From positions 1 to 64,000 of the forward strand of contig CAWCND010000022.1 of the NCBI GenBank assembly GCA_963796835.1: DNA of 64,000 nt. The letters are read 5' to 3'. Below are positions 1 to 64,000 of this stretch, piece after piece. Source of the stretch: Candidatus Aminicenantes bacterium. GTDB taxonomy: Bacteria; Acidobacteriota; Aminicenantia; Aminicenantales; Saccharicenantaceae. The notes below the pieces were generated by a model. The model did no database searches and was not told the DNA's origin. It worked only from the letters and a program-made list of their open reading frames with translations. Within the stretch, counting starts at the first letter, position 1. Every line of letters begins with the position of its first letter. The translations under genes were made by a program, and so were the position numbers.

Positions 1-2291
<2,291 letters not shown>

Positions 2292-2409
2292 GGTTCGAGC
2301 TGTCCTCGGAAAATCGGGTTTCCGGCCTTTCGCCGGCCCGAAAAGGCAAAATTCATCTTAGGTTCATCCCCTTGAAAAGTCAAGGAATGCGGATATACTA
2401 AGTCCGGCC

Positions 2410-3201
2410 ATGGCGATCCTGGAAGTCAAGAATCTCTCCGCAGGATACGACGGCGGCTTCGTCATCAAGGACATCTCCCTGAGCCTCGAGCCGGGAGAGT
2501 TCGTCGCCGTCCTCGGCCGGAACGGTTCCGGGAAAAGCACTCTGATCCGGGCCGTGCTGGGCCTTCTCGGGAACGTCCGGGGCGAGGTCGTCCTGGGCGG
2601 CGACGATCTTTTTCGCCTTGGCCGACGCGAGATCGCCCGGAAGATCGCCTATGTCCCCCAGCTTGCCGAGCCCGTCTTCGAGTTCACGGCCGGGGAGGTC
2701 GTCCTCATGGGTCGCTATGCCCGCCAGTCCCGGTTCGAGACGCTTTCCGCCGGGGATGCCGAGGCCGTCGACGAGGCCATGCGCCTGACGGAGGTGGCGG
2801 GCCTGCTGGGGAAAAAAGTGGGCCACCTGAGCGGCGGCGAGCGGCAGCGGGTTTTTATCGCCCGCGCCTTGGCCCAGGACACCCCAGTCCTCTTCCTTGA
2901 CGAGCCAAGCCTCCATCTCGACATCAGCTACCAGGTCGAGATCTACGCCATCCTCAAGGGCCTTCAGAAGGACAAAGGGAAGACGATCTTGGCCGCCGAG
3001 CACAACATCAACCTCGCCGCGGCCTACGCCGAACGCCTGGTTTTCCTGAAAGGCGGGGGGATCGCGGCCCAGGGCGCGCCGGCCGAAACGATCACGGCGG
3101 CCATGGTCCGGGACATTTTCGACGCGGAGGTCGATGTCAAGCCGAACAGCCGCTCCGGCCTCCCGGAGATCTCGCTCGTGACGGGAGGAAGGGGCCGGTG
3201 A
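2410..3201 (+). CDS. ABC transporter ATP-binding protein, iron-siderophore/cobalamin (FecE/BtuD) type
   Basis: Walker A GRNGSGKST, signature LSGGERQRV and Walker B LFLDEP. The stop overlaps the next start (GTGA). Confidence 0.85.
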   Translation: MAILEVKNLSAGYDGGFVIKDISLSLEPGEFVAVLGRNGSGKSTLIRAVLGLLGNVRGEVVLGGDDLFRLGRREIARKIAYVPQLAEPVFEFTAGEVVLMGRYARQSRFETLSAGDAEAVDEAMRLTEVAGLLGKKVGHLSGGERQRVFIARALAQDTPVLFLDEPSLHLDISYQVEIYAILKGLQKDKGKTILAAEHNINLAAAYAERLVFLKGGGIAAQGAPAETITAAMVRDIFDAEVDVKPNSRSGLPEISLVTGGRGR

Positions 3202-4133
3202 GCGAGAGGTCCCGCCGCGGGTCCGCCGCCTGGACAGCGGCTGCCTGGTCGATCTTCCTCCTGGTGGTCGTTCGCTCCGCCGCCGGGCAGCCCCAGTCCA
3301 TCCGCGACGACCTCGGCCGGCCCTTCCCGTTGCCCGCGACGACACCGGCGCGGATCGTCTCGATGGCCCCGAACATCACCGAGATTCTCTTCGCCCTCGG
3401 CCTGGGCAGGAACGTCGTGGGGGTCACCAGGTTCTGCGATTATCCGCCCGAAGCCGGATCCATCGCGAAAATAGGCGGGCTCGTCGACCCCAACATCGAG
3501 CGCGTCCAGGCCCTCGCGCCGGACCTCGTCATCGCTTTCCGGGGAAACCCGCTCCGGATCGTCAACCGCCTGGCCGCCCTCAAGCTGCCTGTCTTTGTCT
3601 TGGACATCGGGACCGGTCTCGATGCCCTTTACCCGCTCATCGCCAGGATCGGGCTGGTCACCCGGAGAGAAAGGGAGGCCGATGGGCTCGCGGCCGGCCT
3701 CAGGGCCAGGCAGGAGGCCGTCGAGACGGCCTTGGGCACGGTCACGGAGAAGCCCCGCGTGTTCGTCGTCCTCCGCGGCCAGGGGCTCTGGACGTGCGGC
3801 GGCGAAAGCTACCTCAACGACCTCATCGCCAGGGCCGGGGCGGTCAATATCGCGGCCGCGATGCCCAAGAAATGGGTCCTGTACAGCCCGGAGCGGATCA
3901 TCCGGGACGATCCGGACGCCATTTTCATCCTTTCCAAGTCCGAGGAGGACTTCGCGGAGGCCCGAGAGTGGCTGAGCCGCGAGGCCCATCTCGACCACGT
4001 CAAGGCAGTCGTCGGGCGCCGGATCTATATTGTCGATGAGAATTCGGCCAGCCGCTTCGGCCCGCGCCTCGTGGACGTCCTGGACCGGATGGCCCGCGCC
4101 CTCCATCCCGAGCGGTTCGGAGGAAGGCCGTGA
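3198..4133 (+). CDS. Periplasmic substrate-binding protein of an iron-siderophore/cobalamin ABC importer (BtuF/FhuD-like)
   Basis: N-terminal hydrophobic signal. RIVSMAPNITEILFALGLGRNVVGVTRFCDYP is typical of PBP class III. GTG start overlaps the ATPase stop. Confidence 0.75.
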   Translation: MSERSRRGSAAWTAAAWSIFLLVVVRSAAGQPQSIRDDLGRPFPLPATTPARIVSMAPNITEILFALGLGRNVVGVTRFCDYPPEAGSIAKIGGLVDPNIERVQALAPDLVIAFRGNPLRIVNRLAALKLPVFVLDIGTGLDALYPLIARIGLVTRREREADGLAAGLRARQEAVETALGTVTEKPRVFVVLRGQGLWTCGGESYLNDLIARAGAVNIAAAMPKKWVLYSPERIIRDDPDAIFILSKSEEDFAEAREWLSREAHLDHVKAVVGRRIYIVDENSASRFGPRLVDVLDRMARALHPERFGGRP

Positions 4134-5122
4134 GAGCGGAAACGGCCCGCCGCCTCCTTCTGGCCCTCCTCATCCTGCTTGCCGCAGCCGGCTTTCTCCT
4201 GTCTCTCCTGACCGGTCCCGTCAAGACCTCCGCCGCCGACCTGTGGGACGTCGTCCGGGGCGGGGGGACGGGCATCCAGGCCACGATCTTCATCGACCTC
4301 CGGCTCTCGCGGGCCGTCCTGGCCTTCCTGGTCGGGGCGAGCCTGGCCCTCTCCGGGGCCATCCTCCAGGGATATTTCCAGAACCCCATGGCCGACCCCT
4401 TTGTCGTCGGCGTTTCGTCCGGGGCATCGCTCGGCGCGGTTCTGGCCCTTTCCCTGGGTGTCAGCGTCGCTGTCCCCGGCTTCTCCGGGCAGGGACTGAT
4501 GGCTTTCGTTTCGGGACTGGGGATCGTCTCGTTCGTCTACCTCCTCTCCTTGAGGAAGGGCGGCTTCAAGATCGAGACCCTTCTTCTGACCGGGATCGCG
4601 GCCGGAGCGCTGGCCTCGTCCCTGACCTCGTTCCTTCTTTTTATGCGGTCGGATTCCTTCGATCAGGCCGTTTTCTGGCTCCTCGGCAGCTTCCAGCTCG
4701 CCGATTGGAAGCAGGTCGGGACCGTCGCCCCTTACTTTTTGATCTGCCTGGCCGCTTCTCTCTGGCTAGCCAAGGACATGAACCTCCTGGCCATGGGGGA
4801 TGAGACGGCCAGGGCCCTGGGCTGTCCGGTCCGCCGGGTGAGGAAGGCCTTCCTCGTCCTGTCCTCTCTCCTGGCCGCGATCTCCGTTTCGGTCAGCGGG
4901 ATCATCGGCTTCGTCGGCCTCGTCGTGCCCCATTGGATCAGGCTCCTCATAGGCCCGGACCATCGCCGGCTCTTTCCCTACGCATCCCTGGCCGGAGGGA
5001 CGTTCCTCCTCTACTCGGACCTGATCGCCCGGACCATCCTTCCCTCGGAGCTTCCGATCGGCGTGATCACGGCGGCCGTCGGTGCTCCGTTCTTCCTCTA
5101 TCTCCTCCACCAGAAGCGTTGA
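4130..5122 (+). CDS. FecCD/BtuC-family ABC permease
   Basis: About 330 aa and polytopic. FecCD-like segments (GASLALSGAILQGYFQNPMADPFVVGVSSGASLG). 4-nt overlap with the upstream gene. Confidence 0.8.
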   Translation: MRAETARRLLLALLILLAAAGFLLSLLTGPVKTSAADLWDVVRGGGTGIQATIFIDLRLSRAVLAFLVGASLALSGAILQGYFQNPMADPFVVGVSSGASLGAVLALSLGVSVAVPGFSGQGLMAFVSGLGIVSFVYLLSLRKGGFKIETLLLTGIAAGALASSLTSFLLFMRSDSFDQAVFWLLGSFQLADWKQVGTVAPYFLICLAASLWLAKDMNLLAMGDETARALGCPVRRVRKAFLVLSSLLAAISVSVSGIIGFVGLVVPHWIRLLIGPDHRRLFPYASLAGGTFLLYSDLIARTILPSELPIGVITAAVGAPFFLYLLHQKR

Positions 5123-5408
5123 TCCAGGATCTTCAGATAAAAATGGCATAATTCTTGAGGTTTGGGGGGATAGCTGATGCGATAGAAGAAAAATGCGTAG
5201 GGGGTGTTCCCGGAGGAGGGCGTGTGGAGGGTCGAGCGGGCACGGATCCTCGACCAACGGGAGAGGAGAGCGAGGCCCGGAACCGAAGCGGGTCTGGCTC
5301 GCCGGGCCAAACCCGCGACCCGACGAAGGGAACCCCCCAAGCTCAACCTCGTTTCAGAGCGGAGGCCACCCCCGAAGTCTTTTGACGATGAATCCCGAAA
5401 GCCACTCA

Positions 5409-5437
5409 TTGACATTTCCGCGGTTTTGGCATATCTA
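5409..5437 (+). promoter_or_regulatory. Candidate sigma-70 promoter: TTGACA, 17-nt spacer, TATCTA. It sits just upstream of the ATG at 5447, so the leader would be very short or absent.
   Basis: Perfect -35 hexamer at 5409-5414 and a 17-nt spacer. The -10 is a weak match at 5432-5437. Confidence 0.35.
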
Positions 5438-5446
5438 TTAGGTAAC

Positions 5447-6133
5447 ATGCAGTTGACCCTAAACCAGGTCCTTTTCCTTGTTTTGACCATCGCGGCCGTA
5501 GTGGCGGTCGTTTTTTTAGTCCGTTTCCTGATCCAGCTTCGCCGGACCGCGCGGCAGGGCGAGAAGACGCTCGCCAAGGCCGAGGAATTGATGGAGGGGT
5601 TCAAGGAGATCGAGGCCAAGATCAACTCGAGCCTGGATGACGTGGGGCAGGTTCTCCAGACATCGAAGAAGGCTGCCGCCGGCGTTTCCGAGATCGCCGG
5701 CTTCGTGACCGCCAAGGTCATCCGGCCGAGCGCCAAGTACTGGCCTTTCCTGTTCCCATTGCTCCGCATCGGCTGGCAGCAGCTCAAAAAAAAAAGGAGA
5801 AGAGGCATGGGGGATAACAAAGACAACCATTTCTGGGATTCCCTCCTGACATTCATGGCGGGAGCGGCCGCGGGCTTCATCGTCGGCATCCTGTTCGCCC
5901 CGGCGAGCGGTAAGGAGACGCGGAAAAAGATCAAGGACCAGGCCGTCAAGACGGGCGAGGCCGCCAAGGACGGGTACGAAAAGGTCGCCAAAGAAGCGGA
6001 AAAAGGCATGAAAGTCGTCAAGGAAAAGACGACCGAGGGCCTCGAAGCCATAAAGGAATTCATCGAAAAAAAGAAGGAAGAGTACCTGAATAAGCCTGAG
6101 GGCTACCCCGGAGAGGGCGAAGAAGGCAAATAG
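5447..6133 (+). CDS. DUF948-like membrane protein and YtxH-like protein, read as one ORF through an A10 homopolymer. Probably two genes; the second would start at ATG 5807.
   Basis: N-terminal TM helix, then a coiled region (DUF948-like). MGDNKDNHFWDSLLTFMAGAAAGFIVGILFAPASGKETRKKIKD matches the YtxH family. AAGGAG lies 8 nt before the internal ATG. A10 run at 5787-5796. Confidence 0.55.
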   Translation: MQLTLNQVLFLVLTIAAVVAVVFLVRFLIQLRRTARQGEKTLAKAEELMEGFKEIEAKINSSLDDVGQVLQTSKKAAAGVSEIAGFVTAKVIRPSAKYWPFLFPLLRIGWQQLKKKRRRGMGDNKDNHFWDSLLTFMAGAAAGFIVGILFAPASGKETRKKIKDQAVKTGEAAKDGYEKVAKEAEKGMKVVKEKTTEGLEAIKEFIEKKKEEYLNKPEGYPGEGEEGK

Positions 6134-6246
6134 GCGGCGCCCGGTCCCTCCCCTCGTTTCGAACCCCTTTCGGGCCTGAATTCCTGTATTTTTCCGCCCG
6201 ATCGCGCTAGAATAATGTTCAGACCGCCTCGAAAGGTTATCCGCCG

Positions 6247-7575
6247 ATGAAAGCCAGAACGACGGCCGCTCCCCGCCGGTTCCGGACCCGGCTCCTCGCG
6301 CTCGGCCTGCTGGCCGTCCTCCCTCTGGCTCTGTCCGCATTGGACAAAAAAACGGCTCAGCGGATCGACGAAGAGATCGAGAAAAACCAGGGAGAAGTCA
6401 TCAAGATCCGCCGTTTCATCCACATGAACCCCGAGCTCGGCAACCGGGAGTTCGAAACTTCGCGGCTCGTCAGCTCCAAGCTCGATACCCTCGGCCTCGA
6501 GGTCCGGACGGGAGTGGCCAAAACCGGCGTCGTGGCCCTCCTTCGCGGCGCGCAGCCCGGCGCATCGATCGCCCTCCGGGCCGACATGGACGCCCTGCCC
6601 ATCCAGGAGATGACCGGACTCCCCTACAAGTCGCTGAACCCTGGGGTCATGCACGCCTGCGGCCACGACGTCCACACCTCCATCGCCCTCGGAACGGCCA
6701 TGGTCCTCAGCACCCTGAAAGACAAGATCAAGGGCAGCGTATTGTTCATCTTCCAGCCCGCCGAGGAGGGCCCGCCCCAGGATGAGGAAGGCGGGGCCGA
6801 CCTCATGATCCGGGAGGGGGCCCTGGACAGCCCGCCCGTGAGCGGTATCGTCGGCTTCCACGTCTGGCCCGAGAACCTCGGCCAGGTCTTCGTGGCTCCC
6901 GGTTTCATCACGGGGAGCTCCGACGGGTTCCGGATCACGGTCAATGGAAAGGCCGCCCACGGGGCCCGGCCCCACGAGGGAGTGGACGCGATCGTCATCG
7001 CCGCCGAGATCGTCGAGGCCCTCCAGACGGTCGTCAGCCGGGCTGTCGACCCCACCGATCCCGCCGTCCTGACCGTCGGCACGATCCAGGGCGGGGCCCG
7101 GGCCAACATCATCGCGGACCGGGTCACTCTCGAAGGGACGGTCCGGACCCTGAGCGAGGCCAACCGGAAGAAGATCCCGCCGCTCATGGAGGCAATCATC
7201 AAGAACGTCACGGAAATGAACGGCGCGACCTACGAGTTTGAGTACAAACCCCTGCTGCCGTCCGTCTTTAATAATCCGGAGCTGACTGCCACCATGACCC
7301 CGATCCTGGGCAAGCTCCTGGGCAAGGATAACGTACTCGAATGGAAGCCCCAGCTCATCGCCGAGGACTTTTCGTTTTTTGCCCGCAAGATCCCGGGGTT
7401 CTACTTCTTCCTGGGCGTCAAGAGCCCGGGCCAGCCAAGCGCGGCGCCGCTCCACAGCCCGAATTTCAGCCCGGACGAGCGGAGCATCACCCTGGGCATC
7501 AAGATCCTGTCTCACCTCCTGCTCGACGCCCTGGAGGAGCAGAGCTCCCTCGCGACGGGCGTCCCCAAAATTTAG
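6247..7575 (+). CDS. M20D-family amidohydrolase/carboxypeptidase (secreted)
   Basis: Signal peptide. HACGHDVHTSIALG metal-binding motif. About 440 aa, M20 amidohydrolase architecture. Confidence 0.8.
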   Translation: MKARTTAAPRRFRTRLLALGLLAVLPLALSALDKKTAQRIDEEIEKNQGEVIKIRRFIHMNPELGNREFETSRLVSSKLDTLGLEVRTGVAKTGVVALLRGAQPGASIALRADMDALPIQEMTGLPYKSLNPGVMHACGHDVHTSIALGTAMVLSTLKDKIKGSVLFIFQPAEEGPPQDEEGGADLMIREGALDSPPVSGIVGFHVWPENLGQVFVAPGFITGSSDGFRITVNGKAAHGARPHEGVDAIVIAAEIVEALQTVVSRAVDPTDPAVLTVGTIQGGARANIIADRVTLEGTVRTLSEANRKKIPPLMEAIIKNVTEMNGATYEFEYKPLLPSVFNNPELTATMTPILGKLLGKDNVLEWKPQLIAEDFSFFARKIPGFYFFLGVKSPGQPSAAPLHSPNFSPDERSITLGIKILSHLLLDALEEQSSLATGVPKI

Positions 7576-9973
7576 GCCCGACCCCTTATCCATTCCTCTT
7601 TCTGGCGGCGGCCCTGGCTTGCGGGATCGCGTCCGGTCCTTCTTTCCCCGTGCCTCCGGCCGCCGGACTCGCCGTCGTCCTGGGATTCCTGGCGACGGCC
7701 TGGACGTTCTATTGTCTCCGGAAAACCGGCCCGGCCTTCATCTTCGTCCTCCTGGCCCTGGCCGCTTCGGGGGCGGCCCTCTATTCGCTGGCGGACAGGG
7801 CTTACGAGGCCAACGCCCTTCGACGGTATGAATCCGCGGACTACCTGGACGTCTCCGGCTGGCTCCTCGGCTCGCCCGGACGGGAGCCGGAGAGGGACAT
7901 TCTTCTCATTCGCGTGGAGTCGATCCGGGATAAGGGCGAAGAGCGCGCCGTCCGGGGGAATCTTTCGCTCACGGTCCCGTTCCAGCCCGGAAGGCGGCCT
8001 CGTGTCGAGCTCCGGGCCGGGGACATGGTTTCGGCGTCCGTCCGCCTCTCTTCGGGCGGGGCGTTCAAGAACTTCGGAGGTTTCTCCTACGACCGCTACC
8101 TCAAGAGCCAGAACATCCACCGCCGCGCCTTCACCAAGTCGAGTCTCCTCGTGGCAAGAAGCGGGGGCGGGCGGGGGCATCCTTTCCTGGCCCCCGTCTC
8201 TCGGATCAGGTGCGCCCTCCAGAACAACCTCGAGGCTTCCTTCCCGGACGCCGCTGGGACGGACATCTCGAGAGAGGGGGCGATCCTCGAAGCTCTCCTC
8301 CTCGGCGAGGACGGTCGGATGGACGCCGAAACCGTCCTTTCGCTCCAGCAGACGGGCCTCTATCATTTGTTCGCGATCTCCGGCGGCCACATCGCGATCA
8401 TCACCCTCCTCTTTTTATCCTTGTTCAGGCTCGTCCGGATACCCCGGCGGCCTTCCTATCTGGCCCTTATCCTCTTCCTTGCCTTTTACACTCTTCTCGT
8501 GGAGGGCAGCCCGTCGGTGCTCAGGGCAACGGTCATGACCCTGGCCTTCCTCGTCGGGCGTCTGCTCTGGAAAGACGTCCACGTCCTGAACACCATTTCG
8601 TTCAGCGCGTTCGCCCTCCTGCTTTCGAACCCCTTCAACATCTTCGACGCCGGCTTCGAGCTGACCTACGCCGCGACCCTGGCCATCATCCTCTTCGGCC
8701 CGGCGCTCGCGAAACGCCTCCCCCGCCTTCCGCTCAAGACCGGCGAGATGACGGCCCTCTCGCTTTCGGCGTCGCTCGGCGTCCTGCCGGTCATCGCCGC
8801 CAGCTTCAACAGGGTCACCTTCGCCTCGCTCATCCTGAATTACGCGGCCATCCCCCTCGTGGGCCTCATCATGGGGATCGGCTATGCCTTCCTTCCCCTT
8901 TCGGCCGCGCTTCCCGGGGCCGCGCCGCCATTCGTATTCCTGCTCCGGTTCCTGGTCGGGGTCTTCTCACAGCTGTCCCGCCTGCTCGACGGAGTATCCG
9001 TCCTATCCTACAGGGTCCCGACGCCCCATCCCTGGACCGTGATCGGATATTATCTCTGCCTTGGCCTTCTCCTCCTCCGTCCGAGGTTCAGGGGCCAGCG
9101 CTTGCTCGGCGCCGCCTGTTTCTCGCTTTTTGCCGCGGTCATCGTGACCTATCCCTTTTCGCCATCCTCCAAGGAACTCATGGTCACGATGATCGACGTC
9201 GGCCAAGGGGATTCCATCCTGGTCGAGTTCCCGGGACGGAAAAGGATGCTCATCGACGGCGGCGGGTTCGTCGACAGTCCTTTTGACGTCGGGGACAAGG
9301 TTGTTTCCCCGGTCCTCTGGCGCAAGGGGATCAAACGGATCGACGTCCTCGTCCTGACCCACCCCCATCCGGACCATCTCAAAGGCCTCGTGTCCGTGGC
9401 CCGCAACTTCCGGGTCGGTGAGTTCTGGGAGGCCGTCCCTCCTGCGGATGACGCCGTCTACAAGGAATTCATGGGCACTCTCCCGGCCTCCGTACTCCGA
9501 CGGAGGATTGGCCGTGGATTCCGCCGCGAGCTGGGGGATGCTCTCGTCGAGGCCCTCCATCCCGGCCGGGGCGGCGGCCCCAGTCCCCGGGCGGCGGGCA
9601 ACGACAGCTCTCTTGTGCTCCGGATCTCTTACGGGCAGACGGCCTTCTTCCTCTCCGGGGACATCGAGGCCGCCGCCGAGAGCGAGATCCTCGAGGCAGG
9701 GGGGAACCTCCGGAGCACGGTTCTTAAATCCCCGCATCACGGGAGCGGTTCATCGAGCTCCCTTCCCTTCCTGCAGAGCGTGCGTCCGGACGACGTTCTC
9801 ATTTCCGTCGGCGAAGGCAACCGGTACGGTTTCCCGACCCCCAGATCCTCGAGCGATACCGGAGCCTGGCATCCACGGTCTACCGGACGGACCTCCACGG
9901 GGCCATCGAGTGCTCGACGGACGGCACGAGGATCCGTTTCCGGACCGCGTCAGGGCTCTCCATCTTGCATTGA
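7576..9973 (+). CDS. comEC: DNA internalisation competence protein ComEC/Rec2 (start uncertain). The C-terminus is displaced by a frameshift near 9838.
   Basis: Polytopic membrane region. Metallo-beta-lactamase domain with MVTMIDVGQGDSILVEFPGRKRMLIDGGG and HPHPDHLKGL. The canonical tail RYRSLASTVYRTDLHGAIE... is in another frame and ends at TGA 9971-9973. Confidence 0.8.
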
Positions 9974-9996
9974 CACGGACGACTAAATTGATAATA
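9969..9996 (+). promoter_or_regulatory. Candidate sigma-70 promoter: TTGACA, 16/17-nt spacer, TAATAA(T)
   Basis: AT-rich island right after comEC and before the ORF at 10017. Confidence 0.4.
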
Positions 9997-10016
9997 ATAA
10001 AGTTAGCAAAAAGGCC

Positions 10017-10643
10017 ATGTTGAACAAGAAAAGCCTGGTCTCCGTTGTTCTTTCCGTCCTGGTCGTGTCCTTTCTCTCGGCCCAGAGCGTGACCGACCTT
10101 TCCAAGAAGGAAAAGGCGCGCCGGGCGGGGGTCAAGGACAAGCCGGCCACCGTGATCACCAACGCCGACCTGGCGAAGCTGAAAAAGAGGCCGGCGGTCG
10201 AGGTCGCGGAGCCGGACAAGGCCAAGGCGGAGGCCGAGACCCAGGCCGCGGGCGAAACGACCGCTCCGGCCGGCCGGGAAGGGACGGCCCCGCCTAAGAC
10301 CGGACAAGCCACCCCCGAACAGAAGCCCGGGGAGCAGACGACCCCAGCCGACCAGTCGGCCATGGCCGAGAAGGACTTCAAGGCCCGGCTCGGCGAGCTC
10401 GCGACGAAAGCCCAGCAGGCCCAGGAGATGATCGACCTCCTGACCCTGAAGATGAACTCGCTCTGGCAGGACTTTTACAACCTGTCCGACGTCAAGGCCA
10501 GGGACTACACCCAGTTCCAGATCAGCGAGACGTATGACAAGCTGACCAAGGCCGAAGCCGATGCCGTCCGGGCCACCAAAGACCTGGACGATTTCCTGGC
10601 GACGGCGAAGCGAGCGGGCGTCCCGTCGATCTGGATCAAATGA
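10017..10643 (+). CDS. Secreted hypothetical protein, low-complexity and coiled-coil rich
   Basis: Signal peptide MLNKKSLVSVVLSVLVVSFLSAQS. Lys/Ala/Glu-rich. No recognisable domain. Confidence 0.5.
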   Translation: MLNKKSLVSVVLSVLVVSFLSAQSVTDLSKKEKARRAGVKDKPATVITNADLAKLKKRPAVEVAEPDKAKAEAETQAAGETTAPAGREGTAPPKTGQATPEQKPGEQTTPADQSAMAEKDFKARLGELATKAQQAQEMIDLLTLKMNSLWQDFYNLSDVKARDYTQFQISETYDKLTKAEADAVRATKDLDDFLATAKRAGVPSIWIK

Positions 10644-10655
10644 CGCGCCCCCGCC

Positions 10656-11516
10656 CTATCTGAAATAAAGCAGCGATATCCTTAGGCCGAGCTCCCTCTG
10701 ATCGTTGGAACCGGGCGTCACCTTGGCCGGGACAAGGGTTTTATCGACCCTGATCACCAGCTCAAAATCCTTTTTGTTGCCGAGCCATTCCTTCCTGAGA
10801 GTGAAATGCCGCTCGAACTCCCCGCTCCCCGGGACAAATTCGTCCAGGGGCTTGCCGTCGATGCTGATCGTGACCTTCTGCCCAGCGGCCGGGAGGGCGG
10901 CCCGGCCGCGAAGGATGAGCAGGGCGTCGTGCCCCGGGTTGTCGATGGCCGCGCGGGCCTCCTTCGCCGTCCACCTCCACCGTTGGCCCGGGTCCTGGGG
11001 GTCGGTCTCCTGGCCGTACCAGCCGCTCATATAGACGACGACCGGGGAATCCGCCGATGGGACGACCCGAACCGTTCTGCGGAGAAGGACGAGCCCGGAG
11101 TCTCCCGTCTTGTCCGATGGCGAGGCGAGCCCGACCGTGAGTCCGAGCTTCTCCGTCCCCCTGAATCCGGGGTCGAACTCATCGATGAAGGCGGGGATGT
11201 AGACCCGCCGGGTGAAGGTGTATTCCTTGTTCGGTTCCCACTTGGAGGTCGGGACCGGCGGCTCGTATTCGTCCTGGACAAGGAGCCGCCCGCGGTAAAC
11301 GAAACGGGCAACGATCTTGTCATCCTCGGTGATCGGCGCGAGCGATGAGTCCGTCCGGACACGATAGGTCACGTCCGTGAAAAGGTTGTCGGTCAGGACG
11401 CGGACGGAAAAAGCGACGGTCAGGTCCATCCCCCGGACGCCGAACTCCTCCCGGCAGGGCCATGACAGGAGAGTGGCGAGAGCGACGAGAACGGCCAGGG
11501 CCCGCAGCTTGGTCAT
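10656..11516 (-). CDS. Secreted hypothetical protein
   Basis: N-terminal signal (MTKLRALAVLVALATLLSW). 286-aa ORF convergent with 10017-10643. No recognised motif. Confidence 0.45.
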   Translation of the reverse strand: MTKLRALAVLVALATLLSWPCREEFGVRGMDLTVAFSVRVLTDNLFTDVTYRVRTDSSLAPITEDDKIVARFVYRGRLLVQDEYEPPVPTSKWEPNKEYTFTRRVYIPAFIDEFDPGFRGTEKLGLTVGLASPSDKTGDSGLVLLRRTVRVVPSADSPVVVYMSGWYGQETDPQDPGQRWRWTAKEARAAIDNPGHDALLILRGRAALPAAGQKVTISIDGKPLDEFVPGSGEFERHFTLRKEWLGNKKDFELVIRVDKTLVPAKVTPGSNDQRELGLRISLLYFR

Positions 11517-11657
11517 GAGACGATGGACGGTCCTTTAAACGAAGATCCTCATAAAGTGGTTATTATAAACATTTTCCCTGGGGGAGTAAAGCGGGCCGGG
11601 ACATTGGAGGGTTGAAAATCGCCCCGACATGCACTAAGATAAGCGCGGTCAAAGCCT

Positions 11658-12449
11658 ATGAAAACCAAGATCAAACCCGAGATCCCGCCTTCCTCCGACC
11701 TTCCGCGTGCCGGCCGACGGGCGCCGACCCAGCTCCGGCCCGTCAGGATCACCGTCGATTACCTCGATTTTGCCGACGGCTCGGCCTTCATCGAGATGGG
11801 CCGGACCCGCGTTCTGGCGACGGCCACCATCGACGACCGAGTGCCGCCATTCCTCAAGGGCACGGGGTCCGGCTGGGTCACGGCCGAGTACGCCATGCTC
11901 CCGCGGGCGACCGAGGAAAGAACCCCGCGCGAACGGCCCGGCGGCAGGATCTCGGGCCGGACCCAGGAGATCCAGAGGCTCATCGGCCGCTCGCTCCGGG
12001 CCGTGACGGATCTCCGGTCCCTGGGCGAGAAGCAGATCATCATCGACTGCGATGTCCTTCAGGCCGACGGCGGGACCCGGGCGGCCTCGATCACGGCCGG
12101 CTGCGTGGCCTTGGGCCTCGCCCTGAAGAAGATGCTCGACCGGGGCTTCATCGACCACATGCCCCTCCGTCACCTCGTCGCCGGGGTGAGCGTGGGGATC
12201 GTCGGGGGCCGGGCCCTTCTCGACCTCGATTACGAGGAGGATTCCCAGGCTCAGCTCGACATGAACGTCGTCGAGACCGACAGAGGCGAGCTCGTGGAGG
12301 TCCAGGCCGGCGCGGAAAAGAACCCCTTTTCCCGGAAGGAGCTTCTCGACCTCCTCAAGCTGGCCGACAGGGGCGTCGGGAAGCTCGTCCAGGTCCAGAA
12401 GGAAGCCCTCAAGAAGAAGAGCATCCTCTTCATGGCCTACGGGCACTAA
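11658..12449 (+). CDS. rph: Ribonuclease PH
   Basis: FLKGTGSGWVTAEYAMLPRAT, GRTQEIQRLIGRSLRAV and DCDVLQADGGTRAASITAGCVAL are highly RNase PH-like. The N-terminus may be about 10 aa shorter than the ORF. Confidence 0.9.
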   Translation: MKTKIKPEIPPSSDLPRAGRRAPTQLRPVRITVDYLDFADGSAFIEMGRTRVLATATIDDRVPPFLKGTGSGWVTAEYAMLPRATEERTPRERPGGRISGRTQEIQRLIGRSLRAVTDLRSLGEKQIIIDCDVLQADGGTRAASITAGCVALGLALKKMLDRGFIDHMPLRHLVAGVSVGIVGGRALLDLDYEEDSQAQLDMNVVETDRGELVEVQAGAEKNPFSRKELLDLLKLADRGVGKLVQVQKEALKKKSILFMAYGH

Positions 12450-12490
12450 GAGTCGGGGGGCAACCCCCTAATCGTCCCCCCCAGCAAAAC

Positions 12491-12520
12491 TTGACATTCC
12501 GTCCCTAAATTAAATAATAT
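12491..12520 (+). promoter_or_regulatory. Candidate sigma-70 promoter: TTGACA, 17/18-nt spacer, ATAATA/TAATAT. Upstream of the flotillin gene.
   Basis: Consensus -35. AT-rich -10. AAGGAGG sits 7 nt before the ATG at 12626. Confidence 0.45.
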
Positions 12521-12625
12521 CAAGCCCTAGTAACCCCGGAAAGAAAGGCCTTCAGTCATTTACGGAGGACGTTTTTTCCCTCAACCCGCCCTCCCGGACC
12601 AGGGGCTGACTCCAAGGAGGTCGTC

Positions 12626-14039
12626 ATGAACTTTGCGTCATGGCTCATCGCCGCAGGCGCCGTCGTCGTCTTTATCGCCCTCGTCATTATCATCATGGCC
12701 GTCCAATACCGGAAGGTGGGCCCCAACGAAGCCCTCATCATCTCCGGCGGCCGGAAGCGGACGGTGACCGTGGCCGACGGCACGAGGAAAAAAGTCGGCT
12801 ACCGTTACCGCCTGGGCGGCGGGACGTTCGTCTGGCCCGGCCTGGAAAAAGTGTTCGTCCTCCCCATGGACGTCATCTCCATCCCCATCCGGACCCCGGA
12901 GGTCCTGACCCGCGGAGGCGTCCCTCTCATGGCGGAGGCGTCAGCCCAAGTCAAGGTCAATTCCTCCGAGGAGACCATCCACCTCGCCGCCGAGCAGTTC
13001 CTGGGGATCGGCCGGGACGGCATCCGGGATGTGGCCGTGAACGTCCTCGAGGGAAAGGTCCGCGAGGTCATCGGGACGATGACGGTCGAGGAGATCTACC
13101 GGGGCCGCCAGGATTTCTCGAGCAGGGTCATCGGAGCCGTCCGGGAGGATTTCAGCCGGATGGGACTCGTCATCCTGTCTTTCTCGCTGAAGGACATCAG
13201 CGACACCCAAGGCTACATCGACGCCCTGAGCAAGCCCCAGATCGCGGCCGCCAAGCGCGATGCGGCCATCGCCCAGGCCGAGACCGAGAAGGAATCCGTC
13301 ATCAAATCGTCCCAGGCGCGCAAGGAGGCAGAAGTCGCCCGCCTCCAGTCCGACGCCCAGATCGCCAAGGCCCAATGGGAGAACGAGGCCAAGAAGGCCG
13401 AGTCCCAGGTTTTCGTCAACGCCAAGAAGGCCCAGGCGGACTTCTCCTACGAGCTCGAGCGCCACCGCCTGAACCAGGAGATCAAGAAGGAAGAGGCCAA
13501 GGTCAAGCAGGTCGAGAAGGAAGAGGCCATCAAGATCGAAGAGCTCGAGATCGCCCGCAAGGGAAAGGAGCTTGAATCCACGGTCGTCAAGCCGGCCGAC
13601 GCCCGCAAGTACCAGATCAAGTCGGAAGCCGAGGCCGAGGAGTTCCGGATCGCCGCCGAGGCCAAGGGCAAGGCCGAGGCCATGAAGCTCGAGGGGCTGG
13701 CCGAGGCCGAGCGGATCAAGGCCAAGGGATTGTCCGAGGCCGAGGCCATGCTGAAAAAGGCCCAGGCCTGGGAAAAGTACACCCAGGCGGCCGTCATCGA
13801 CATCGTACATCAAGATCCTGCCCGAGCTGGCCAGGGCCGTGTCCGAGCCCCTCTCCAAGGTGGACAAGATCGTCGTCGTCGGCGGCGACAAGGAGCTCGG
13901 GACGACCAGGATCACGGCCCAGGTCGCCCAGGTCCTGGCCCAGATGCCGGAGGTCGTGAAGTCCCTGACCGGAGCCGATATCACCCAGTTCCTGAAGGCC
14001 AAGCTTTCCCCGGACGCCAGAAAAGACGAGAAGAAGTGA
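12626..14039 (+). CDS. Flotillin-like SPFH/band-7 protein (FloT/YqiK family). Single apparent +1 insertion near 13806; the C-terminal 66 aa are in the 13839-14039 frame.
   Basis: N-terminal TM. SPFH domain. Long Ala/Glu/Lys coiled region EAKGKAEAMKLEGLAEAERIKAKG. Removing one base in ATCGTaCATCAAG restores ...AVIDIVIKILPELARAVSEPLSKVDKIVVVGG... Confidence 0.8.
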
Positions 14040-14070
14040 CCGCCCGGCCGGGCGTCGAGGCAGGTGAACC

Positions 14071-16450
14071 ATGATCTCGGAAAAAGTCCAGAAGATCGGA
14101 GCATCCCCCACCCTCAAGATCTCGGCCAAGGCCAAGGCCATGAAGGCCGACGGGATCGACGTCATCGACCTGAGCGTCGGCGAGCCCGATTTTCCCACTC
14201 CGGAGAACGTCAAGGAAGCCGGGGTCAAGGCCATCCGGGCGAACTTCACCAAGTACACGGAGAACGACGGCATCCCGTCCTTGAGGAAGGCCATAGCCCA
14301 GCGCCTCAAGGAGGATGACGGCCTCGAATACAGCCCCAAGGAGATCATCGTCTCGGCGGGGGCCAAGTCGCTCCCTGTTCCACCTCGTCCAGACCCTGGT
14401 CAACGAGGGCGAGGAGGTCATCATCCCGTCTCCCTTCTGGGTCACATACCCCGAGTGCGTGAACCTGGCTAAAGGGAGGCCCGTGATCGTCCCGACCCGT
14501 GAGGAGGACGGCTTCCTCCTGACGCCGGACAAGCTCAAGGCGGCGATATCGCCGGCGACCAAGGCCCTCATCCTCAACAATCCCTCGAACCCGACCGGGG
14601 GCGCTTACGGCAAGGACAAGCTCATGGCCCTGGCCGAGGTCGTCCGCGGCGAGGACATCTACGTCATCGCCGACGAGATCTACGGCAAGCTCGTCTACGA
14701 CAATTTCAAGTTCACGAGTTTCGCCTCGCTCGGCGAGGACATCAAGAAGAAAACCATCATCATCAACGGCGTGTCCAAGGCTTATTCCATGACCGGTTGG
14801 CGGATCGGGTTCGCGGCCGGGCCGGCGGATATCATCGGCGGCATGTCCAAGATCCAGAGCCACACGACGTCCAACGCCTGTTCCATCGCCCAGAAGGCGA
14901 GCCTCGAGGCCTACGTCGGGCCCCAGCACGAGGTCCAGAAGATGGTCGCCGAGTTCCAGCGCCGCCGCAACTACTGCCTCATGCGGCTGGCCGCGGTGCC
15001 CGGCCTCTCTTGCTTCAAGCCCCAGGGCGCTTTCTACCTTTTCCCCAACGTCAGGTCGTTCTACGACAAGGAGTTCGGCGGCACTCGGATCCGGAATTCC
15101 TACGGCATGGCGTACTATTTGCTCAAAGAAGCCAAGGTGGCCATCGTGCCGGGCGATTCCTTCGGCGCGGACGATCACATCCGCCTGTCCTACGCCACGT
15201 CCATGGAGAACCTGGAAAAGAGCCTGGACCGGATCGTCGAGGCGCTGGCCAAGCTCAAGACGGCCAGGAAGGTCAAGCACGTGTCCCTCAACAATACCGT
15301 GACGAGGGTCAGGAAATCCGTGCCTGTCGAGGTCTGGGCCGACCTCCGGATGCGGGATGCCCTCGTGGCCGAGATGGACGGACACTTGGGCTATGAAGGC
15401 CGGTACGAGTGGAACGCCAACATCAATGGCGCCATCGTCCAGCTCCGGACCAACGTCGGCCACCTCAACGATTTCTGGACGGAGAACTGGCTCCCGGCCC
15501 AGCTCGAGGCCGACCTCGAGCCCCACGGGATCATCTACGCCGTCGACGGGATCGCGGGGCGGGAGCCCCGGGCCTTCTACAGCCCGGAGACCAAAACGGG
15601 GATCCTCGTCAACACGGATGGCTACGGACCCCTGCGGAGCCTGGCCCTCGGGCTGGTCATGGACATCGCCGAACGGATGTCCGGCGCCGGGGGCGCGGGA
15701 GCCGTGCGCGGCATGTCGGCGGCGGCCCAGGGCGGGGACGGGCTCATCCTGGTCGGCCCGCCGGGGACGAAGAAAACAGAGCTTTTTTTCGAGCTCCTCG
15801 AGGATGTCCGGTTCAGGCTCCAGGCGAACGACATCGTCTTCGTCCGTCTGGCCGGCGGCCGGGCGGTCGCGGACTCGGTCGAGCGGAAACTCTATCTCGC
15901 GGCGAACACGGTCGAGCTCAATGGCCGGCTCGCGCCCCTTTTCGACCGGAGCAAGTGCGAGAACGTCGTCATTCGCAAGGAGGACTGCGCGGACCTCGAA
16001 TGCCAGCGGGGCGAGGATTGCCGCCTCGACCGGGGTTCGCCGTACTGCTACAAGGCCTCCAAGGAGGCCTACGCCATGCTCGACCCGAACTGGATCGGCG
16101 GACCCGAGGCCTTCGCCAAGCGGACGAACCTGAAGTGGATCTTCCTCCTCCGGAATGACGAGACGTCTCCGGCCGTCGTCGAGCTCGCGAAAGACGAGGC
16201 CCTGCGGATCCTGGAAACCGGAGAGGCGGCCGGGGCGAAAAAGGCCTTGACGGCGGCGAAGAGCCAGCCGTTCTTCAATCCGCACCTCCTCGTCGGAGGC
16301 AGGGCGGACTCGGCCTCGGCGGGGCCCGGCGCCGGGTCACTCGACGCCCAGAGGGCCTTTTTCAGCCGCCTGCTGGACGTCGCGAAATGTTACCTCTTCA
16401 ACAGCGGCGTCGCGAAAGCGGACAGGATCAAGGACATCGTCGGAGGATAA
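14071..16450 (+). CDS. Aspartate/aromatic aminotransferase (class I PLP) fused in-frame to a ~390-aa C-terminal domain of unknown function. Early apparent frameshift near 14375.
   Basis: Residues 1 to ~400 are AAT-like: SVGEPDFPTPENVKEAG, NNPSNPTGG, SKAYSMTGWRIGF. There is no stop after ...LDRIVEALAKLKTARKVK. The extension contains LILVGPPGTKKTELFFELLEDVRFRLQANDIVFV, a P-loop-like stretch loosely resembling HprK/PEPCK-type kinase folds. Confidence 0.6.
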
Positions 16451-16497
16451 CGGGGGGGGACTCGCCTATTTTCTCCTGGGTCACGAGGCGTTTTTTC

Positions 16498-17691
16498 ATG
16501 GCCTTCCTGGCCATGACTTTCCTGGCCCTTCTGGCCGGGCTCCTCTTCATCCGGCCCCTTCAGCCCCTGTCCAAGGTCCTCCTGGGCCTGTGGATCGTCT
16601 TGGCCGCGGCGCTCTTCGGGCGGTTGAGGCTTCTCCTGAAAGACTGGTCCGTCTTCGTGGCCTTCCTTTACTTTGCCGACAGCCTGAGGGAGACCATCTA
16701 CGTCCTGACCTGCAAACTGCATCTCCCCGTTCACGCCCTTTACATCCTCAAGCTCGAGAAGGCCCTCTTCGGAGAGGTCCCGTCGGTCGCTCTCCAGGCG
16801 GCCCTCCTCCGGACCGGCCCGGCCGGCCACTTTTCCTGGCTCGAGAAAACGCTGACCGTTATTTACGGAAGCCACTTTGTCGCCTTCGTCTTCGTCGGCC
16901 TTTTTATCTGGGTCTATAGGCCGGGGGCCCTGGCGAAATACAAGGCCTCATTTTATCTCCTGATCCCCCTGGGCTTTTTCTTTTATGCCGTCGTGCCGAC
17001 GGCCCCGCCTTGGATGGCCTCCGGCCAGTTCGGGGTCCTCGCGCCTCTCGTCAGGTTCAACAGGGTCCTCTTCGATTCGACCATCCCCACTCTTACCAGC
17101 GGCTTCGACCTCAACCCTGTCTCCGCCATGCCTTCGCTCCACGCCGGCTTTCCCATCCTTTGCTGCCTCCTCCTCTGGGGCCTGTACCGCTCGAAGGCGC
17201 TCCCTTTCATCCTTTACACGTTGGCCGTCCTGTTCACGATCGTCTATACGGGAGACCACTATGTGGTGGATATCCTGGCGGGCACGGTCCTGGCCGTCTT
17301 CTCCTCCTTGATCGCCGGCCGGCTCCTGAAACGCCGGGACGGACCTTCGCGGGGAGAAGCGCGACCGTCAGCCTGGGCCGAGCTGAAAAAGCCGGCCCTC
17401 GCCGGGCTGGTCATCTTTCTGGCCGGCGTCGGCCTCAGCCAGATGAACGGGGCCCTGGTCACCCCGGGGGTCAATTTCTATGATACGAACGTTCCCCGCT
17501 TCGCCGATTTTTTCCGGAACGAGGGACGATACAGGGACAGCTTCCTGGTCCAGCTTTATTTCGGGAACCATTATCTGGCCTGGAAGGACGCGAGTTCTGC
17601 CCTCCCCTATTTCCGGAGGAGCCTGAAGCTGGCCCGGACTCCCGCAGAAACACGGGAAGCCCAGGGAAAGATCGATCTGTGCCGGCGCTAG
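16498..17691 (+). CDS. PAP2-superfamily membrane phosphatase / lipid phosphotransferase-like protein
   Basis: Multiple TM helices. SMPSLHAGFP and GDHYVVDILAG resemble PAP2 motifs 2 and 3. Annotated start taken at MAFLAMTFLALLAG. Confidence 0.5.
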   Translation: MAFLAMTFLALLAGLLFIRPLQPLSKVLLGLWIVLAAALFGRLRLLLKDWSVFVAFLYFADSLRETIYVLTCKLHLPVHALYILKLEKALFGEVPSVALQAALLRTGPAGHFSWLEKTLTVIYGSHFVAFVFVGLFIWVYRPGALAKYKASFYLLIPLGFFFYAVVPTAPPWMASGQFGVLAPLVRFNRVLFDSTIPTLTSGFDLNPVSAMPSLHAGFPILCCLLLWGLYRSKALPFILYTLAVLFTIVYTGDHYVVDILAGTVLAVFSSLIAGRLLKRRDGPSRGEARPSAWAELKKPALAGLVIFLAGVGLSQMNGALVTPGVNFYDTNVPRFADFFRNEGRYRDSFLVQLYFGNHYLAWKDASSALPYFRRSLKLARTPAETREAQGKIDLCRR

Positions 17692-17828
17692 CCGAGCCGC
17701 TTCCCGATCCCTTCCGTGAGCAGGTGGAGCAGGACCAGGCGGGCCTCCCGGACGGTTTCCTGAGTGGCGCTCTCATGGCCCATGGTGACTCTTCCCTATC
17801 GCACCCTGAGGGCCGACCTTCGCCACCA

Positions 17829-18569
17829 TCACCGCCGGGGTTCCAGGGATGACGCCGCGCCCTCGGGCACCGCGGAGGCACGGCTTGACACGATCGCTCC
17901 GTGGACCCTCTCCATGAGCTCCCCGATGGTGTCGGCCGTGAAGCCTGTCACGGAGATCGGGTCATGAAAGTCGACCTGGACGGCCCCTTTCCGCGCGTAC
18001 CACTGCCCCTTGGGCATGAGAGCGAAGGTCCCCTTGATCGTCATGGGGGCGATGGGCGCCATGCCCTCCAAGGCGAGGAAGAACCCGCCCCGCCGGAAAG
18101 CCCGGATCCGGCCGTCGAGGGATCTTGTCCCTTCGGGGAAAACGAGGAAGGAGTATCCTTTCTCGCGCATGAGCCCCGCGGCCCGTTGGATGCTTTTCTG
18201 ACCGCCCTTGGCCCCCTTCCGGTCAACGGGGACGAACCCGATGTAGCGCATCCCGACCCCGAGGACGGGGACCCCGAACACGGACTTTTTCAGGATGATC
18301 CGGACCGGCCGGGGGATCGCGGCGGCCAGGAGCGGACCGTCGAGAAAGCTCTGGTGGTTGGACATGAAAACGTAGGGCATCGCCGGATCGAGCCGCTCGA
18401 GGCCCGAGACTTGGACTCTGATTCCGAGGAAACGGCAGCCGCACCGGACCGCCCAGGTGCCGATGCGGATCAACGGGTCCTTCGTCCCCGTCAGCATGCA
18501 GAGGAGGAGGTAGGGCGTGATGAGGATGAGGAGCATCGAGTAGAAGACGCCGAGAACGAACGTGCGCAT
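17829..18569 (-). CDS. plsC: 1-acyl-sn-glycerol-3-phosphate acyltransferase
   Basis: HxxxxD acyltransferase motif (FMSNHQSFLDG) and FPEGTRS motif. Confidence 0.8.
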   Translation of the reverse strand: MRTFVLGVFYSMLLILITPYLLLCMLTGTKDPLIRIGTWAVRCGCRFLGIRVQVSGLERLDPAMPYVFMSNHQSFLDGPLLAAAIPRPVRIILKKSVFGVPVLGVGMRYIGFVPVDRKGAKGGQKSIQRAAGLMREKGYSFLVFPEGTRSLDGRIRAFRRGGFFLALEGMAPIAPMTIKGTFALMPKGQWYARKGAVQVDFHDPISVTGFTADTIGELMERVHGAIVSSRASAVPEGAASSLEPRR

Positions 18570-18599
18570 GGCAGCGCAGATTATAGCACACCGGAAATA

Positions 18600-20225
18600 T
18601 CAATGGCCCTTTAACGAGAGCTTGAGCTCCTTGATCCGGGCCTCCGACATGCCTTTCATATGGACATGGACCTCCCGCCCCGATATCCGAAAGCTTATCT
18701 CCGGGTTCTCAACGCCTGCCCGGCAGGCCATCACGATCTGGGTATTCATCGCCGGATTGGAGGTTACCCAATAGTCGAGCGTGCTCTTGCGGCAGACCTC
18801 TTCTAAACGGGGATCCTGAAACCCCTTCATCCAGGCGGGCATCAGGACCAATGCGTCGAGAGGCATGTCCCGCGCCTGGGCCATGCGGGGGGCGTTGAGC
18901 CCCATCAAGTCGACGGTGAAACGCCGCCCGAAATATTTAACCGCCCCCGCGTCTATTGTCCCGATCCGGGCGCTGCTCGCGAAAGCGGCGTCGATGGCCC
19001 GGCCGAGCTCCACCTGAACCTCATTGATATTTCGGCAGTCATTGGCGAATTTCGCGCTCCAGTCGATATTCCCGAGGATCAAAAAGAAGGCCATCGCGAC
19101 AACGGAGATCCCGACAATTCCGCCGGCCAGGACCTTTCCGCGGAAGCCATGGGTCTGGCTCCATAAGAACAGGATGAGGGCCCACAGTCCGGCCATAAGA
19201 GGGACCCAGAAAAGAGGGATGGCCGGCAACAAGTACCGGATCCAATAGAACGCCCGCGGATCCGAGGGCGGACTGATCAGGGCCTGTCCCAGGGTGTACA
19301 GGGCCGCCGAGGAAAAGATAAGGCAGAACCACCGCCTTTCCGGTTTTTTCAAGAAAGCCAACCCGATCAGCCCGAGCCAGGCCACCCCGCCGGCAAGAGG
19401 GGCATCGGCCGTGATCATCCTGAAAGCGCTCCGGATCCTTTCGAAAAGGGGGAAACGGGCAAAGAGTCCTGATTTGAGATAAAACGTGGCCGGAAAAGGG
19501 CGGCCGTCGACAATAAGGTCCCATCCGACGAACAGGGAGCCGGCCACAACCACCGGTCCCGCGAACTGCACGAGGTCCTTCCAGTTCATCCTCTTTTTAA
19601 GAATCTGGAAGGTCATATCGCCCATGAGCACGGCGCTCACAAGCCCGAATTCGGGCCTGGCCAACCCGGCGAGCCCCAAAAGGATGCCGGTGATCAAATA
19701 CCTCTTCTCGATATATTGCGCGAAACCCAGGAGACAGAGGAAATATCCTAAGGATATCTCCATCCCGCTGAGCGAGGCCACGATCAGGGCCGGAGAGAGC
19801 CCGATGATCAGCCCCCCGATGAGCGAGACGACATCCGGCAGGTGGAATTTCTTCAATATCCTGAAACATGTCCAGGCCATCAGGCTGTGCAGGGTCATTC
19901 CGGCTATCTTCGCGACGAGCACGATTAAGCTCGTCTTCTTGAAAACGAGATGGATCAGCCCCAGCAGGTATGCCCAGAGCGGTGATGTCGAACCCGTCGC
20001 CGGAACCCCTTCATTATAAGACAAATAGCCGGAGGTGGAGATGGAGCGCCCATAGACCATATGGATCCAAGCGTCGTCGAGCGGGAACCCGTTCAGGCCA
20101 TGTGGACCGCTGGCCACGAGGATCAAGGCCGCAACGGCGAGCGTCAGCACGACGACCACCGGCCCGTTCTTCATGAACCTCTTCCCCATTTCAGCCGGCC
20201 AAAAGGGCGTGCGAGCCATCGTCAC
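18600..20225 (-). CDS. Polytopic membrane protein, putative GT-C-fold glycosyltransferase (ArnT/PMT-like)
   Basis: About 540 aa with ~12 predicted TM helices. Early loop motif DDAWIH, reminiscent of the GT-C DE/DD loop. Confidence 0.4.
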   Translation of the reverse strand: MTMARTPFWPAEMGKRFMKNGPVVVVLTLAVAALILVASGPHGLNGFPLDDAWIHMVYGRSISTSGYLSYNEGVPATGSTSPLWAYLLGLIHLVFKKTSLIVLVAKIAGMTLHSLMAWTCFRILKKFHLPDVVSLIGGLIIGLSPALIVASLSGMEISLGYFLCLLGFAQYIEKRYLITGILLGLAGLARPEFGLVSAVLMGDMTFQILKKRMNWKDLVQFAGPVVVAGSLFVGWDLIVDGRPFPATFYLKSGLFARFPLFERIRSAFRMITADAPLAGGVAWLGLIGLAFLKKPERRWFCLIFSSAALYTLGQALISPPSDPRAFYWIRYLLPAIPLFWVPLMAGLWALILFLWSQTHGFRGKVLAGGIVGISVVAMAFFLILGNIDWSAKFANDCRNINEVQVELGRAIDAAFASSARIGTIDAGAVKYFGRRFTVDLMGLNAPRMAQARDMPLDALVLMPAWMKGFQDPRLEEVCRKSTLDYWVTSNPAMNTQIVMACRAGVENPEISFRISGREVHVHMKGMSEARIKELKLSLKGH

Positions 20226-20371
20226 CGGGCATCTAGGATCACGTGCGTTCGAGCCGGAGCGGGAGGCGCCTCCATCTATTCTCCGGCGTCGTTCCTGCCC
20301 CAGTATAATGAAAGGCTGCCGGAAAAATCAAAGGTTGAGAAAAGCGGGGATTTCTGATAGAAATTTCCTCA

Positions 20372-22717
20372 GTGCTGTCGGATCGACCAACGCCCGCCCC
20401 TGACAAGAAAAAGGACCTGATTTTCTTTTCGCTTTTCCTCGTCCTGTTCTTGGTCACTTTCCGGGAATTTTTTTTCACCGGCCGGGTCCTTTTCGAGAGG
20501 GACACGACCGTCGTCGAGGTCCCGGCCCGCAAGGCGACCGCGAGCCTGCTCAAGGAGGGGAACTTCGCCCTTTGGACGGACGCCTACGGAAACGGCCAGC
20601 CCTTCCTGGCCAATCCGAAGAACGCCGTCCTGTACCCGGCGACCCTTCTTTATCTCTTTCTCCCCCTTTTCACAGCGTTCAAGCTCTACTATCTCATCCA
20701 TGCCCTCCTCGGGTGGGTCGGGCTTTACTATCTCTGCAGATCCTATGGCGTTTCCATGAAGGCCGCTTTTCTGGGCGCGAGCCTGTTCTCCTTCAGCGGC
20801 ATGTACCTGTCCTCGTTCGAATTTTACAACCATATCGCGGCCTTGGCCTGGATGCCGTGGATCCTTCTCATCCTCAACCGGGGCCCGGGGCCCGGGCGCT
20901 CGAGGACCGTTGCTCTGTCCATCTTCTGGGCCCTGTTGATCCTGGCCGGCTCCCCGGAGGTCATCGTCCTCGCCGCGATCCTCGCTGCGGCCCAGGCCTT
21001 CCTGAGGCCGAAGGAATGGAAGAGGCGGCTTGCGGCGGCCTCGCTTCCACTCGGGCTGGCCTGCCTCCTCACGGCCGCCCAGCTCGCCCCGGCGTTCACG
21101 ATGATAGCCCAAACCGAAAGAAAGGCCCAGTCCGTGATCTGGCCGCTCGAGCTTCTCCAACTGCCCAACTTGGCCCTGCCGGACGTCCTCGGGAACGACC
21201 GGGAGCCCGGCCACCACGATTTCTGGGGCTGGCACATTTTCGACAGGCATTTCCCCCTTTATTACAGCCTTTACATGGGCTTCGGCGCCCTCCTTCTGTT
21301 CCTCTTTGGGGCGAGGAGGCCCTGGGACCGGAGGCGGAAGGTCCTGCTCAGCGCCGGCGCCCTCTTCTTCCTTCTGGCCTGCGGGCGCTATTCGCCCTTT
21401 TTCTTTCTCTACCGGATCACGCCGTTCGTGTCGTCCATCAGGTATCCCGTCAAGTTCTTCCTCGGCTCCGTTTTCTGCCTATCCATCCTGGCCGCCTTCG
21501 GACTTGACGAGGCGATGACCGGCCGGGCCCCCGGAAGGAGGGCTGTCCGCTGCCTGGCCGCCGTCTCCGGACTGGCTCTCGCCCTTTTCCTGGCCTTCAA
21601 GGGGCACGCCATCTCTCTCATCAACGCCTTCCTCCTTATCGACAAGGACTCCTCATTGCATGAGTTGGGACGGTCCATCGCGACAGGACTCGTTTTCCTG
21701 GCCGGCTATGCCCTTATCTTCCTTTTCCTCTCCAAGGCCCGGGCCCGGGGACCGGTCCTTGGCTGGGCGCTCATGGCCCTGGCCGTCCTCGACCCCGCCG
21801 GGCACAACCGCGGGATCAACCCCACGGCCCCCGCTTCCTTTTTCGACAGGCCGCCGCTCATCGACGACCTGAAGCCGCCCGTGACCGTGTACAGGGGCGA
21901 GGACTTTTTCCTCGACCGCCGGGAAAAAAGCGCCAGCAACATCGGCTTCCTCACCTACTATCGCAGGACGCTCTACCCCCCCAGCGCCATGGGCGATGGT
22001 GTCAAGTATGTTTTCGAGCCCGACTTCTACGGAACGTATCCCACGCGCTATTCCGATCTGGTCCGGCGGGTCAAGCGTCTTCCTCCCCAAGAACAGCTGA
22101 AGGTCCTGCAATACCTTGGCTGCAATTATTTCATGAGCGATAGCCCGATATTTTCCGAGGCAACGGCCCGGCGGCTCGTCGTCGAAGGATTCCCTTTTTA
22201 TATCGAGCGCATCACGGGCAGGCCGGAGGCGCCCTATATCGTCTATTCGGCCCGGCGCGCGGCGACAACTGGGGAGAGACTGAACATATTCATGAGCGCT
22301 GGGTTCGATCCGTATCGCGAGGTCGTCATGGAGAAAGCCATCGCGCTCCCGGGAACTGACGGGGGGCCGGCCGACCGCGATGCCCAGCCCTCCGGGGTAT
22401 CGGTCAGAAGAGAGATCCAGGGACGGGGCTGGTATTCTGCGAGCCTGCCCCGTCAAGGGATCGCCGTCTTCCCCGGCAACTATGCCCGCGGCTGGCGGGC
22501 CTGGGTCGACGGCAGGAAAGCGGATGTCTTCGAGGCCAACCTCTTCTCCAAGGGCATCCTGATGCCCGCCGGAGAGCACGAGGTCGTTTTACGTTATCTT
22601 CCCGGGAGTTTCATTTGGGGATCGGCCGTCAGCCTGGCGACGATCCTCTCCTTGCTGGCCGGAACGCTCGTCGCGGGCTTCCGTCTCAGAAGAAAGGCCC
22701 GCCGCGCATCCCCTTGA
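20372..22717 (+). CDS. YfhO-family membrane protein
   Basis: 781 aa. N-terminal polytopic region, then a large extracytoplasmic C-terminal domain. YfhO-like N-terminus (FFTGRVLFERDTTVV..., many TM segments). Confidence 0.6.
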   Translation: MLSDRPTPAPDKKKDLIFFSLFLVLFLVTFREFFFTGRVLFERDTTVVEVPARKATASLLKEGNFALWTDAYGNGQPFLANPKNAVLYPATLLYLFLPLFTAFKLYYLIHALLGWVGLYYLCRSYGVSMKAAFLGASLFSFSGMYLSSFEFYNHIAALAWMPWILLILNRGPGPGRSRTVALSIFWALLILAGSPEVIVLAAILAAAQAFLRPKEWKRRLAAASLPLGLACLLTAAQLAPAFTMIAQTERKAQSVIWPLELLQLPNLALPDVLGNDREPGHHDFWGWHIFDRHFPLYYSLYMGFGALLLFLFGARRPWDRRRKVLLSAGALFFLLACGRYSPFFFLYRITPFVSSIRYPVKFFLGSVFCLSILAAFGLDEAMTGRAPGRRAVRCLAAVSGLALALFLAFKGHAISLINAFLLIDKDSSLHELGRSIATGLVFLAGYALIFLFLSKARARGPVLGWALMALAVLDPAGHNRGINPTAPASFFDRPPLIDDLKPPVTVYRGEDFFLDRREKSASNIGFLTYYRRTLYPPSAMGDGVKYVFEPDFYGTYPTRYSDLVRRVKRLPPQEQLKVLQYLGCNYFMSDSPIFSEATARRLVVEGFPFYIERITGRPEAPYIVYSARRAATTGERLNIFMSAGFDPYREVVMEKAIALPGTDGGPADRDAQPSGVSVRREIQGRGWYSASLPRQGIAVFPGNYARGWRAWVDGRKADVFEANLFSKGILMPAGEHEVVLRYLPGSFIWGSAVSLATILSLLAGTLVAGFRLRRKARRASP

Positions 22718-23657
22718 AATCCTCGAGGCAATCGAATTGCGTCGCGAATCTCCTGGGGTTTTCCCGCCGAAATACGACCTCCTCCGGCTTCAGCCCTGGG
22801 AGGAACCGGCCGGCCTGGGCGAGATAGGGGATCTTCAGCGGATCGAACCCCATGATCCGGGCGGCCGTCGCGTCGGCAGCCAGGGAGAAGGGGCTGAGGA
22901 CAAGAGTCCCGACCGGCCTGGGCTTCCCCATGATCGGGCCGTCTCCCTCCATCCCGACGACGCCGTCGATGATGTTGTAGTGGACCTTGACGGTTCGGGC
23001 CAGGTCCAGGATGGACTGTTCAATCCCCCTGCTGTGGAGCAGGTTTTTGGGCCAGCCATAATAGATCCCCGGCAGGACGCCGAAAAGGTTCTTCAGGCAG
23101 AGCGTGACCCCCGCCCAGTGATGCGTTTTCATCTTGGGCAGGCTGATCAGGACGTCGGCCTCGGACACCGGCCGGGCCAAATAGAATGCCGGAAGACCGG
23201 TCAGGCCGCCTCTGTTCCGGGTCGCGACGGCGTCGCCGTGGTTGAGGTCCATGCATCTCACCCTCTTGTCCAGGATGGAGCTCAGCTTCGGGTTGAGGAC
23301 CGAAAACCAGGGGTCCCGCCGATGCCCGGAGGCTTCGCCGACGACGACTTCCGCCGCGCCCAGGCGCAGGCAGGCGTGGGCGACCTGGGCGATGACGGCA
23401 GGATGGGTGTTGATCGGCCTATCCGGATGCGTTTCCACAAAGTTCGGCTTGAGCAGGACCTTCTTTCCCCTAAGAACAAGCCCGTCGCCCGTCATGACGG
23501 CGGCGATCTCTTTTTCCATGTCCCGGCCGTAGTCGGGCATCGGGAGCAGGCTCACGGGGCACGGGGCCGGGGTCAACTGGCCACCCCTGGCGAGGTTTCC
23601 GAAGGCCGTGGCATTGGCCAGGACGGCCGCTCCCATCAAGAACTCGCGTCTTTTCAT
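22686..23657 (-). CDS. DUF362-family protein with twin-arginine signal peptide
   Basis: MKRREFLMGAAVLANATAF (Tat motif). The remainder matches the DUF362 family. A second family member lies at 62824-63900. Confidence 0.6.
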   Translation of the reverse strand: MKRREFLMGAAVLANATAFGNLARGGQLTPAPCPVSLLPMPDYGRDMEKEIAAVMTGDGLVLRGKKVLLKPNFVETHPDRPINTHPAVIAQVAHACLRLGAAEVVVGEASGHRRDPWFSVLNPKLSSILDKRVRCMDLNHGDAVATRNRGGLTGLPAFYLARPVSEADVLISLPKMKTHHWAGVTLCLKNLFGVLPGIYYGWPKNLLHSRGIEQSILDLARTVKVHYNIIDGVVGMEGDGPIMGKPRPVGTLVLSPFSLAADATAARIMGFDPLKIPYLAQAGRFLPGLKPEEVVFRRENPRRFATQFDCLEDFKGMRGGPFF

Positions 23658-24574
23658 GAAACGAAGACCTTCCGGCCGGAGAGGGCCGTCAAACCAACGG
23701 CGAGATGGGCCACGTTGAGCGCGTCCTCAGGCACGGAATTCAGGAGGCTGGAGAGCCTCTTCTTCAGCCGGTCGGCATCCCTTCCGTAGGTTTCGAGGCC
23801 CATGGCCGCCCAGGCGAGCCCGCACGGAGAGTCGATCTTTTCCTGGTTCTTATCGAGAAGATCCAGGCTGGCCCGGACCTTGCTGACAGCGACCTGGGAA
23901 TGAAGAGCGATGAGGGCGAGGCCGGTCGTGTCCCAAAAGGGAAGGAGCTCGCGGTCATTCAGGCCCGGGTTTCCGTAATTCCAGCCGCCCGAGGGGATCT
24001 CGCGGTCGAGAAGGAACGCCCTGCCCTCCGCGGCTCTGGGATGCCCCCCCAGACCGCAAACGTTGAGGGCGATGAGCGACCAGGCCGTCGGTTCAACCCA
24101 GCCGAACGTGCGAGGCACCCACGGCCAGCCGGTCAGCAAATTGTTCTGCCTGAGTCGGGGGTCATTTGGGATCGTCACCGACTTCAGAGAAATTACGAAG
24201 CCGAGGGCCCGGTCGCGATCGTCCTTCAGGCCGAACCGGTGAAAGACGACAGCCGCGAGGGCCGTCAGCCATAGCCCCTGATCTCGATGGGCGGGGTTGA
24301 TGGCGATGGACCCGTCGGGGTTCTGGAGCTTCGTCACCCAGGCGAGCAGGGGGTTCGTTTTTCCAGGAGGAGCGCCGGAGACCGAAAGGGCCAGGAGCGT
24401 CTGGAGCGCCGGCTCCGCGGAAGGCCCGCCGCCTTTATAGTATGGGACGCCGCCTCCGGCGAGGAAAAAAGAGCCCAGCCGTTTGATGAGGGCGGCATTT
24501 TCAGGCGCGGCTGTCATTCGCTTCCTATTATACACGCGATTCCCGGAGCACGATACGAGATCCGGAGTTTTCAT
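23654..24574 (-). CDS. Prenyltransferase/squalene-cyclase-like (alpha/alpha-toroid) repeat protein
   Basis: Repeats of the type QNPDGS...GGWNYG. 4-nt overlap with the DUF362 gene downstream. Confidence 0.5.
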   Translation of the reverse strand: MKTPDLVSCSGNRVYNRKRMTAAPENAALIKRLGSFFLAGGGVPYYKGGGPSAEPALQTLLALSVSGAPPGKTNPLLAWVTKLQNPDGSIAINPAHRDQGLWLTALAAVVFHRFGLKDDRDRALGFVISLKSVTIPNDPRLRQNNLLTGWPWVPRTFGWVEPTAWSLIALNVCGLGGHPRAAEGRAFLLDREIPSGGWNYGNPGLNDRELLPFWDTTGLALIALHSQVAVSKVRASLDLLDKNQEKIDSPCGLAWAAMGLETYGRDADRLKKRLSSLLNSVPEDALNVAHLAVGLTALSGRKVFVS

Positions 24575-24597
24575 CCATCCCCGGGACCCTGGAGGGG

Positions 24598-24630
24598 ATA
24601 AAAAAAGGGGGCGGCGTTGCCGCCGCCCCG
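24598..24630 (-). terminator. Rho-independent terminator downstream of the pilin gene
   Basis: Minus-strand GGGGCGGCG-GCAA-CGCCGCCCC stem-loop followed by TTTTTTT. Confidence 0.8.
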
Positions 24631-24659
24631 TGAAGAACCGTAAGGATCAGGTCCTGCGA

Positions 24660-25229
24660 TCAGGTGCCGGCGCCCGTCGCGATGAGGGACGTGCGCGGCC
24701 CGACGATCCAGTTGCCGTTCCAAGCAACCAGGTCGTTGTCAAAGTCGCTCATCTTGCTGACGTTGTAGAACCCGGCTTCAGGAGTGCTCGTGGTATAGTT
24801 GGTAACACTGATAGGGCCAACTATCTTGTCCCTTCCATAGGAAGAAACCACGAAATCGTCCGTCCCGACATCCGTCGTGTCGCTGATGACTCCTGAAACT
24901 GCGGCCTGCCCGGTATACACGTTGTAAGGCGTGTTCCACGGATCATTGATGGGGCAGATCTTCAGGTAGAAGGTCGCCACCGCCGTGGGGAATACATCCG
25001 TGGATCCCGTCAGGGCTCCGTTCTGGAGCACGTTCGTCCAGTCGCCGTGGTCCGTGATGTAGTCGGCCGCGGCCGTGGACATGGACATGATTTCCTTCAT
25101 GCACGATTTCTGCTTCGCCTTCTGGATGGCTTCCAGGGCATTCGGAATGAGCAGAGCGGCCAGGATGCCGATGATCGCGACAACGATCAGCAGCTCGATG
25201 AGGGTGAATCCTCTCATCTTCTTGAGCAT
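24660..25229 (-). CDS. pilA: Type IV pilin / pseudopilin with prepilin N-methylation signal
   Basis: MLKKMRG^FTLIELLIVVAIIGILAALLIP is a class III signal peptide. Follows a sigma-54 promoter and sits next to pilSR. Confidence 0.8.
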   Translation of the reverse strand: MLKKMRGFTLIELLIVVAIIGILAALLIPNALEAIQKAKQKSCMKEIMSMSTAAADYITDHGDWTNVLQNGALTGSTDVFPTAVATFYLKICPINDPWNTPYNVYTGQAAVSGVISDTTDVGTDDFVVSSYGRDKIVGPISVTNYTTSTPEAGFYNVSKMSDFDNDLVAWNGNWIVGPRTSLIATGAGT

Positions 25230-25301
25230 TTTAAAACCTCCTTTTCCTTGCTGTTTTTCTCAGTCAAGGTTTGTTAAGCTCAATTGACGCTCTATAATAG
25301 A

Positions 25302-25316
25302 GCAATATCCGTGCCA
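25302..25316 (-). promoter_or_regulatory. Sigma-54 (RpoN) promoter: TGGCACG-GATA-TTGCT on the minus strand, driving the pilin gene
   Basis: Exact -24 GG / -12 GC consensus with correct spacing, about 73 nt upstream of the pilin ATG. AAAGGAGG RBS in the leader. Adjacent gene encodes a sigma-54 activator. Confidence 0.8.
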
Positions 25317-25373
25317 AGTTGACATGTATTTATAACTTATTGATATATATAAAGATAATATCGATGTGATCTT

Positions 25374-25395
25374 TCTACTTTTGAACAAAAGTAGA
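25374..25395. promoter_or_regulatory. Perfect 9-bp inverted repeat TCTACTTTT-gaac-AAAAGTAGA, ~60-80 bp upstream of the sigma-54 promoter. Candidate enhancer/UAS for PilR.
   Basis: Palindrome in the most AT-rich ~200 bp of the window. Position is appropriate for a bacterial enhancer-binding protein site. Confidence 0.4.
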
Positions 25396-25428
25396 CGATT
25401 ATTGTCTTTATGTGACATTTTTTGCCAT

Positions 25429-26844
25429 TTATCCATCGACCTTTTCCTCAAGAAGCGCCTTTTTGTCATTCTTCCTGACCTTGTTCAGGTTGTACTTCCC
25501 GATCAGGTAACGCATCGTCCTGTAGCTGATGCCGAGAAGCGGTGCGGCCTTCTGGATGCTCCCTGCCGTGGCCATGAGGGCCTGGCCGACGTAGTTCTTG
25601 GCCACGTCGTCGAGGTACCCCGTCAGGTTGAAACCCGGCTCGAAGAAGTAATTCGTATCGGGCTTGCCTTTCTGGGGGGAGACGACCTCCTTGGGCAGGC
25701 AGCCCACTGTCACGGTCTCCCTGTCCTCGATGGCCACGATCCGCTCGATGACGTTCTCGAGCTCGCGGATGTTCCCCGGCCAGGCATAGGCCTCGAGCAG
25801 CCCGATGACCTCGGGGGTGAATCTTTTGGTCTTCTTCCCCAGCCGGTCGCAGTGCTTCTGGAGGAAATGGGTCACGAGAAGGGGGATGTCCTCGGTCCGC
25901 TTCCGGAGGGGCGGCATGTCGAACGAGATGACGTTCAGCCGGTAGAACAGCTCCTCCCGGAACTTCCCCTCCTGGATCCTTTTCTTAAGGTCCTGGTTGG
26001 TGGCGGCGATGATCCGGACGTCGACCGGGATCTCTTCCGTTCCCCCGACCCGTCGGACCTGCCGCTCCTGGATGGCCCGCAGGAGCTTGACCTGGGTCCA
26101 GGGCGACATCTCGCCCACCTCGTCGAGGAAGAGCGTCCCCCGCTGGGCGACCTCGAACATCCCCTTCTTGTCGGCCACCGCCCCGGTAAAGGAGCCCCTG
26201 GTGTGGCCGAAGAGCTCGCTCTCGAGGAGGTTCTCCGGCAGAGCGGCACAGTTGATGGAGACGAACTGATGGTCGTGGCGGCCGCTCTGAAAATGGATGG
26301 CCCGGGCGGCCATCTCCTTGCCCGTCCCGCTCTCCCCCGTGACGAGGACGGTCGAGTCGGTGGAAGCCACTTTCTCGATCAGGATGTAGATCTCCTGCAT
26401 GGACCGGCTCTTGCCGATCATGTTCTCGAAGCTGTAGCGCTCCTTGAGGTCCCGCTTGAGGAGGATATTCTCCTGCCTGAGCCGGCGCTCGGCCAGTCCC
26501 CGGCCGACGATGATCTTCAGCTCCTCGACGTCGAACGGCTTGACGACGTAGTCCAGCGCCCCGGCCTTGAGGGCCTCGACGGCCTGGGCGATGCTTCCGT
26601 AGGCCGTGATCATGACCACCGGGACGTCCGGGTGATTCTCCCGGACGAGCTTGAGGACCTCCATGCCGTCGGTCTCGGGCATCTTGATGTCCGTCACGAC
26701 CAGGTCGATGTCGCCCTTTTCGAGGACATCGAAGCCCGCGGCCGCCGATTGCGCGGCCCTGACCCCGTAGCCTTCTTTCTTGAAAACGACCGAGAGGAGG
26801 TCGAGGAGGCTCTTTTCGTCGTCGATGATCAGGACGTTTTCCAT
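25429..26844 (-). CDS. pilR: Sigma-54-dependent response regulator, NtrC/PilR family (receiver + AAA+ + Fis-type HTH)
   Basis: Receiver domain (IIDDE...D). AAA+ sigma-54 activation domain with GESGTGKE and the GAFTGA-like ESELFGH motif. C-terminal HTH. Start taken at MENVLIIDDE. Confidence 0.85.
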   Translation of the reverse strand: MENVLIIDDEKSLLDLLSVVFKKEGYGVRAAQSAAAGFDVLEKGDIDLVVTDIKMPETDGMEVLKLVRENHPDVPVVMITAYGSIAQAVEALKAGALDYVVKPFDVEELKIIVGRGLAERRLRQENILLKRDLKERYSFENMIGKSRSMQEIYILIEKVASTDSTVLVTGESGTGKEMAARAIHFQSGRHDHQFVSINCAALPENLLESELFGHTRGSFTGAVADKKGMFEVAQRGTLFLDEVGEMSPWTQVKLLRAIQERQVRRVGGTEEIPVDVRIIAATNQDLKKRIQEGKFREELFYRLNVISFDMPPLRKRTEDIPLLVTHFLQKHCDRLGKKTKRFTPEVIGLLEAYAWPGNIRELENVIERIVAIEDRETVTVGCLPKEVVSPQKGKPDTNYFFEPGFNLTGYLDDVAKNYVGQALMATAGSIQKAAPLLGISYRTMRYLIGKYNLNKVRKNDKKALLEEKVDG

Positions 26845-26854
26845 CGTCGTTGCC

Positions 26855-28171
26855 TCAATTCTCAGCAGTTTGGCGGGCCGGGAGCGTGATGACCACCTCG
26901 GTCCCGTGGTCGAGCTCCGACCGGATGTCGATCCGCCCGTCGTAGTCGTCCACGATCCGGCGGACGACGGCCAGCCCCAGTCCGCGGCCACCCTCGAACC
27001 CCGAGTGGAAGGGCTCGAAAAGGTGCTCCTTTTCCTCCGGGGACATGCCCTTGCCCGTGTCGGAGAACCGGAGCTCGATCTCGCTCTTCCGCGGCCCCAG
27101 GAAATCGATGTTCAGGACGCCGCCGCCCGGCATGGCCCGGATCGCGTTCTTGATGATGTTCCAGAAGACCTGCTTGAACTGGCCCGGGCTTCCATAGTAA
27201 TGGAGCCCCGAGGCCAGGAAGTTGCCTTGGACTTGGACGCGGCCGTTGAGCTCGCCTCCGGCCTTGAGGATCTTGAGCGTCTCGTCAAGGAGCTCGGGGA
27301 GGCTGATCACGGAAAAGACCTGCTTGGTCGGCAGGGCGAAATCCAGGAACTGGTCGAGGTTGTGGGAGACCCTCTCGGATTCCTTGAGGACGATCTCCAT
27401 AAGGTCGCGTTGCTCCGGGTTGAGGGCGAGCTCCTTTTTCAGGACCTGGACGGACCCCGAAATGGCGGCCAGGGGATTGCGGATCTCGTGGGCCAAGCTG
27501 GCCGAGACACGCCCGGCCTCGGATAGCCGCTCCCGGACGAGGAGCTCCCGTTGGGCCTCATGGAGGGCCAGCCGCGTCTTCCTGAGCCTCCCGGCCAGGG
27601 AATTCGTCAGGAAGGCGATGAGGAAAAAGGCGCTCCAGGGGACGAAAATCAGATAGAGGACGGAGCCGAGCGTCATCCCGGCCGTCGCGTCGGCGCCCGT
27701 CCGCGGGATGACGCCCAGGTAGATCCCATCCACCAGGCCGCCGAAGAGGATGGCCGCCAGGCTCGCCGTCAGGTAGGAGGCCCGGTTGGAAAGGACGAGC
27801 GCGGCCCCCATGATCGGAAAGACGTAGAGGAAATAGGCTGAACTCGAGATCCCGCCCGTGGCGTAGACGAGGGCGGTGATCAGGACGAGGTCCATGATGA
27901 CCTGGACGTAGGCCTGGACGGCCGGATAGCGTCCCCAGTAATAAAAGAGGACGTAGGCGGCCGACAGGGCGTAGGCCGCAAGAATGATCTCGATGAAGGG
28001 GATGAACGAGAAGCTGAAGGAGGCCGAGTACTCGATGGCGAGGGCGAGAAGGAGAAGGAGGGTCACGATGATCCCCCTGAAGATGATCATCAGGAGGATG
28101 CTTCTGCGGTCGTCCTTGTCCTTCATGACATCGTCCCTAGCCTCGTCTTGATATTCCTCGACTTTTCGCAT
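26855..28171 (-). CDS. pilS: Membrane sensor histidine kinase (PilS-like)
   Basis: Six or so N-terminal TM helices. H-box ASLAHEIRNPLAAI. HATPase motifs (GGGLGLAVVRRIV). Confidence 0.8.
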   Translation of the reverse strand: MRKVEEYQDEARDDVMKDKDDRRSILLMIIFRGIIVTLLLLLALAIEYSASFSFSFIPFIEIILAAYALSAAYVLFYYWGRYPAVQAYVQVIMDLVLITALVYATGGISSSAYFLYVFPIMGAALVLSNRASYLTASLAAILFGGLVDGIYLGVIPRTGADATAGMTLGSVLYLIFVPWSAFFLIAFLTNSLAGRLRKTRLALHEAQRELLVRERLSEAGRVSASLAHEIRNPLAAISGSVQVLKKELALNPEQRDLMEIVLKESERVSHNLDQFLDFALPTKQVFSVISLPELLDETLKILKAGGELNGRVQVQGNFLASGLHYYGSPGQFKQVFWNIIKNAIRAMPGGGVLNIDFLGPRKSEIELRFSDTGKGMSPEEKEHLFEPFHSGFEGGRGLGLAVVRRIVDDYDGRIDIRSELDHGTEVVITLPARQTAEN

Positions 28172-28209
28172 GAGCGCCCCGGCGCCGGTCCGCCCGGATT
28201 TCGATCCCT

Positions 28210-29412
28210 TTAGAACTTCGAGATCAGGCTGAAGATCGGCAGGTACATGGAAACGACCAGGCTGCCGACGATCCCGCCGACGAAAATGAGCATGATCGGC
28301 TCCATGACCGAAAGAAGGGCCGCGACGCTCGTCTCGACTTCTTCATCATAGAAGCTCGCGAGCTTGCTGAGCATTTCGTCGAGCGTTCCGGTCGCTTCGC
28401 CGACGTTGATCATCTGGAGCATCATCAGCGGGAAACGGCCGGATTCCCGGAAGGCTTCGTTCATGGTCTTCCCTTCCGAGACGAGCTTCCGAGCGTCCAT
28501 GATCTCCTTCTCGATGAGGACGTTCCCCGCCGTCGAGGACGTGATCTTGAGGGCCTCGAGCATGGGCACGCCGCCGGAGATGAGGGTGCTCAGCGTCCGC
28601 GTCACGCGGGTCATGGCCACCTTGTAAAGGAGCGAGCCGAACAGGGGGATCTTCAACATCAGGCGGTCCGTGGTCCAGCGCCCCTGGGTCGTGTTGCGGT
28701 AATAACGGAACGCAAAGAACAGGCCGATGAGCCCGAGGAAGATAAAGAGGATGTAGTTCTGGACGAAATTGCTCAGCTTGATGATGACCGCGGTCAGGAG
28801 CGGAAGTTCGGCTCCCAGGTCCCGGAAGATCGAGGCGAAGACGGGGATGACCTTCCAGAGGAGGAAGATGCTCACCACGACCGCGAAGATCAGGATGGCC
28901 ACGGGATAGATCATGGCCTGCCGGACCTGGCCTCTCAGCTTGACGGTCCGTTCGATGTACTCGGCCAGGCGGCGGAGCATGACGTCGAGGGAGCCGCTCT
29001 GCTCGCCCGAAGCCACGAGGTTGCAGTAGAGGTCATCGAAGACCTTGGGGTGCTTCCGCTTGGCCTGGTTCAGGGTCGAGCCCGCCTCGACGTCTTCCTT
29101 GATGGTCCGGATGACGGTCCTGAAGTACTTGTTCTTCTGCTGTTCCTCGAGGATGCTCAGGCTCTGGATCAGGGGCAGCTCGGCGTCGATCAGGACCGAG
29201 AGCTGGCGGCTGTAAACGGCCAGTTCCTTGAGCCGGACCTTTTCCCGTTTCAGGAACGGGATCTGGAATCCCTTCTTGACGGGGGCGATGCTGGTGACCG
29301 TGATCTGGTCCTTCTGGAGGGCCCTCGTCAGCTCCTCGGTCGAGGCGGCGATCCGCTCGCCGCCCACCTGGTCTCCGTACCGGTTCTTGCCTTTCCATGC
29401 ATATGTCGGCAT
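28210..29412 (-). CDS. pilC: Type IV pilus assembly platform protein PilC (GspF family)
   Basis: About 400 aa with duplicated GspF-like domains and 3 TM segments. Opens MPTYAWKGKNRYGDQVGGE. Confidence 0.85.
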   Translation of the reverse strand: MPTYAWKGKNRYGDQVGGERIAASTEELTRALQKDQITVTSIAPVKKGFQIPFLKREKVRLKELAVYSRQLSVLIDAELPLIQSLSILEEQQKNKYFRTVIRTIKEDVEAGSTLNQAKRKHPKVFDDLYCNLVASGEQSGSLDVMLRRLAEYIERTVKLRGQVRQAMIYPVAILIFAVVVSIFLLWKVIPVFASIFRDLGAELPLLTAVIIKLSNFVQNYILFIFLGLIGLFFAFRYYRNTTQGRWTTDRLMLKIPLFGSLLYKVAMTRVTRTLSTLISGGVPMLEALKITSSTAGNVLIEKEIMDARKLVSEGKTMNEAFRESGRFPLMMLQMINVGEATGTLDEMLSKLASFYDEEVETSVAALLSVMEPIMLIFVGGIVGSLVVSMYLPIFSLISKF

Positions 29413-29442
29413 CTTTCACCTCGCTTTTCTTGGACGTCCCGC

Positions 29443-30552
29443 TCATTTCCTCGAGGATCCCGCCGCGGCCGGAATCTTGGTTCCCTCACGGCGCTGGATG
29501 ATATCGGTCAGCTCTTCGGGGAAGGACGAGACGCCCATCGCCATATCGAGACTGATCAGCTTCCGGAAATACAGGTTGGCCAGGGATTGGTTGAACGTCT
29601 GCATCCCGAACTTCTCCTGGCCCATCTGCATGGCCGAATAGATCTGATGGATCTTGTTCTCCCGGATGAGGTTCCGGATGGCCGGGTTCGGGATCATGAT
29701 CTCCATGGCCAGGACGCGGCCCTTGCCGTCGATCCGGGGCAGGAGGGCCTGGGTCAGGACCGCCTCGAGCGACATCGACAGCATGATCCGGATCTGGGTC
29801 TGGTACTGGCTCGGGAAGATGTCGATGATCCGGTTGATGGATTCGACGGCCGAGTTCGTGTGGAGAGTCGAGAAGGTCAGGTGGCCCGTTTCCGCGACCC
29901 GGAGCGTGGCCTCGACGGTTTCGAGGTCGCGCATCTCGCCGACGAGGACGACGTCCGGGTCCTCGCGCAGGACGGACCGCAGGGCGTTCCCGTACGACTG
30001 GGTGTCGCCGAAGAGCTCGCGCTGGTTGATGATCGCCTTCCTCGGCGAGAAGTAATACTCGATGGGGTCCTCGATGGTGATGACGTGGACGGCCCGCTCA
30101 TGGTTGATGTGCTCGATCATGCAGGCCAGGCTCGTCGACTTGCCGCAGCCGGTCGGCCCGGTGACGAGGACGAGGCCTCGGGGCAGGTAGCAGAGCTGTT
30201 GGACGCGCTGGGGGATCCCGAGCTGGGCGAAGCTCCACATCGTCGGGAGGAACCGGCGGAAGGCCCCCGCCACCGCGCCCTTCTGCATGAAGACGTTGGC
30301 CCGGAAGCGGCCGAGGTCCTTGACGCCGAAGGAGAAGTCGAGCTCCCACTTGTCCTCGAAGAGCTTCTTCTGCTTGTCCGTCATGATGCTGTAGATGATC
30401 TCTTTGGTTTCGGCGGGCGACAGGGGGGGGTGCTCGATGTCCTTGAGCATCCCGTGGACGCGGAGCCGCGGAGCGATGTATGTCGTGATGTGGAGGTCGC
30501 TCGCGTCGGCCTCCACGCATTCCTTCAGAAGCTCGTACATTGCTTTAGCCAT
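29443..30552 (-). CDS. pilT: Twitching-motility retraction ATPase PilT
   Basis: 369 aa. Walker A GPTGCGKST. PilT-typical AIRNLIRE motif. Confidence 0.85.
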   Translation of the reverse strand: MAKAMYELLKECVEADASDLHITTYIAPRLRVHGMLKDIEHPPLSPAETKEIIYSIMTDKQKKLFEDKWELDFSFGVKDLGRFRANVFMQKGAVAGAFRRFLPTMWSFAQLGIPQRVQQLCYLPRGLVLVTGPTGCGKSTSLACMIEHINHERAVHVITIEDPIEYYFSPRKAIINQRELFGDTQSYGNALRSVLREDPDVVLVGEMRDLETVEATLRVAETGHLTFSTLHTNSAVESINRIIDIFPSQYQTQIRIMLSMSLEAVLTQALLPRIDGKGRVLAMEIMIPNPAIRNLIRENKIHQIYSAMQMGQEKFGMQTFNQSLANLYFRKLISLDMAMGVSSFPEELTDIIQRREGTKIPAAAGSSRK

Positions 30553-30574
30553 GGGTTCCTCCTCGGATCTTTCC

Positions 30575-32304
30575 TCATTCGTCCCGGACGGTCTCGCGCA
30601 GGACTTCCTCGACCGACGTGATCCCGCCCTTGATCTTGGTCAGCCCGCTCCGCCTCAGGGTCAACATCCCCTTCTCGATGGCCTTCTTTTTGATCTCGCG
30701 GGACTGGGCCCGGGAGAGGATCATCTCCCGGATGTCCTCGTCGATCTTCATGGCCTCGAAGAGGGCCGTCCGGCCCTTGTATCCGGTCTTGTTGCAGGCG
30801 TCGCAGCCTTTCGGCCGCAGGGCGTGCATCGCCCTTGAGCTCGTCTTTCCGGAAGCCCATTTCGAGCAGGGCGCTCTCGGGCAGGCTGTGGGGCTGGGCG
30901 CATTTCTTGCAAAGGCGGCGGATGAGCCGTTGGGCCACGATCGAGGATGACGGAGTCGGCGATCAGGAAGGGCTCGATGTTCATGTTGACCAGACGGGTG
31001 ATGGAGCTCGCGGCATCGTTCGTATGGATGGTGGAGAAGACAAGGTGGCCGGTCAGGGCGGCCTTGATCGCGACGTCCACGGTCTCCTGGTCGCGCATTT
31101 CGCCGACGAGCATGATGTCGGGATCCTGCCGCAGGAAGGTCCGGAGACAGGCGGCGAACGTCAGCCCGATCTCTTCCCGGATCGGCACCTGGTTGATTCC
31201 CTGGATGTTGAACTCGACAGGGTCTTCTGCGGTCATGATGTTCATGTCGAGCGAATTGAGGGTCGAGACGGCGGAGTAGAGGGTGTTCGTCTTGCCGCTT
31301 CCCGTCGGGCCCGAGACAAGGATGATCCCCCAGGGCCGGTGGATGGCTTCCTGGAAGAGCGCCAGGGACTCCTCCTCGAACCCGAGCTGGGTCAGGTCGA
31401 GCTTGAGCATCTCCTTGTCCAGGATCCGGGCGACGACCTTCTCCCCGCACATCGTCGGGATCGACGAGACGCGCATGTCGACTTCCTTCTTCTTGCCGTT
31501 ATCGAGCTTGACCCGCATCTTGATCCGGCCGTCCTGGGGGAGGCGCTTCTCGGCGATGTCCATGGTCGAAAGGATCTTGACCCGGGACACGACCGGGTTC
31601 CTGAACTTGAGCGGCAGGTTCACGATCTCGTAGAGGTCGCCGTCGATCCGGTACCGGACGCGGAAGGTGTTTTCGTAGGGTTCGAAGTGGACGTCGCTCG
31701 CCCCCTGCTTGACGGCGTCGATGAAGGTCTGGTTGACGAGCTTGATGATCGGGGCCTCTTCGGCCTCGGCTTCGAGCTCGTGGAGGTCGGTTTCCTCCGG
31801 CTCCACCTCGACGATATTGATCCGGCCCTCATCGGCGAGCTCGATGTCCTCGACGATCTTCTTGACCCGGATGCTGTCGGTCGAGCCATAGTACTTGTTG
31901 ATGGCGTTCATGACGCCGGACTCGGAGGCGATGACGGGCTGGATGCTGAGGCCCGTCCGGAACCGGATGTCCTCGATGACCTCGAGGTCCGTCGGGTCGA
32001 CCATGGCCAGGGTCAGGAACGTCCGGATCCGGTGGATGGGCATGACCGAGTACTTCTTGGCCACATCGTTGGGGATCAGGTTGATGACCTCGGGATAGAC
32101 CTCGAACTGGTCGAAGTCGATGTAGGGATAGCCGAGCTGGCGGCTCAGGGCCTGGGCGATCTCCTCTTCAGAGATGTAGCCGAGCTGGACGAGAGACGTG
32201 CCGACAGGCAGGCTGTTCTTCTTCTGGAAATCGCTCGCGGCCTTCAGCTGGTCGGCCGTGATGATCTTCTCTCTTAACAGAAGTTCGCCCAGGTTAGATG
32301 CCAT
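30575..32304 (-). CDS. pilB: Type IV pilus assembly ATPase PilB (GspE family). C-terminal third interrupted by two apparent frameshifts (~30945 and ~30835).
   Basis: N-terminal GSPII_E_N domain (MASNLGELLLREKIITADQLKAA...). Walker A GPTGSGKT. The tetracysteine tail ...LAQRLIRRLCKKCAQPHS...CDACNKTGYKGRTALFE... is in two other frames. Confidence 0.8.
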
Positions 32305-32326
32305 TTTTAAATCCCAATCTTACGGG

Positions 32327-32346
32327 TTTTGACAACTCCTGTCAAA
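32327..32346. promoter_or_regulatory. Perfect inverted repeat TTTGACA-actcc-TGTCAAA, 23 bp upstream of the pilB ATG. Possible operator and/or -35 of a pilB promoter (rc gives TTGACA, 17-nt spacer, TAAGAT).
   Basis: Palindromic sequence overlapping a -35-like hexamer on both strands. Confidence 0.3.
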
Positions 32347-32620
32347 CCTTTTAGTCTCCCAATCGGGCCCTTTTTACTAACGTTCGCGGCCCCTTTTTTT
32401 CTCTGTAAGGTCCGATGATTACTGAGGGGCATATCCACGGCTCCGATGAGGCCCAGTTTCTCCGATGAGCCATTTTCCGTCAATCACCGGGGGTGAGCAT
32501 AGGCTGGGTGAAATTTACAAATTTTGTCTCACCCCCCGCGGCGAGATGGGTCCCCTTTTCCGGGGTTAGGGACGGACCGCCAAAGACGGCAGCGGATGGG
32601 ATCTCCTCATGATGGGAAAC

Positions 32621-32665
32621 GCGCGCCTGGAGGGAATCGAACCCCCGGCCCGCGGACGAGAAGGC
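32621..32665. repeat. Degenerate copy (copy C) of the 3' ~45 nt of tRNA-Arg: T-arm plus acceptor 3' strand
   Basis: GCGCGCCTGGAGGGAATCGAACCCCCGGCCCGCGG... The reverse complement reads ...GGGCCGGGGGTTCGATTCCCTCCAGGCGCGC. Closely related to the copy at 34921-34971 and to tRNA 39335-39407. Confidence 0.6.
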
Positions 32666-32704
32666 CGCCGAGCCGCCTTCTCAGGAGATCATTCGTGGCT
32701 AGCT

Positions 32705-34801
32705 CTACTTCGGGCTCTTCAAGTACTTGTCGAACCACGCCAAGAACCGTTCCAACCGCTCGCGAATGTAGCTCGGACGCGTGAGCAAATGGTATTGGCC
32801 CGGATAGACCACCAGCTGCGTGGGAACGCCGAGAGTTTTCAGCGCCTGGTACATCTGCTCGCTGCCGATGATCGGGACATTGAAATCTTTTTCGCCGCCG
32901 ATAAACAGGGTGGGGGTCTTGATCCGGTCGGCTCGGAAGAACGGGTAGGAGACACGGACCCACGCGTCCGCAGCCTTCCAAGGCAGGCCGATTTCCTCCT
33001 CGTACTGCCGGATGTACTGGTCGCTCCCGTACATCGATAGTTGCAGGGCGCTGCCCGCCCCGCTGATGGCGGCCTTGAACCGGGTGTCCGTCGCGATCGT
33101 GTAGTCCGTCAGGATGCCGCCGTAGCTCCAGCCGCCTATGCCGAGCCGGCCGGGGTCCGCGATCCCCTTCCGCACAGCATCGTCCACCCCGGCGAGCAGA
33201 TCGGCGACCTCTTTGTTCCCCCAGTCGGCGAGGATGCTCCGCGTGAACTCGGCGCCACGCCCGCTGCTGCCTCGATAGTTGATCGCCAGAACGACATAGC
33301 CGTGCGCCGCAAAGAACTGCCGCTCGAGCTGCAGCGGATAGAGATCGAACAGAAGCGCATGGTCGTCCTGCATGGTCGGGCCGCCGTGGATCCACACCAG
33401 CGTAGGAAATTTCTTCCCAGCCTCATACGAGGGTGGCTTGACCATCAGGCCATGGATTTCCGTTCCGTCCTTGCTCGGGAAGCTGATGTCTTCGACGACG
33501 CCCAGCTGCCATTCGGCAAGAAGAGCGTCGTTGTGCGCGGTCAGTTTGCGCAGTTTTCCGTTCTCGAGCGCGTAGATCTCCGTCGCCGACGAATCCGTCG
33601 CCGCCGCGACAACCGTATGCCCGCCGCCGCTCGCGCGCTTACTGGGGACGGCGCTGCCGTCGCTGATGGGCTCCACGCTGCCGCCCCCGACGGCAATCTT
33701 CCCGAGATACGCACGCCGGTCGTCTTCCACCAAGATGGTCAGGGCGGAACCGTCCAGAGTGAATTCGGGCTGGGACACCCGACGGTCGAGCTTGGCGGTG
33801 AGTGTCCGCGGCTCGCCACCCGTAGCCGGCACGACGGCCAGCCGATCAACGTTGTAGAAATTGAACTTCGACTCAAAACCCTGGAGGAAGGCAAGCATCC
33901 GGCCGTTCGGGCTCCAGACCAACCGCTGCTCGTCCGGCCGGCAGATGGTGAGTAGCTTTCGCGGCTCGGCCCCGGCGCGCGCCGCGGCGATAAAGATATC
34001 GGTCGTCCCGGTCTGATCGGGCTCCTTCGCATGATTGCTGATAAAGGCGAGCTGCGACCCGTCCGGCGACCAGGCCGGATCGCTTTCATCAAAATCCTGG
34101 TCGGTGGTCAGCGCTTCCAGCTTCTTGCTTTCGACCTCGAAGAGGTAAAGATGATTGCGGGACGAAGCGGTGAGATAGCCCTCGATGTCCCGTTTAAAGA
34201 GGTACCGATCGATGACGATCGGCTTCGGCGCCTTGGCTTTGGAATCGCGAACTCCTCCCGAATCCTCGCCACTGTCCCGCATGACGAGCACGAGCCGCTT
34301 GCTGTCCGGCGACCATTCATAGCCGCCAATCTCACCTTTAACGCTCGTCAACTGACTCGCTTCGCCGCCACGTCGATCGAGGAGCCAGATCTCCGCCTTT
34401 CCCTCGGCGGGACGGGCGGAAAGGAACGCCAGATGCCTTCCATCGGGGCTCCAGCGCGGCATGGCGTCCGAGTCGGGCCCATTGGTGATCTGGAGATCCT
34501 CGGTGCCTTCCCAGTTGACCATCCAGATCGCGCTCCGCAGCTTGTCGGCCTCGCGGTCTAAGATCGTGACAGTGTAGGCGGTCCACTTTCCGTCCGGCGA
34601 AACTTGCGGATTTCCAATCTCCTGAATGCGGTACACATCGTCAGCGGTGAGCGGGCGTTTCGCGGGAGCTTGGGCGAAGAGAGGAATGGCCCAAAGCGAA
34701 AGACAAATGGTGATCAGCAAAACAAAATATGAAGATCTGTCCTTTCTCCGAGCGGCCTGGATGATCATGGATGTCCTCCTTTTTTCGGCTCCCGTCGTCA
34801 A
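32705..34801 (-). CDS. S9-family serine peptidase (acylaminoacyl-peptidase / DPP-like) with N-terminal beta-propeller. Secreted.
   Basis: Signal peptide. TolB-like propeller repeats (SPDGKW..., SPDGRHLAF). Catalytic GGWSYGG (GxSxGG) in the C-terminal alpha/beta-hydrolase domain. Confidence 0.8.
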   Translation of the reverse strand: MTTGAEKRRTSMIIQAARRKDRSSYFVLLITICLSLWAIPLFAQAPAKRPLTADDVYRIQEIGNPQVSPDGKWTAYTVTILDREADKLRSAIWMVNWEGTEDLQITNGPDSDAMPRWSPDGRHLAFLSARPAEGKAEIWLLDRRGGEASQLTSVKGEIGGYEWSPDSKRLVLVMRDSGEDSGGVRDSKAKAPKPIVIDRYLFKRDIEGYLTASSRNHLYLFEVESKKLEALTTDQDFDESDPAWSPDGSQLAFISNHAKEPDQTGTTDIFIAAARAGAEPRKLLTICRPDEQRLVWSPNGRMLAFLQGFESKFNFYNVDRLAVVPATGGEPRTLTAKLDRRVSQPEFTLDGSALTILVEDDRRAYLGKIAVGGGSVEPISDGSAVPSKRASGGGHTVVAAATDSSATEIYALENGKLRKLTAHNDALLAEWQLGVVEDISFPSKDGTEIHGLMVKPPSYEAGKKFPTLVWIHGGPTMQDDHALLFDLYPLQLERQFFAAHGYVVLAINYRGSSGRGAEFTRSILADWGNKEVADLLAGVDDAVRKGIADPGRLGIGGWSYGGILTDYTIATDTRFKAAISGAGSALQLSMYGSDQYIRQYEEEIGLPWKAADAWVRVSYPFFRADRIKTPTLFIGGEKDFNVPIIGSEQMYQALKTLGVPTQLVVYPGQYHLLTRPSYIRERLERFLAWFDKYLKSPK

Positions 34802-34900
34802 AGACGATAAAATATCATTGATTCGGCTGTCAAGTCGCGCTCAGAGAGCGGAATGCAGAGTCGCGACAGATCTGGAGTGCCCGGGATGAGGGCAAGAGGG

Positions 34901-34971
34901 CAGATTTCTCGGGGAATAAGAGAGCGCGCCTGGGGTGAATCGAACCCCCGGCCCGCGGCTGAGAAGGCAGG
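34901..34971. repeat. 71-bp direct repeat (copy A): 3' ~47 nt of tRNA-Arg(TCT) from the anticodon loop onward, plus 25 nt of 3' flank
   Basis: gcagatttctcgGggaataagagagcgcgcctggggtgaatcgaacCcccgGcccgcGgctGagaaggcag. About 66/71 identical to 39310-39380. Confidence 0.8.
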
Positions 34972-35151
34972 CATGCTTCTTCCTTAACGGCGGTAGAATT
35001 AATCGAGTCCAAGTTCTCCGCTAGATGATGGGCTAAGAATTGCGCATAAGGATGCACCCATCGGCCGAGAATGTTCTCCTTTTCTTGACACCGTTCCGAA
35101 GAAGGCGCTATCTTCCTTAATACAGATCGTTCCCAGTCCGAGAGGTGCGTC

Positions 35152-36489
35152 ATGCGGATTTTGAGGTCCATCGTCTTCATCCTTATCACCCAGCTTCTTC
35201 TCCCTCGCCCGGTCCTGCCGCAAGCTGCTAAGCCAGACTCTGAGTTCTTCCAAAAAATCCGGTCCCTGCCCGGCGTCGTCGAAGTTCGAGCAGCGCATTT
35301 CGATGACAAGTCGTTCCGTGAAGCCTGCGAGGTCATGTACGAGCAGCCCGTCGACCATCCGAACCCGACCTCGCTTAAGTTCCACCAACGAATCTTCGTC
35401 TCACACGCCGGCTTTGACAAGCCTGTCGTCCTCGTGACCGAGGGCTACGCGGCCTTCGGGAACAGGGCCGGGGAGCTGACGCGCCTCCTCGGCGCCAACC
35501 AAGTCAGTGTCGAGCATCGTTTCTTCGGAAAATCTGTTCCCTCGTCGCTCGACTGGGACGCCTTGACCATCCATCAATCCGCCGACGATCTCCACGCCAT
35601 CGTCCAAGCGTTGAAGGCGCTCTATCCGGGTAAGTGGATCAGCACGGGCGCCAGCAAGGGGGGACAGACGGCCCTGTTTTACAAATGCTTTTATCCGGAC
35701 GATGTGGACGCCACCGTCACGTATTCAGCGCCTGTCAATATCGCCCAGGAGGACCCCCGGATCTACCAGTTCCTCCAGACGGTCGGTGACGAAGCGACGC
35801 GGGCGAGGATCAAGGATTATCAAAAGGCGTTGTTCCGGAGAGAAGATGAGTTGATGCCCCTGGTCAAGAGCTGGGCCGATAAAATGAAGTGGACGATCAG
35901 CCTGGGATTAGCAGACGCCTACGAGTATGGCGTACTGGAATACCCCTTGGCGTTCTGGCAATTTGGGTCCTTCAAGCCCTCGGACATCCCCGCGCCCGAC
36001 GCACCGGTCACGGCGTTATTCGATCATTACAAAAAGATCAATACGTTCTTCTTCTATACGGACCAAGGCCAAAAGGCTTTTGAACCCTTCATGTACCAGG
36101 CGTTCAGCGAGATCGGCTACTACAACTATGATATTTCCGATTTCAAGGACGCCATGAAAGCTCTGAAACGACCAACCAACACCGTCCTCTGCCCCAAAGG
36201 GGTCAAGATCGTCTTCAACCCCTCCACCATGGACCGCGTGTACCGCTTTCTTCAGTATGAGGCCGACCACGTCATCTACATCTACGGCGAGTTCGACCCC
36301 TGGGCCTCGACCCAGATCCAGCTGATCGGACGGACCGACGCGGTCAAGATCGTGGTCAACGGCGGCCACCATGGCGTCGGCATCAGCGACTTCACGCCGG
36401 ACCAGCGGGAATCATGCTATGCGAGCCTGGAGAAGTGGTTGAACCTGAAACTGTCTCGGACCGGACGCAATCGGGCGCCCAGGCCCTAA
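35152..36489 (+). CDS. S28-family serine peptidase (prolyl-carboxypeptidase/DPP7-like alpha/beta hydrolase). Secreted.
   Basis: Signal peptide. S28 N-terminal signature EQPVDHPNPTSLKFHQRIF. Nucleophile elbow GASKGG. Confidence 0.6.
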   Translation: MRILRSIVFILITQLLLPRPVLPQAAKPDSEFFQKIRSLPGVVEVRAAHFDDKSFREACEVMYEQPVDHPNPTSLKFHQRIFVSHAGFDKPVVLVTEGYAAFGNRAGELTRLLGANQVSVEHRFFGKSVPSSLDWDALTIHQSADDLHAIVQALKALYPGKWISTGASKGGQTALFYKCFYPDDVDATVTYSAPVNIAQEDPRIYQFLQTVGDEATRARIKDYQKALFRREDELMPLVKSWADKMKWTISLGLADAYEYGVLEYPLAFWQFGSFKPSDIPAPDAPVTALFDHYKKINTFFFYTDQGQKAFEPFMYQAFSEIGYYNYDISDFKDAMKALKRPTNTVLCPKGVKIVFNPSTMDRVYRFLQYEADHVIYIYGEFDPWASTQIQLIGRTDAVKIVVNGGHHGVGISDFTPDQRESCYASLEKWLNLKLSRTGRNRAPRP

Positions 36490-36521
36490 GAGAAACCCGC
36501 CATGACAAGAGGAGCGTAACG

Positions 36522-39044
36522 ATGAAGAACCGGAATTGGATGTCAATCCTATTCGGACTGCTGGCCCTGATCCTCGGGACGACGCCAGGACCGGCCGCCG
36601 TCGATCAAGCCCCCAAAGATCTGGTCTGGCCTCGCCCGGTGCCCTGCCGGATCCAGGACGGAGCGAACAAGGACATTTTCGTTATCACTCTGGGCGCCGT
36701 CGACACACCGCTCGCCACCGGGATTTTCAATCCATCCGCTGACGAGGTCCGGTTAAACGATGGGACGGTCATTAAGGACTATTTCCGGGTTCGTCTGGGA
36801 GTCAAGTATTTCAAGCCAATCGATAAGAACCGGTTTCTGGTCCCCCCGTCGGGGTGGTGTTCCTGGTATTACTACTACAAGGATGTCAGCGAGGACGAAG
36901 TCCTCTTGAATGCCCGCTGGATCGGCGCGAACCTCAAGGATTATGGAGCGAGATACGTTCAGATCGACGACGGCTGGCAAGGCTACGGTAAGGGCGGCGC
37001 GCGCGACTGGACGACTCTGAGCGAGAATTTCAAGAACGGCATGGGCCGCGTCGCGGCGGGCATCAACTCTTTCGGGTTGACACCCGGCATCTGGATAGCG
37101 CCCCATGGGCAGAGCAACCAAAATGTCGTCCGGAGCGCGAAGGACATCTTCCTGCTCAAAAAGGACGGAACGAGCGCCTCAAAGACCTGGGAAGGAGATT
37201 ACCTGGTTGATCCCTCGAATCCCCGGTCAAGCCAATACCTGAAAGACCTGTTCGCGACCCTGGTTGGTTGGGGCTACGATTACTTCAAGATCGACGGCCA
37301 GCCGATCGTGATGGACGAATACCGTACGAAGAGCGCTTTTATGAAAAAGAAGGGTGGGGATCCCGAGATCCTCTATCGAAGAACCCTGGAAAGTATCCGC
37401 GGGGCCCTTGGCCCCGATCGCTATCTCCTCGGCTGCTGGGGCATCCCGCTGGAAGGCGCGGGGATCATGAACGGCTCCCGAACCGGGGGGGATGTCGTCC
37501 TGGGCTGGGAGGGGTTTCTGGGCGCCTTCGGCGCCACTATGGAGTATTATTACCAGCACAACATCGTCTGGTATACGGACCCGGACGTTATGTTGCTCCG
37601 TCCCCCCCTGCCGATTGAGCAAGCGAGAGCGTGGGCGACGCTGCAGGGCCTGACGGGGCAAGCTCTATTCGCGAGCGACCGGATGCCTGACCTCCCCGAG
37701 AACAGGGTCGAAATCCTGAAGCGGGTCTTCCCGGCAGTGGACGCCAGGCCCCTGGATCTCTTCCCGTCTCCGAAGTCCAAGCGGATTTGGGACCTCAAGA
37801 TCCGCCACCTCAGCCGGGTCTACGACGTCGTAGGTCTGTTCAATATCGGCCAGTCCGCGGCCGAGACAACCCTGCTCCGATGGGCGGATTTGGGCCTCCC
37901 CGACAAGAAACCCGTCCATGTCTTCGATTTTTGGAATCACGAATACCTCGGCGCTTGGAAGACTGGAATAGCCGTAGATGTCCCTCCGGCCGCGTGCCGC
38001 GTCCTCACTCTTCTTCCTGCATCCGACGAGATCCAGATCATTTCGACGAGCCGCCACGTCACCCAGGGGTGGGTGGACCTCATCACGCTCAGCTCCGAGG
38101 ACGGAGGCCGGCATTTCAAGGGGGCCAGCCATCTTGTTAAGGACGACCCATACGAACTCCGCTTCGCTTTCCCCCTTGGCCGGAATTTCGCCGTCAAGAG
38201 CGCGTCGGCGAGGGACGCCTCGGGAGAGTTGCCTGTCGAAGTCTTCGACCATCAAGGATGGTCCGCCGTACGCATCCGGCCGGCGCGAACGGACGACGCC
38301 GATTGGGAAGTATCCTTCGAACCGGCTGGCTCCTACAAGTTCGCGGTCCGAGAGCCGTCAGGAATCAGGGTGCAGAGGCGCGGCCTAGACGGTGTTGACC
38401 TAGAGTGGAATCCCCAGTATTACCTCAACGCTGGCTACGAGGTTTTTGTCAACGGGTCGCTCGCTGGCTATACACCAAGAGCTTCGTTCCCGCTGCGCGG
38501 CCTGGACCCGAACGCGTCCTATGCGGTCGAGGTCCGGACCGTCTGGGACGACGGTTCAGTAAGCCCCAAGGCGGCGATCACGACGTTCAGGCCGGCGGTG
38601 CTGATGCCGGAGGAAATCCCAATTGCCGAGCTCGAGCCGTCGCGAACGGCCTCAGACACCAAGGGCCTCCCGCCCGAGTGGGTTTTATCCCATAGGCCTT
38701 TCATGGTGAACGGCCGACGATTTGACGCCGGCCTCGGCCTGCGGTCAGGTTCGGAAGTCGAATATGACCTCAAGGGATTATTCGCAACCTTCCTGGCCGA
38801 GGTGGGCGTCGACGATTCAAGCCCCGAAATGAAGGACCCGGAGGCGCTCGAGTTTTCCCTGGTCGGGGATGGGAAGATCCTCTGGGCAAGCGGACCGGTC
38901 CGAAAATCGGATGGGCTGAAGCGGGTTGAAATTCCGGTCTCGGGAGTCCGCGCCCTCGTCCTCAGGGTCGCCGGGGGTGGCGCGGCGCGCACCTGGCGGC
39001 GCCCTCAAGGTGATTGGCTGAATGGCAAACTCCTGAGGCGATAG
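36522..39044 (+). CDS. Clan GH-D glycoside hydrolase (GH27/GH36-like alpha-galactosidase / alpha-N-acetylgalactosaminidase) with Fn3-like and C-terminal NPCBM carbohydrate-binding domains. Secreted.
   Basis: GAGGAG RBS. Signal peptide. GWCSWYYY...YVQIDDGWQ catalytic-region motif. C-terminal NPCBM-like segment (FDAGLGLRSGSEVEYDLKGLFATFLAEVGVDD...VEIPVSGVRALVLRV). Confidence 0.65.
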   Translation: MKNRNWMSILFGLLALILGTTPGPAAVDQAPKDLVWPRPVPCRIQDGANKDIFVITLGAVDTPLATGIFNPSADEVRLNDGTVIKDYFRVRLGVKYFKPIDKNRFLVPPSGWCSWYYYYKDVSEDEVLLNARWIGANLKDYGARYVQIDDGWQGYGKGGARDWTTLSENFKNGMGRVAAGINSFGLTPGIWIAPHGQSNQNVVRSAKDIFLLKKDGTSASKTWEGDYLVDPSNPRSSQYLKDLFATLVGWGYDYFKIDGQPIVMDEYRTKSAFMKKKGGDPEILYRRTLESIRGALGPDRYLLGCWGIPLEGAGIMNGSRTGGDVVLGWEGFLGAFGATMEYYYQHNIVWYTDPDVMLLRPPLPIEQARAWATLQGLTGQALFASDRMPDLPENRVEILKRVFPAVDARPLDLFPSPKSKRIWDLKIRHLSRVYDVVGLFNIGQSAAETTLLRWADLGLPDKKPVHVFDFWNHEYLGAWKTGIAVDVPPAACRVLTLLPASDEIQIISTSRHVTQGWVDLITLSSEDGGRHFKGASHLVKDDPYELRFAFPLGRNFAVKSASARDASGELPVEVFDHQGWSAVRIRPARTDDADWEVSFEPAGSYKFAVREPSGIRVQRRGLDGVDLEWNPQYYLNAGYEVFVNGSLAGYTPRASFPLRGLDPNASYAVEVRTVWDDGSVSPKAAITTFRPAVLMPEEIPIAELEPSRTASDTKGLPPEWVLSHRPFMVNGRRFDAGLGLRSGSEVEYDLKGLFATFLAEVGVDDSSPEMKDPEALEFSLVGDGKILWASGPVRKSDGLKRVEIPVSGVRALVLRVAGGGAARTWRRPQGDWLNGKLLRR

Positions 39045-39309
39045 GAAATAACCGTCCTTTCGACCGCACCCCGGATCCTGGTCTAAAAAGGACGCTGGAT
39101 TCTTATGTTGGAATCGGCGTCCGAGAAAGAGGCGAGGATAAAGGAATTATGATTCCTAGAGGCTCAGATGGGTCAACAGCCAGATTTCTTCCTTATGCCT
39201 TCGACTCGCCACGGCTACGGTGCTCAATTGTGCCCCGTGGATGCCTCAAGCCGTGCAAGGCTGTACAAAATTGCGACAATTTTCGCATGACGGGGATGAT
39301 ATCTCAATG

Positions 39310-39380
39310 GCAGATTTCTCGAGGAATAAGAGAGCGCGCCTGGGGTGAATCGAACACCCGACCCGCTGCTTAGAAGGCAG
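39310..39380. repeat. 71-bp direct repeat (copy B), overlapping the 3' part of the intact tRNA-Arg(TCT) and 25 nt downstream of it
   Basis: Counterpart of 34901-34971. Confidence 0.8.
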
Positions 39381-39407
39381 CTGCTCTATCCCCTGAGCTA
39401 CAGGCGC
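39335..39407 (-). tRNA. tRNA-Arg (anticodon TCT)
   Basis: Minus-strand sequence GCGCCTG TA GCTC AGGGGATA GAGC A GCTGC CTTCTAA GCAGC GGGTC GGGTG TTCGATT CACCC CAGGCGC G. 73 nt with a canonical cloverleaf. CCA not encoded. Confidence 0.9.
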
Positions 39408-39503
39408 GTCATGGATGATCAAAGCCGGGGCCGCGAAAGCCGTCCCGGCCTTCCCGGCCGGGCGCTCTATCGCAGGGCCGGTCGCTTTTTCGCGGGGAGC
39501 CAA

Positions 39504-39578
39504 TCGGGGAGAGCGGATTTGAACCGCCGACCTCCTGCTCCCAAGGCAGGCGCGCTAGCCAGGCTGCGCCACTCCCCG
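39504..39578 (-). tRNA. tRNA-Pro (anticodon TGG)
   Basis: Minus-strand sequence CGGGGAG TG GCGC AGCCTGGCTA GCGC G CCTGC CTTGGGA GCAGG AGGTC GGCGG TTCAAAT CCGCT CTCCCCG A. 75 nt. G37 as expected for Pro. Confidence 0.85.
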
Positions 39579-39658
39579 TCCATTCCGCACCCCTCGATGA
39601 AAGCCCGTTCATCTTAGCAAATCGGGCCGGCGGCTGTCAATTTGACCGCGGAGGTCTG

Positions 39659-41407
39659 TTATCGGCGCATCCCCTTGTCGATCTGGGATCTGCCCACCTT
39701 CACGACGATCGGCCGGCCGTGCGGGCAAAGGGCGGGCTGGGACGATTTGAAAAGCTCGTCCACGAGATAGCCCATTTTTTCCCGGGTCAGCGGCTGGCCC
39801 GCTTTGATGGCTGTTTTGCAGGCCAGCGTCGCCAGGAACTTCTCGCGCCTGTCCCGGGCATTCGCCTGTTCCGCCTCCTCGAGCAGGGCTATAAAAACAT
39901 CCGCGGCCTCCTCGGCCCGGAAGACGCCCGGGTACTCCTTGAGGGCGAAGGACCGGCCGCCCATGGCCTCGGCCCGGAACCCGAGCTCCTCGAAAAGCAA
40001 GGCGTTCTCCTCGAACGCGACGGCCTCGGACGGCGAAAGCTCCAAGAGGGCCGGGATGAGGAGGGTCTCCCGGGGCCAGAGCTTCCGGCGGTCGATCTCC
40101 CGGAACTTGTCGAAGAGGATGCGCTCATGGGCGTTGTGCTGGTCGATGACCAGGAGGCCGTCCTCCGCGCTCGCGACGATGTAGAGGTTCTGGAACTGGC
40201 CGAGAACCTCGGGGCCCGTTCCGGCCTTCTCCGGCCCGCCGAAGGTTGGAGCGGCCGGACCGGCCGAGAGAACGGGCTCCCAGGCCGTCGGACCGGATCC
40301 TTCTCTCGCCGCTTCGCCCCCCTGCCCGGGCTCGAGACCCGGCATGGGAACGGACTCCTCCGCGACGCCATGAGGGGTGGCGGTCACGGCCGGGACCGGA
40401 TAGACGTCCTTGACCGTATGCTCCTTGAGAGTCCCGTGTTCCACGGCCCTGAGAACGAGCCGGAAGACGAGCTGGGAGTCCTTGAACCGGACCTCGGCCT
40501 TGGCCGGATGGACGTTGACATCGACGTCGCCGTATGGAAGCGTGATGAAGAGGAATGCCTCGGCCGACCTGTTCCGCTCGAGGATCCCGGTGTACGCCTG
40601 GTTGAGGGCGGCTTGGAGGATGCGGTCCTTGACCGGCCGGCCGTTGACGAAAAAATGCTGGACGGAACGGTCCGTACGTCCCCGCAGCGGCCGCGACGAA
40701 TAGCCGGAGAGCCGGCCCTCCCCTTCCGCTCCCGCGACCTCCATCAGGCCGTCCACGACGTCCTTTCCGTAGAGCTGGAAGATCCGGTCCTTCAGCGCGC
40801 CGACCGGCGGGCAGTTGATCGTCTCCCGCGTCCCGTGGACGAGGACGAAGCGGACGCTCGGATGCGACAGGGCGGCCAGCGTCAGGTATTTGGTGATCAG
40901 GCCGACCTCGGAGGAGCTCGACCGAAGGAATTTCCGCCGGGCGGGCAGGTTGAAGAACAGGTCGCGGACCTCGACCGCCGTCCCCCGCGGGAAGGCGATG
41001 TCCGTGACGGCCACGAGCTTTTCCCCTTCTCGCTCGATCAGGGTGCCGCGATCCTCGGTCCCGTCGAACGTCCTCAGGGAGAGCCTCGAGACGGCCGAGA
41101 TGCTGGCCAGGGCCTCACCGCGGAAGCCGAGGGTCGAGATCCTCTCCAGGTCCTCCTCGGCCAGGATCTTGCTCGTCGAGTGGCGCCGGAAGCAGAGGGC
41201 GGCATCCTCCCGGCTCATCCCCGACCCATTGTCCTGGACCTTGATCGAGCGCTTCCCGCCGTCGAGGAGTTCGACCCGGACATCGGTCGCTCCGGCGTCG
41301 AGGGAATTTTCGACGAGCTCCTTGACGACGGACACGGGCCGCTCGATGACCTCGCCGGCCGCGATCTTCTGGGCGATCTCCGGGGCCAGGATATGTATCT
41401 TCTTCAT
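39659..41407 (-). CDS. mutL: DNA mismatch repair protein MutL
   Basis: N-terminal GHKL ATPase motifs (IAAGEVIERPVSVVKELVENSLDAGAT, ...GTTV). 582 aa. C-terminal dimerisation domain. Confidence 0.9.
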   Translation of the reverse strand: MKKIHILAPEIAQKIAAGEVIERPVSVVKELVENSLDAGATDVRVELLDGGKRSIKVQDNGSGMSREDAALCFRRHSTSKILAEEDLERISTLGFRGEALASISAVSRLSLRTFDGTEDRGTLIEREGEKLVAVTDIAFPRGTAVEVRDLFFNLPARRKFLRSSSSEVGLITKYLTLAALSHPSVRFVLVHGTRETINCPPVGALKDRIFQLYGKDVVDGLMEVAGAEGEGRLSGYSSRPLRGRTDRSVQHFFVNGRPVKDRILQAALNQAYTGILERNRSAEAFLFITLPYGDVDVNVHPAKAEVRFKDSQLVFRLVLRAVEHGTLKEHTVKDVYPVPAVTATPHGVAEESVPMPGLEPGQGGEAAREGSGPTAWEPVLSAGPAAPTFGGPEKAGTGPEVLGQFQNLYIVASAEDGLLVIDQHNAHERILFDKFREIDRRKLWPRETLLIPALLELSPSEAVAFEENALLFEELGFRAEAMGGRSFALKEYPGVFRAEEAADVFIALLEEAEQANARDRREKFLATLACKTAIKAGQPLTREKMGYLVDELFKSSQPALCPHGRPIVVKVGRSQIDKGMRR

Positions 41408-42745
41408 GTTCTGACGACCTCACCTTCTGTCGAACGCTCTGAAACCCGGGTGATGCGAACCCGGACGATCTCCCGTCTCGGCGCCGGGCATGACGGAACC
41501 CGGACCCTGATATAATTGCCGGTCAACACTTCCGCTAATCCTTCCCTGCCATTTTTCGCGTCCAAGGGCATACCCGGCTCCTCCCTTTCTGCCTGCCACG
41601 GGCCTCCATCGCCCCTCCCGATGACAACCGCTTGGAGGTCCTGCCCCAGGAAGGAGGCCCGGAACCGCAGGTTTTTTTCCGCGGAGAGCTTGCGGAGGGC
41701 TTGCGACCGCTCCCTCTTGAGCCGCTCCGGGACCTGGGGCATCGCCGCCGCCGGCGTCCCCGCGCGCGGCGAATAGGGGAAAACGTGAAAATATGTCAGC
41801 GGCGACCGCGAGAGGAATTCTTCGAGAAGGGCGAAGTCGTCGTCCGCCTCCCCGGGGAACCCGACGATGACATCGGCGCCAAGAGACGCCCCGGGCGACC
41901 GGCCCTTGAGGTCGGAGAGGATGGACTGAGAGATCTCCGGTCCGGCCGACCGCCCCATTTTTTCGAGGACCCGGCTTGAAGCGTGCTGGAACGATAGATG
42001 GAAATGCTGGCAGATCTTCGGATTTCCGGCGATGTGGGCCACGAGGGCCCCGTCCGTTCGCCGCGGGTCCAGGGAGCTCAGCCTGACCCGGCCCAGGCCC
42101 TCCGCGTTCTCGATCACGCGGAGAAGCCCGGGCAGGGAACCTCTCGGCTCCAGGTCCTCGCCGTAGGACGATAGATGGATCCCGGCCAGGACGATCTCCC
42201 TGTACCCGGCCCGGATGAGGTCCTGGACGCGGGCCAGGACGCGGGCCTCGCCAAGGCTCGCGCTTCTTCCCCTGACGCTCGGGATGACACAGAACGCGCA
42301 CCGGTCATCGCACCCGTCCTGGACCTTGAGAAGCGCCCGGGAGCGGAACGCGACGTCCTCCGGGCCGGCCATCCCCGGCTCCGCCCTTTCGTCAGGCCCT
42401 GTTATTCCGGCGAGCGCGAGGACCTTTCCCGGCAGGCCGGCCTTCCCGCTGTTGGGGACGACGAGGAGGACCTGGGGAATGGCCTCTATCTCGTGCCGGG
42501 CCCGCTCGGCATAGCAGCCCGTGACGACGAGCTTGGCCGCAGGGTTTTCGCGCGTGACCTTCGGATGAATTCCTGACGTCCCGGTCGGCCCGGCCGGTCA
42601 GCGTGCAGGAGTTGACGAGGACGAGGTCGCTCCGGGCCGAGTCGTCCTCCAGCCGCAGCCCGCCCTTCCGGAAGGCTTCGGCCCAGGCGAAAGCCTCGGC
42701 CTGGTTGACGCGGCAGCCGAAGTTCTGGATGGAGAAGGAGGGCAT
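41404..42745 (-). CDS. Radical-SAM methylthiotransferase, MtaB/MiaB family. Apparent frameshift near 42570.
   Basis: N-terminal MTTase domain (FGCRVNQAE...VNSCTLTG). Radical-SAM CDDRCAFCVIP. ATGA overlap with mutL. Confidence 0.75.
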
Positions 42746-42828
42746 CGGAAGCAGTCAAGGTTTTCCTTGGAGCTTCTTCGAGCTCGGCCTCGACCTGGGC
42801 GGCCATCTTGGCCCGGTAGCCGACGAGC

Positions 42829-43252
42829 TTATTCGCGGAGGTCCTCGTTCTTCAGGGCCAGGATCTCGATCGCGAGGAGGGCGGCGTTCGACCCGCCGTG
42901 CTTGCCCAGGGCCATGGTCGCCACGGGGATGCCCTTGGGCATCTGGACGGTCGACAGCAGGGCGTCCAGGCCGCCCAGCGCGCCGCTCTCGACCGGCACG
43001 CCGATGACGGGCCGGACGGTGTGGGCGGCGACGACGCCGGCCAGGTGGGCGGCCTTGCCGGCCACGGCGATGAAGACCTCGGCGCCCGCGGCTTCGGCTC
43101 TGTGCACCAGGTCGCAGCGTGCGCTCGGGCGAGCGGTGGGCCGAGGTCACCTCGAGGGCGATACGGACGCCGAATTCCTTCAGGATCTCGAGGGCGTCCT
43201 CGACGATCTCGAGATCGGACTCGCTGCCGATGAAGATGACCATGACGTTCAT
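42829..43252 (-). CDS. purE: N5-carboxyaminoimidazole ribonucleotide mutase PurE (apparent frameshift near 43110)
   Basis: [17 protein letters not shown]... N-terminus. C-terminal ...[31 protein letters not shown] in a second frame. Confidence 0.8.
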
Positions 43253-44543
<1,291 letters not shown>

Positions 44544-44582
44544 ATGGTCTCACCCTCCGTTCCCGTCGGATTCGAGGCCCCC

Positions 44583-46029
44583 TCAGCCCTGGCGAGCCGG
44601 CCGCAGGTTCTCGGCGAAGAGGCGGGCGTATCCCGGGTCGGCGATGGCGCTGGCCACGATCCGGGCCGCCAGGGGCAGGGCCTGCTCCGGCGGCAGGCAG
44701 AAGCCCATCGTCCAGGAAATTCCGCCGGTAGCGGGACACCGCGTCCTTGACGTTCTTGTCCCGGATCGATGACATCGGCCATGAGGCCGGCGAGCGCGTC
44801 GAAGTCGTTCTCCTGTCATGCCGAAGCGGGTCATCTCCTGGACGCCGAGGCGGATGCCGCTCGACTCGAGGAACGTCGCGTCGTCGGGCAGGGCCTGGTA
44901 GTTGGTCAAGATGTTGTTGTCCTCGAGGCGGCGGGCGATGTCCATGCCGGGGCCGAAGGCGCTTGACGCGGATGATGACCTGGTGGGTCTCGGTGTAACC
45001 GTCGCGCTTCGTCGCCTTCGACCGGGATGCCGTGGGCCTTGAGGGCCTTGGCGAAGGCCTTGGCGTTGGCCCGGACCTGGGCCTGGAACGGCTCCTTGAA
45101 CTCGTTCATCTCGTAGGTCGCCATGAGGAGGCCGAGGAGGGTCCCGAGATGGTGGTTGCTCGTCGAGCCGGGGAAGGCCCGCGCCCGGATATCGAGCCAA
45201 AGAGGCCGGAACGGCGAGTCCTTGGGGAAGTTGCCGGCGACGACGCCGCGCTGGGTCCCGAAGAAGGTCTTGTGCGTGCTGCCCGTGACGACGTCCGCCC
45301 CTTCGGCCAGCGGCGCCTGGAAGGCGCCGTAGAGCCCGAGGACGTGGGCCATGTCGAACATGATGACCGGCCGCTGCGGCCAGCTCCGGACGATGTCGGC
45401 CACGAACTTGACCGGCTCGCGATAGAGGAACATGCTCTTGCCGAAGATGATGAGCTCGGGCCGGCGGCTTTCGAGAAGCTCGCCGAGCTTCCGGACGTCG
45501 GGCTTGTAGGGATTGTCGCTTGAGGACCGGGAAATTGACGACCCGCTCCTTGCCCGTCCGGGTCCTCCTCGACGAAGTTGAACAGGGCGCCCATGGGCTG
45601 GGAGCTGAGGTGGCCGCCGTAGATGAGCTCGTTGTTCATGACCAGCCGCATCCGGCGCGACGGCCGGGCCTCGGGCTTGCCCCGGTTGATGAACTTCGAC
45701 CATGCCCTTGAAGACGACCTCGTTGGCCATCTGGCCGCTGACCGGCCGGAGCTCGACGTCGGTGCAGCCGAAATATTTCTCGAGCTCGCGCTGGGCCTCG
45801 AGCTCGACGTCCCGGATGAAGTCGTGCCCTGGTAGAAATAGACCTCCTCGCCCTTCATCGTCCGGTGCTCGGCGTAGCGGCCGGAGGGGTCGGCGATCTC
45901 GCACATCTTGACGAGGAGCGACGGCGTCGACTCCGAGGGGATGAGGTTGAAGCATTCCTGTCTGGCGCCAGGCGCTGTTCCGCTCGGCCCGGCCGCCAGG
46001 CTCTGCGTTTTTTCGTAGAATGATGCCAT
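44583..46029 (-). CDS. glyA: Serine hydroxymethyltransferase-family PLP enzyme (glyA-like), several apparent frameshifts
   Basis: Four SHMT-like segments split across three ORFs (45106-46497, 44906-45955, 44583-45200): [12 protein letters not shown]...[11 protein letters not shown]; [17 protein letters not shown]; [14 protein letters not shown]; tail [21 protein letters not shown]. Confidence 0.6.
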
Positions 46030-46058
46030 TCGATGAACTCCTCGACGGCCGTCCCGGC

Positions 46059-46510
46059 CTATTTGAAGTTCGCGGCTTCGATATCCCGGATCTTCTGGAC
46101 CCGGCGGGCGTGGCGGCCGCCCTCGAACTCCGTCTCGAGCCAGATCCGGACGAGGCGGAGGGCCAGCTCGAGGGAGTGGGTCCGGCCGCCCAGGGTCAGG
46201 CAGTTCGAGTCGTTGTGTTTCCGGCTCATCTCGGCCGCGTATTCGCTCGAGCAGGGCGTCGCCCGGATGCCCTTGAACTTGTTGGCCACGATCGGCCATG
46301 CCCAGCCCCGTGCCGCAGACGAGGATGGCCCGGTCGCAGACGCCTTCGACGACGCCCCGGGCGGCCCGGGCCCCGTAGTCGACGTAGTCCACGGTTTCGC
46401 CGGCGCCGCAGCCGAAATCCTCGAACGCGATCCCGCTGGCCGCGCAGGTAATCCGCGACGCCGGACTTGAGATCGTACCCGGCATGGTCGGACGCAAGAG
46501 CGACTCTCAT
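46059..46510 (-). CDS. rpiB: Ribose-5-phosphate isomerase B (frameshifted near 46290)
   Basis: MRVALASDHAGYDLKS N-terminus. C-terminal ...SNCLTLGGRTHSLELALRLVRIWLETEFEGGRHARRVQKI in another frame. Confidence 0.75.
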
Positions 46511-46583
46511 CCCGGACTCCTTTCTGGCCGCCGAGACCGCCGGATGGCGTCCGCCGGACTCGTCGCCGAAAGCCTCGCCCTGG

Positions 46584-48191
46584 TCAACTCCGGCCCGGCC
46601 GCCGCTTGGCCTGGACGGCCGTCTTCCCTTCGGTCATCCCGGCCGCCTCGGGCAGGACGTCGAGCGCCTTGAGCACGGCCGGGTCGGACAGGCGAGCGAC
46701 GCGGACCCCTTCTTCGAGGCCCCAGATGGCGCCGGCGATCTCCCGTTCGAGCTCCCTCCGGATCTCCTCCTCGGCGTCCTTGAACGCCTTTTCGTCGTCT
46801 CCGACGCTGTGCGGCTTGAGATACTTCCGGAAATCCTCGATGACGGCCGCGTCCACAATGAAGGTCTTGCCGACGACGATCTTTCCGGGGCCGGAACTCT
46901 CCGGGCCTTTCGGATCCTGGGGGAAGACGAAAGTCTGGCCCAGGTCGGTCTGGTGCTGGACAAGCTTCCGGGCGTAGCTGAAAAAGGCCCCGCTCAGGCG
47001 CAGCCGGCCGGTATAAGGCTTCAGGAGAGAATCCACCTTGTAATCGGGCGTGATCCCGCCCTGGCCCAGGACCTTGCGGCCCCGGTCGGTGTACTTGACT
47101 TCGCGGCTGTCGTCGGGGGCCCGCTTGGCGAGGAGAAGGTAATCGTCGATCTGGCTGTAATCCCGCTGGATGGACCGTCCGCTCGGCGTCAGGTACTTGG
47201 CCACGGTCAGGGCCACCGCCGCGTCGGGGGCGAGAGGGAAAACCGTTTGGACGAGGCCCTTGCCCCACGAATCCTCGCCGACGATGAGGCCCCGGTCATG
47301 GTCCATGACGGCCCCGCTGACGATCTCGGAGGCGCTGGCCGTCCCCTGATCGATGAGGATGACGAGCGGGAGCTTCTCGTACTGGCCGTCCCGTTCGGCC
47401 TTGAACTCCCGGTCATAGGCCGGGTTGCGGCCCTTCATGGAGACGATGAGCGTCCCGGACGGGAAGAACAGGTCGGCCACCTCGATGCACTGGACGAGGG
47501 GACCGCCGGTATTCGAACGGAGGTCCAAAATAAGGCTCTTCATCCCCCGGCCGGAAAGCTTGACCAGGGCTTCCTCGAGCTCCCGGGGGGTTTCCTTGGC
47601 GAAATTCCGGATGAAGACGTATCCGACCCCGTTGTCCAGCATGAAGGAATAGGGCACGCTCAGGAGCGGGATCTCCTCCCGGGTGATGGTCAACTCGAAG
47701 GGCTTGTCCAGCCCGTCGCGGACGATGGTGATCGTGACCTTGGTCCCTTTGTCCCCGCGGAGCTTCTGCATCGCCTCGTAGCTCGAGATCGGGACCGTGC
47801 TCTCGCCGTTGATTTGGGAGATCGTGTCGCCGGACTGGATGCCGAGGCGCCAGGCCGGAGTCCCCTCGATCGGCGAAATGACCACGATCTTATCCCCCTG
47901 CTTCTGGATCTGAATGCCGAGGCCATAATACTTGCCCGTGTATTCCTCCCTCTGACGGGAGAAACTGTCAGGATCCAGGAAATAGGAATGGGGATCGAGC
48001 GTGTCCAAGGTCCCCCTGATCGAGGAATAGGCGAGCTGTTGCTCGTCGACCGGCTTGTAATATTCCGCCTCGAGGATCTGGGCCATGGCCCGGACCTTCG
48101 TCAGGGCCGCGGCCCACTGGTCCTGGTCATGGGACGGCATCGGGCCCAGGAGAGCGGCCACAAGGAAGAGGAGGATAACCCGTTTTTTCAT
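46584..48191 (-). CDS. ctp: Carboxyl-terminal processing protease (S41, PDZ-containing)
   Basis: Signal peptide. PDZ region (GDKIVVISPIEGTPAWRLGIQSGDTI). S41 motifs LILDLRSNTGG...GTASASEI. Confidence 0.85.
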   Translation of the reverse strand: MKKRVILLFLVAALLGPMPSHDQDQWAAALTKVRAMAQILEAEYYKPVDEQQLAYSSIRGTLDTLDPHSYFLDPDSFSRQREEYTGKYYGLGIQIQKQGDKIVVISPIEGTPAWRLGIQSGDTISQINGESTVPISSYEAMQKLRGDKGTKVTITIVRDGLDKPFELTITREEIPLLSVPYSFMLDNGVGYVFIRNFAKETPRELEEALVKLSGRGMKSLILDLRSNTGGPLVQCIEVADLFFPSGTLIVSMKGRNPAYDREFKAERDGQYEKLPLVILIDQGTASASEIVSGAVMDHDRGLIVGEDSWGKGLVQTVFPLAPDAAVALTVAKYLTPSGRSIQRDYSQIDDYLLLAKRAPDDSREVKYTDRGRKVLGQGGITPDYKVDSLLKPYTGRLRLSGAFFSYARKLVQHQTDLGQTFVFPQDPKGPESSGPGKIVVGKTFIVDAAVIEDFRKYLKPHSVGDDEKAFKDAEEEIRRELEREIAGAIWGLEEGVRVARLSDPAVLKALDVLPEAAGMTEGKTAVQAKRRPGRS

Positions 48192-48319
48192 GGTCTTCGC
48201 CGAAAAAACATCTTACCAAAGCCCTCCTTTAAAGTAAAGCTGACGGAGGTGTGCGGTCTTTTGCGCTCCCCCCTACCAGATGGCATGCCCGCCGTGGTAT
48301 AATGTGCGGAGAGAAGGTC

Positions 48320-48766
48320 ATGTTCGGAAGCGTCGGGCCTACGGAACTCATCCTCATCTTCATCATCGCCCTGCTCGTTTTCGGCCCCAAGAAGCTCCCC
48401 GAGGTCGGCAAGTCCGTCGGCAAGGCCCTCCGGGAGTTCAAGAAGGCCTCGGAGGAGATCAAGGGGAGGATCGAAGACGAGATCAACGCCTCGGAGCTCA
48501 AGGACCTCGGCAAGGACCTCCAATCCGGCGTCAACAGCCTCAGGGACGGGATCAGGGGGATCGCCGATGCCACCGGAGTGACGGACCTCAGGAACGAGAT
48601 CAAGGGAACGGCGCAGGCTCCGGCCGCCCCGAGCCCCTATGACCGGCAGGAGAAATTGGTGGCGCCGGAGGAAGGCCCGGCGAAGGACCCCCAGCCCGAC
48701 GCCATAAAGATCAACAAGGACGCGACCGGAAATGAGAATGGGGAAGGGCCAAAAATCTCCGGATGA
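48320..48766 (+). CDS. tatA: TatA/TatB-family twin-arginine translocase subunit (148 aa, long C-terminal tail)
   Basis: MFGSVGPTELILIFIIALLVFGPKKLPEVGKSVGKALREFKKA. GAGAAGG RBS. Confidence 0.8.
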   Translation: MFGSVGPTELILIFIIALLVFGPKKLPEVGKSVGKALREFKKASEEIKGRIEDEINASELKDLGKDLQSGVNSLRDGIRGIADATGVTDLRNEIKGTAQAPAAPSPYDRQEKLVAPEEGPAKDPQPDAIKINKDATGNENGEGPKISG

Positions 48767-49516
48767 GATGACCTTCCTCGAGCATCTGGAGGACCTCCGG
48801 AAGCGGCTCTTCTATTCCGCCATCGCCTTGCTCGTCGGCTTCGTGCCGGGGTGGATTTTCGCCAAGCAGATCTTCAATATCCTCGCCCGGCCCGTCACTG
48901 AGTATTTCTCCGCCGAGGGAGAGAGCCTTGCCTTCACGCACCTCATCGATCCCTTCATGGTGTATCTGAAGACCGGCTTCTTGGCCGCGGCGTTCGTCGC
49001 CTCGCCCTTCATCTTCCTCCAGCTTTGGTATTTCATGGCCCCGGGTCTCTACCAAAAGGAGAAGAAGTACGTCGTCCCTTCGTCGTCATGACGACCGTAT
49101 TCTTCTCGGCCGGCGCGGCCTTCGCTTATTTCATCGTCTTCCCCTTCGCCTGCCGTTTCTTCCTGCAGCTCGGCAGCGGCTTCAAGCCCGTCATAATGGT
49201 TGACGAGTACTTCGGCTTCGCCCTGAAGATGCTTGCTCGAGCATCGCCTTGACGTTCGAGACGCCGACGCTCGTCTATCTTTCTGTCCAAGATGGGCATC
49301 ATCACCGCCAATTGGATGATCAAGAACTTCAAGTATGCCGTGCTGGTCATATTCATCATCGCGGCCGTCATCACCCCGACGCCCGACTGGATCAACCAGA
49401 GCATCGTGGCCCTCCCGATGTTGGCCCTCTACGGCCTCAGCATCCTGATCGCCCTCATCGTCGGACGCCAGAAAACGAAAGCCGCGGCTTCCTCCGGGGA
49501 TCCGTCGGCCGGATAA
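48732..49516 (+). CDS. tatC: Twin-arginine translocase TatC (two apparent frameshifts, ~49070 and ~49250). Start may be the ATG at 48768.
   Basis: MTFLEHLEDLRKRLFYSAIALLVGF...; FVVMTTVFFSAGAAFAYFIVFPFACRFF...; ...VLVIFIIAAVITPTPDWINQ... All TatC-typical, but spread over three frames. Confidence 0.75.
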
Positions 49517-49610
49517 ATAGACAGCCCCGGGGAAGGGCACCCAAGAAAAGCCGGCCGCGCCCGCTTTTTCCCCCGGCGCCGGCCGTCGACGGAAGGACGG
49601 TTCTGACGAC

Positions 49611-51254
49611 ATGGACGGACGCTTGATCATCCGGAACGAACGCGTGGAGACCGCAGAAAAGCTCGTTTCCGAGAACCCCGCCACCCTCGAGCCCGTCGGC
49701 GAAGCGAGCCTGGCCTCCGGGGCCCTCTGCGAAGAGGCCGTCCGGGCCGCGAAGGAGGCCTATCCTTTTTGGAGGGAAATGCCGCCGGCCGACAAGCGGC
49801 GGATCTTCAAGCGCGCGGAAGCCGTCCTCGAGCGCCGGAGCGGAGAGGCGGCCAGGCTCATCGCCAGGGAAAAAGGGTCTCCGTACGCCGAATCGCTGGC
49901 GGTCGAGGTTTACAGCGCCCTCGAATCGCTCAATTACTACGCCGGGAACCAGGGGCGGCTCCTTCGGCCCCTGGCCGCGAAACACCACGTCCCCCTTTTC
50001 CATCACAAGAAGAGCGCTTTCCATTTCCACCCGCTGGGCCCGACGCTCATCATCTCTCCCTGGAACTTTCCCTTCCTCATCCCCTTCTGCGATGTTCTGA
50101 GCGCCCTGACCGCCGGGAACACGGTCGTCCTCCGGCCGTCGACGACGACACCGCTCGCCGCGCTCCTTCTCGGCGAGATCTTCATCGAGGCCGGACTGCC
50201 GCCGGGCGTGCTCAACGTCGTCGTCTGCCGCGTGCCCCAGGCCGAAGCCATGATCGTCCATCCCGGCATTCAGACCGTGATGTTCACGGGGAGCGTGGGG
50301 GTCGGCAAGCGGATCATGGAGCTGGCCAGCCGGAACCTGACCAACCTGACCCTCGAGCTCGGCGGCAAGGACCCCATGATCGTCCTCGAGGACGCCGACC
50401 TCGAGAGGGCCGCCCGCGGAGCCGTCTGGACGTCCTTCATGAACTGCGGCCAGAGCTGCGGCTCGATCGAACGGGTTTATGTGGCCAGAGAGGTCGCCGA
50501 AAAATTCACGGCCAGGGTCATCGACCTCGCGAGACAGGTCAAGGTGGGAGATCCTCTGGAGCCCGGGGTGGACATGGGACCGATGGCCAACGCGGCGCAG
50601 CTCAAGGTCGTCGAGGAGCACATCGCCGACGCCCGGGCCAAGGGCGCCGCCGTCCCGGTCGGAGGGTCGAGGATCGCGCCGCTCCCCGGCCATTTCATCG
50701 AGCCCACCGTCCTCACCGGCGTCGACCACACGATGAAGATCATGACCGAGGAGACGTTCGGTCCGACGCTGCCCATCATGGCCTTCGGCCGTCCGGAGGA
50801 GGCCGTGGCCCTGGCCAACGACAGTCTCTATGGATTGACGGCCTCGGTCTGGACGCGGAGCCGGAAGCGCGCCGAGTGGTTCGCCGAGCGGCTGGACGCA
50901 GGGTCGGTCACGGTCAACGACCACATGTCTTCTTTCGTCGAGCCCCGGGCCATCTGGGGCGGCATCAAGCAGACGGGCATGGGGCGGTCCCATGGCCCCT
51001 TCGGCCTCCACGAGCTGGTCAACATCAAGTACGTGAGCCTGGACTTCCTCGGGAAGAAGTCCCAAACCTGGTGGTTCCCCTATGACCAGGGCCTGGAGCA
51101 TATCCTCGAAAAGACGATCACCGTCTATCACGGAGAGGGCCTCGGGCGGAGACTGGGGGCCGCCTTCGCGCTCCGTTCCGGGCTCGGGCGCATCCTTCGG
51201 ACGAGCGCGGCGATGAACTACGTCAAAAGCCTGCCCCGGATCTTCAAGAGATGA
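49611..51254 (+). CDS. NAD(P)-dependent aldehyde dehydrogenase family protein
   Basis: LELGGKDP, GQSCGSIERVYV (catalytic Cys) and ETFGP motifs. 547 aa. Confidence 0.85.
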   Translation: MDGRLIIRNERVETAEKLVSENPATLEPVGEASLASGALCEEAVRAAKEAYPFWREMPPADKRRIFKRAEAVLERRSGEAARLIAREKGSPYAESLAVEVYSALESLNYYAGNQGRLLRPLAAKHHVPLFHHKKSAFHFHPLGPTLIISPWNFPFLIPFCDVLSALTAGNTVVLRPSTTTPLAALLLGEIFIEAGLPPGVLNVVVCRVPQAEAMIVHPGIQTVMFTGSVGVGKRIMELASRNLTNLTLELGGKDPMIVLEDADLERAARGAVWTSFMNCGQSCGSIERVYVAREVAEKFTARVIDLARQVKVGDPLEPGVDMGPMANAAQLKVVEEHIADARAKGAAVPVGGSRIAPLPGHFIEPTVLTGVDHTMKIMTEETFGPTLPIMAFGRPEEAVALANDSLYGLTASVWTRSRKRAEWFAERLDAGSVTVNDHMSSFVEPRAIWGGIKQTGMGRSHGPFGLHELVNIKYVSLDFLGKKSQTWWFPYDQGLEHILEKTITVYHGEGLGRRLGAAFALRSGLGRILRTSAAMNYVKSLPRIFKR

Positions 51255-51795
51255 AAACCCGGCCGAAGCTCATCGGTCTGACCGGCACCAACGGCGCCGG
51301 CAAGGGAGAGGCGGCGGCATTTTTCATGGCCGGGGCTATGCGTACGCTTCGCTCTCCGACATCCTCCGCGAGGAGCTCCGGGACCGCGGCCTGGAGATCA
51401 CGCGAGACGGCCTGATCAGCGAAGGGCAACGAGCTGCCGGGAAAGATTCGGCCCCGACGTCCTGGCCCGCCGGACCATGGCCAAGGTGGCCGGGCCGACG
51501 GTCATCGACAGCATCCGCAACACCCGCGGAGGTGGCCGTCCTGCGGGACGCCGGGCGATTCGTCCTGCTGGCCTTCGACGCGCCCGCCGAGGTGCGCTTC
51601 GGCCGCGTCACGGCCCGCGGCCGGAACGAGTCGCGCCGCGACGCTCGAGGAATTCCGGAAGGAAGAGGACGAGAGAAGCGGGACGGCGGCGGCCGCCCAG
51701 CAGCTCCAGCCTGCATGGCCCTGGCCGACCGAACGATCGTCTGGAACGACGGCACGATCGAAGACCTGCACCATCGCCTGGAGGAAATCCTATGA
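51251..51795 (+). CDS. Small P-loop NMP/dNMP kinase-like protein (AAA_17/dephospho-CoA-kinase-like). Several apparent frameshifts.
   Basis: KLIGLTGTNGAGKGE Walker A directly after the ALDH stop (ATGA overlap). Remaining frames give ...GYAYASLSDILREELRDRGLEITRDGL... and ...ADRTIVNDGTIEDLHHRLEEIL. Confidence 0.45.
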
Positions 51796-52315
51796 CGCCC
51801 ACGCGCACTCCAAGGAAGAGTATTATCTGGGCATCGCCAAGGAGGTGGCCCGCCGGAGCACCTGCTTCCGCCGGTCCATCGGGGCGCATCATCGTCCGGG
51901 ACGACCAGATCATCTCCACGGGCTACGTCGGCGCGCCGCGCAAGACCAGGACAGCGTCGAGCACGGCTTCTGCCTGCGGGACCAGCTCGGCATCCCCCAC
52001 GGCCAGCGCTACGAGCTCTGCCGGAGCGTCCACGCCGAGCAGAACGCCATCATCAACGCCGCCCGGGCCGGGGTCAGCCTCCTCGGCGGCGACATGTATA
52101 TCTATCGGGAGCGCGCCCGGAGACCGGCAAGCGCGATCAACGCCTTCCCCTGCTTCATCTGCAAGAAGATGATCATCAACGCCGGTCTCGTCCGCGTCGT
52201 CTGCTCGACCGCGGCCGGGCTGCACGCAGAGTCTTTCGCATCGACGAGTGGGCCCGGGCCTGGCGCGAAGCGCGACATCCTCGACGACACACACCAGTAC
52301 GGGAAAAAATCATGA
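51792..52315 (+). CDS. dCMP/cytidine deaminase family protein (ComEB-like), frameshifted near its start
   Basis: EEYYLGIAKEVARRSTCFRRSIGA..., HAEQNAIINAARAG (zinc-binding HAE) and PCFICKKMIINAG (PCxxC). Confidence 0.7.
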
Positions 52316-52483
52316 CGGCAGGGGTCGCCGGGGGCCGAAGCCGCCTCGCCCTGCTGACTCTGACTCGCCGCTCGTCCGTTCCAGGGCCAACCGCTCGCCC
52401 GCTCCCGGCCGGACACGGAATGGCAGGCCCGCGGCCGAGCGACGGCCCGGGCTCCTGCGCCTCCTGGGCATCGACGCCTCGCC

Positions 52484-54523
52484 CGAATCGATGGACTACG
52501 TCCGTCAACAAAACCCAGTTCCAGCTCCATACCCTGCTCACCGAGCAGCGCCACCCCAAGACCTGGAATCCTCGAGCGAGCGGATCCAGAAGGACACCGC
52601 AGGCCGGACTGCGGATGCTCTTCGCGGTCGACGAGGACGTCGCCGGCCAGGCTCGAGCCATGGCGGCCGAACGGCGGCCGCTCGACCGGGCTCGTCGGCG
52701 AGCCATCGAGGCCGCTGTCCTGGCCAAGAGGAAATCTATGTCTACGGCTGCGGCGCCACGGGGCGGCTGGCCAAGCAGATGGAGAGCGTCCTTCTGGCGC
52801 CCGTTCTGGCGAAAGGTCAAGCCGAGACCGAAGATCTGGTCCAAGCTCGCCGGGGGCCTCGTCGCGGGCGATCGAGGACGAGCTCGTCGGCGAGATGACC
52901 GGCGGCGACCGGGCCCTGATCAGCTCCCTCGAGGGTTTCGAGGACCTCCAGCTCATCGGCCGCCTGCAGCTCCGGACCGCGGGATGCCAGCGGGCGACGT
53001 CGTCATCTGCGTCACCGAGGGCGGCGAGACGTCTCGGTCATCGGCACGGTCCTGGGGGCCTCGAGCAGTGGACGGCGCGGCCCGGCTACGACCCGCGCGC
53101 AAGCCGGAGGAGCCTTTACTTTATCTACAACAACCCCGACGACAAGCTCCTGCCCTTCGAGCGCAGCCGGAAGGTCATCGAGGAAGCCGGGCATCACCAA
53201 GATCAACCTGACGACCGGCCCCCAGGCCATCGCCGGCTCGACCCGGATGCAGGCCACGACGATCGAGACGTTCGTCTGGGCAGCGCCCTCGAGACGGCCG
53301 TCGAGCGCTCCTGCGCAAGGCCCTCTCCGCGAAAGGAGATGGCGCGGCTCGGGCTTCCGGGAGGCCGGTCGACGATCGGGGCCAGGCTGAGGCAGTTCGC
53401 CTCGGTGCTCGGAGCGACGCAGGAGAGCGCTCCCGGCTCTGGCCCGGCTGACGGACCTCGAGGCGGAGGCCTACGCCGACGGCTGTTTCTCAACTTATTT
53501 CGCGGACGAAGGCCTGATCACCGTCTTCATCGACAGCACGGAGCGAAGCCCGACGTTCCGGCTCTATCCGCTCGACACCGTCAAGGAGCCCCAGCGCAAA
53601 TGCTGGATCCAGGTCTGGACGGGGGCGCGAGACGGGCCGGGACGCCTGGCGGGCTTTCCTGGGACGGCCGTTCCGGGGCCTCGCCGCGAGTCCTACCGGG
53701 CGCCCTTCGAAGAGAAGATCGACGATCCGTACCTCCGGCGGGCGGCCCTCGAGAGCCTGAAAAAGGCGGGCGACGACCAGGCAGGACCTCTACGATTTCT
53801 CCTTCTCGGCGTCAAACCGCGAAACCCGGGGGCCGAAATCCGGCGACCTGGGGGTCCTCGTCGCCCTCCCGCCCGAGGCGATGGAATTCCGGAACAACGG
53901 GTCCGTATTTCCGGCGCTTCATGGACCTCTTTGCCGGGGACGGGATGAGCTTGGCCGTCCTTCTTGTCACGGACGCGGATCCCAAGACCGCCGCGAGGCT
54001 CAAAGAGCAGGTCCGGCGGGCCTACAAGGGCAAGCCGGACGCCCTCCGGGTCGTCCTCGTCCAGGTCCCGGCCGCCGGGCCCGGCGATCCCTTCGGCCTG
54101 AACGGGCAGGTCGCGGTCAAGATGATCCTCAACGCCCACTCGACGGCGGTCATGGCCAAGCTGGGCAAGGTCATCGGGAACACCATGACCAACGTCAGCC
54201 CGTCGAACCTGAAGCTCATCGGGCGCGCGACCTATCTCATCCAGTCCCACGTCAATGATGTCCTGGGGCGGGCGGCGTGGGGCAAGGCGAACGGCAGGCC
54301 GAAGCAGATCTCCTATGGCGAGGCCAACGCGGTCCTGTTCGATTCGATCGCCTATCTGGGAAACCGGCAGAAAGAGGCCGGGCAGACGGCCGAGGTCGCC
54401 TTCTCTATCGTCCGCTCCCTGGAGTCCCTGAAGCTGATGCGCGCCGTCAGCCATGACGAGGCGCTGGAGATTATCAGGACGACCGGGCTCGCCGCGTACC
54501 TGGCCGGCGCCAAGGGCGGCTGA
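52484..54523 (+). CDS. Two-SIS-domain protein of the MurQ/GckR family (N-acetylmuramic acid 6-phosphate etherase-like). At least 3 apparent frameshifts.
   Basis: FQLHTLLTEQRHPKTWN, KIYVYGCGATGRLAKQ and the C-terminal ...GQVAVKMILNAHSTAVMAKLGKVIGNTMTNVSPSNLKLIGRATYLIQ are MurQ-signature-like. Total length ~680 aa implies a GckR-like duplication. Confidence 0.5.
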   Translation, partial: RIDGLRPSTKPSSSSIPCSPSSATPRPGILERADPEGHRRPDCGCSSRSTRTSPARLEPWRPNGGRSTGLVGEPSRPLSWPRGNLCLRLRRHGAAGQADGERPSGARSGERSSRDRRSGPSSPGASSRAIEDELVGEMTGGDRALISSLEGFEDLQLIGRLQLRTAGCQRATSSSASPRAARRLGHRHGPGGLEQWTARPGYDPRASRRSLYFIYNNPDDKLLPFERSRKVIEEAGHHQDQPDDRPPGHRRLDPDAGHDDRDVRLGSALETAVERSCARPSPRKEMARLGLPGGRSTIGARLRQFASVLGATQESAPGSGPADGPRGGGLRRRLFLNLFRGRRPDHRLHRQHGAKPDVPALSARHRQGAPAQMLDPGLDGGARRAGTPGGLSWDGRSGASPRVLPGALRREDRRSVPPAGGPREPEKGGRRPGRTSTISPSRRQTAKPGGRNPATWGSSSPSRPRRWNSGTTGPYFRRFMDLFAGDGMSLAVLLVTDADPKTAARLKEQVRRAYKGKPDALRVVLVQVPAAGPGDPFGLNGQVAVKMILNAHSTAVMAKLGKVIGNTMTNVSPSNLKLIGRATYLIQSHVNDVLGRAAWGKANGRPKQISYGEANAVLFDSIAYLGNRQKEAGQTAEVAFSIVRSLESLKLMRAVSHDEALEIIRTTGLAAYLAGAKGG

Positions 54524-54544
54524 GGCGGTTTGACCCCTCCTTGA

Positions 54545-55655
54545 TTACGGGAGGGGCGGACCGTCGAGGTCGTAGCACGGCGGGGAAGCCGGTCGCGGTT
54601 TCCGCCGGGCCTTCGATCCGGTCTGCGGGTAGACGAAGACCTCGCCGGCGTAGTTCCGCATCACGACCTGCTCGTCGTTGATCGACTGGACGTAGTTCGG
54701 GATGAGCGGGATCTTCCCGCCGCCTCCCGGCGCGTCGATGCAGTAATACGGGACGGCCATGCCGGACGTCCAGCCTCTCAGGGCGTCCATGATCTCGAGC
54801 CCCTTCTCGACCGTCGTCCGGAGGTGCTCCGTCCCGCTCACGTAGTCCGCTTGGTAGATATAGTACGGCCGGACCCGGACCGCGAGGAGTTTCTGCATCA
54901 GCCGTTTCATCGTCTGCGGGTCGTCGTTGACGCCCTTGAGCAGGACGGTCTGGTTTCCGAGCGGAATGCCCGCGTCGGCCAGCATGGCGAGGGCCTTCGT
55001 CGCTTCCGGCGTGATCTCGTCCGGATGGTTGAAATGGACATTGACGTAGAGCGGGTGGTACTTGCGGAGCATCGCCACGAGCTTCTCCGTGATCCGCTGC
55101 GGCAGGACGCACGGCACCCGGGTCCCGATCCGGATGATCTCGACGTGGGGAATGGCCCGGATGGCCTTGACGATGTTCTCGATCTTCCGGTCGCTGAGCA
55201 TGAGGGGGTCGCCGCCCGAGATGATGACGTCGCGGACCTCCGGGTGGGCCCGGATATACTCGATCCCGCCCTTCGAGGTAGCGCGGATGGATCTTCGACG
55301 GGTCTCCGACCTTCCTCTTCCTCGTGCAGAACCGGCAGTAGGAGGCGCAGCTGTGCGAGACGAGGAACAGGACCCGGTCGGGATAGCGGTGGACGATCCC
55401 GGGCACCGGCGAATCCTCGTCCTCGAGCAGGGGGTCGGCGTCCCCGGTGTTCTCCTTGAGCTCGGCCGGGTCGGGGACCATCTGGCGCCACATGGCGTCG
55501 CCCTTCTCCTTGATCAAACTGGCATAGTGCGAGGTGATCTGGATCTTGAACACGCGGGCGATCCGCTTGACCTCCTCCAGATCGAGTCCGAACGTGCGGG
55601 CGATCTCCTCAGGCTTCCTGAGACTGCCCTGAAGCAAACGTTGCCAGTCGTCCAT
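54545..55655 (-). CDS. kamA: KamA-family radical-SAM aminomutase, predicted L-lysine 2,3-aminomutase (apparent frameshift near 55260)
   Basis: CASYCRFCTRKRKV radical-SAM cluster motif. YYIYQADYVSGTEHLR and YCIDAPGGGGKIPL keep the two Asp residues I recall as binding the lysine epsilon-amino group. No EpmA partner nearby. Confidence 0.7.
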
Positions 55656-55673
55656 CTCCTCAAGACTCCTTAC

Positions 55674-56147
55674 TCACCGAAAATATTTCGCATAAATGAC
55701 GCGATCGTCGCCCGCCTTGTAATAATCAGGGATCCGGGCGACTTCCTTGTAGTCCAGGTTGATATAGAACTGCCGCGTGGGGTTGTACTTGGGCTGCGAC
55801 GAGGTCTCGATGATGATCATCCGGCCGCCGATCTTCAGGACCTCGGCCTCGAGCCACCGGACGAGCGCCTTCCCGTGCCCTTTCCCCTGCTCCGCCGGCG
55901 AAACCGCCATCCAGTACAGGTCGTAGCCGTCTTCTGCGAGCGGGGTCGGCCCCCAGGTCAGGTACCCGGCGACCCGCTTCCGCTCGTTCTCGATGACGAC
56001 GACCCGGTAATCCTCCTGCTCCGGGACGCCGAGACAGATGTCGATGAGCTCTTCGGCCACGTCGACCTCGGCGGGCGTGAACATCCCCGTGGCCCGGATG
56101 AGGTCGAGGACCGGCGCTTTATCTTGCGGCTGCAGCGGACGGATCAT
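55674..56147 (-). CDS. GNAT-family N-acetyltransferase (157 aa)
   Basis: Acetyl-CoA motif A region ...WMAVSPAEQGKGHGKALV.... 18 bp upstream of kamA. The 5' end overlaps ATP-grasp gene 1 by 29 nt, so the start is uncertain. Confidence 0.7.
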   Translation of the reverse strand: MIRPLQPQDKAPVLDLIRATGMFTPAEVDVAEELIDICLGVPEQEDYRVVVIENERKRVAGYLTWGPTPLAEDGYDLYWMAVSPAEQGKGHGKALVRWLEAEVLKIGGRMIIIETSSQPKYNPTRQFYINLDYKEVARIPDYYKAGDDRVIYAKYFR

Positions 56148-57153
56148 TCGTCTCTCTTCTCTTCATGGCGTTCTGAAGCATCGTCTTCCAGAAAGCCGCG
56201 TATTCGATGCCCGCCGCCTTCAGGGCCCGGGCGTATCCGGCGTTGAGGCTGATATCAGGGTTCGGGTTGACCTCGAGGATGAAGATCCGGCCTTTGCCGT
56301 CCATGCGGAAATCGACGCGGGCGTAATCCTGGCAGCCCATGGTCACGAACGCTTCGACCGCCACGGCCTGGAGCTTCTGGCGGAGCTCATCCTCGATGGG
56401 CGCGGGGCAGACCGGCGGCGTCTTCTGGTAGAGCGGATGGTCCTCGAACCACTTCGCCTCGTAGCCGCAGATCTTGGGCATCCCCTTGGGCATCTGGGAA
56501 AAGTCGATCTCGGAGACCGGCAGCGGCACGACCGACGCGTTCTCCATCACGGAGACGTTGAACTCCCGGCCGTCGATGTACGGCTCGATCAGGGCCGGCT
56601 GATGGTAGTTGTCGAGCACGCGCTGGACCTGCCGCCGGAAGTTCTCCTCGTCGTGGACGACGGACTCGGGGTAGATGCCGAGGCTCGCGTCCTCGGAATT
56701 CGGCTTGACGATAATCGGGAACTTGAGCTCGAGCGGCTGGCCGGCCAAGAACATGAGCTGGGCCGACGCGGTCGGGAGGTTGCACGACCGGAGGACGGCC
56801 TTGGCCTTGTGCTTGTCCTGGCAGATGGCCAGCGTCTTCGACTGGTTGCCGGTGAAGGCGATCCCCAGGAGCTCGAAGATGCCGGCGACGTTGGATTCCC
56901 ACTGGGGCCGGCCGAAAAATCCCTCGCAGAGATTGACGAGGACGTCGGGGTTCTCTTCCTTGACCCGGTTGAGGAAATTGAGAAGGCTCCGCTGGAGCGG
57001 GATGAGCGTCGTCCTGCACCCCAGGGTCTTGACCGCTTCGTTGACCTGCTGGGCCATCTCGGCCACGGACTCCTCGGACAGGCGCTCGCCCGTCCCCGTG
57101 GGTCTCGGTTCGAAGGCGTTGAAGACGATCCCGACGTGGGATGGAGGGTTCAT
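56119..57153 (-). CDS. ATP-grasp ligase of the D-Ala-D-Ala-ligase (Ddl/L-amino-acid-ligase) family, copy 1
   Basis: FELLGIAFTGNQSKTLAICQDKHKAKAVL, IIVKPNSEDASLGI, GREFNVSVM and RVDFRMDGKGRIFILEVNPNPD align with Ddl central and C-terminal domains. Confidence 0.7.
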   Translation of the reverse strand: MNPPSHVGIVFNAFEPRPTGTGERLSEESVAEMAQQVNEAVKTLGCRTTLIPLQRSLLNFLNRVKEENPDVLVNLCEGFFGRPQWESNVAGIFELLGIAFTGNQSKTLAICQDKHKAKAVLRSCNLPTASAQLMFLAGQPLELKFPIIVKPNSEDASLGIYPESVVHDEENFRRQVQRVLDNYHQPALIEPYIDGREFNVSVMENASVVPLPVSEIDFSQMPKGMPKICGYEAKWFEDHPLYQKTPPVCPAPIEDELRQKLQAVAVEAFVTMGCQDYARVDFRMDGKGRIFILEVNPNPDISLNAGYARALKAAGIEYAAFWKTMLQNAMKRRETNDPSAAAAR

Positions 57154-58259
57154 GCTCGAGCTGCTTGGACCGCCGGCCTCTCGACGACCGTGGGCCGGAC
57201 GCGGGTCGTCCGGAGAGCGCAGCGCTGCACGGCTTCGTCCACGACCCGGTGGATCAGGTCTGAATACGAATACCCCGCCGTCCGGGCCGCCTTGGGGAGG
57301 CAGGAGTTGTCCTCGGGGTTCGGCAGGATGCCCGGCAGGGGGTTGACCTCAAGGATGTTGGGCTCCCCCTTCTCGTCGAGCCGGACGTCGATCCGGCACC
57401 AATCCCGGATGCGGAGGACGGCGCAGGTCTTGGTGACGATCGTCTCGATCTTCCTTTTCAGGTCCGCGGACGTCTCGGCCGGGCACTTGAAGATCTCGAG
57501 AGGGCTCGCGGGGGTGTCCCAGATCCACTTGGCTTCGTACGAATAGATCGGCGCCGCGCCGGCGGGCAGCTGGCCGTGGTCGATCTCGACGATGGGCAGG
57601 ATCTCGTGGTTCGGATAGTTCCCGAGGACACCGACGGTGAACTCCCGCCCGCCGATGAACCGCTCGACGATCGCAGGCTGCTTGTACAGAGCGATGACCT
57701 CGTTGACGCGCTCGTGGAGCTCCGCGGCCGTCCGGACCAGGGAGTTGTTCTTGATCCCCTTGCTCGACCCTTCGAAGAGCGGCTTGACGATCGCCGGGAG
57801 CCGGATGCCGCTCGGGACATCTCCGGGCGATTCGATGATCCAGAACGGCGGGTTCGGGATCCGGTGGAAGGACAGGATCTCCTTGGCCCGCGATTTGTCG
57901 AGGCAGACGCCCAGGGTCAGCGGGTCCGAGCCCGTGTAGGGGATGTTCAGCATTTCGCAGACCGTGGGGATGTGCGACTCGCGGTTCGGCCCGAAGAGCC
58001 GCTCGGAGATATTGAACACGAGGTGGGGCTTGAGCCGCTTCAGACGAGCATAGGCCTTTTCATCGGACTCGATGCGGAAGACCTGATGCCGTTCCTGGAG
58101 GACCTGCTCAACGGCCGAGATGGTCTCGTCGGAATCGCATTCCGCGAGCAGGTCAGGTGGCGATGGAGGCTCGTCCTCCTCGTCCCGGCGTTCCTCGGGG
58201 CGACGAAAGAGCGTCGCTTCCATTCCCGATTTCGAGCTGCAAAGCAAAGCTACTTTCAT
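57150..58259 (-). CDS. ATP-grasp ligase of the Ddl/L-amino-acid-ligase family, copy 2 (N-terminal ~45 aa acidic extension)
   Basis: CEMLNIPYTGSDPLTLGVCLDKSRAKEIL, AIVKPLFEGSSKGI, GREFTVGVL and RIDVRLDEKGEPNILEVNPLPG. ATGA overlap with copy 1. Confidence 0.7.
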   Translation of the reverse strand: MKVALLCSSKSGMEATLFRRPEERRDEEDEPPSPPDLLAECDSDETISAVEQVLQERHQVFRIESDEKAYARLKRLKPHLVFNISERLFGPNRESHIPTVCEMLNIPYTGSDPLTLGVCLDKSRAKEILSFHRIPNPPFWIIESPGDVPSGIRLPAIVKPLFEGSSKGIKNNSLVRTAAELHERVNEVIALYKQPAIVERFIGGREFTVGVLGNYPNHEILPIVEIDHGQLPAGAAPIYSYEAKWIWDTPASPLEIFKCPAETSADLKRKIETIVTKTCAVLRIRDWCRIDVRLDEKGEPNILEVNPLPGILPNPEDNSCLPKAARTAGYSYSDLIHRVVDEAVQRCALRTTRVRPTVVERPAVQAARA

Positions 58260-58365
58260 CGCTCTTGATCCTTCAACTCAAATTCTCGTACGTTCCCTGC
58301 GCTGTCACCATGGGAATGTCCTGAGATTCTTTCTTCTACATTCTCTAAAATAAAAAATCATTCTA

Positions 58366-58393
58366 TATATAGTCCTATTTCACGAATTGTCAA
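58366..58393 (-). promoter_or_regulatory. Strong sigma-70-type promoter on the minus strand (TTGACA, 16-nt spacer, TATATA) about 100 nt upstream of the ATP-grasp/GNAT/kamA operon
   Basis: Reverse complement of 58366-58393 reads TTGACAattcgtgaaataggacTATATA. Lies in a 315-bp AT-rich gap. Confidence 0.55.
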
Positions 58394-58486
58394 GTTTTTT
58401 CTCCGGGTGAGCCACCTTTTTTTGTAGAGAAGAAGAAAATCGGCACCATTAGTGGTGTCAGATCCGCGCTTCTGCACGCCTCTCCA

Positions 58487-58534
58487 AAACCGGACGGCCG
58501 GCGATGAACAAAGAACGGCGACGGCCGGTCCGGA
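58487..58534 (-). terminator. Possible stem-loop terminator after the NhaD-like gene
   Basis: Minus strand CCGGACCGGCCG...CGGCCGTCCGG imperfect 11-bp stem followed by TTTTGG. No strong U-tract. Confidence 0.25.
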
Positions 58535-58574
58535 GTTTCTTTCGAAGACGGGCGTTGTCGAACTTCCGTTCGGA

Positions 58575-59822
58575 TCACCGGAAGAAAACGACCGTGACGA
58601 GGATGTAGAGCGGGATGAGGACGGCTCCCGAATAGGCCATGTAGCCGAAGAACGACGGCATCCTGACCTTGGAGTTCTCCGCGATGCACTTGACCAAGAA
58701 ATTGGGGCCGTTCCCGAGGTAGGAGTTGGCTCCCATGAAAACGGCCCCGGCGCTGATGGCCTTGAGGACGAGCGGCGGGATCCCCGCCGGAACGCCGCCG
58801 AGCCCGAGCCCCTGGGCCAGGGCGAAGAACGCGAGATACGTCGGGGTGTTGTCGAGGAACGCGGAGAGCCCTCCGGTGGCCCAGAAGAATTGCCATGGTC
58901 TCGTCATCCCCAGTTCCGCGGCCCGGGCATGGAGGATGAGAAGGGCCGGGACCATGGTCAAGAAGATCCCGGCGAAGAGGATGGCGACCTCCAGGATGGG
59001 GTCGTAGGCGAACCGGTTCTCCTCCCTCAGCGATCTTTTTGTCGTGGCGAGGGACAGTCCGGCCATGAGGATGAGGGCCCCCTCCCGGGCCGGGAACGGA
59101 AGGAACATCGCCCCGACAACGCCACCGACCCAGGCCAAGTTCAAGGTCCCTTTCACGCGGAGCGGCACGACCCGCTCGCGGTCGCGGATGATGTCTTTCA
59201 TCGTTTCCCGGTCGTACTGATAGCTGTCGAGAACGAAGAAGACGAGGAGGACGGCTCCGACCATGAGCGCCCAGACCGGGAAGAGGCGCAGCGTCCAGAA
59301 GAACGGGACGCCTTTGAGAAAGCCCATGAAGAGCGGCGGGTCACCGAGCGGTGTCAGAGAGCCGCCGATGTTCGAGACCAGGAAGATGAAGAAGATCGGG
59401 ACATGGGCCGTGCGATGCCGCTCGCGATTTGTCCGGAGCAGAGGCCGGATGAGGAGCATGCTGGCTCCGGTCGTCCCCACGAAGTTGGCCAGGACGGCGC
59501 CGATGAGGAGGAAGGCCGTGTTGACGAGGGGGGTCGCCCGGATGTCGCCGCGGACGACGACCCCGCCGGAGATGATGAAAAGGGCCGCGAGGAGGATCAT
59601 GAACGAGGCGTAATCCTTGACCGAGAGAAGGAGCCCGCGCGGCGCGCGGAGCAGGAACAGGACGACGACGGGGAGGGACCAGAGGGCCGCGACCAGCGCT
59701 TTGTTTCGGTGCCGCTCCCAGAATCGCCGGGCCCGCAGGGGGAGCAGGGCGATGGACAGAAGAAGCCCCACGAAGGGGACGAAGGTCCAAAGCGGCAGCG
59801 CGCGCCCGAAGCTATCGATCAT
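58575..59822 (-). CDS. ArsB/NhaD/CitMHS-superfamily ion-transporter permease
   Basis: 415 aa with ~11 TM helices. NhaD-like repeats (GSLTPLGDPPLFMGF, GLSAFLDNTPTYLAF). Confidence 0.6.
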   Translation of the reverse strand: MIDSFGRALPLWTFVPFVGLLLSIALLPLRARRFWERHRNKALVAALWSLPVVVLFLLRAPRGLLLSVKDYASFMILLAALFIISGGVVVRGDIRATPLVNTAFLLIGAVLANFVGTTGASMLLIRPLLRTNRERHRTAHVPIFFIFLVSNIGGSLTPLGDPPLFMGFLKGVPFFWTLRLFPVWALMVGAVLLVFFVLDSYQYDRETMKDIIRDRERVVPLRVKGTLNLAWVGGVVGAMFLPFPAREGALILMAGLSLATTKRSLREENRFAYDPILEVAILFAGIFLTMVPALLILHARAAELGMTRPWQFFWATGGLSAFLDNTPTYLAFFALAQGLGLGGVPAGIPPLVLKAISAGAVFMGANSYLGNGPNFLVKCIAENSKVRMPSFFGYMAYSGAVLIPLYILVTVVFFR

Positions 59823-59941
59823 CGCTTATCTATTGTAACGGAACATACCCGTTCCGCGAAAGGCCGGGACGGGCTCGGATCCATTTTTTTTCTCGATGGA
59901 TCGGATGAGAGCGGGCCTGCTGCCCATTCTTCCGTCTGGCC

Positions 59942-60802
59942 CTAAGGGAGGAACGCCATGGAGAGATAGAAGGCCCGGAGGGGGAGCTTCCTCCTGAGCG
60001 CTCTCCGCTCGACGGGCCTCTGGAGCGATTGGCGGTCGCTCGGCGGTGTCTGGAAGGAGAGGACGGCGCCGGCCTCGAACAGGCTTTCGAGGACGGGAAG
60101 CGGCAGGCCCGCCTGTACGTACACGGCCGCCCTGGAGCCGGCCGCCCGCGCGGCCCGGATGACGCCGAGGCCGAGTTCGGTCGGCGGGCCGGCCTCGAGG
60201 CTCCGGTCCGAGAAATGGACCCAGGCGCCTCGTGAAGCGATCTCCGTCAGGCCGGGGGTCAAAGGGCCGTGGTGATAATAAACGAAGTAACCGCGGCCGT
60301 CGGCTGCGCAATCCGCGAGCTCCGCCAGGGCGGCGGAGTCCCGGGCCTGTTCCCGGTTCGAGAGATGGACGTCCATTCCGGAGGCGGCGAGGTTCCGGAG
60401 CGCGGGCAGGGAAAGCCTCTCCGCGCCGGCATCCGGCCCGATCGGGCCGTTGTGGAGATAAGCGAGGAACGATCCGGAAGCCCGGCAGGCCTTCAGGAGC
60501 CTGGCGAGCTCCGCTTCGCCCGGCCGGGCCTCGGCCGACGTGTAGCAGCGGACCTTTTCCCGGATCAGCCATTCGAGGTCGCTTGGTTCGAACCGTCCCG
60601 TGTCGAGCAGGCTCACCCCGATCCCCTTCGTCCGGGCGGCCCGAGCCGTGTCGAGGAGGGCTTCCCGCCCGAACTGGTCATCCCGGATGACGATGTCGCG
60701 GCCGAGGCGGACCCGGTCGAGGAGCTCGTAGGTCCTGACGACGTCCTCGATGCCCTGTTCAACGGGATGTTTGTCCATGATCGGAATTTCAAGATATACC
60801 AT
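59942..60802 (-). CDS. Hypothetical protein with three ~45-aa internal repeats
   Basis: Repeats ...LLDTARAARTKGIGVSLLDTGRFEPSDLEWL..., ...LLKACRASGSFLAYLHNGPIGPDAGAERLSL... and ...LAELADCAADGRGYFVYYHHGPLTPGLTEI.... No known domain recognised. Confidence 0.4.
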   Translation of the reverse strand: MVYLEIPIMDKHPVEQGIEDVVRTYELLDRVRLGRDIVIRDDQFGREALLDTARAARTKGIGVSLLDTGRFEPSDLEWLIREKVRCYTSAEARPGEAELARLLKACRASGSFLAYLHNGPIGPDAGAERLSLPALRNLAASGMDVHLSNREQARDSAALAELADCAADGRGYFVYYHHGPLTPGLTEIASRGAWVHFSDRSLEAGPPTELGLGVIRAARAAGSRAAVYVQAGLPLPVLESLFEAGAVLSFQTPPSDRQSLQRPVERRALRRKLPLRAFYLSMAFLP

Positions 60803-60858
60803 CCGGGCCGACGAGTGTCAAATGGTCGGACAGGTCCTGGCCCGGCAAACCTCGCCGC

Positions 60859-61602
60859 TTGAAAAAGGCGTGGTTGTCATCTATCATCGGGGCGGAGCCG
60901 AGAAACGTGAAATCCTGTGCCGTCTTGTTTTCTGGCGGGATCGATTCGACGACCGCCCTCTACTGGGCGCTCGAACGATACGACAAGGTCTTTCCTCTGA
61001 CCTTCGATTACGGCCAGCGGCACCGGGTGGAAGTCCGGTTGGCCGGGCGGCTTGTCCGGAAGCTCGGGCTGGTTCGGACGGTCCTCAAGGTCGACCTGAG
61101 CCAGATCGGCGGCTCGGCCCTGACCGACCCTTCCATCCGCCTTCCCCGCTTCAAGGCGGCCACGCGGCTGCCGGCGGGCCCCCCCGCGACCTATGTCCCC
61201 TTCCGCAACGGCATATTCCTAGCCGTCGCGGCGGCCTGGGCGGAGGCGCGGGGCGTGCGGGACCTCGTCTGCGGGTTTCATATCATCGATTCGCCCGACT
61301 ACCCGGACACGCGGAGGGAGTTCGTCCGGGCCATGGAGCGGGCCATCAACCTCGGAACGGCGGCCGCGTTCGGCGGCCCGAAGGCCCGCGTCCTCGCGCC
61401 CTTCCTCGGCCTGAGCAAGGCCGAGATCATCCGGAGGGGGCTGGCGCTCGGAGCCGATTATTCGACTTCGGTCTCCTGCTACGCGGGCCGCGAGGCACCG
61501 TGCCGGACATGCTCGTCGTGCCTCCTGCGGAGCTCCGCTTGGAAAGAGGTCGGCCGCGACGACCCGCTCGTCGCCCGGCTCCGGAAGGAAGGAAGATCAT
61601 GA
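60859..61602 (+). CDS. queC: 7-cyano-7-deazaguanine synthase QueC
   Basis: SCAVLFSGGIDSTTA PP-loop. C-terminal Zn-binding cysteines (CYAGREAPCRTCSSC). Confidence 0.85.
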   Translation: MKKAWLSSIIGAEPRNVKSCAVLFSGGIDSTTALYWALERYDKVFPLTFDYGQRHRVEVRLAGRLVRKLGLVRTVLKVDLSQIGGSALTDPSIRLPRFKAATRLPAGPPATYVPFRNGIFLAVAAAWAEARGVRDLVCGFHIIDSPDYPDTRREFVRAMERAINLGTAAAFGGPKARVLAPFLGLSKAEIIRRGLALGADYSTSVSCYAGREAPCRTCSSCLLRSSAWKEVGRDDPLVARLRKEGRS

Positions 61603-61946
61603 GCTGGACACTTAAAGTCAGGGACAGGTTCTCCGCCGCCCACTATCTCGAAGGATACAAGGGAAAGTGCGAAAAGGTCCACGGCCACACGTTCCAGGTC
61701 GAGGTCGAGATCAGGGTCGAGGGACTCGACACGACGGGGATCGGGATCGACTTCACCCAAGTCAAGGAAAAGCTGGCCTCGGTCCTCCCCGATCACACGC
61801 TCCTTAACGATAGGTATCCCTTCAACCCTTCTGCCGAGAACCTGGCCCGCCACTTCTACGGCGAGCTCAAGAGATCTTATCCCATCCGGGCCGTGACGGT
61901 CTGGGAATCCGAGGATGCGTCGGCCACGTACGTTGAAGACGATTGA
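61599..61946 (+). CDS. queD: 6-carboxy-5,6,7,8-tetrahydropterin synthase QueD
   Basis: 115 aa. [28 protein letters not shown] (CxxxHGH motif). ATGA overlap with queC. Confidence 0.85.
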
Positions 61947-62545
61947 GGTGTTCGCCTCCGTCCAGGGCGAGGGGCTCCGTCAGGGGGAACCGACTCTCTT
62001 CGTCCGCCTCGCCGGCTGCAACCTGCGATGCCCTTTCTGCGATACGAAACGCGCCTGGAGGGGCGGACAGCCAGAGGACGGTCGCCGAGATCGCGGACGA
62101 GGTCCGCGAGCTTTGGCAAGTCTGGCCGGCCCGTTGGGTCTGCTTGACGGGCGGCGAGCCGCTGGCCCAGGACATCGGCCCTCTTGTCCGGGCGCTCCGG
62201 CGGCAAGGCCTCTTCGTCCAGGTCGAAACGAACGGCACATTCGAGCCGGCCCCGTCCGTGGACTGGTACACGGTGTCCCCGAAACCTCCGGCCTATGCGT
62301 TCCACCCCGGCTTCAAGAAAAAGGCGCGGGAGGTGAAACTCGTCGTCAGCCGCGGCCTGACCGCCGAAACCGTTCGCGCGCTCCGCCGGGCTTTCCCTCT
62401 CTCGACCCCGATCATCCTCCAACCCCAAAGCAACGCCCCCTGGAGCCGGAGGAAAGCGATGAGGCTCATGAAAGAGGCCTCGCGCCAGGGCCTCGAAAAC
62501 ATCCGCGTCTCCGTCCAGCTCCATAAGATCTATGATCTAAAATAA
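61915..62545 (+). CDS. queE: 7-carboxy-7-deazaguanine synthase QueE (radical SAM). Apparent frameshift near 62050.
   Basis: [39 protein letters not shown] in one frame. ...[12 protein letters not shown]...VETNGT... in the other. Confidence 0.8.
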
Positions 62546-62823
62546 GAACTCGGAGACGGGGCGGCCCGGGCGATCAAGAGGGGAATGGCCGAAACGTCAT
62601 GCGCGGTTTAGCTTTCCTGGAGCTTTGCTAAATGGAATAGCCGGACGCAGGGAGGTTGCCTCGAAGAAAAGATTGAGTGCGATTCGGGCACGGCTGGAAA
62701 AGAGGGGTAGTCCCTGGAACAAGATGCAGGGACTCGTTTCAGATATTTCCCAGAAGTGCAGCTCCGGGCCGCTCCGCCACACTTCTGCTGGTCGCTCCCC
62801 AGAGTCCACTCCCTGCCGGAGGT

Positions 62824-63900
62824 CTAATACCGCTTCCAGAGGGCGCCCCAGTCCGTCTTCATGAACTTCCGGATGCGGCGCCGGCCGATCGTCGGGTACC
62901 ACAGGAGGTCGTGATAGACGTTGCTGGCGAGCGGGGCCCAGAAGACGAGCGGGGAATGGAGGAGGATCCTCTCGAGCGATCTCAGGAACCCCTTGCGGAT
63001 CATCTGATCGCCCCAGATGACGAAGCTCCGCCGCGTCTTGAAGCCGAAGTCGAGCCCCGTGATATCCGCGCCGGCGATCTCGATCTCCGCCGGGTCGCCG
63101 ACGCCGAGCCCGCGCTCGTGGGCCATCCGGATGAAGGGGATGCTCATCGGCTCGAAACCCATGATCCGGGCGGCGACCGCGTCGATGGCCAGCGAATCCC
63201 CGCTGGCGAGGATCAGGTTCTTGACGCAGGGGACCATGGTCCGCGGGCCGGCGCCGTCGCCGCAAACCGTCCCGTCCATGACGCAGAAGAGCCCGGGTGG
63301 AGCTCCCGCTGCATGATGAGGAGGTCGACCAGGACCTCATGGATGTGCTTGTGGGCGTAGTGGCGGACCTCCTTGAGGAGCCCTCCGAAGGCGTTCTTGA
63401 CCGCGCCGGTCGTCGTCGAGTGGCCGTGCGTCTTGACCGTCGGGAGATGGAGGATGTTCTTGCCGAGGAACATCTTCGGGATCTGGATCCCCTCCGGGAA
63501 GATCTCGCTCAACTTGAGGAGGGGGCTCCGGAACTCATGGACCGTCCATTCGACCTCGGGGAGCGGCGTGAAGCCGAGGCCGTATCTTTCGAGGACGGGC
63601 AGCCACTTGTTGTTCCGGGCGCCTTTCCGGGGATTGGTCACGACCGTCTTGTTCTCGATGGGGAAAAGCCTGTCCCGCGGAAAAACCGTCTTCGAGGAGG
63701 GTCCGGACGACGCCCTCGACCTGCCAAGGCTCGCTCGAGCAGGCCGGGAAGTATTTCGTCCAGGAAAGGTTGAGCTTGATCAGGGTGTCGCGGTCCTTCG
63801 GCAGAAACCGGCGGTAATCGGCCAGTTCCATCAGCCTCCGGTAATCATCGAGGACGGTCGCGGGGCTGGTATTGAGGACGGCGACTTTGGCCCGGGTCAT
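62824..63900 (-). CDS. DUF362-family protein (second copy, no Tat signal). Two apparent frameshifts.
   Basis: Segments similar to the 22686-23657 protein (KLNLSWTKY..., LPTVKTHGHSTTTGAVKNAFGGL, DGTVCGDGAGP...AIDAVAARIMGFEP). Confidence 0.55.
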
Positions 63901-63907
63901 TCTCGCC

Positions 63908-64000
63908 TCATTTGAAGTGAAGGATCAGGGCCGCGGCCACGATCCACAGGAAGATATCGAGGAGGAGCGGCTTGTCGTGGATGATCAGGGCCTCGGGCGT
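63908..64000 (-). CDS. 3' end of a hypothetical membrane-protein gene (5' part beyond the window)
   Basis: Open frame ending ...LLLDIFLWIVAAALILHFK* at 63908. Confidence 0.3.
   Translation of the reverse strand, partial: TPEALIIHDKPLLLDIFLWIVAAALILHFK

Follow-up and report, generated by a model that had tools for sequence, protein, structure and literature searches.

A gene for an aspartate aminotransferase (AspAT) that appears to run on, past the end of the enzyme, into a long uncharacterized extension raises two questions: whether the fusion is genuine, and what the added domain contributes to the enzyme. Such a gene lies on the plus strand at positions 14071–16450 of the window, by which is meant the whole 64,000-nucleotide stretch of Candidatus Aminicenantes DNA analysed here. 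The preliminary description of this locus had noted a class-I aminotransferase (AT) continuing in-frame into ~390 further residues and an apparent frameshift near 14375, and had named a lost stop codon as an alternative to a true fusion.

Gene Structure and Authenticity of the Fusion

The open reading frames (ORFs) and the motifs are as first described. Two overlapping plus-strand ORFs, 14071..14472 (133 aa) and 14315..16450 (711 aa), match PF00155 at residues 30–101 of the former and residues 21–307 of the latter; these matches cover profile positions 2–78 and 79–361, respectively, and ~390 residues more follow the second. The EALAKLKTARK sequence of the AT reads straight through into these residues without a stop, and 14071–16450 thus encodes one protein, a subgroup-Ib AspAT followed by a C-terminal domain (C-domain), in which the previously described motif LILVGPPGTKKTELFFELL is present (Table 1). 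The sole break in the fusion gene is one extra C, which alignment with the three closest relatives, L001, L002, and L003, places at 14371, confirming the suspected frameshift; deletion of this base yields a 792-aa ORF with 95.3% identity to L001 over 791 aa, gap-free. Because a second lone 1-nt insertion, an extra A relative to L001, disrupts the upstream flotillin gene at 13802, both insertions are probably sequence or assembly errors. The stop codon of the flotillin gene lies 31 nt ahead of the start of the fusion gene, whose own stop codon occupies 16448–16450.

Table 1. Features of the fusion locus and its upstream neighbour in the window.
Feature	Position	Strand	Evidence
Upstream flotillin (SPFH/Band_7) gene, interrupted at 13802	12626..14039	+	PF01145 1.2e-29
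AspAT codons 1–100, first frame	14071..14370	+	PF00155 6.9e-11; 97% identity to L001 residues 1–100
Single extra C, window-specific, frameshift	14371..14371	+	Alignment with L001–L003; deletion restores the 792-aa ORF
Rest of subgroup-Ib AspAT, including PLP lysine K236 (14777–14779) in SKAYSMTGWR	14372..15271	+	PF00155 4.5e-58; orthologue AT against 1j32 1.5e-109; motif kept in 68 orthologues
Truncated PEPCK-fold domain, ~390 residues, "R-type"	15272..16447	+	
Arg, domain residue 122, at PckA Lys212 position	15635..15637	+	R in 67/68 orthologues; K in 21/22 distant, mostly stand-alone relatives
Arg, domain residue 146, at PckA Mn2+ ligand His232 position	15707..15709	+	R in 68/68 orthologues; H in 21/22 distant, mostly stand-alone relatives
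Modified P-loop GPPGTKKT; Walker A Lys and Thr retained, preceding Gly replaced by Lys	15755..15778	+	K168 in 68/68, T169 in 67/68, position 167 non-Gly in 67/68
Asn-Asp at PckA Asp268-Asp269 position	15827..15832	+	N in 65/68; D/E in 68/68
Invariant Glu-Arg-Lys motif; aligned to PckA FEGGCYAK segment, resembles HprK signature region	15881..15889	+	68/68 orthologues; HHalign
Cys-rich hairpin insertion, five Cys	15956..16048	+	C229, C239, C244, C250, C259 nearly invariant; inserted relative to PckA (HHalign)

The two lone insertions show that local sequence quality is imperfect, and they lend some colour to an artefact, in which loss of a stop codon, an indel, or chimeric assembly would have merged two separate genes in the window. 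The relatives leave this explanation next to no probability. When genomes were scanned at one per species, relatives of the C-terminal region proved to be encoded in 468 of them, and the best 80 of these loci all come from Aminicenantes-type MAGs of many studies. Of the 80, 69 lie on a contig that extends to the start of the gene, and in 66 of the 69 the AT and the C-domain form a single uninterrupted open frame of 778–816 codons, with an ORF of 780–807 aa. These are independent species-level assemblies from different studies and assemblers, and the remaining three are interrupted inside the AT part, as in the window. Protein searches recovered this architecture from other lineages as well, among them Zixibacteria and Calditrichota, and the junction between the two halves is itself conserved, with N8 and T11 nearly invariant. 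The uninterrupted frame in these relatives refutes the lost stop codon and rules out a chimera.

Constraint is similar in both halves of the protein: among 68 full-length orthologues, the mean pairwise identity is 0.68 for the C-domain versus 0.77 for the AT, and 67 of 367 columns are invariant in the C-domain versus 63 of 395 in the AT. The locus is one conserved two-domain protein of ~792 aa. Truncated database entries had raised selenocysteine insertion or programmed recoding as a further candidate, which the intact ORFs at the genome loci rule out; where checked, these entries were frameshifted calls, a scaffold N-gap, or a duplicated contig end.

The Aminotransferase Domain

The N-terminal ~400 residues of an orthologue match solved subgroup-Ib AspATs over their full length with E-values of 1e-91 to 1e-109, the best match being 1j32, over residues 4–391. 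The resemblance extends across the Phormidium (1j32), Thermus (1bjw), and Rhizobium AatB (6f35) enzymes and the plant prephenate/aspartate AT (5wmh), and includes the PLP lysine of the PF00155 fold-type I domain and the G-x-K motif: GaKsslF of the AT domain aligns with GgKqsiF, bringing in the motif lysine, which in subgroup Ib, as in the Thermus enzyme, binds the distal carboxylate. The window-type AT differs from 1j32 by an insertion of ~9 residues (FYDKEFGG.R), and the fusion protein differs from these subgroup-Ib AspATs by its added 390-aa C-terminal domain. These similarities strongly suggest that the AT domain is specific for aspartate; this specificity falls short of certain because the domain of the orthologue scores under every NCBIfam equivalog cut-off, reaching 433.5 bits versus 617 for NF004769 (aspartate transaminase).

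A Shortened PEPCK Fold at the C-Terminus

The C-terminal ~390 residues match no Pfam or NCBIfam family. Structural comparison nevertheless detects in the C-domain, for which the lack of any recognizable fold had been considered, a complete but shortened two-domain fold of phosphoenolpyruvate carboxykinase (PEPCK), composed of an N-terminal domain and a P-loop nucleotide-binding domain (Table 2). PEPCK acts on oxaloacetate, which the AspAT produces. The preliminary description had likened the P-loop region to that of HprK/PEPCK-type kinases; the superfamily stands, and the domain proves to be an entire shortened PEPCK fold instead of an HprK-type module.

Table 2. Structural comparison of the C-domain with known folds.
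Compared structure	Score	Residues overlapped
T. cruzi PEPCK	28.8	337
GTP-PEPCK	21.1	337
Euglena complex-I subunit NDUEG2	18.8	266
PPi-PEPCK	15.9	352
HprK/P	13–14	131–147

The family defined by this domain is small, with 350 members found among 1.84 billion cluster representatives in an exhaustive profile search, and it includes stand-alone proteins of ~320–560 aa. Homology to the ATP-dependent PEPCK (PckA; PF01293; T. cruzi 1ii2, E. coli 1aq2; NF006821) is detectable at the profile level: a family profile that includes the distant stand-alone members aligns with E. coli PckA at an HHalign probability of 99.2% (E 1.7e-18, 348 columns), in comparison with a probability of 3.5% for the C-domain as a single sequence. 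Two stand-alone members match the NCBIfam PEPCK subfamily NF006821 at 1e-11 to 1e-14; the window domain matches neither PF01293 nor an NCBIfam PEPCK model, and among 33 relatives one does, at an E-value of 0.094. The C-domain shares with PckA the N-domain core, the P-loop Lys/Thr, the Asp269 equivalent, and the ENV, DP.W, and N[ST]G motifs. It differs from PckA in length (~390 aa versus 540–610), in a much reduced N-domain, in the added Cys-rich hairpin, and in its C-terminus: the alignment ends at PckA position 461, and the last ~80 residues of PckA (about 462–540), which complete its nucleotide-binding domain, are missing from the whole family. The fusion protein terminates ~14 residues past the N[ST]G motif, and V, A, or T occupies the PckA Arg449 position. 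The domain thus has the fold of an ATP-dependent PEPCK (EC 4.1.1.49) and departs from this enzyme in its family model, Mn2+ ligands, Arg333, G-x-x-G-x-G-K-[ST] P-loop, and C-terminal segment.

Likeness to the C-terminal domain of HprK/P (PF07475) and to HprK-related kinases (TIGR04352) lies in the HprK-like Lys-to-Asp spacing and in weak PF07475 (Hpr_kinase_C) matches in 15 of 33 relatives, the best at 2.7e-6. All PF07475 and TIGR04352 matches stay below the Pfam/TIGRFAM cut-offs; for PF07475 the cut-off is 33.3, a stand-alone relative reaches 26.1 bits, and the window domain has no match. The model cut-off of HPr kinase/phosphorylase and its GxSGxGKS, DD, and LE[IV]RG signatures are likewise not found in the domain, and the structural overlap with HprK/P covers just the residues listed in Table 2, the remainder being PEPCK-like. 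Database labels of ScmC and HprK-related kinase A were rejected, as they reflect just faint P-loop matches.

The Cys-rich hairpin is probably a structural metal site, a putative assignment; it is not universal in the family, most of its five cysteines being missing in Zixibacteria sequences. Public annotation calls these proteins "aminotransferase" or "hypothetical protein", no curated family or paper describing the C-domain was found, and literature searches on an AspAT–PEPCK fusion, on Aminicenantes PEPCK, and on "ScmC" returned nothing relevant. Within the PEPCK/HprK superfamily, the C-domain is rated as both a new family and a new architecture.

Remodelling of the Catalytic Cleft

The catalytic residues of PckA were mapped onto the family through HHalign, with the Tyr207/Lys212 region uncertain by one position in either direction and the Arg65 equivalent not placeable, and were compared among 22 distant, mostly stand-alone relatives ("C-type"), 62 fused database proteins, and 68 Aminicenantes orthologues ("R-type"). 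Nearly all PEPCK catalytic residues are preserved in the stand-alone relatives (Table 3).

Table 3. Residues at PckA catalytic positions in the C-type and R-type members of the family.
PckA residue	C-type	R-type
Lys212	K in 21/22	Arg in 60/62 fused database proteins and 67/68 Aminicenantes orthologues
Lys213 (Mn2+ ligand)	Ser	Ser (Ser123)
His232 (Mn2+ ligand)	H in 21/22	Arg in 59/62 and 68/68
Gly253 (Walker A)	GTGK[ST] retained	Lys/Arg/Asn in 67/68 Aminicenantes orthologues (GPPGTKKT)
Lys254 / Thr255	Retained	Invariant or nearly so
Asp268-Asp269	DD in ~21/22	Asn (65/68), then Asp/Glu (68/68)
Arg333	R in 21/22	Variable H/Q/R/Y

The cleft has been rebuilt in the fused R-type clade. From the Mn2+ ligand set (Lys213, His232, and Asp269 in E. 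coli), Ser123 and Arg146 occupy the first two positions, and Asp/Glu187 alone is kept; a tyrosine (Y118) lies close to PckA position 207; the P-loop has become more cationic (GTKKT); Arg333 is lost, its position (267) being Tyr in the window and H54/Q6/R3/Y3 among the 68 orthologues; and the C-terminal nucleotide subdomain is missing. The replaced residues (the Mn2+ ligands, Arg333, Asp268, and the Walker-A Gly) are needed for PEPCK activity. Fused lineages beyond Aminicenantes have a more degenerate P-loop (GPKGMKRGS, HAPNVKKE), with R122 and R146 still there.

These features bear on whether the protein might be a bifunctional AspAT–PEPCK, in which the C-domain would turn the oxaloacetate made by the AT into PEP and CO2 with a nucleoside triphosphate, or run the reverse reaction, channelling an unstable intermediate. 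The complete PEPCK fold, the homology to PEPCK, the oxaloacetate common to both halves, and the invariant P-loop Lys/Thr and Asp269 equivalent would fit such an enzyme; the replaced Mn2+ ligands, the substitutions at Arg333, Asp268, and the Walker-A Gly, and the missing last ~80 residues argue against it, and together with the gene context described below they make it improbable.

Alternatively, the PEPCK scaffold could support other chemistry, as a metal-independent oxaloacetate decarboxylase or tautomerase, as a kinase that phosphorylates a carboxylate or enolate substrate from PPi or some other donor, or as an HprK-like protein kinase/phosphorylase acting on the AT domain or on a partner. 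The replacement residues are conserved rather than decaying, purifying selection on the domain is strong, the P-loop stays cationic in nearly all AT-fused members, with K or R at position 168 in 60 of 62, and an intein in the Walker A motif of one stand-alone member marks that site as important there; the weak Hpr_kinase_C matches point in the same direction. However, those matches are confined to the P-loop subdomain, and the P-loop is entirely lost in P0135 and badly degenerate in P0121 and in Zixibacteria with the rest of the domain retained, and other chemistry is for these reasons, and for the lack of a candidate substrate beyond the oxaloacetate/PEP node in the gene context, somewhat unlikely.

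A narrower proposal is that the R-type domain is a working catalyst of PEPCK-like chemistry lacking the canonical Mn2+ site, with arginines replacing the metal and a phosphoryl donor that is possibly not ATP. We give it a small probability. If it were true, one polypeptide would carry aspartate through to PEP, or incorporate CO2 into aspartate, channelling oxaloacetate, and Aminicenantes, Zixibacteria, and Calditrichota would have a new PEP–oxaloacetate route that relies on a new catalytic solution in the PEPCK superfamily.

In Aminicenantes, neither the residues of the pocket nor the P-loop Lys/Thr vary; this invariance would fit a working catalytic site or a ligand sensor equally well, and it counts against reading the domain as an accessory module.

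Genomic Context and PEPCK Partners

The neighbours of the fusion gene in the window encode ComEC, RNase PH, flotillin, a PAP2 protein, and PlsC, and offer no metabolic clue. A wider view of the loci is more informative. The flotillin gene lies upstream in 69 of the 80 Aminicenantes loci and in the Calditrichota locus L092, and a gene of the PEPCK_ATP family (~610 aa) follows the fusion gene on the same strand within 1–250 nt, mostly 13–36 nt, in 15 of these 80 Aminicenantes loci. The Calditrichota contig carries, in this order, flotillin, the fusion gene, PEPCK, and NDK. The downstream PEPCKs match NF006821 at 285–295 bits, and all PckA catalytic residues examined are retained in them. Moreover, in P0135, found on three contigs, an R-type domain with a dead P-loop (GSSENDIA) is fused to a catalytically complete PEPCK.

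The R-type domain is therefore attached to one or the other of two enzymes that share oxaloacetate, or is encoded beside the other, which ties it to the aspartate–oxaloacetate–PEP step. That a complete PEPCK adjoins the R-type domain or is fused to it argues against the domain being simply a second PEPCK, which would be redundant in the 15 species with a PEPCK directly downstream and in P0135. NDK genes adjoin family members in three unrelated contexts and are compatible with a bifunctional AspAT–PEPCK and with other chemistry alike, and the lack of a PEPCK beside the fusion gene in the clade of the window (L001–L003) would fit a bifunctional enzyme. As no second PEPCK or AT is found within the 64-kb window either, a partner PEPCK for the window organism is putative.

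Two of these observations sit awkwardly with an accessory role for the C-domain: the NDK neighbours hint at nucleotide turnover, and the L001–L003 clade has the fusion gene with no adjacent PEPCK.

A Candidate Accessory Module

The AspAT half is predicted to be active and to interconvert aspartate and 2-oxoglutarate with oxaloacetate and glutamate. The C-domain is a shortened paralogue of ATP-type PEPCK that has probably lost the ability to catalyse the PEPCK reaction and is probably not a second PEPCK; its metal-free, arginine/lysine-rich cleft may bind oxaloacetate, PEP, or a phosphate-bearing ligand. As an accessory module, it would regulate the AspAT or physically couple it to a true PEPCK, and such coupling would let the interconversion of aspartate, oxaloacetate, and PEP run as one unit. 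We infer, with about an even balance of confidence and doubt, that the C-domain is a PEPCK-derived, anion-binding accessory module linking the AspAT to the oxaloacetate–PEP step. An accessory role is favoured because an R-type domain with a dead P-loop is carried by a complete PEPCK in P0135, because PEPCK genes lie downstream in a share of the Aminicenantes loci, and because the active site has been rebuilt.

Coupling of transamination to a second, possibly phospho-transfer, activity had been put forward in the preliminary description. The tie to the AT through oxaloacetate holds up, given that 15 Aminicenantes species and Calditrichota have PEPCK as an operon partner, but phospho-transfer is weakened by the replacement of Mn2+ ligands and Arg333, by the loss of the Walker-A Gly and the C-terminal subdomain, and by the complete PEPCK next door in many relatives.

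The accessory reading has precedent, because non-catalytic enzyme-derived domains at the PEP–pyruvate–oxaloacetate node and dead PEPCK folds are both known. NDUEG2, an accessory subunit of Euglena complex I (PDB 8j9h), is a truncated, non-catalytic PEPCK fold (PMC10884005), and some malic enzymes carry a fused phosphate-acetyltransferase-like (PTA-like) domain that is itself inactive and is dispensable for malic-enzyme activity (PMC8100219). The PTA-fused malic enzymes resemble the fusion protein in joining a node enzyme to a C-terminal domain that has its homologue in a different metabolic enzyme; the likeness is one of logic, as the folds and enzymes are different and their added domain has no homology to the C-domain.

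Implications

Carbon metabolism centres on the PEP–pyruvate–oxaloacetate node, where oxaloacetate is both scarce and unstable. In uncultured and poorly understood phyla, more than 400 species have a strongly conserved PEPCK-derived module on an AspAT, and others have it on or beside a true PEPCK. If the module is an adaptor or a sensor, it would provide a clear example from bacteria of a pseudoenzyme paralogue that organises an aspartate–oxaloacetate–PEP unit; a catalytic module would instead be a PEPCK variant free of the metal site. In both cases the module defines a family known to current databases just as "aminotransferase", and a conserved, unannotated component of central metabolism.

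Gene neighbourhood of the fusion gene

In 69 of the 80 Aminicenantes loci (L001–L080), a flotillin gene lies immediately 5′ of the gene fusing an aspartate aminotransferase to a truncated PEPCK-fold domain (window 12626–14070), and a flotillin gene is likewise found directly 5′ of the fusion gene in Calditrichota (L092:10985–14422); the pairing of the two genes is kept across phyla. In the window, the conserved flotillin (Band_7) gene (12626–14039) is divided between two reading frames because of a single A at 13802 that is additional relative to L001, the closest locus. This A and the insertion at 14371 are two isolated 1-nt insertions, spaced 570 nt apart, and both fall within conserved genes. 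On the 3′ side of the fusion gene, the longest ORF of a PAP2-family gene (16387–17691) shares its first 64 nt (16387–16450) with the fusion gene's 3′ end, and the real start of this gene is probably located further 3′ than 16387. A nucleoside diphosphate kinase gene also adjoins family members in three unrelated contexts.

Nucleoside diphosphate kinase genes adjoining family members
Locus and coordinates	Lineage	Position
L092:8527-8940	Calditrichota	3′ of PEPCK
L089:8587-9015	Zixibacteria	3′ of fusion gene
L082:4325-4825		5′ of stand-alone family member

The examined Calditrichota stretch carries at both ends a perfect inverted duplication of 2921 nt (L092:1486–4406 and 11502–14422), which comprises the flotillin gene and codons 1–605 of the fusion gene; this duplication, which accounts for the truncation of the family protein P0117, is probably an assembly artefact. 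In a Zixibacteria genome labelled complete, a run of N resides just 5′ of the fusion gene (L089:~6900–7000), and the truncated P0091 is therefore a scaffold-gap artefact, which rules out its reading as a shortened aminotransferase.

Domain insertions and variant family members

Compared with E. coli PckA, the PEPCK-fold domain contains an inserted hairpin with five cysteines (window 15956–16048), which probably forms a structural metal site. Aminicenantes conserve these cysteines, as do some of the stand-alone members, and Zixibacteria lack most of them.

The stand-alone member P0196 harbours an intein at residues ~209–393 (PF14890, 1.5e-16), which is inserted at the Lys/Ser boundary and thereby splits the Walker A motif (GTGK|ST). 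Another variant, P0135 (899 aa; L083:6001–8700, also found on L084 and L085), is encoded on an AT-rich, apparently archaeal contig, and joins two parts: a mini-PEPCK domain of the R type, in which the P-loop is dead, and a PEPCK_ATP that is catalytically complete. A rough NJ tree places the N-terminal domain of P0135 outside the aminotransferase-fused clade, suggesting that the Arg/Arg signature may have had two separate origins.

Follow-up and report, generated by a model that had tools for sequence, protein, structure and literature searches.

How the pilin gene of an uncultured Aminicenantes bacterium is switched on, and which sequence its regulator recognizes, are the questions raised by a 199-nt spacer, from the pilR stop at 25429 to the prepilin ATG at 25229, in the 64,000-nt stretch of DNA analysed here and hereafter referred to as the window. 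In Geobacter sulfurreducens, pilR is located immediately upstream of pilA, the RpoN-dependent -24/-12 promoter of which is activated by PilR (PMC2725144), and our literature search revealed no publication that deals with the regulation of pili in Aminicenantes. The original prediction for this locus proposed a PilS-PilR, sigma-54 and pilin circuit and pointed to a perfect palindrome in the spacer as the obvious upstream activating sequence of PilR. Our comparative analysis supports the circuit and points to a different, conserved pair of sites for the regulator. The spacer was also described as the most AT-rich part of the window, in agreement with our GC scan, in which positions 25228-25427 form the 200-nt stretch of lowest GC content (30.5% versus 63.4% overall, the next lowest being 37%).

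The genes of the cluster follow one another on the minus strand, from 32304 to 24660, in the row pilB-pilT-pilC-pilS-pilR-pilin. Those needed below are:

32304 down to 30575, minus strand: pilB, frameshifted in the window
26855-28171, minus strand: pilS, membrane histidine kinase with a PilS-type 6-TM sensor (Pfam)
25429-26844, minus strand: pilR, NtrC-family sigma-54 activator with REC, AAA+ and HTH_8 domains (Pfam)
24660-25229, minus strand: prepilin gene, 189 aa (Pfam N_methyl)

The assignment of an NtrC-type activator and then a membrane histidine kinase to the genes next to the pilin gene was confirmed by Pfam domains. PilR, 471 aa from the ATG at 26844, contains Response_reg, Sigma54_activat (241 bits), AAA_lid_14 and HTH_8 domains, the sigma-54 contact loop GSFTGA and an intact Walker A motif, GESGTGKE, and a regex search revealed it as the sole sigma-54 activator signature in the 64 kb. 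In NCBIfam it gave only matches below the cut-off (AtoC, NtrC and similar), a PilR equivalog not being listed there; its closest relatives are encoded by metagenome-assembled genomes of Candidatus Aminicenantes or Aminicenantales, several of them named PilR by JGI. The recognition-helix region, LG[IL][SN]YR[ST][MLI]RYL, is conserved across the Aminicenantes orthologues, so that a shared DNA specificity is plausible. PilS showed the 6TM_PilS domain (PF25323, 65.6 bits, cut-off 27) together with HisKA and HATPase_c; its orthologues in relatives were called from a later start and are 423-427 aa long. The prepilin starts with the leader MLKKMRG, followed by FTLIELL, has E5 and P22, and scored above the cut-off of NCBIfam TIGR02532 and below the cut-offs of the GspG and PilA_Myxo equivalogs, and an exact look-up of the window's pilin returned nothing on record.

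Among the assembly proteins, PilT scored above the NCBIfam cut-off of TIGR01420 (452 versus 319), and pilC encodes a T2SSF domain. PilB scored above the cut-off of TIGR02538 (736 versus 676) on the intact copy of the close relative L097, which was used because the window's own pilB is frameshifted. When compared with the intact 575-aa PilB of a relative with 96% identical DNA, the window's gene has one extra base at each of two places, A at 30941 and C at 30831, with no compensating change and neither of them within a long homopolymer. Either pilB is a pseudogene or the assembly is in error here, and, with two frameshifts in the gene, this strain may lack a fully working pilus system.

Conservation was assessed at pilR loci taken from GTDB species genomes (L001-L009 being Aminicenantes) and from contigs with closer PilR orthologues. 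This gave 17 non-redundant pilR-pilin spacers, the window included, with PilR 63-100% identical; dyad counts refer to 18 loci, including L096, a second contig that encodes the same PilR as L095, and all column-conservation figures come from an alignment of nine sequences (A2). The orthologous prepilin gene lies 3' of pilR in all Aminicenantes loci, synteny being conserved, and the missing pilin gene call in L082 reflects an assembly gap (a run of N) and not a biological difference. The 66 distant PilR-like loci of other phyla (below 50% identity, from L010-L080) were uninformative: 13 of them have a pilin within 900 nt, and of these 13 five have a -24/-12 element and two have dyad-like sites. 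Most of these distant loci are probably paralogous NtrC-family regulators.

The spacer contains, on the coding strand of the pilin gene, one element that matches the sigma-54 consensus exactly:

25301-25316, minus strand: putative sigma-54 promoter TGGCACGGATATTGCT, the unique exact match in the window; strict pattern in 17 of 17 spacers

The perfect -24/-12 consensus claimed ahead of the pilin ATG was thus recovered. The element, read from 25316 to 25301 within the 199-nt pilR-pilin spacer, shows a distance of exactly 10 nt between its GG and GC dinucleotides, its 3' end lies 71 nt from the prepilin ATG, and TGGCACGGATATTGCT is the sole match to TGGCAC-N5-TTGCW on both strands of the 64 kb. 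Such an exact match is expected 0.02 times on average, and only 2 of 100 dinucleotide shuffles contained any. Looser matches, with up to two mismatches, were not enriched in the window (8 observed, 13.45 expected). In each of the 17 non-redundant Aminicenantes spacers, TGGCAY-N5-YTGCW occurs 3' of pilR, 44-90 nt ahead of the ATG of the orthologous prepilin gene. In alignment A2 the element is the most conserved block of the spacer, the Shine-Dalgarno sequence excepted, with a mean pairwise identity of 0.88 and 10 of 16 columns invariant, as compared to 0.43-0.55 in the adjoining DNA. The cognate activator is encoded next door, by the pilR gene with its Sigma54_activat domain and GSFTGA loop. 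Against this reading, no RpoN-box signature was found in the 64 kb by motif regex. We regard it as very probable that a functional sigma-54 promoter precedes the pilin gene, and the start of transcription is predicted near G25290 from the usual spacing to the -12 element. The proposed PilS-PilR, sigma-54 and pilin circuit is supported by the 6TM_PilS domain, the GSFTGA loop, the gene row and the conservation of this promoter.

An activator of the NtrC family would be expected upstream of such a promoter, and the comparison revealed two conserved dyads of the form TGACA-N5-TGTCA there:

25413-25427, minus strand: dyad 1, TGGCAaaaaaTGTCA, proposed distal PilR site, one mismatch to TGACA-N5-TGTCA
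25393-25407, minus strand: dyad 2, AGACAataatCGTCT, proposed proximal PilR site, differing from the consensus at three positions

Dyad 1 starts 2 nt past the pilR stop, and its centre precedes the predicted start by about 130 nt; the centre of dyad 2 does so by about 110 nt and is 20 nt away from that of dyad 1, which would place the two on one face of the helix. At least one dyad with up to two mismatches is present in 17 of the 18 loci (26 sites), as compared to 1.0 loci and 1.02 sites in shuffles. The dyad centres keep a fixed distance to the -24 element, lying at -97 to -105 and at -77 to -81 when counted from its first T; a homologue of dyad 1 occupies the former position in 17 of 18 loci versus 1.0 in shuffles, and more distant relatives have TGACA-N5-TGTYA at the latter. 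In the clade of the window the right half of dyad 2 reads yGkCT instead of TGTCA. Although degenerate in this clade, dyad 2 has 8 of 15 invariant columns and a pairwise identity of 0.79, and dyad 1 has 6 of 15, whereas the flanking spacer DNA has 0-2 (A2). The spacer within a dyad is always N5 and that between dyads is 4-8 nt; which half-sites pair with each other is ambiguous, as the four pentamers recur about every 10 bp. Dyad symmetry, a distance of about 80-150 nt, conservation and distance-locking, by which NtrC-family enhancers are recognized, combine in the dyads and do not in the palindrome. Dyads with at most one mismatch occur only twice in the window, at pilA (dyad 1) and at pilB, and likewise only at pilA and pilB in the 21-kb loci L097 and L098.

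The second of these sites lies at the opposite end of the cluster:

32330-32344, no strand assigned: perfect dyad TGACAggagtTGTCA, proposed second PilR operator, upstream of pilB

This dyad is situated 26 nt upstream of the pilB ATG (32304) and overlaps a sigma-70-like promoter, TTGACA (32340-32345)-N17-TAAGAT (32317-32322). A metagenome scan with PilB yielded 70 distinct upstream regions of genes encoding PilB proteins 74-95% identical, and in 64 of the 70 a dyad was found at -30 to -41 from the ATG, versus 0.2 in shuffles, while the DNA flanking it has diverged among the relatives. Nine of the regions have two dyads with up to two mismatches, several of which form clear tandem pairs. Since the left half of the dyad is the -35 hexamer, the promoter itself explains part of this conservation. 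The right half, TGTCN, falls in the -35/-10 spacer and is free of sigma-70 constraint, so that its conservation points to an operator. Hence PilR probably also acts on its own pilBTCSR operon. That it would do so as a repressor is suggested by the position of the site over the -35 hexamer, and we put this forward tentatively, as somewhat less than an even prospect.

We consider it likely that PilR binds the conserved dyads. The dyads may instead be real operators of another factor, a pilus-cluster or global regulator encoded elsewhere, with PilR binding at some other place. The link between PilR and the dyads is read from sequence only, the pilB dyad over a sigma-70-like -35 hexamer is in a typical repressor position, and the element TGT-N11-ACA of Pseudomonas PilR was found in none of the 17 Aminicenantes spacers. 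However, a sigma-54 promoter needs an activator about 80-150 nt upstream, and the only conserved blocks at that distance are the dyads, which keep their distance to the -24 element. Moreover, pilR abuts the sites and encodes the only sigma-54 activator signature of the window, two dimer-sized dyads about two helical turns apart are the usual NtrC-family layout, and the TGTC/GTCT-type pentamers resemble the Pseudomonas hallmarks. Another factor on the dyads is therefore unlikely in our view.

The element to which the original prediction had assigned the role of PilR site lies next to dyad 2:

25374-25395, no strand assigned: perfect palindrome TCTACTTTTG aa CAAAAGTAGA, 10-nt arms, 2-nt spacer

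The palindrome is indeed perfect and lies at 25374-25395 as proposed; its layout had been given as 9+4+9 and is actually 10+2+10. It is the only perfect palindrome with 10-nt arms in the 64-kb window, and when the 199-nt spacer was shuffled 20,000 times at matched composition, such a palindrome arose in only 60 cases (p about 0.003). The left arm consists in large part of the right half of dyad 2 and a T-tract and has a pairwise identity of 0.69, the palindrome as a whole sharing only 3 nt with dyad 2. The right arm has no invariant column among its 10 and a mean pairwise identity of 0.34 (A2). Ordered by PilR identity, which falls from 100% to 81%, the sequences have 10 (the window), 7, 7, 4, 4, 4, 5, 3 and 1 Watson-Crick pairs at homologous columns: 7 of 10 where PilR is 97% and 95% identical, 4 of 10 where it is 86-89% identical and 1-3 of 10 where it is 81% identical. 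By majority rule among the three closest sequences, about 9 of the 10 pairs appear to have been in place in their common ancestor, since when the window would have gained one pair and the two sister lineages would have lost two each. No compensatory changes in the arms were observed among the relatives aligned, and the exact palindrome was found in none of the 96 loci searched. On this comparative evidence the palindrome is a young, lineage-specific and unconstrained sequence outside the conserved machinery, and perfect symmetry in one genome proves to be weak evidence of an operator.

The palindrome may nevertheless serve this strain, as a 3' stem-loop that stabilizes or terminates the pilBTCSR transcript or as a new site for a second regulator. 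It exceeds composition-based chance and as RNA folds with -9.3 kcal/mol (z -3.4), 34 nt past the pilR stop, and L088 has a different significant hairpin built on the same conserved left arm (z -2.6). On the other hand, as an intrinsic terminator the palindrome was not called in our scan, its A/T-rich stem being followed by AAGATCAC without a T-tract, and as a conserved RNA hairpin it was rejected, five of six homologous segments in relatives folding no better than shuffles. The sister sequences differ by point substitutions only, and the A/T-tract symmetry (TTTTG/CAAAA) easily arises in DNA of 30% GC. A strain-specific role thus appears improbable.

Less credible still is the palindrome TCTACTTTTG-aa-CAAAAGTAGA as the upstream activating sequence of PilR. 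Its rarity in the spacer and in the window, its centre about 94 nt upstream of the predicted start, which is a normal enhancer distance, the moderately conserved left arm and the 3-nt overlap with dyad 2 all speak in its favour. The original prediction had made this role depend on conservation of the palindrome upstream of the pilin genes of relatives; the comparison was carried out, and conservation failed. The dyad symmetry is lost at once in relatives and is not restored by compensatory changes, no column of the right arm is invariant, and the exact sequence recurs at none of the 96 loci searched. PilR has a conserved HTH in the same relatives, so its site should be conserved too, and the palindrome is unlike the element that recurs at pilB. 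The view of this palindrome as the obvious candidate was therefore not upheld: its pairing decays, its right arm is variable, and the dyads are conserved instead.

A further element was revealed between the dyads and the promoter:

25333-25345, minus strand: IHF-like box TATCAATAAGTTA (consensus WATCAANNNNTTR), between dyads and promoter

Its centre precedes the predicted start by about 48 nt, in AT-rich DNA, and it is the sole exact match to WATCAANNNNTTR in the window (0.25 expected). With up to one mismatch allowed, 13 of 17 spacers have the box at this offset, versus 0.32 in shuffles. No ihf or hup genes were found in the 64-kb window by motif regex. We regard the chances that IHF acts at this box as evenly balanced.

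Downstream of the promoter, two features delimit the predicted pilin mRNA:

25230-25290, minus strand: predicted 5' leader of about 61 nt, with hairpin and Shine-Dalgarno sequence
24598-24629, minus strand: intrinsic terminator, GGGGCGGCGGCAACGCCGCCCC then CTTTTTTTAT, 3' of the pilin gene

The ribosome-binding site expected in the leader is present as AAAGGAGG (25244-25237), 7 nt ahead of the prepilin ATG; its core AAGGAGG (25237-25243) is invariant in 7 of 7 columns of A2. Just 5' of it lies the hairpin CCTTGaCTG-agaaaaa-CAGcAAGG (25246-25269), a segment with an identity of 0.81 in the same alignment, and the leader folds with -14.4 kcal/mol (z -2.6). RNAalifold applied to nine leaders gave a weak consensus of 5 pairs and zero compensatory pairs. 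Counterparts of the hairpin in relatives are similar with a shifted register, without formal covariation support. An Rfam search of the spacer and leader at a permissive threshold revealed no known RNA family, and suhB (20 bits) and GcvB (19 bits) were dismissed as sub-threshold chance matches. The terminator, with 9 G-C pairs and a T-run (-22.8 kcal/mol), would confine the pilin mRNA to a single gene and to a length of about 0.69 kb. That the -24/-12 match is non-functional and the pilin gene owes its transcription to read-through out of pilR or to a sigma-70 promoter within the AT-rich spacer is hardly believable: the terminator scan found no terminator between pilR and the pilin gene, and AT-rich DNA often holds sigma-70-like hexamers, but the sigma-70 scan of the spacer returned zero candidates on the pilin strand, and the conservation of the -24/-12 element in all 17 spacers (identity 0.88, 10 of 16 columns invariant) stands out from surroundings at 0.43-0.55.

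As an overall explanation, an enhancer-dependent sigma-54 promoter, with PilR on the dyads and IHF-aided bending, has a good likelihood in our assessment. Sigma-54 RNA polymerase would sit on TGGCAC-N5-TTGCT (25316-25301) as a closed complex, and the membrane kinase PilS would control the phosphorylation of PilR. Phosphorylated PilR would occupy both dyads (25427-25413 and 25407-25393), right after its own stop codon, and the IHF-like box (25345-25333) would bend the AT-rich DNA between them and the promoter, so that the AAA+ ring of PilR could contact and remodel the sigma-54 holoenzyme and the promoter would open near G25290. Transcription would end at 24629-24598 and yield a pilin mRNA of about 0.69 kb that is monocistronic and carries a strong Shine-Dalgarno sequence in its 61-nt leader. 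Through the dyad at the pilB -35 hexamer, PilR would also regulate the operon that encodes it, pilBTCSR, with repression as the simplest mode. Across the Aminicenantes, one PilR box may then have two opposite uses, as a distal tandem enhancer that activates the sigma-54 pilin promoter and as a single pilB operator throttling pilBTCSR, which we propose with some reservation, the odds lying slightly against it. If true, the dual use would provide a built-in feedback balancing the supply of pilin against the assembly machinery and the level of the regulator, and would represent the first cis-regulatory code for uncultured Aminicenantes.

The circuit is a known, textbook architecture, matching in principle those of Pseudomonas, Myxococcus and Xanthomonas; the definition of its sites is lineage-specific, and it is not a mechanistic surprise. 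The analysis extends the PilS-PilR, sigma-54 and pilin circuit to uncultured Aminicenantes (Acidobacteriota) on comparative evidence that goes beyond a single motif match, and puts two specific sites that can be tested in the place of a palindrome that is striking to the eye but not conserved. The sites at pilA and pilB together provide a candidate PilR box for regulon prediction in hundreds of metagenome-assembled genomes. The value of the result is thus one of annotation and method.

The locus resembles that of G. sulfurreducens, where pilR likewise lies directly ahead of a sigma-54-type pilin promoter, in a cluster whose gene order, pilB-pilT-pilC-pilS-pilR-pilA, we take to be the same as in the window. 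The two differ in phylum (Desulfobacterota versus Aminicenantes/Acidobacteriota) and in the pilin, which is short in Geobacter and 189 aa long here, and the circuit of the window is predicted from its sequence.

NtrC acts at glnA through the enhancer of glnAp2 and represses the sigma-70 promoter glnAp1, and IHF assists looping at nifH or Pu. Similarly, the window has two dimer-type dyads about two helical turns apart, which precede a -24/-12 promoter by some 100-130 nt, a box of IHF consensus between them and the promoter, and the same operator over a sigma-70-type promoter of the regulator's own operon. Contrary to glnA, operator and enhancer are here 7 kb apart, at opposite ends of one cluster, and the recognition sequence and the physiological signal are different.

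With Pseudomonas aeruginosa the window shares the 6-TM sensor of PilS, an NtrC-family PilR and residues E5 and P22 of the pilin; pilA and pilSR are presumably not arranged head-to-tail there in the manner of the window's cluster. The hallmarks of PilR sites in Pseudomonas are a NifA-like TGT-N11-ACA/AGA and GTCT elements (PMC6058289, PMC8035640), and upstream of the window's promoter TGTC/GTCT-type pentamers, a hallmark according to PMC6058289, are likewise repeated at helical periodicity. The unit is different, being TGACA-N5-TGTCA in Aminicenantes, where TGT-N9/10-ACA arises only across the junction of two units, as it does between dyad 1 and dyad 2 in 15 of 17 loci. In the window, GTCT and AGAC occur once each in dyad 2.

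Upstream of pilB, the first gene in the minus-strand row pilB-pilT-pilC-pilS-pilR-pilin, the inverted repeat TGACA-N5-TGTCA (the dyad), the proposed PilR site of the pilin gene, recurs in perfect form. Of 70 distinct relatives, 64 keep the dyad at this position, and tandem copies occur in some. The features of the window considered here are the following:

32461-32535 (approximate), second conserved non-coding block, GAGACAAAATTTGTAAATTTCACCCAG...GGTGATTGACGGAAAATGG, about 160-230 nt 5' of pilB
32330-32344, perfect dyad TGACAggagtTGTCA, 26 nt 5' of the pilB ATG
25246-25269, pilin leader hairpin CCTTGaCTG-agaaaaa-CAGcAAGG, immediately 5' of the SD
24598-24629, strong intrinsic terminator, 30 nt past the pilin stop, nine G-C pairs followed by a T-run (-22.8 kcal/mol)
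58330-58400, second lowest-GC stretch (37%), between two minus-strand genes

The perfect dyad before pilB shares bases with a sigma-70-like element, TTGACA-N17-TAAGAT (within 32317-32345). Should TAAGAT be the -10 element, pilB would have a leader of just 5-9 nt or so, in which no SD is visible. The second conserved block further upstream contains a dyad with two mismatches, AGACAaaattTGTAA, and is still recognisable in the 21-kb relative locus L098 (81% PilR identity) despite the diverged DNA around it.

Comparison with the intact 575-aa PilB of the close relative L097 revealed two uncompensated +1 insertions in pilB of the window (30575-32304), one at 30941 and one at 30831, which spread the gene over three reading frames; neither lies in a long homopolymer. 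The remaining gaps in the 21-kb comparison are either compensated pairs or located outside genes. The split pilB is a pseudogene, or else the assembly is in error here.

In the position of the pilin leader hairpin, relatives at 81% PilR identity carry CCCGGCTGA-ggaga-TCAGCCaGGG; the inner CTG/CAG stem is invariant, and the outer stem is re-registered. RNAalifold detected no compensatory pairs. Given the strong terminator past the pilin stop, the pilin mRNA is probably monocistronic.

The window and its close relatives possess a single pilin gene, followed by an unannotated gene of 287-306 aa and a DUF362 gene. In the loci L002 and L003, which belong to more distant Aminicenantes relatives, a second prepilin gene comes straight after the first (locus coordinates 6240 and 6187, respectively). 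No pilin gene was called in the relative locus L082 because a run of N (about 4420-4530) interrupts the variable C-terminal part of the gene, which is consistent with an assembly broken by strain-level pilin variation.

In the low-GC stretch at 58330-58400, a sigma-70-like TTGACA-N16-TATATA of the minus strand adjoins a hairpin with a T-run on the plus strand; the stretch looks like an ordinary promoter/terminator spacer.

Follow-up and report, generated by a model that had tools for sequence, protein, structure and literature searches.

CIMEs are cis-mobilizable elements without integration and transfer genes that have kept attL and attR (PMC5704250). Tycheposons of Prochlorococcus integrate at specific tRNAs, including Arg-tct and Pro-tgg; neighbouring elements may have nothing but a partial tRNA between them, each new arrival displaces older elements into the island, the partial tRNAs mark the older events, and the cargo reflects niche adaptation (bioRxiv 10.1101/2020.12.28.424599). 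They are defined by an inward-facing site-specific integrase together with shared replication hallmark genes (bioRxiv 10.1101/2020.12.28.424599). In the Islander scheme, a tDNA island consists of a full tDNA and a displaced 3' fragment in direct orientation, with an attP of ~250 bp that contains a tDNA fragment; candidates without an integrase are rejected, tandem arrays need one integrase per member, and only 4 arrays of at least three islands are present among 3919 islands (PMC4383910).

The window examined here is a 64-kb stretch of DNA from an Aminicenantes bacterium. Bacteria of this group are abundant and uncultured, and degrade organic matter in sediment and peat. With a probability of roughly 0.6, the interval between tRNA-Arg(TCT) and pilB in the window is a two-unit array of recombinase-free cassettes, CIME-like, formed by serial site-specific insertion and probably mobilised in trans. 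As in the CIMEs related to ICESt1/ICESt3 of Streptococcus thermophilus, the units stand in tandem at one 3'-end att site, their internal junctions resemble chimeric att sites, and mobility would depend on the recombinase of another element. The window cassettes have no integration or transfer genes, and core plus both arms match a family-wide attP-like unit, with the arms of copies 2 and 3 degenerate or truncated. CIMEs, however, adjoin or derive from identifiable ICEs or IMEs, whereas no integrase-bearing partner was found for the Aminicenantes arrays: scans of at least 120 contigs and of a viral collection detected no ICE or IME with the same att specificity. The Aminicenantes arrays also differ in having up to five sites, cassettes of 0.3-8 kb, an uncultured acidobacteriotal host and no conjugation genes.

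In Islander terms (PMC4383910), the fragments (tRNA positions ~26-73) lie downstream of the tRNA 3' end in the same orientation, start at the anticodon stem as in the 'A' class, and are 4410 and 2303 nt apart core to core, within the 2-200 kb range of that scheme; the ~260-bp unit agrees with the ~250-bp attP, and no integrase lies inside or overlaps the island. The specific island-proximal tRNA and the partial copies flanking adaptive cargo are as in tycheposons, while the window has no inward-facing site-specific integrase and no hallmark gene (primase, helicase etc.), its cargo being three hydrolases only. In contrast to tycheposons, the Aminicenantes units have no integrase, yet at most junctions both of their conserved arms are preserved. 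Integron cassettes (attC x attI, IntI), IMEX and pdif modules (XerC/D) are small and without a recombinase of their own, are bounded by recombination sites, and are stacked and exchanged between replicons by a separately encoded enzyme. The Aminicenantes sites are instead tRNA 3' halves with lambda-like arms, neither palindromic attC hairpins nor dif sites; unlike in integrons, no integrase gene stands beside the array start, no tyrosine recombinase was found in the window, and the cassettes come with promoters of their own and occur in both orientations.

Core copies and arms in the window

The intact tRNA-Arg(TCT) gene (39334-39407, minus strand; ARAGORN; Rfam tRNA 67.0 bits) is on the minus strand, a point left unstated in the preliminary description, so the island lies 3' of it, as expected. 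Upstream is its conserved neighbour tRNA-Pro(TGG) (39504-39578, minus; ARAGORN; Rfam 64.1 bits), and the pair is found 3' of mutL in 14 related loci too. An Rfam scan of the region and of the related loci L081 and L083 gave nothing but tRNAs, with Twister-sister, tmRNA and miRNA matches below threshold.

The preliminary description reported three co-oriented copies of the tRNA-Arg 3' segment, and these are real. A repeat search places them at 32621-32665, 34924-34968 and 39334-39378, all in one orientation, and a 43-nt degenerate core pattern allowing up to 3 mismatches matches just these three in 64 kb on both strands, the chance expectation from dinucleotide shuffles being 0.00. In the intact gene the att core is the 3' ~48 nt (39334-39381, minus), with the T-stem GGGTG/CACCC that is seen also in the close relatives L126, L202 and L125 and in some cassette cores. 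Copy 2 (34924-34971, minus; tRNA positions ~26-73) has a hybrid T-stem, GGGGG/CACCC with one G.A mismatch, of which the pristine form occurs in L157 and L108. Copy 3 (32621-32669, minus) has GGGGG/CCCTC, the commonest Aminicenantes form; its orthologue in L081 is the pristine fragment C. The intact gene agrees with copy 2 at 43/48 core positions (tRNA positions ~26/27-73) and at 24/25 of the next 25 nt, and with copy 3 at 39/48; copies 2 and 3 agree at 42/48 and share GGGCCGGGGG, which bears out the T-stem change said to be common to the distal copies. The 5' half of the tRNA is unrepeated at either (only 8-10/26 matches). The copies are members of an att family derived from the tRNA and not a dispersed repeat without connection to it.

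Arm sequences accompany each copy as well, which makes the footprint an attP-like unit that extends beyond the tRNA segment; a 115-nt repeat of 80% identity links 34856-34970 with 39266-39380. The left arm of cassette 2 (39217-39333, minus) begins CTCTCTTATTCCTCGAGAAA, has GGGCACAATTGAGCAC at 39220-39235, 99-114 nt past the tRNA end and in agreement with the family peak at +92..+111, and shares 86.5% identity with the arm behind fragment A of L081. Its right arm (34972-35052, minus) is degenerate, 74% identical to the right arm and core of L081 fragment C, with the GAGCACA boxes mutated to ATGCGCA and TAGCCCA. Cassette 1 retains a partial left arm (34857-34923, minus), the first 25 nt of which agree with the arm behind the tRNA at 24 of 25 positions; core and arm together (34863-34970) show 86% identity with the unit that lies upstream of L209's S9 orthologue. 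Its right arm is a remnant of ~35 nt (32670-32704, minus) abutting the S9 stop codon, in which GAGAAGGCGGCTCGG resembles GAAAAGACGGCTCGG of unit A in L081; the NlpC/P60 gene and full right arm present at the equivalent place in L081 are missing from the window. The array is thus partly decayed, with mutated arm boxes at copy 2, a right arm of ~35 nt at copy 3 and substituted distal cores, and this decay suggests that both cassettes are probably fixed now.

Cargo and the locus in related genomes

The distal flank is pilB (30748-32304, minus; T2SSE ATPase; Pfam and synteny), with pilT (29443-30552) and pilC (28210-29412) downstream, and the proximal flank is mutL (39659-41407, minus; Pfam and synteny). 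In related genomes both are fixed, as rSAM-mutL-tRNAPro-tRNAArg and pilB-pilT-pilC, while the distance from tRNA-Arg to pilB (compared across L010, L008, L009, L006, L083 and L081) ranges from 0.25 kb in L010 to more than 17 kb, with 1.9-17.7 kb of unrelated cargo elsewhere. Serial insertion targeted to the tRNA, as first proposed from the repeats, is supported by this variable cargo between conserved flanks and by L010, an empty site in which an intact tRNA-Arg lies 252 nt from pilB. L002 is also cargo-free, having an inverted tRNA-Pro/tRNA-Arg pair between mutL and pilB, with tRNA-Pro 453 nt from pilB. The native pilB upstream region of the window (32305-32620, minus), which lies outside the insertions and directly follows copy 3, aligns with the stretch found behind the full tRNA-Arg in L010, and also with the pilB leaders of L006, L008, L009 and L081; its conserved boxes are GGGGTGAGACAAAA, GGTGATTGAC and TTGACA..TTGTCA. 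Copy 3 occupies the position where the intact tRNA-Arg stands in the empty-site genome and, by this alignment, appears to mark where the 3' end of the tRNA originally lay. At the other end, homology with the close relatives L126, L202 and L125 (~90.5% nt) stops at 39217-39220, ~115 nt past the tRNA, and beyond this point those genomes hold different cargo.

Cassette 1 contains an S9 prolyl-oligopeptidase-family peptidase with a PD40 propeller (32705-34856, minus; ORF 32705-34801; Pfam). The probable start is at 34768 (687 aa), the gene has its own promoter region (34802-34856), and the 687-aa protein P0001 is 100% identical to its product. The module has boundaries at 34856 and 32704 and is 88.5% identical in nucleotides to L081 and 87% to L209, with homology ending exactly at the stop codon. 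Cassette 2 contains, on the plus strand, an S37/S28-family serine peptidase (35152-36489; Pfam Peptidase_S37 6.7e-66, S28 4.7e-18) and a GH27/36-like glycosidase with a C-terminal NPCBM domain (36414-39044; Pfam NPCBM 4.8e-21, Melibiase, Melibiase_C), the latter with a probable start at 36522 that gives 840 aa, the length of its homologues. The two form a conserved S37-GH module with sharp boundaries (35073-39050), 90.7% identical to L084 and 83.2% to L083. All three products have signal-peptide-like N-termini, as judged by eye, and these hydrolase genes, which are the whole cargo, fill the space between the arms.

The cargo had been thought AT-richer than flanks of ~65-68% GC. This holds for the S37/GH cassette only, where the S37 gene has 57.4% GC (z = -2.2, the lowest GC in the window), the GH gene 60.6%, and the tetranucleotide distance reaches the window maximum at 35.5-37.5 kb (z = 2.84); the S9 gene, at 61.6%, is identical to pilB. 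The flanks have 64-69% GC on the mutL side and ~62% on the pil side. An origin of the cargo in other phyla, which had also been envisaged, is ruled out: the best matches are from Aminicenantes and Acidobacteriota (S9 88-70%; GH 92-69%, then ~59%).

Some observations count against the cassette reading. L083 has the S37-GH module between tRNA-Arg and pilB with no internal fragment, and L084 has it with no att nearby, so cargo also moves or persists without att sites. The left junction of the S9 cassette differs between the window and L081, and from such comparisons rearrangements outside the cores evidently occur. In favour of mobility, the S9 cassette and its unit are found in a different neighbourhood in L209.

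Cassette arrays and exchange between genomes

A metagenome scan gave at least 120 contigs with 205 sites of the tRNA-Arg/core type. The full tRNA invariably stands at the head of the array, with as many as four co-oriented fragments behind it (five sites), at spacings of 287-8320 nt (median 2.6 kb). All fragments start at the same tRNA position and run in one direction, each within an attP-like unit of ~260 bp with position-fixed GAGCACA repeats on both arms. In 113 fragments, GAGCACA-type boxes number 99 at -80..-61 and 30 at +92..+111, all on one strand and with almost none at other positions; these conserved positions point to selection for protein binding. The conserved non-tRNA right arm precedes 68% of fragments against a background of 12%. 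A left arm can be recognised at no more than 45-58% of sites, which counts against the cassette reading.

Cassette genes occur in either orientation (204 +, 150 -) with their own promoters, and kinases, peptidases, glycosidases and SnoaL-type proteins recur among them; for this clustering stop-to-stop ORFs gave mostly antisense artefacts, and non-overlapping gene calls were used instead. The tRNA-Arg locus is in this respect a place where secreted hydrolases and kinases have repeatedly entered the genome. A reading of the left arm as the 5' end of the commonly found kinase genes was considered and rejected, as the kinase starts lie at variable distances (60-520 nt) from the core and the zinc-ribbon coding sequence does not match the arm.

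Arrays of different genomes share cassettes in different combinations: L164 is arranged tRNA-X-core-Z, L191 tRNA-X-core-Y and L094 tRNA-Y, with the switch points at the core. The copies of cassette Y share 99.98% identity over 4816 nt, against only 80.8% for mutL of their two backgrounds. At this level of identity, at least one cassette has evidently passed between divergent genomes in very recent times. A consensus left arm is almost absent from cassette Y, which is odd if both arms are required.

Proposed insertion and recombinase, and alternative explanations

The target of insertion would be the 3' ~48 nt of the tRNA-Arg(TCT) gene, where the interval to pilB is now 7 kb. An incoming cassette would bring the attP-like unit of ~260 bp, made up of a right arm with two GAGCACA boxes, the core (tRNA positions ~26-73) and a left arm in which GAGCACA boxes lie ~100 nt beyond the core. 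Recombination would rebuild an intact tRNA from cassette-borne sequence and displace the older 3' half, with any earlier cassettes, towards pilB. On this order the S9 cassette probably came first, its distal core copy 3 resting on native pilB upstream DNA, and the tRNA-proximal S37+GH cassette later. Such insertion explains the 7-kb strain-variable insert, and the functional tRNA-Arg would be a chimera whose 3' half derives from the last cassette. The recombinase would be encoded off the cassette, most likely as a tyrosine integrase elsewhere in the genome or on a rare autonomous partner, and would act in trans.

The preliminary description noted the lack of an integrase, which is true of the window and of the whole array family. 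No recombinase is found in the tRNA-Arg to pilB interval (Pfam, all ORFs), and phmmer and tblastn searches of the window with XerD, lambda Int, Hin and two viral integrases gave no match. Among the 205 sites, in 1.06 Mb of contigs, there is no recombinase ORF and no trace of an integrase pseudogene (tblastn, five probes, best E = 0.016, noise); these metagenome contigs are short and break at cores, and a large autonomous partner could be systematically missing from them. The XerD probe detects IntI4. Unknown proteins recurring next to the arms give no recombinase signal even at E <= 1. In viral contigs the junction pattern has 0 matches, the right-arm pattern 1 (unrelated, low-GC) and the tRNA-core pattern 3, of which 2 have integrases; these serve as positive controls only and were rejected as partners because they adjoin tRNA-Arg genes with a different acceptor stem.

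The wording that no integrase "remains" implied a loss, of which there is no pseudogene trace family-wide; absence on this scale suits reliance on a recombinase encoded elsewhere. With conserved attP-like units and no integrase in more than 1 Mb, it becomes a testable question which enzyme recombines the sites. Tentatively, Aminicenantes may have a dedicated integron-like capture system in which a separate recombinase swaps and stacks tRNA-Arg cassettes between species. If so, there would be hundreds of cassettes with secreted peptidases, glycosidases, sulfatases and Ser/Thr kinases, each tagged by a ~260-bp attP-like unit around a tRNA-Arg 3' half and targeting tRNA-Arg(TCT) and tRNA-Arg(CCT), and degradative and signalling genes would pass between species ~80% identical in housekeeping genes. 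A stand-alone recombinase serving many cassettes would make the system a tRNA-anchored analogue of integrons, and a marker with which gene flow could usefully be traced in metagenomes.

By the textbook account tDNA islands lose their integrase and mobility genes in time, and the units could be the remains of islands or prophages that targeted the tRNA with their own integrase and later lost their mobility genes by deletion. Islands built by tycheposons do contain fragmented integrases and scattered partial tRNAs (bioRxiv 10.1101/2020.12.28.424599), a CIME has by definition lost its integration genes while keeping attL and attR (PMC5704250), and the window arms are degenerate, one right arm being truncated. 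This explanation is nevertheless unlikely, given that 205 sites in 1.06 Mb show neither an integrase ORF nor a pseudogene, although the same probes do find integrases beside unrelated tRNA-Arg genes; that the cassettes are compact, with the window genes filling the space between the arms; and that cassette Y, shared almost unchanged between divergent hosts, is also integrase-free.

If no site-specific recombinase acts at present, homologous exchange by RecA, for example after natural transformation, would make the perfectly conserved ~47-nt core and the arms a portable homology and the att-like unit a relic of an ancient integrase. It would account for the lack of a recombinase and for cargo found both with and without att sites; type IV pilus genes adjoin the locus, three arrays contain adjacent core-plus-arm repeats of more than 100 nt that are ~100% identical, and the cores are identical in genomes whose mutL differs by ~19%, making them islands of perfect homology. 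Even so, it seems improbable: in most cases nothing but the ~47-nt core is in common, a short stretch for RecA to exchange efficiently, adjacent arms in general resemble each other no more than random pairs do (median likeness 0.56 vs 0.57), the fragments share start and direction on the tRNA, and the strictly positioned GAGCACA boxes of both arms are conserved across divergent lineages. The same comparison of arms, with the three arrays as exceptions, rejects as a general rule a Campbell-type homologous insertion that duplicates the arm.

That the distal copies are pseudogenes from a local tRNA-Arg duplication, or decayed paralogues, with no mobile DNA involved, is contradicted by the evidence and barely credible, since the tRNA-like sequences at equivalent positions in L081, called by ARAGORN as tRNA-Arg(CCG) and tRNA-Arg(TCT), score weakly (29.0 and 37.1 bits) and have mismatched stems or lack a D-arm, while the fragments have a common start and an excess of right arms before them, and cassettes change exactly at the cores on near-identical backgrounds and move between species.

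Under site-specific insertion, CCG/TCT hybrid pseudo-tRNAs do not agree with a simple crossover in the anticodon loop. The T-stem hybrids (GGGGG/CACCC etc.) were considered as proof of a crossover in the T-loop and set aside, each being one substitution from a parental form; the cores are identical, so the crossover position cannot be mapped from them. The cores also break metagenome assemblies, and such breaks matter for the completeness of MAGs at the tRNA-Arg locus.

tRNA-Arg repeats between mutL and pilB

The tRNA-Arg(TCT) gene (39334–39407, minus strand, Rfam 67.0 bits) is followed on one side by tRNA-Pro(TGG) (39504–39578, minus, 64.1 bits), mutL (39659–41407, minus) and a radical-SAM gene (41404–42372, minus), and on the other, beyond the cargo, by pilC, pilT and pilB (28210–32304, minus; protein genes by Pfam). 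A repeat search of the window found its 3' part in triplicate and in one orientation (39334–39378, 34924–34968 and 32621–32665), and a 115-nt repeat of 80% identity (34856–34970 against 39266–39380). Counted base by base, the core of copy 2 (tRNA positions ~26–73) matches the tRNA at 43 of 48 positions and the 25 nt beyond it at 24 of 25, while the core of copy 3 matches the tRNA at 39 of 48 and copy 2 at 42 of 48; neither copy includes the 5' half of the tRNA. With 3 mismatches allowed at most, a 43-nt degenerate pattern has no match in the 64 kb other than these three (0.00 expected in shuffled sequence), confirming the three co-oriented copies of the preliminary description. Since tRNA-Arg is read from the minus strand, the two fragments, at lower coordinates, are downstream of its 3' end; this is the geometry of tRNA-targeted integration. 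Copies 2 and 3 have three substitutions in common, which are absent from the orthologous fragment C of a close relative, L081. The T-stem is GGGTG/CACCC in tRNA-Arg and GGGGG/CCCTC in copy 3; such paired changes fit replacement of the whole tRNA 3' half by cassette-borne sequence. The spacer between the two tRNA genes contains a GC-rich hairpin (39412–39478), and its Twister-sister score (23.1 bits, E = 0.26) is below the gathering score of 34 and is regarded as noise.

The order mutL, tRNA-Pro, tRNA-Arg is shared by 14 Aminicenantes species representatives, with the pilB-pilT-pilC block beyond at a varying distance. The uninterrupted arrangement envisaged in the preliminary description does occur: in L010, tRNA-Arg is 252 nt from pilB, with no cargo. 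The distance is 1.9 kb in L008 (HD-GYP/PAS), 3.6 kb in L009 (a 476-aa ORF of no known family and HD-GYP/PAS) and 4.7 kb in L006 (glycosyltransferase), and there is no pilB within 10 kb in L001 (peptidases), L012 (RND efflux) and L013 (DUF5677/DUF4238). L002, also free of cargo, has the tRNA pair inverted (11772–12110), with tRNA-Pro 453 nt from pilB and the tRNA-Arg 3' end 70 nt from mutL. Window DNA beyond copy 3 can be aligned with the pilB leaders of the compared genomes, and in this alignment the intact tRNA of L010 stands in the place of copy 3, which thus marks the original tRNA 3' end. All DNA between copy 3 and the present tRNA-Arg is inserted.

The tRNA-Arg core is also a frequent break point of MAG and metagenome contigs, many of which end (L007, L011, L014) or start (L086, L101, L165, L173, L179, L181, L187, L189) no more than a few bases from it. 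Breaks are expected where strains differ at a repeat, and these suggest strain heterogeneity at the repeat together with a systematic assembly gap at the locus.

Cargo genes and cassette boundaries

The cargo (Pfam assignments) consists of an S9 peptidase with PD40 propeller (32705–34801, minus), an S37/S28 peptidase (35152–36489, plus) and a Melibiase-like glycosidase with NPCBM (GH; 36414–39044, plus, probable start 36522). Judged by eye, all three proteins have signal-peptide-like N-terminal segments. The closest relatives of MutL, S9 and GH are from MAGs labelled Candidatus Aminicenantes or Aminicenantales, with dozens of S9 homologues at 88–70% identity, a few of GH at 92–80%, then one Aminicenantales protein at 69% and other Acidobacteriota at ~59%. 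The best relatives being of this group, the cargo is not foreign to the phylum, and the best hits in other phyla that had been contemplated were not obtained for S9 or GH. The cargo had also been described as AT-richer than its flanks; this stands for the S37–GH cassette (57.4% G+C for S37, z = −2.2 among 43 ORFs; 60.6% for GH) but not for the S9 gene, which at 61.6% equals pilB. Tetranucleotide distance from the window mean is greatest at 35.5–37.5 kb (z = 2.84), so the atypical composition is limited to the tRNA-proximal cassette, and is only moderate. Elsewhere in the window, G+C falls to 45–48% at 25000–25750; synteny with L081 (pilS, pilR, N_methyl pilin gene) makes this probably the region of the type IV pilin gene.

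Identity between L081 (NCBI GCA_049512315.1) and the window is 91.8% in the pil genes and 88.5% in S9. The order in L081 is fragment A, unrelated cargo (ORF307, DUF4440, SnoaL), a tRNA-Arg(CCG)-like sequence, S9, NlpC/P60, fragment C and pilB. In fragment C, tRNA positions 27–73 are present as a pristine copy. Both fragments are preceded by ~95 nt of homologous non-tRNA sequence with GAGCACAATTCCGAGCACATCAT, of which the window carries a degenerate version (74% identity) before copy 2, at 34972–35052, and the 107 nt past fragment A are 86.5% identical to those past the window tRNA. The CCG-like sequence (L081 5654–5727), at the place of window copy 2, is a pseudo-tRNA of 29.0 bits (Rfam) with mismatched acceptor and T stems; others occur in the array contigs L107 (site ~1023) and L197 (site ~8362). 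In T-arm, acceptor 3' strand and flank they are of the att type of tRNA-Arg(TCT), and recombination with a second tRNA-Arg gene may have produced these hybrids.

On the mutL side, the relatives L126, L202 and L125 are ~90.5% identical to the window up to 39217–39220, where homology stops and other cargo follows (S9-like peptidase, restriction-endonuclease-like gene, IS3 element or Ser/Thr kinase). The S37–GH pair is a 3.98-kb module with sharp bounds (35073–39050). It is found at 83.2% identity in L083, within a 17.7-kb tRNA-Arg-to-pilB interval that has no internal fragments, and at 90.7% in L084 with no att nearby, so cargo modules also occur without att sites. The S9 module extends exactly as far as its stop codon. 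In L209, a 373-kb contig, a complete right arm–core–left arm unit (9366–9620) precedes an S9 orthologue. Its neighbours there are a TetR/RND efflux operon and flavodoxin/aldo-keto-reductase genes, and the 10 kb around the unit hold no full tRNA; the locus is a very long array or else a cassette that has been translocated.

Array family in metagenomes

A metagenome collection was scanned for T-loop, acceptor and CTCYC, and at least 120 contigs matched. Among the matches listed there are at least 205 sites in at least 120 contigs (42 full tRNAs, 125 fragments keeping the anticodon arm and 38 shorter ones), with 1–5 sites per contig, spaced 287–8320 nt apart (median 2.6 kb) and nearly all oriented alike (a single inverted copy is present in each of five contigs). 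In these listed matches a full tRNA is always first in its array, ~95 nt are conserved upstream of fragments, and ~115–125 nt, starting CTCTCTkTTTCCCCGAGAAA, downstream of all sites. GAGCACA-type arm boxes (GAGCACAAT) occur, for 113 fragments among the matches listed, 99 times at −80 to −61 from the core start and 30 times at 92–111 nt past the core end, on a single strand only and almost nowhere else. The upstream box is present, again among listed matches, in 68% of fragments versus 8% of full tRNAs (background 12%). In the window, the left arm has GGGCACAATTGAGCAC 99–114 nt past the tRNA, the place expected from the family, and the arm boxes of copy 2 are mutated.

The commonest cargo in the matches listed is Ser/Thr kinases with an N-terminal zinc ribbon (CPxC...C..C; 34 genes in 30 contigs, e.g. 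L125:232–2745 and L197:2401–6906), 32 of the 34 co-oriented with the tRNA and some with TPR, AAA_16 or cyclase domains. Also recurrent there are S41/Tricorn, S9 and S10 peptidases, beta-lactamase-fold hydrolases, sulfatases, GH106, fucosidases, and SnoaL/DUF4440 and DUF1579 proteins.

Three contigs from one wetland study provide evidence of exchange. L164 has the order mutL-tRNA-X-core-Z and L191 the order tRNA-X-core-Y, X being 99.5% identical in the two, with divergence 16 nt past the core. L094 has tRNA-Y, where Y is 99.98% identical to that of L191 over 4816 nt, from the first core base. As mutL is only 80.8% identical between L094 and L164, the near-identity of Y indicates recent passage of a cassette between genomes that have diverged, the junctions lying at the core.

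Proposed recombination at the core

The fixed core start, the position-fixed arm repeats, strict orientation, the regenerated tRNA and the switches at the core point to tyrosine-integrase-type site-specific recombination at the core. Insertion by long-homology recombination is argued against by the arms, since neighbouring arms of one array resemble each other no more than randomly paired arms do (median 0.56 vs 0.57, among matches listed). The three exceptions are core-plus-left-arm repeats of ~100% identity over at least 100 nt, in L151 (5209, 11738), L204 (5819, 12348) and L173 (118, 4688). In L151 and L204, near-identical kinase genes follow both repeat copies, so these look like recent cassette duplications.

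Five probes (E. coli XerD, lambda Int, Hin and two viral-contig integrases) were used with phmmer and tblastn on 1.06 Mb, comprising the window, 15 related loci, L081–L084 and the array contigs (at least 120). The best score was E = 0.016, which is noise; the earlier statement that there is no integrase thus holds for all of this DNA with these probes. As controls, the XerD probe retrieves PDB 1A0P (E = 2.4e-190), IntI4, XerH and a mycobacteriophage integrase, and the same probes find integrases in viral contigs, next to unrelated tRNA-Arg genes, in agreement with Pfam. Proteins of no known family adjoining the arms, among the matches listed, gave no recombinase signal. Arrays of close relatives do contain IS3-family (rve) transposase genes (L081 1–108, L202 87–893; one at contig start), but these are ordinary insertion sequences and were rejected as the att recombinase.

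Because no searched cassette holds a recombinase or its trace, the simplest reading is that one would act in trans, as for CIMEs (PMC5704250). The array agrees with the definition of CIMEs, and is filed here as CIME-like, recombinase-free cassettes at a tRNA gene in Aminicenantes; no partner element with the same att was found in the searched contigs. The ~260-bp unit matches the ~250-bp attP of tDNA islands, and the fragment start at the anticodon stem corresponds to their anticodon-centred class, but the arrays lack the integrase by which Islander recognizes such islands (PMC4383910). Islands of Prochlorococcus built by tycheposons likewise use an Arg-tct site and leave partial tRNAs behind; however, tycheposons are defined by integrase and replication genes (bioRxiv 10.1101/2020.12.28.424599), and the window array is without integrase. 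What is unusual is that the searched family has no integrase although its attP-like units are well kept; this would allow, with rather low probability, for a dedicated integron-like capture system.

For the window, the order of events would be a tRNA-Arg next to pilB, insertion of the S9 cassette, and then insertion of the S37–GH cassette at the regenerated tRNA. Decay would then have brought substitutions into cores 2 and 3, altered the arm boxes and removed the NlpC/P60 gene along with most of the right arm next to copy 3.

Arrays are also found at tRNA-Arg(CCT), where a full tRNA is followed by a fragment with a CCGAGAAA-type flank (L163 760–802 and 4729–4750; L089), so the att family uses more than one tRNA-Arg isoacceptor.

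Follow-up and report, generated by a model that had tools for sequence, protein, structure and literature searches.

Candidatus Aminicenantes bacterium carries a self-contained operon of four genes, encoding two Ddl-like ATP-grasp ligases (A and B), a small GNAT acetyltransferase and a KamA-family aminomutase, which we propose to be an orphan pathway to an N-acetylated beta-lysine amide or pseudopeptide (probability roughly 0.55). The four-gene set is present in many anaerobic bacteria and, as the initial annotation had supposed, no characterised pathway with this gene set was found in the literature searched.

Gene Organization and Limits of the Operon

Six open reading frames follow one another on the minus strand of the window, that is, the whole 64,000-nt stretch of DNA analysed (Table 1). 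The gene positions and domain calls first proposed agree with the ORF list and with the Pfam and NCBIfam profiles, and the sequence itself confirms the 4-nt overlap (ATGA) between ligases A and B and the 18-nt gap between the GNAT gene and kamA; ligase B and the GNAT gene overlap by 29 nt.

Table 1. Features of the operon and its neighbours on the minus strand, positions 54545-60802 of the window.
Feature	Position	Strand	Evidence
kamA 3' part, from GIEYIRAHPEVRDV to the stop codon, shifted by one base relative to the 5' part	54545..55268	-	translation
kamA frameshift site, one extra G in a GGG run	55269..55271	-	comparison with four relatives
kamA 5' part, codons 1-128, ending HPRYLE, with the CX3CX2C radical-SAM cluster motif	55272..55655	-	translation
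Small GNAT acetyltransferase, 157 aa	55674..56147	-	PF13508 and PF00583
ATP-grasp ligase B, Ddl-like paralogue of A, 344 aa	56119..57153	-	PF07478, E 6.5e-30
ATP-grasp ligase A, Ddl-like, 369 aa	57150..58259	-	PF07478, E 3.3e-32
Promoter-like element of the four-gene operon: TTGACA, 16-nt spacer, TATATA	58366..58393	-	direct sequence reading
Conserved hairpin CACCACTAATGGTG, upstream of the operon promoter	58444..58457	-	terminator-like match
CitMHS_2-family permease, 415 aa, neighbour outside the conserved core	58575..59822	-	PF16980, E 1.7e-151
Orphan beta/alpha-repeat protein, 286 aa, neighbour outside the core	59942..60802	-	

The promoter element described earlier is literally there, with TTGACA at 58393-58388 and TATATA at 58371-58366. 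In 11 Aminicenantes loci, neither TTGACA nor the -10 block varies although the intergenic DNA around them has diverged, and the element is found both with and without the permease upstream. It is missing from the output of a consensus promoter scan, since the last base of its -10 hexamer is A and not T. Of the 11 Aminicenantes loci aligned, eight largely keep the hairpin CACCACTAATGGTG: the window and L001 have it unchanged, six have it with one to four substitutions, and L012, L033 and L039 lack it. It is possibly a terminator-like element of the upstream gene, or else an operator.

The permease and the 286-aa protein, which the initial annotation had described together with the operon, are outside the unit: both are neighbours in Aminicenantes only and lie upstream of the separate conserved promoter. 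The permease is upstream in just 17 of 68 loci, all close Aminicenantes, and the 315 nt that separate it from ligase A contain the operon's own promoter. It is indeed a permease, but of the CitMHS_2 family instead of NhaD/ArsB-like, and we take its likeness to ArsB/NhaD to be at superfamily level only. As for the supposed repeat protein, BLAST self-comparison detects no sequence repeat, although the protein is predicted to form nine alternating beta-alpha units; most of its homologues start at the equivalent of Met9 (60778).

Conservation and Gene Fusions

Among 70 loci with at least 4.3 kb of flanking sequence, 57 carry ligase B, GNAT and KamA beside ligase A in unchanged order, and the four genes are a genuine, co-conserved unit. 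Taken singly, ligase B is found in 69 of these loci, GNAT in 64 and KamA in 59. The conserved loci span from Aminicenantes to Verrucomicrobiota, Kiritimatiellota and Lentisphaerae (the last three at 52-57% ligase A identity), and matches to the cluster number several hundred among genomes and about 1000 among representative clusters at 50% identity. Across Aminicenantes, the locus lies in conserved core-genome synteny beside que genes. A rearranged form, KamA-ligase-ligase-GNAT behind a sigma54 activator, occurs in cultured Desulfovibrio (Desulfovibrio mangrovi) and on an Oleidesulfovibrio-like contig, and related clusters are found on a Woeseia-labelled contig and one further contig of 3.7 Mb. 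In L063, L086, L088 and L089 the cluster is adjoined by a PF00850 deacetylase, which often carries a fused GNAT domain.

The best 150 representative clusters include 35 tandem two-ligase fusions and three fusions of KamA with ligase A, in both orders. One locus, L092, encodes just a KamA::ligase A protein (702 aa) followed by a ligase B::GNAT-domain protein (518 aa), the GNAT domain of which has no detectable homology to the GNAT of the window. These fusions (KamA::ligase A, ligase B::GNAT and ligase::ligase) indicate that the four activities belong to one pathway, and the KamA::ligase A fusions, together with the two-gene L092 locus, strongly support the earlier proposal that beta-lysine feeds the ATP-grasp ligases.

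The Aminomutase and Its Frameshift

The aminomutase is a member of the KamA family, with Radical_SAM and LAM_C domains and 305 bits against TIGR00238 (cutoff 199). With NCBIfam profiles it scores nearer AblA than EpmB or glutamate 2,3-aminomutase: its best HMM is the AblA-type lysine 2,3-aminomutase (471.7 bits, below the AblA cutoff of 525.4), and it reaches 243.7 against the EpmB model (cutoff 369.3). It retains CX3CX2C, Arg134, Asp293, Asp330 and Lys337 of the solved lysine 2,3-aminomutase 2A5H, the equivalents of the last three lying in the 3' part of the gene. The lysine-binding residues, the PLP lysine and the iron-sulfur motif are conserved, and the enzyme is of the lysine type, in agreement with the initial annotation.

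The gene had been taken to be intact in the window, yet it is split into two frames by one extra G within GAAGGGCGGG, where L006 and L010 read GAA-GGCGG(G/A) and L001 and L007 read GAA-GCCGGG; in relatives, kamA is intact (369 aa). The pathway as written in the window therefore cannot make beta-lysine. We consider an error in the consensus somewhat likelier than genuine inactivation in the recent past. Only one base has been added, within a run of G, and both parts of the gene stay highly similar to intact orthologues, with 97% amino-acid identity to L006 overall and, by tblastn against L001, 95% for the 5' part (frame -3) and 89% for the 3' part (frame -1). The 5' half differs by nine synonymous changes and one non-synonymous change. 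Isolated frameshifts are also present in queE (one) and in a DUF362 gene (two), both 75-95% identical to intact orthologues, and this pattern, kamA included, fits an indel-prone consensus. That the frameshift is real, kamA a recent pseudogene and the pathway on its way to being lost in this genome is the less probable reading, but it deserves serious consideration: kamA has been cleanly lost in five Aminicenantes loci that keep the ligases and GNAT, and the three genes directly downstream (51.3-53.7 kb) combine about 80 single-base indels, mostly outside homopolymers, with raised substitutions (10-14%) in a decay-like pattern.

The Two Ligases and the GNAT

Both ligases are Dala_Dala_lig_C ATP-grasp proteins, with 34% identity between them. 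As had been suspected, they are not ordinary ddl products: they reach 168 bits (A) and 146 bits (B) with the best NCBIfam Ddl model (cutoff 243), their substrate-contact residues are altered, and no mur, ddl or fts neighbours are found in any locus inspected. Their nearest solved relatives are all Ddl or VanA, and the AF2 core of ligase A matches Ddl structures (Foldseek E 8.8e-17), the model being poor in the N-terminal, substrate-binding domain (pLDDT <50).

The ligases share the ATP-grasp fold with Ddl and VanA/VanB and keep every ATP, Mg and catalytic residue. In ligase A, the equivalents of Ddl K97, K144, E180, E187, K215, R255, D257, E270 and N272 are invariant (43 sequences), and the catalytic set of ligase B is invariant too. 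Unlike those enzymes, the ligases here form an A/B pair or a tandem fusion, are linked to KamA and have no murein gene context. By sequence alignment to E. coli DdlB, both ligases have fixed changes at substrate positions: ligase A lacks the equivalents of His63, Glu68, Tyr216 and Leu282 (H63->E86, E68->R93, Y216->W245, L282->C320), and ligase B those of Ser150, Tyr210, Tyr216, Gly276, Ser281 and Leu282. On this alignment, the second-substrate site of ligase B is remodelled (invariant G276->D300, S281->A305, L282->G306, S150->A156, Y216->W235); loss of the Ddl carboxylate clamp and gain of an invariant Asp suggest a cationic amine nucleophile without a carboxylate.

Over its whole length, the GNAT aligns with PDB 2R7H (E 5.9e-32), described as "putative D-alanine N-acetyltransferase of GNAT family". 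It exceeds no NCBIfam cutoff, its weak best match there being RimI, and it is not AblB, with no match to TIGR03827.

Loci Without kamA and the Link to Polyamines

In 11 of the 70 loci kamA does not adjoin the ligases, and the ligase pair is kept. In four loci of the deltaproteobacterial group, L074, L076, L078 and L083, which carry the labels Deltaproteobacteria, Proteobacteria, Syntrophaceae or Thermodesulfobacteriota, an orthologous ligase pair comes directly after speY-speB-pylADC, with a gap of 17 to roughly 60 nt or a 4-nt overlap, and a methyltransferase takes the place of the GNAT. In the Deltaproteobacteria loci, two GT4 glycosyltransferases and methyltransferases come after the ligases. 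The residues examined at substrate positions are identical in KamA-linked and polyamine-linked ligases. The speY-speB-pylADC trio is the published homospermidine route, SpeY-type DHS homologues having been shown to make homospermidine, and that work makes no mention of the ligases (PMC13625781).

Because the ligase pair occurs without kamA in 11 of 70 loci and is operonic with polyamine genes in Deltaproteobacteria, it is not exclusively a beta-lysine device. Judging from this and from the identical residues at substrate positions, beta-lysine may not be a universal substrate of the ligases, unless KamA is encoded elsewhere in the kamA-less genomes. Two further features recall polyamine systems: an acetylpolyamine-amidohydrolase-family gene joins KamA-type clusters, and ATP-grasp ligation onto a polyamine amine has a precedent in polyamine amide ligases such as glutathionylspermidine synthetase. 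Unlike the SpeY/SpeB/ADC clusters, the window contains no polyamine genes.

Alternative Functions

KamA and the GNAT could make N-epsilon-acetyl-beta-lysine as in methanogens, with the ligases serving a different or accessory purpose. A proposal that anaerobic bacteria use this AblAB route exists (PMC3543383), and several features are in line with it: a KamA-type lysine 2,3-aminomutase with AblA as its top HMM, immediate proximity to a GNAT, anaerobic hosts and, beside the fused L092 version, Na+/H+ and K+ transport genes. However, AblA/AblB involves no ligase, whereas here two Ddl-like ligases are obligate partners and the most constant members (69 of 70 loci), persisting without KamA. In some organisms it is to ligase A, rather than to the GNAT, that KamA is fused, and to ligase B that a GNAT domain is fused. 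With KamA under the AblA cutoff and a 157-aa GNAT outside the AblB family, we regard this explanation as unlikely.

A GNAT joined to an ATP-grasp enzyme is also known from NAGGN synthesis, in which the bifunctional Ngg acts with AsnO to give an N-acetylated small peptide osmolyte. The likeness to ligase B::GNAT of L092 is one of principle and by description only, and NAGGN synthesis differs in its glutamine substrate, the lack of an aminomutase and an amidotransferase partner, which is absent here.

We consider improbable an envelope role, in which the Ddl paralogues would decorate peptidoglycan precursors, or some other polymer of the envelope, with a basic residue, either beta-lysine or a polyamine. 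Certain anaerobes do link polyamines covalently to their peptidoglycan, and both the Ddl or VanA kinship of the ligases and the glycosyltransferases and methyltransferases of the Deltaproteobacteria loci are in line with such a role; against it stand the absence of mur, ddl and fts neighbours, scores far under the Ddl cutoffs and replaced D-Ala-binding residues.

The initial annotation had raised another possibility: the cluster would make a bioactive di- or tripeptide for secretion, comparable with bacilysin, rhizocticin or tabtoxin, and its GNAT would confer self-resistance. BacD/YwfE, RizA/RizB and TabS are stand-alone ATP-grasps; they join amino acids without protecting groups, and some of their clusters have two of them, as here. 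Two amide ligases beside an enzyme forming a non-proteinogenic amino acid do resemble L-amino-acid-ligase antibiotic clusters; beta-lysine acetylation is moreover a known mechanism of streptothricin resistance. Those clusters have tailoring, export and resistance genes and a narrow taxonomic distribution, whereas ours, compared by description only, is a compact and very widespread core-genome operon, with a number of matches unusual for an antibiotic. The locus context gives no sign of an antibiotic or of self-resistance, lacking exporter, NRPS and tailoring genes; no exporter, tailoring, regulatory or immunity gene is co-conserved, the permease is lineage-restricted and separately transcribed, and the synteny beside que genes is stable across Aminicenantes. 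We do not favour this idea, which appears as improbable as an envelope role.

Least probable of all is a role in protein modification, with EF-P, for example, receiving beta-lysine or a polyamine and the ligases acting as an ATP-grasp analogue of EpmA or elaborating EpmA/EpmB lysylation: a KamA-family enzyme likewise supplies beta-lysine for ATP-dependent ligation there, the alternative deltaproteobacterial partner of the ligases is a deoxyhypusine-synthase homologue and the GNAT weakly resembles RimI, but EpmA is a LysRS paralogue and not an ATP-grasp, Ddl-type ATP-grasps are known to act on small molecules, KamA misses the EpmB cutoff and the SpeY-type homologues make homospermidine. Neither efp nor epmA is present in the window or in 84 of the 85 loci searched (the first 85 of 93), in agreement with the absence of an EpmA partner first described. 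The exception is L071 (Verrucomicrobiota), where an efp with a KPGKG loop is followed by a genuine epmA (328.9 bits to TIGR00462, cutoff 286.9), 1.1 kb upstream of the four genes; where present, epmA already supplies the ligase.

Proposed Pathway

For the preferred reading, an N-acetylated beta-lysine amide or pseudopeptide, we infer the following steps. KamA, a radical-SAM/PLP lysine 2,3-aminomutase, would convert L-lysine to beta-lysine, and ligase A, with which it is fused in some organisms, would form a first ATP-dependent amide bond involving beta-lysine. Ligase B would make a second amide bond, perhaps with the cationic amine nucleophile suggested above. The GNAT, which some organisms have as a fusion with ligase B, would N-acetylate one amino group. 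The acetyl group would either remain as a cap that neutralises charge at the end of the pathway or protect the amine for a time only; the latter would suit the presence, in several lineages, of a deacetylase of the acetylpolyamine-amidohydrolase family in the cluster. In the window, this pathway would be interrupted at the KamA step by the 1-nt insertion.

Such a system would be modular: the amine would come from KamA or, in Deltaproteobacteria, from the agmatine/homospermidine genes, the ligase pair would act on it, and a GNAT or a methyltransferase would serve as the N-capping enzyme. Its product here would be a small N-acetylated molecule that may serve in the cytoplasm as a compatible solute or a polyamine-like cation.

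Gene layout

ORF listing and translation gave six consecutive genes on the minus strand (54545-60802), which are listed in the table together with the loci of an additional enzyme discussed below.

Genes at 54545-60802 of the window, and loci of the PF00850 protein in homologous clusters from other genomes
Feature	Position	Strand	Length and family
Unannotated protein	59942-60802	-	286 aa; no family match
Permease	58575-59822	-	415 aa; PF16980 CitMHS_2, E 1.7e-151
ATP-grasp ligase A	57150-58259	-	369 aa; PF07478
ATP-grasp ligase B	56119-57153	-	344 aa; PF07478
GNAT	55674-56147	-	157 aa; PF13508 + PF00583
KamA-type aminomutase	54545-55655	-	369 aa once repaired; Radical_SAM + LAM_C
PF00850 protein	L086:9629-11386		
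PF00850 protein	L089:7268-9004		
PF00850 protein	L063:13947-15686		
PF00850 protein	L088:7505-9001		

The initial annotation described tightly packed genes with family assignments to KamA, GNAT and PF07478. Both points held: the two ligase genes overlap by 4 nt (ATGA), 18 nt separate the GNAT gene from kamA, and all three families were matched in family scans. In addition, ligase B and the GNAT gene overlap by 29 nt, and wider gaps lie between the permease gene and ligase A (315 nt) and between the 286-aa gene and the permease gene (119 nt). Rfam, run at a permissive threshold over 54000-61200, found neither a riboswitch nor a leader in the 315 nt between the permease gene and ligase A, the sole match being RtT at chance level (22 bits, E 0.77). 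PADLOC models gave no defence-system match for the five proteins searched, the GNAT, ligase A, ligase B, the permease and the 286-aa protein.

A conserved four-gene core

Scanning the genome collection with a ligase A alignment returned at least 595 relatives. We compared the best 80 of these, plus L001-L005 from an exact-protein look-up, with all six window proteins, and counted core genes in the 70 non-redundant loci with enough downstream flank; greedy ORF clustering, which gave antisense artefacts in high-GC loci, was used only after a cross-check against tblastn labels. Ligase A is accompanied by ligase B in 69 of the 70 loci, by a GNAT in 64 and by KamA in 59. All three occur in 57 of the 70, with gene order and strand preserved, which bears out the co-conservation assumed for the four genes. 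The complete core reaches MAGs labelled Verrucomicrobiota, Kiritimatiellota and Lentisphaerae, where ligase A is 52-57% identical.

Both the permease, found in 17 of 68 loci, and the 286-aa protein gene, in 35 of 68, are limited to Aminicenantes. A promoter-like element, TTGACA-N16-TATA(T/A)A, stands before ligase A and is invariant in 11 loci while the surrounding intergenic DNA has diverged; it is kept with or without the permease upstream. Because the upstream genes are lineage-limited and the element is independent of the permease, the transcription unit is the four-gene core, and the permease and "repeat protein" upstream of it are neighbours only.

Upstream of the -35 of the operon (58400-58460), a hairpin CACCACTAATGGTG and an A-rich block CTACAAAAAAAGGTGG are conserved across Aminicenantes loci; these could be a terminator and an UP element, or a regulator binding site. 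Two loci of unusual origin or content were also seen. One contig (L081) labelled as a "Synechococcus sp. UW140" MAG carries a complete four-gene core with a ligase A 53% identical, which may reflect misbinning or a genuine presence in cyanobacteria. At L049:10001-13855, ligase A is followed directly by KamA and then by an amidohydrolase (PF01979), with ligase B and GNAT absent.

Upstream neighbours

The 286-aa protein has 230 homologues. The 120 listed are all without a Pfam domain and unnamed or called "hypothetical protein", and the few organism labels among them are Aminicenantes, to which the family appears to be limited. Its designation as a repeat protein stands structurally, the model (pLDDT 78.6) comprising nine alternating beta-alpha units, but not at the sequence level, where a BLAST self-comparison found no repeats. 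The model has no specific structural relative. The CitMHS_2 permease may carry a carboxylate into or out of the cell.

On the plus strand, queC-queD-queE (60811-62545) adjoin the 286-aa gene divergently. The match of queC to the intact orthologue in L001 begins at 60811; the ORF has its first start codon at 60859, and TTGAAA-17-TATCAT at 60859-60887 (+) resembles a promoter. Beyond these are queF, EamA, UbiA and DUF362 genes, in a synteny that is stable across Aminicenantes and was seen in L001-L006.

The aminomutase and its reading frame

KamA passes the KamA-family model TIGR00238 (305.2 bits, cutoff 199.2). Its best equivalog is the AblA-type lysine 2,3-aminomutase TIGR03820 (471.7 bits), under the cutoff of 525.4. 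The assignments to EpmB (TIGR03821, 243.7 bits against 369.3) and to glutamate 2,3-aminomutase (TIGR04368, 423.5 bits against 650), which would have undermined the initial reading, both fall below their model cutoffs.

The protein aligns to 2A5H, the solved lysine 2,3-aminomutase of C. subterminale (E 2.9e-114), with the CX3CX2C motif (C-ASY-C-RF-C) at C125, C129 and C132. As claimed for a true lysine 2,3-aminomutase, it keeps Lys337, which binds PLP, and Arg134, Asp293 and Asp330, which recognise lysine; the two lysine-binding Asp, whose replacement marks glutamate 2,3-aminomutase, are thus both retained. Missing from KamA is the C-terminal tail of the C. subterminale enzyme. Its likeness to KamA/AblA thus extends to the broader family and the lysine-specific residues, but not to the equivalog level.

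In the window, one inserted nucleotide at 55269-55271 breaks kamA into two frames. On translation, the first frame covers codons 1-128 (to ...HPRYLE), and the remainder, from GIEYIRAHPEVRDVIISGGDPL, is one base off. The extra base is a G: the window has GAAGGGCGGG versus GAA-GGCGGG or GAA-GCCGG(G/A) in four aligned relatives. The gene is intact, at 369 aa, in the closest relatives L001-L004 (ligase A 95% identical) and L006 (98%). Window KamA is 97% identical in amino acids to that of L006 overall, and its 5' and 3' halves are 95% and 89% identical to L001; differences in the 5' half are nine synonymous and one non-synonymous. Programmed frameshifting was considered and rejected, since the extra base is absent in relatives and no zero-frame stop lies nearby, the shifted frame staying open for 265 codons. 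To us a consensus error seems somewhat more probable than a genuine inactivation of very recent date. Pathway loss in this strain is nevertheless the alternative to keep in view, because five Aminicenantes loci lack kamA outright.

Irregularities were also observed elsewhere in the window. At 51300-53700 (plus-strand genes), about 80 single-base indels occur in 2.4 kb (46 insertions, 34 deletions), mostly outside homopolymers, plus 10-14% substitutions, relative to L006 and L001. Genes that are intact in those two loci (AAA_18 kinase-like, dCMP-deaminase and a 738-aa SIS_2) are here shredded into many frames, and the region, directly 3' of kamA, represents either a patch of poor consensus quality or a block of genes in decay. 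Isolated frameshifts, where tblastn HSPs switch frame, lie in queE (~61990-62075) and in the minus-strand DUF362 gene (~63297 and ~63683); both genes are otherwise 75-95% identical to intact orthologues, which suggests that kamA is not the only place where the window consensus is prone to indels. In L001 (L001:11855-12865), as in L002 and L003, kamA and the SIS_2 gene have an IS200/IS605-type Y1 transposase gene between them. It is absent from the window, where 22 nt separate the kamA and SIS_2 stops.

Two Ddl-like ligases

Ligases A and B are paralogues, 34% identical. Apart from PF07478, the family scan pointed towards L-amino-acid ligases of the BacD/RizA/TabS type only through generic ATP-grasp_3/4 matches, at or under cutoff. 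Both score below the Ddl models NF002378 (168.3 and 146.1 bits for A and B, cutoff 243) and TIGR01205 (131.4 and 133.5 bits, cutoff 245.65). The top 50 Foldseek matches are all Ddl, with a model whose N-terminal domain is of low confidence; in the AF2 model of ligase A this domain has a pLDDT below 50, too poor for 3D analysis of the substrate pocket.

Positions were read on a sequence that we take to be E. coli DdlB. On this ruler, the catalytic equivalents of K97, K144, E180, E187, K215, R255, D257, E270 and N272 do not vary among 43 sequences of ligase A and 34 of ligase B. At substrate positions, fixed changes in ligase A are His63 to Glu, Glu68 to Arg, Tyr216 to Trp and Leu282 to Cys or Ala; those in ligase B are Ser150 to Ala, Tyr210 to Cys, Tyr216 to Trp, Gly276 to Asp (invariant), Ser281 to Ala and Leu282 to Gly. 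The corresponding D-Ala-site residues of the window proteins are E86, W245 and S319/C320 in ligase A and W235, D300 and A305/G306 in ligase B. From these residue patterns, the loss of the carboxylate clamp together with the gained Asp suggests that the nucleophile of ligase B would be an amine with a distal positive charge and no carboxylate.

The ligases thus share with Ddl the ATP-grasp fold and catalytic residues, but differ in model scores, D-Ala residues and gene context, and the initial concern that they might be ordinary ddl paralogues in a murein setting is removed. An envelope function would fit the nearest solved relatives of both ligases, every one a Ddl or VanA enzyme; none of the loci examined has a mur, fts or ddl neighbour.

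The acetyltransferase, rearranged clusters and gene fusions

The GNAT scores above cutoff with PF13508 (40 bits) and PF00583 (34.2 bits). A KamA and a GNAT could by themselves form the plain AblAB osmolyte route to N-epsilon-acetyl-beta-lysine. The core, however, falls outside AblB as it does outside EpmB and glutamate 2,3-aminomutase: the NCBIfam scan gave the GNAT no match to the AblB model TIGR03827 at E <= 0.01, its best match being weak and RimI-like (35.8 bits versus a cutoff of 86.4).

Over its full length the GNAT matches PDB 2R7H (E 5.9e-32), a "putative D-alanine N-acetyltransferase of GNAT family" whose tag is presumably Dde_3044. Homologues of 2R7H led to rearranged clusters. Desulfovibrio mangrovi (CP104208.1) and an Oleidesulfovibrio-like contig have the order sigma54 activator, KamA, Ddl-like, Ddl-like, GNAT; a Woeseia-labelled contig, where the second ligase was seen only as fragmented tblastn matches, and an unlabelled 3.7-Mb contig have the same cluster without the activator. 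The Desulfovibrio G20 neighbourhood is corroborated via Dde_3047, a SpoIIE phosphatase (PMC8836040). A gene of the histone-deacetylase/acetylpolyamine-amidohydrolase family (PF00850) follows the cluster in L086, L088, L089 and the Aminicenantes-like L063, and is not in the window. Its product of ~580 aa, which in most cases has a GNAT-like region at the N-terminus, is encoded beside the cluster repeatedly in unrelated lineages. A Planctomycetota GNAT homologue was rejected as a cluster member, as it does not cluster with ligases.

Of special interest are natural fusions. An exhaustive representative search gave 1020 clusters (50% identity) at E <= 1e-30, and among the best 150 of these were 35 tandem two-Ddl-module fusions and three KamA/ligase A fusions, in both orders. 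At L092:195-3873, the system consists of two genes: the first joins KamA to ligase A in one reading frame of 702 aa, and the second joins ligase B to a GNAT domain (518 aa). The best evidence for a single pathway of all four activities, in which ligase A receives the KamA product, comes from these Rosetta-stone fusions. The L092 pair adjoins Na+/H+-exchanger and TrkA_N genes.

Polyamine-linked and EF-P-linked loci

KamA is missing from 11 of the 70 loci. In four Deltaproteobacteria-group loci (L074, L076, L078, L083; labels Deltaproteobacteria, Proteobacteria, Syntrophaceae or Thermodesulfobacteriota), speY (a deoxyhypusine-synthase homologue, undetected in L076), speB (agmatinase) and a pyruvoyl-ADC gene stand immediately before the orthologous ligase pair (e.g. 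L078:2837-7449). The 3' side carries a methyltransferase, two GT4 glycosyltransferases and another methyltransferase, and neither kamA nor GNAT is present in these loci. A deoxyhypusine-synthase homologue, agmatinase and pyruvoyl arginine decarboxylase constitute the SpeY/SpeB/ADC homospermidine pathway, in the description of which the ligases are not mentioned (PMC13625781). In two further Deltaproteobacteria-labelled loci (L072, L080), the pair stands after a third ATP-grasp-like gene, itself preceded in L080 by a pyruvoyl decarboxylase, and before a GNAT that is either fused to a methyltransferase or has one behind it. Substrate positions are alike in KamA-linked and polyamine-linked ligase orthologues. 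The ligase pair is thus a module accompanied by a basic-amine supplier, in most cases KamA and in some cases polyamine genes.

The initial statement that the aminomutase has no EpmA partner is correct for the window, where tblastn detected no efp, epmA, speY, speB, pylADC or HDAC-like gene, and for 84 other loci lacking efp and epmA, but fails for one. In L071, a Verrucomicrobiota MAG and the only such case among 85 loci searched, efp (KPGKG loop, Lys34-type) and a bona fide epmA (TIGR00462 above cutoff) lie 1.1 kb upstream of the core (L071:70-1552), in the order efp, epmA, DMT transporter (other strand), ligase A, ligase B, GNAT, KamA. One could imagine the ligase pair as a new route that modifies the conserved lysine in EF-P or in some other component of the translation machinery. 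The three alternative partners of the pair (a KamA/EpmB-like aminomutase, efp-epmA, a deoxyhypusine-synthase homologue) are all part of chemistry extending the EF-P/IF5A lysine. We nonetheless consider this very improbable.

A possible pathway and its significance

From the observed gene content, conservation, fusions and residue patterns we infer the following as the most likely chemistry. KamA would convert L-lysine to beta-lysine, ligase A would form an ATP-dependent amide bond involving beta-lysine, and ligase B would add a second amide bond, to a cationic amine. The GNAT would then N-acetylate the product, and the PF00850 enzyme, where encoded, may take the acetyl group off again. The end product would be an acetylated beta-lysine amide or pseudopeptide of small size, which probably stays in the cytoplasm and serves as a compatible solute or polyamine-like cation; a secreted antibiotic is an alternative of low probability. 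We give a probability of about 0.5 to the reading that the operon makes a new class of N-acetylated beta-lysine/polyamine amide metabolites in many anaerobic phyla.

All four enzymes come from known superfamilies, and beta-lysine-derived metabolites and ATP-grasp amide-ligase pathways are known kinds; full-text literature searches found no description of the combination of KamA, two ligases and GNAT. Conserved synteny and natural gene fusions tie a lysine 2,3-aminomutase to two re-purposed D-Ala-D-Ala-ligase homologues and an acetyltransferase. Sister clusters, in which the aminomutase is swapped for homospermidine genes or an acetylpolyamine-amidohydrolase-type enzyme is added, hint at a link between beta-lysine and polyamines. 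With genome hits numbering several hundred and roughly a thousand sequence clusters, the operon ranges over Acidobacteriota (Aminicenantes), the Verrucomicrobiota/Kiritimatiellota/Lentisphaerae group, Desulfobacterota and Gammaproteobacteria, and its product is therefore probably an unrecognised, common metabolite of bacteria in anoxic peat, sediment and groundwater. Because the cluster occurs in culturable, genetically tractable Desulfovibrio and the structure of the GNAT in that cluster is solved (2R7H), the pathway is directly testable, making this widespread and conserved operon experimentally accessible.
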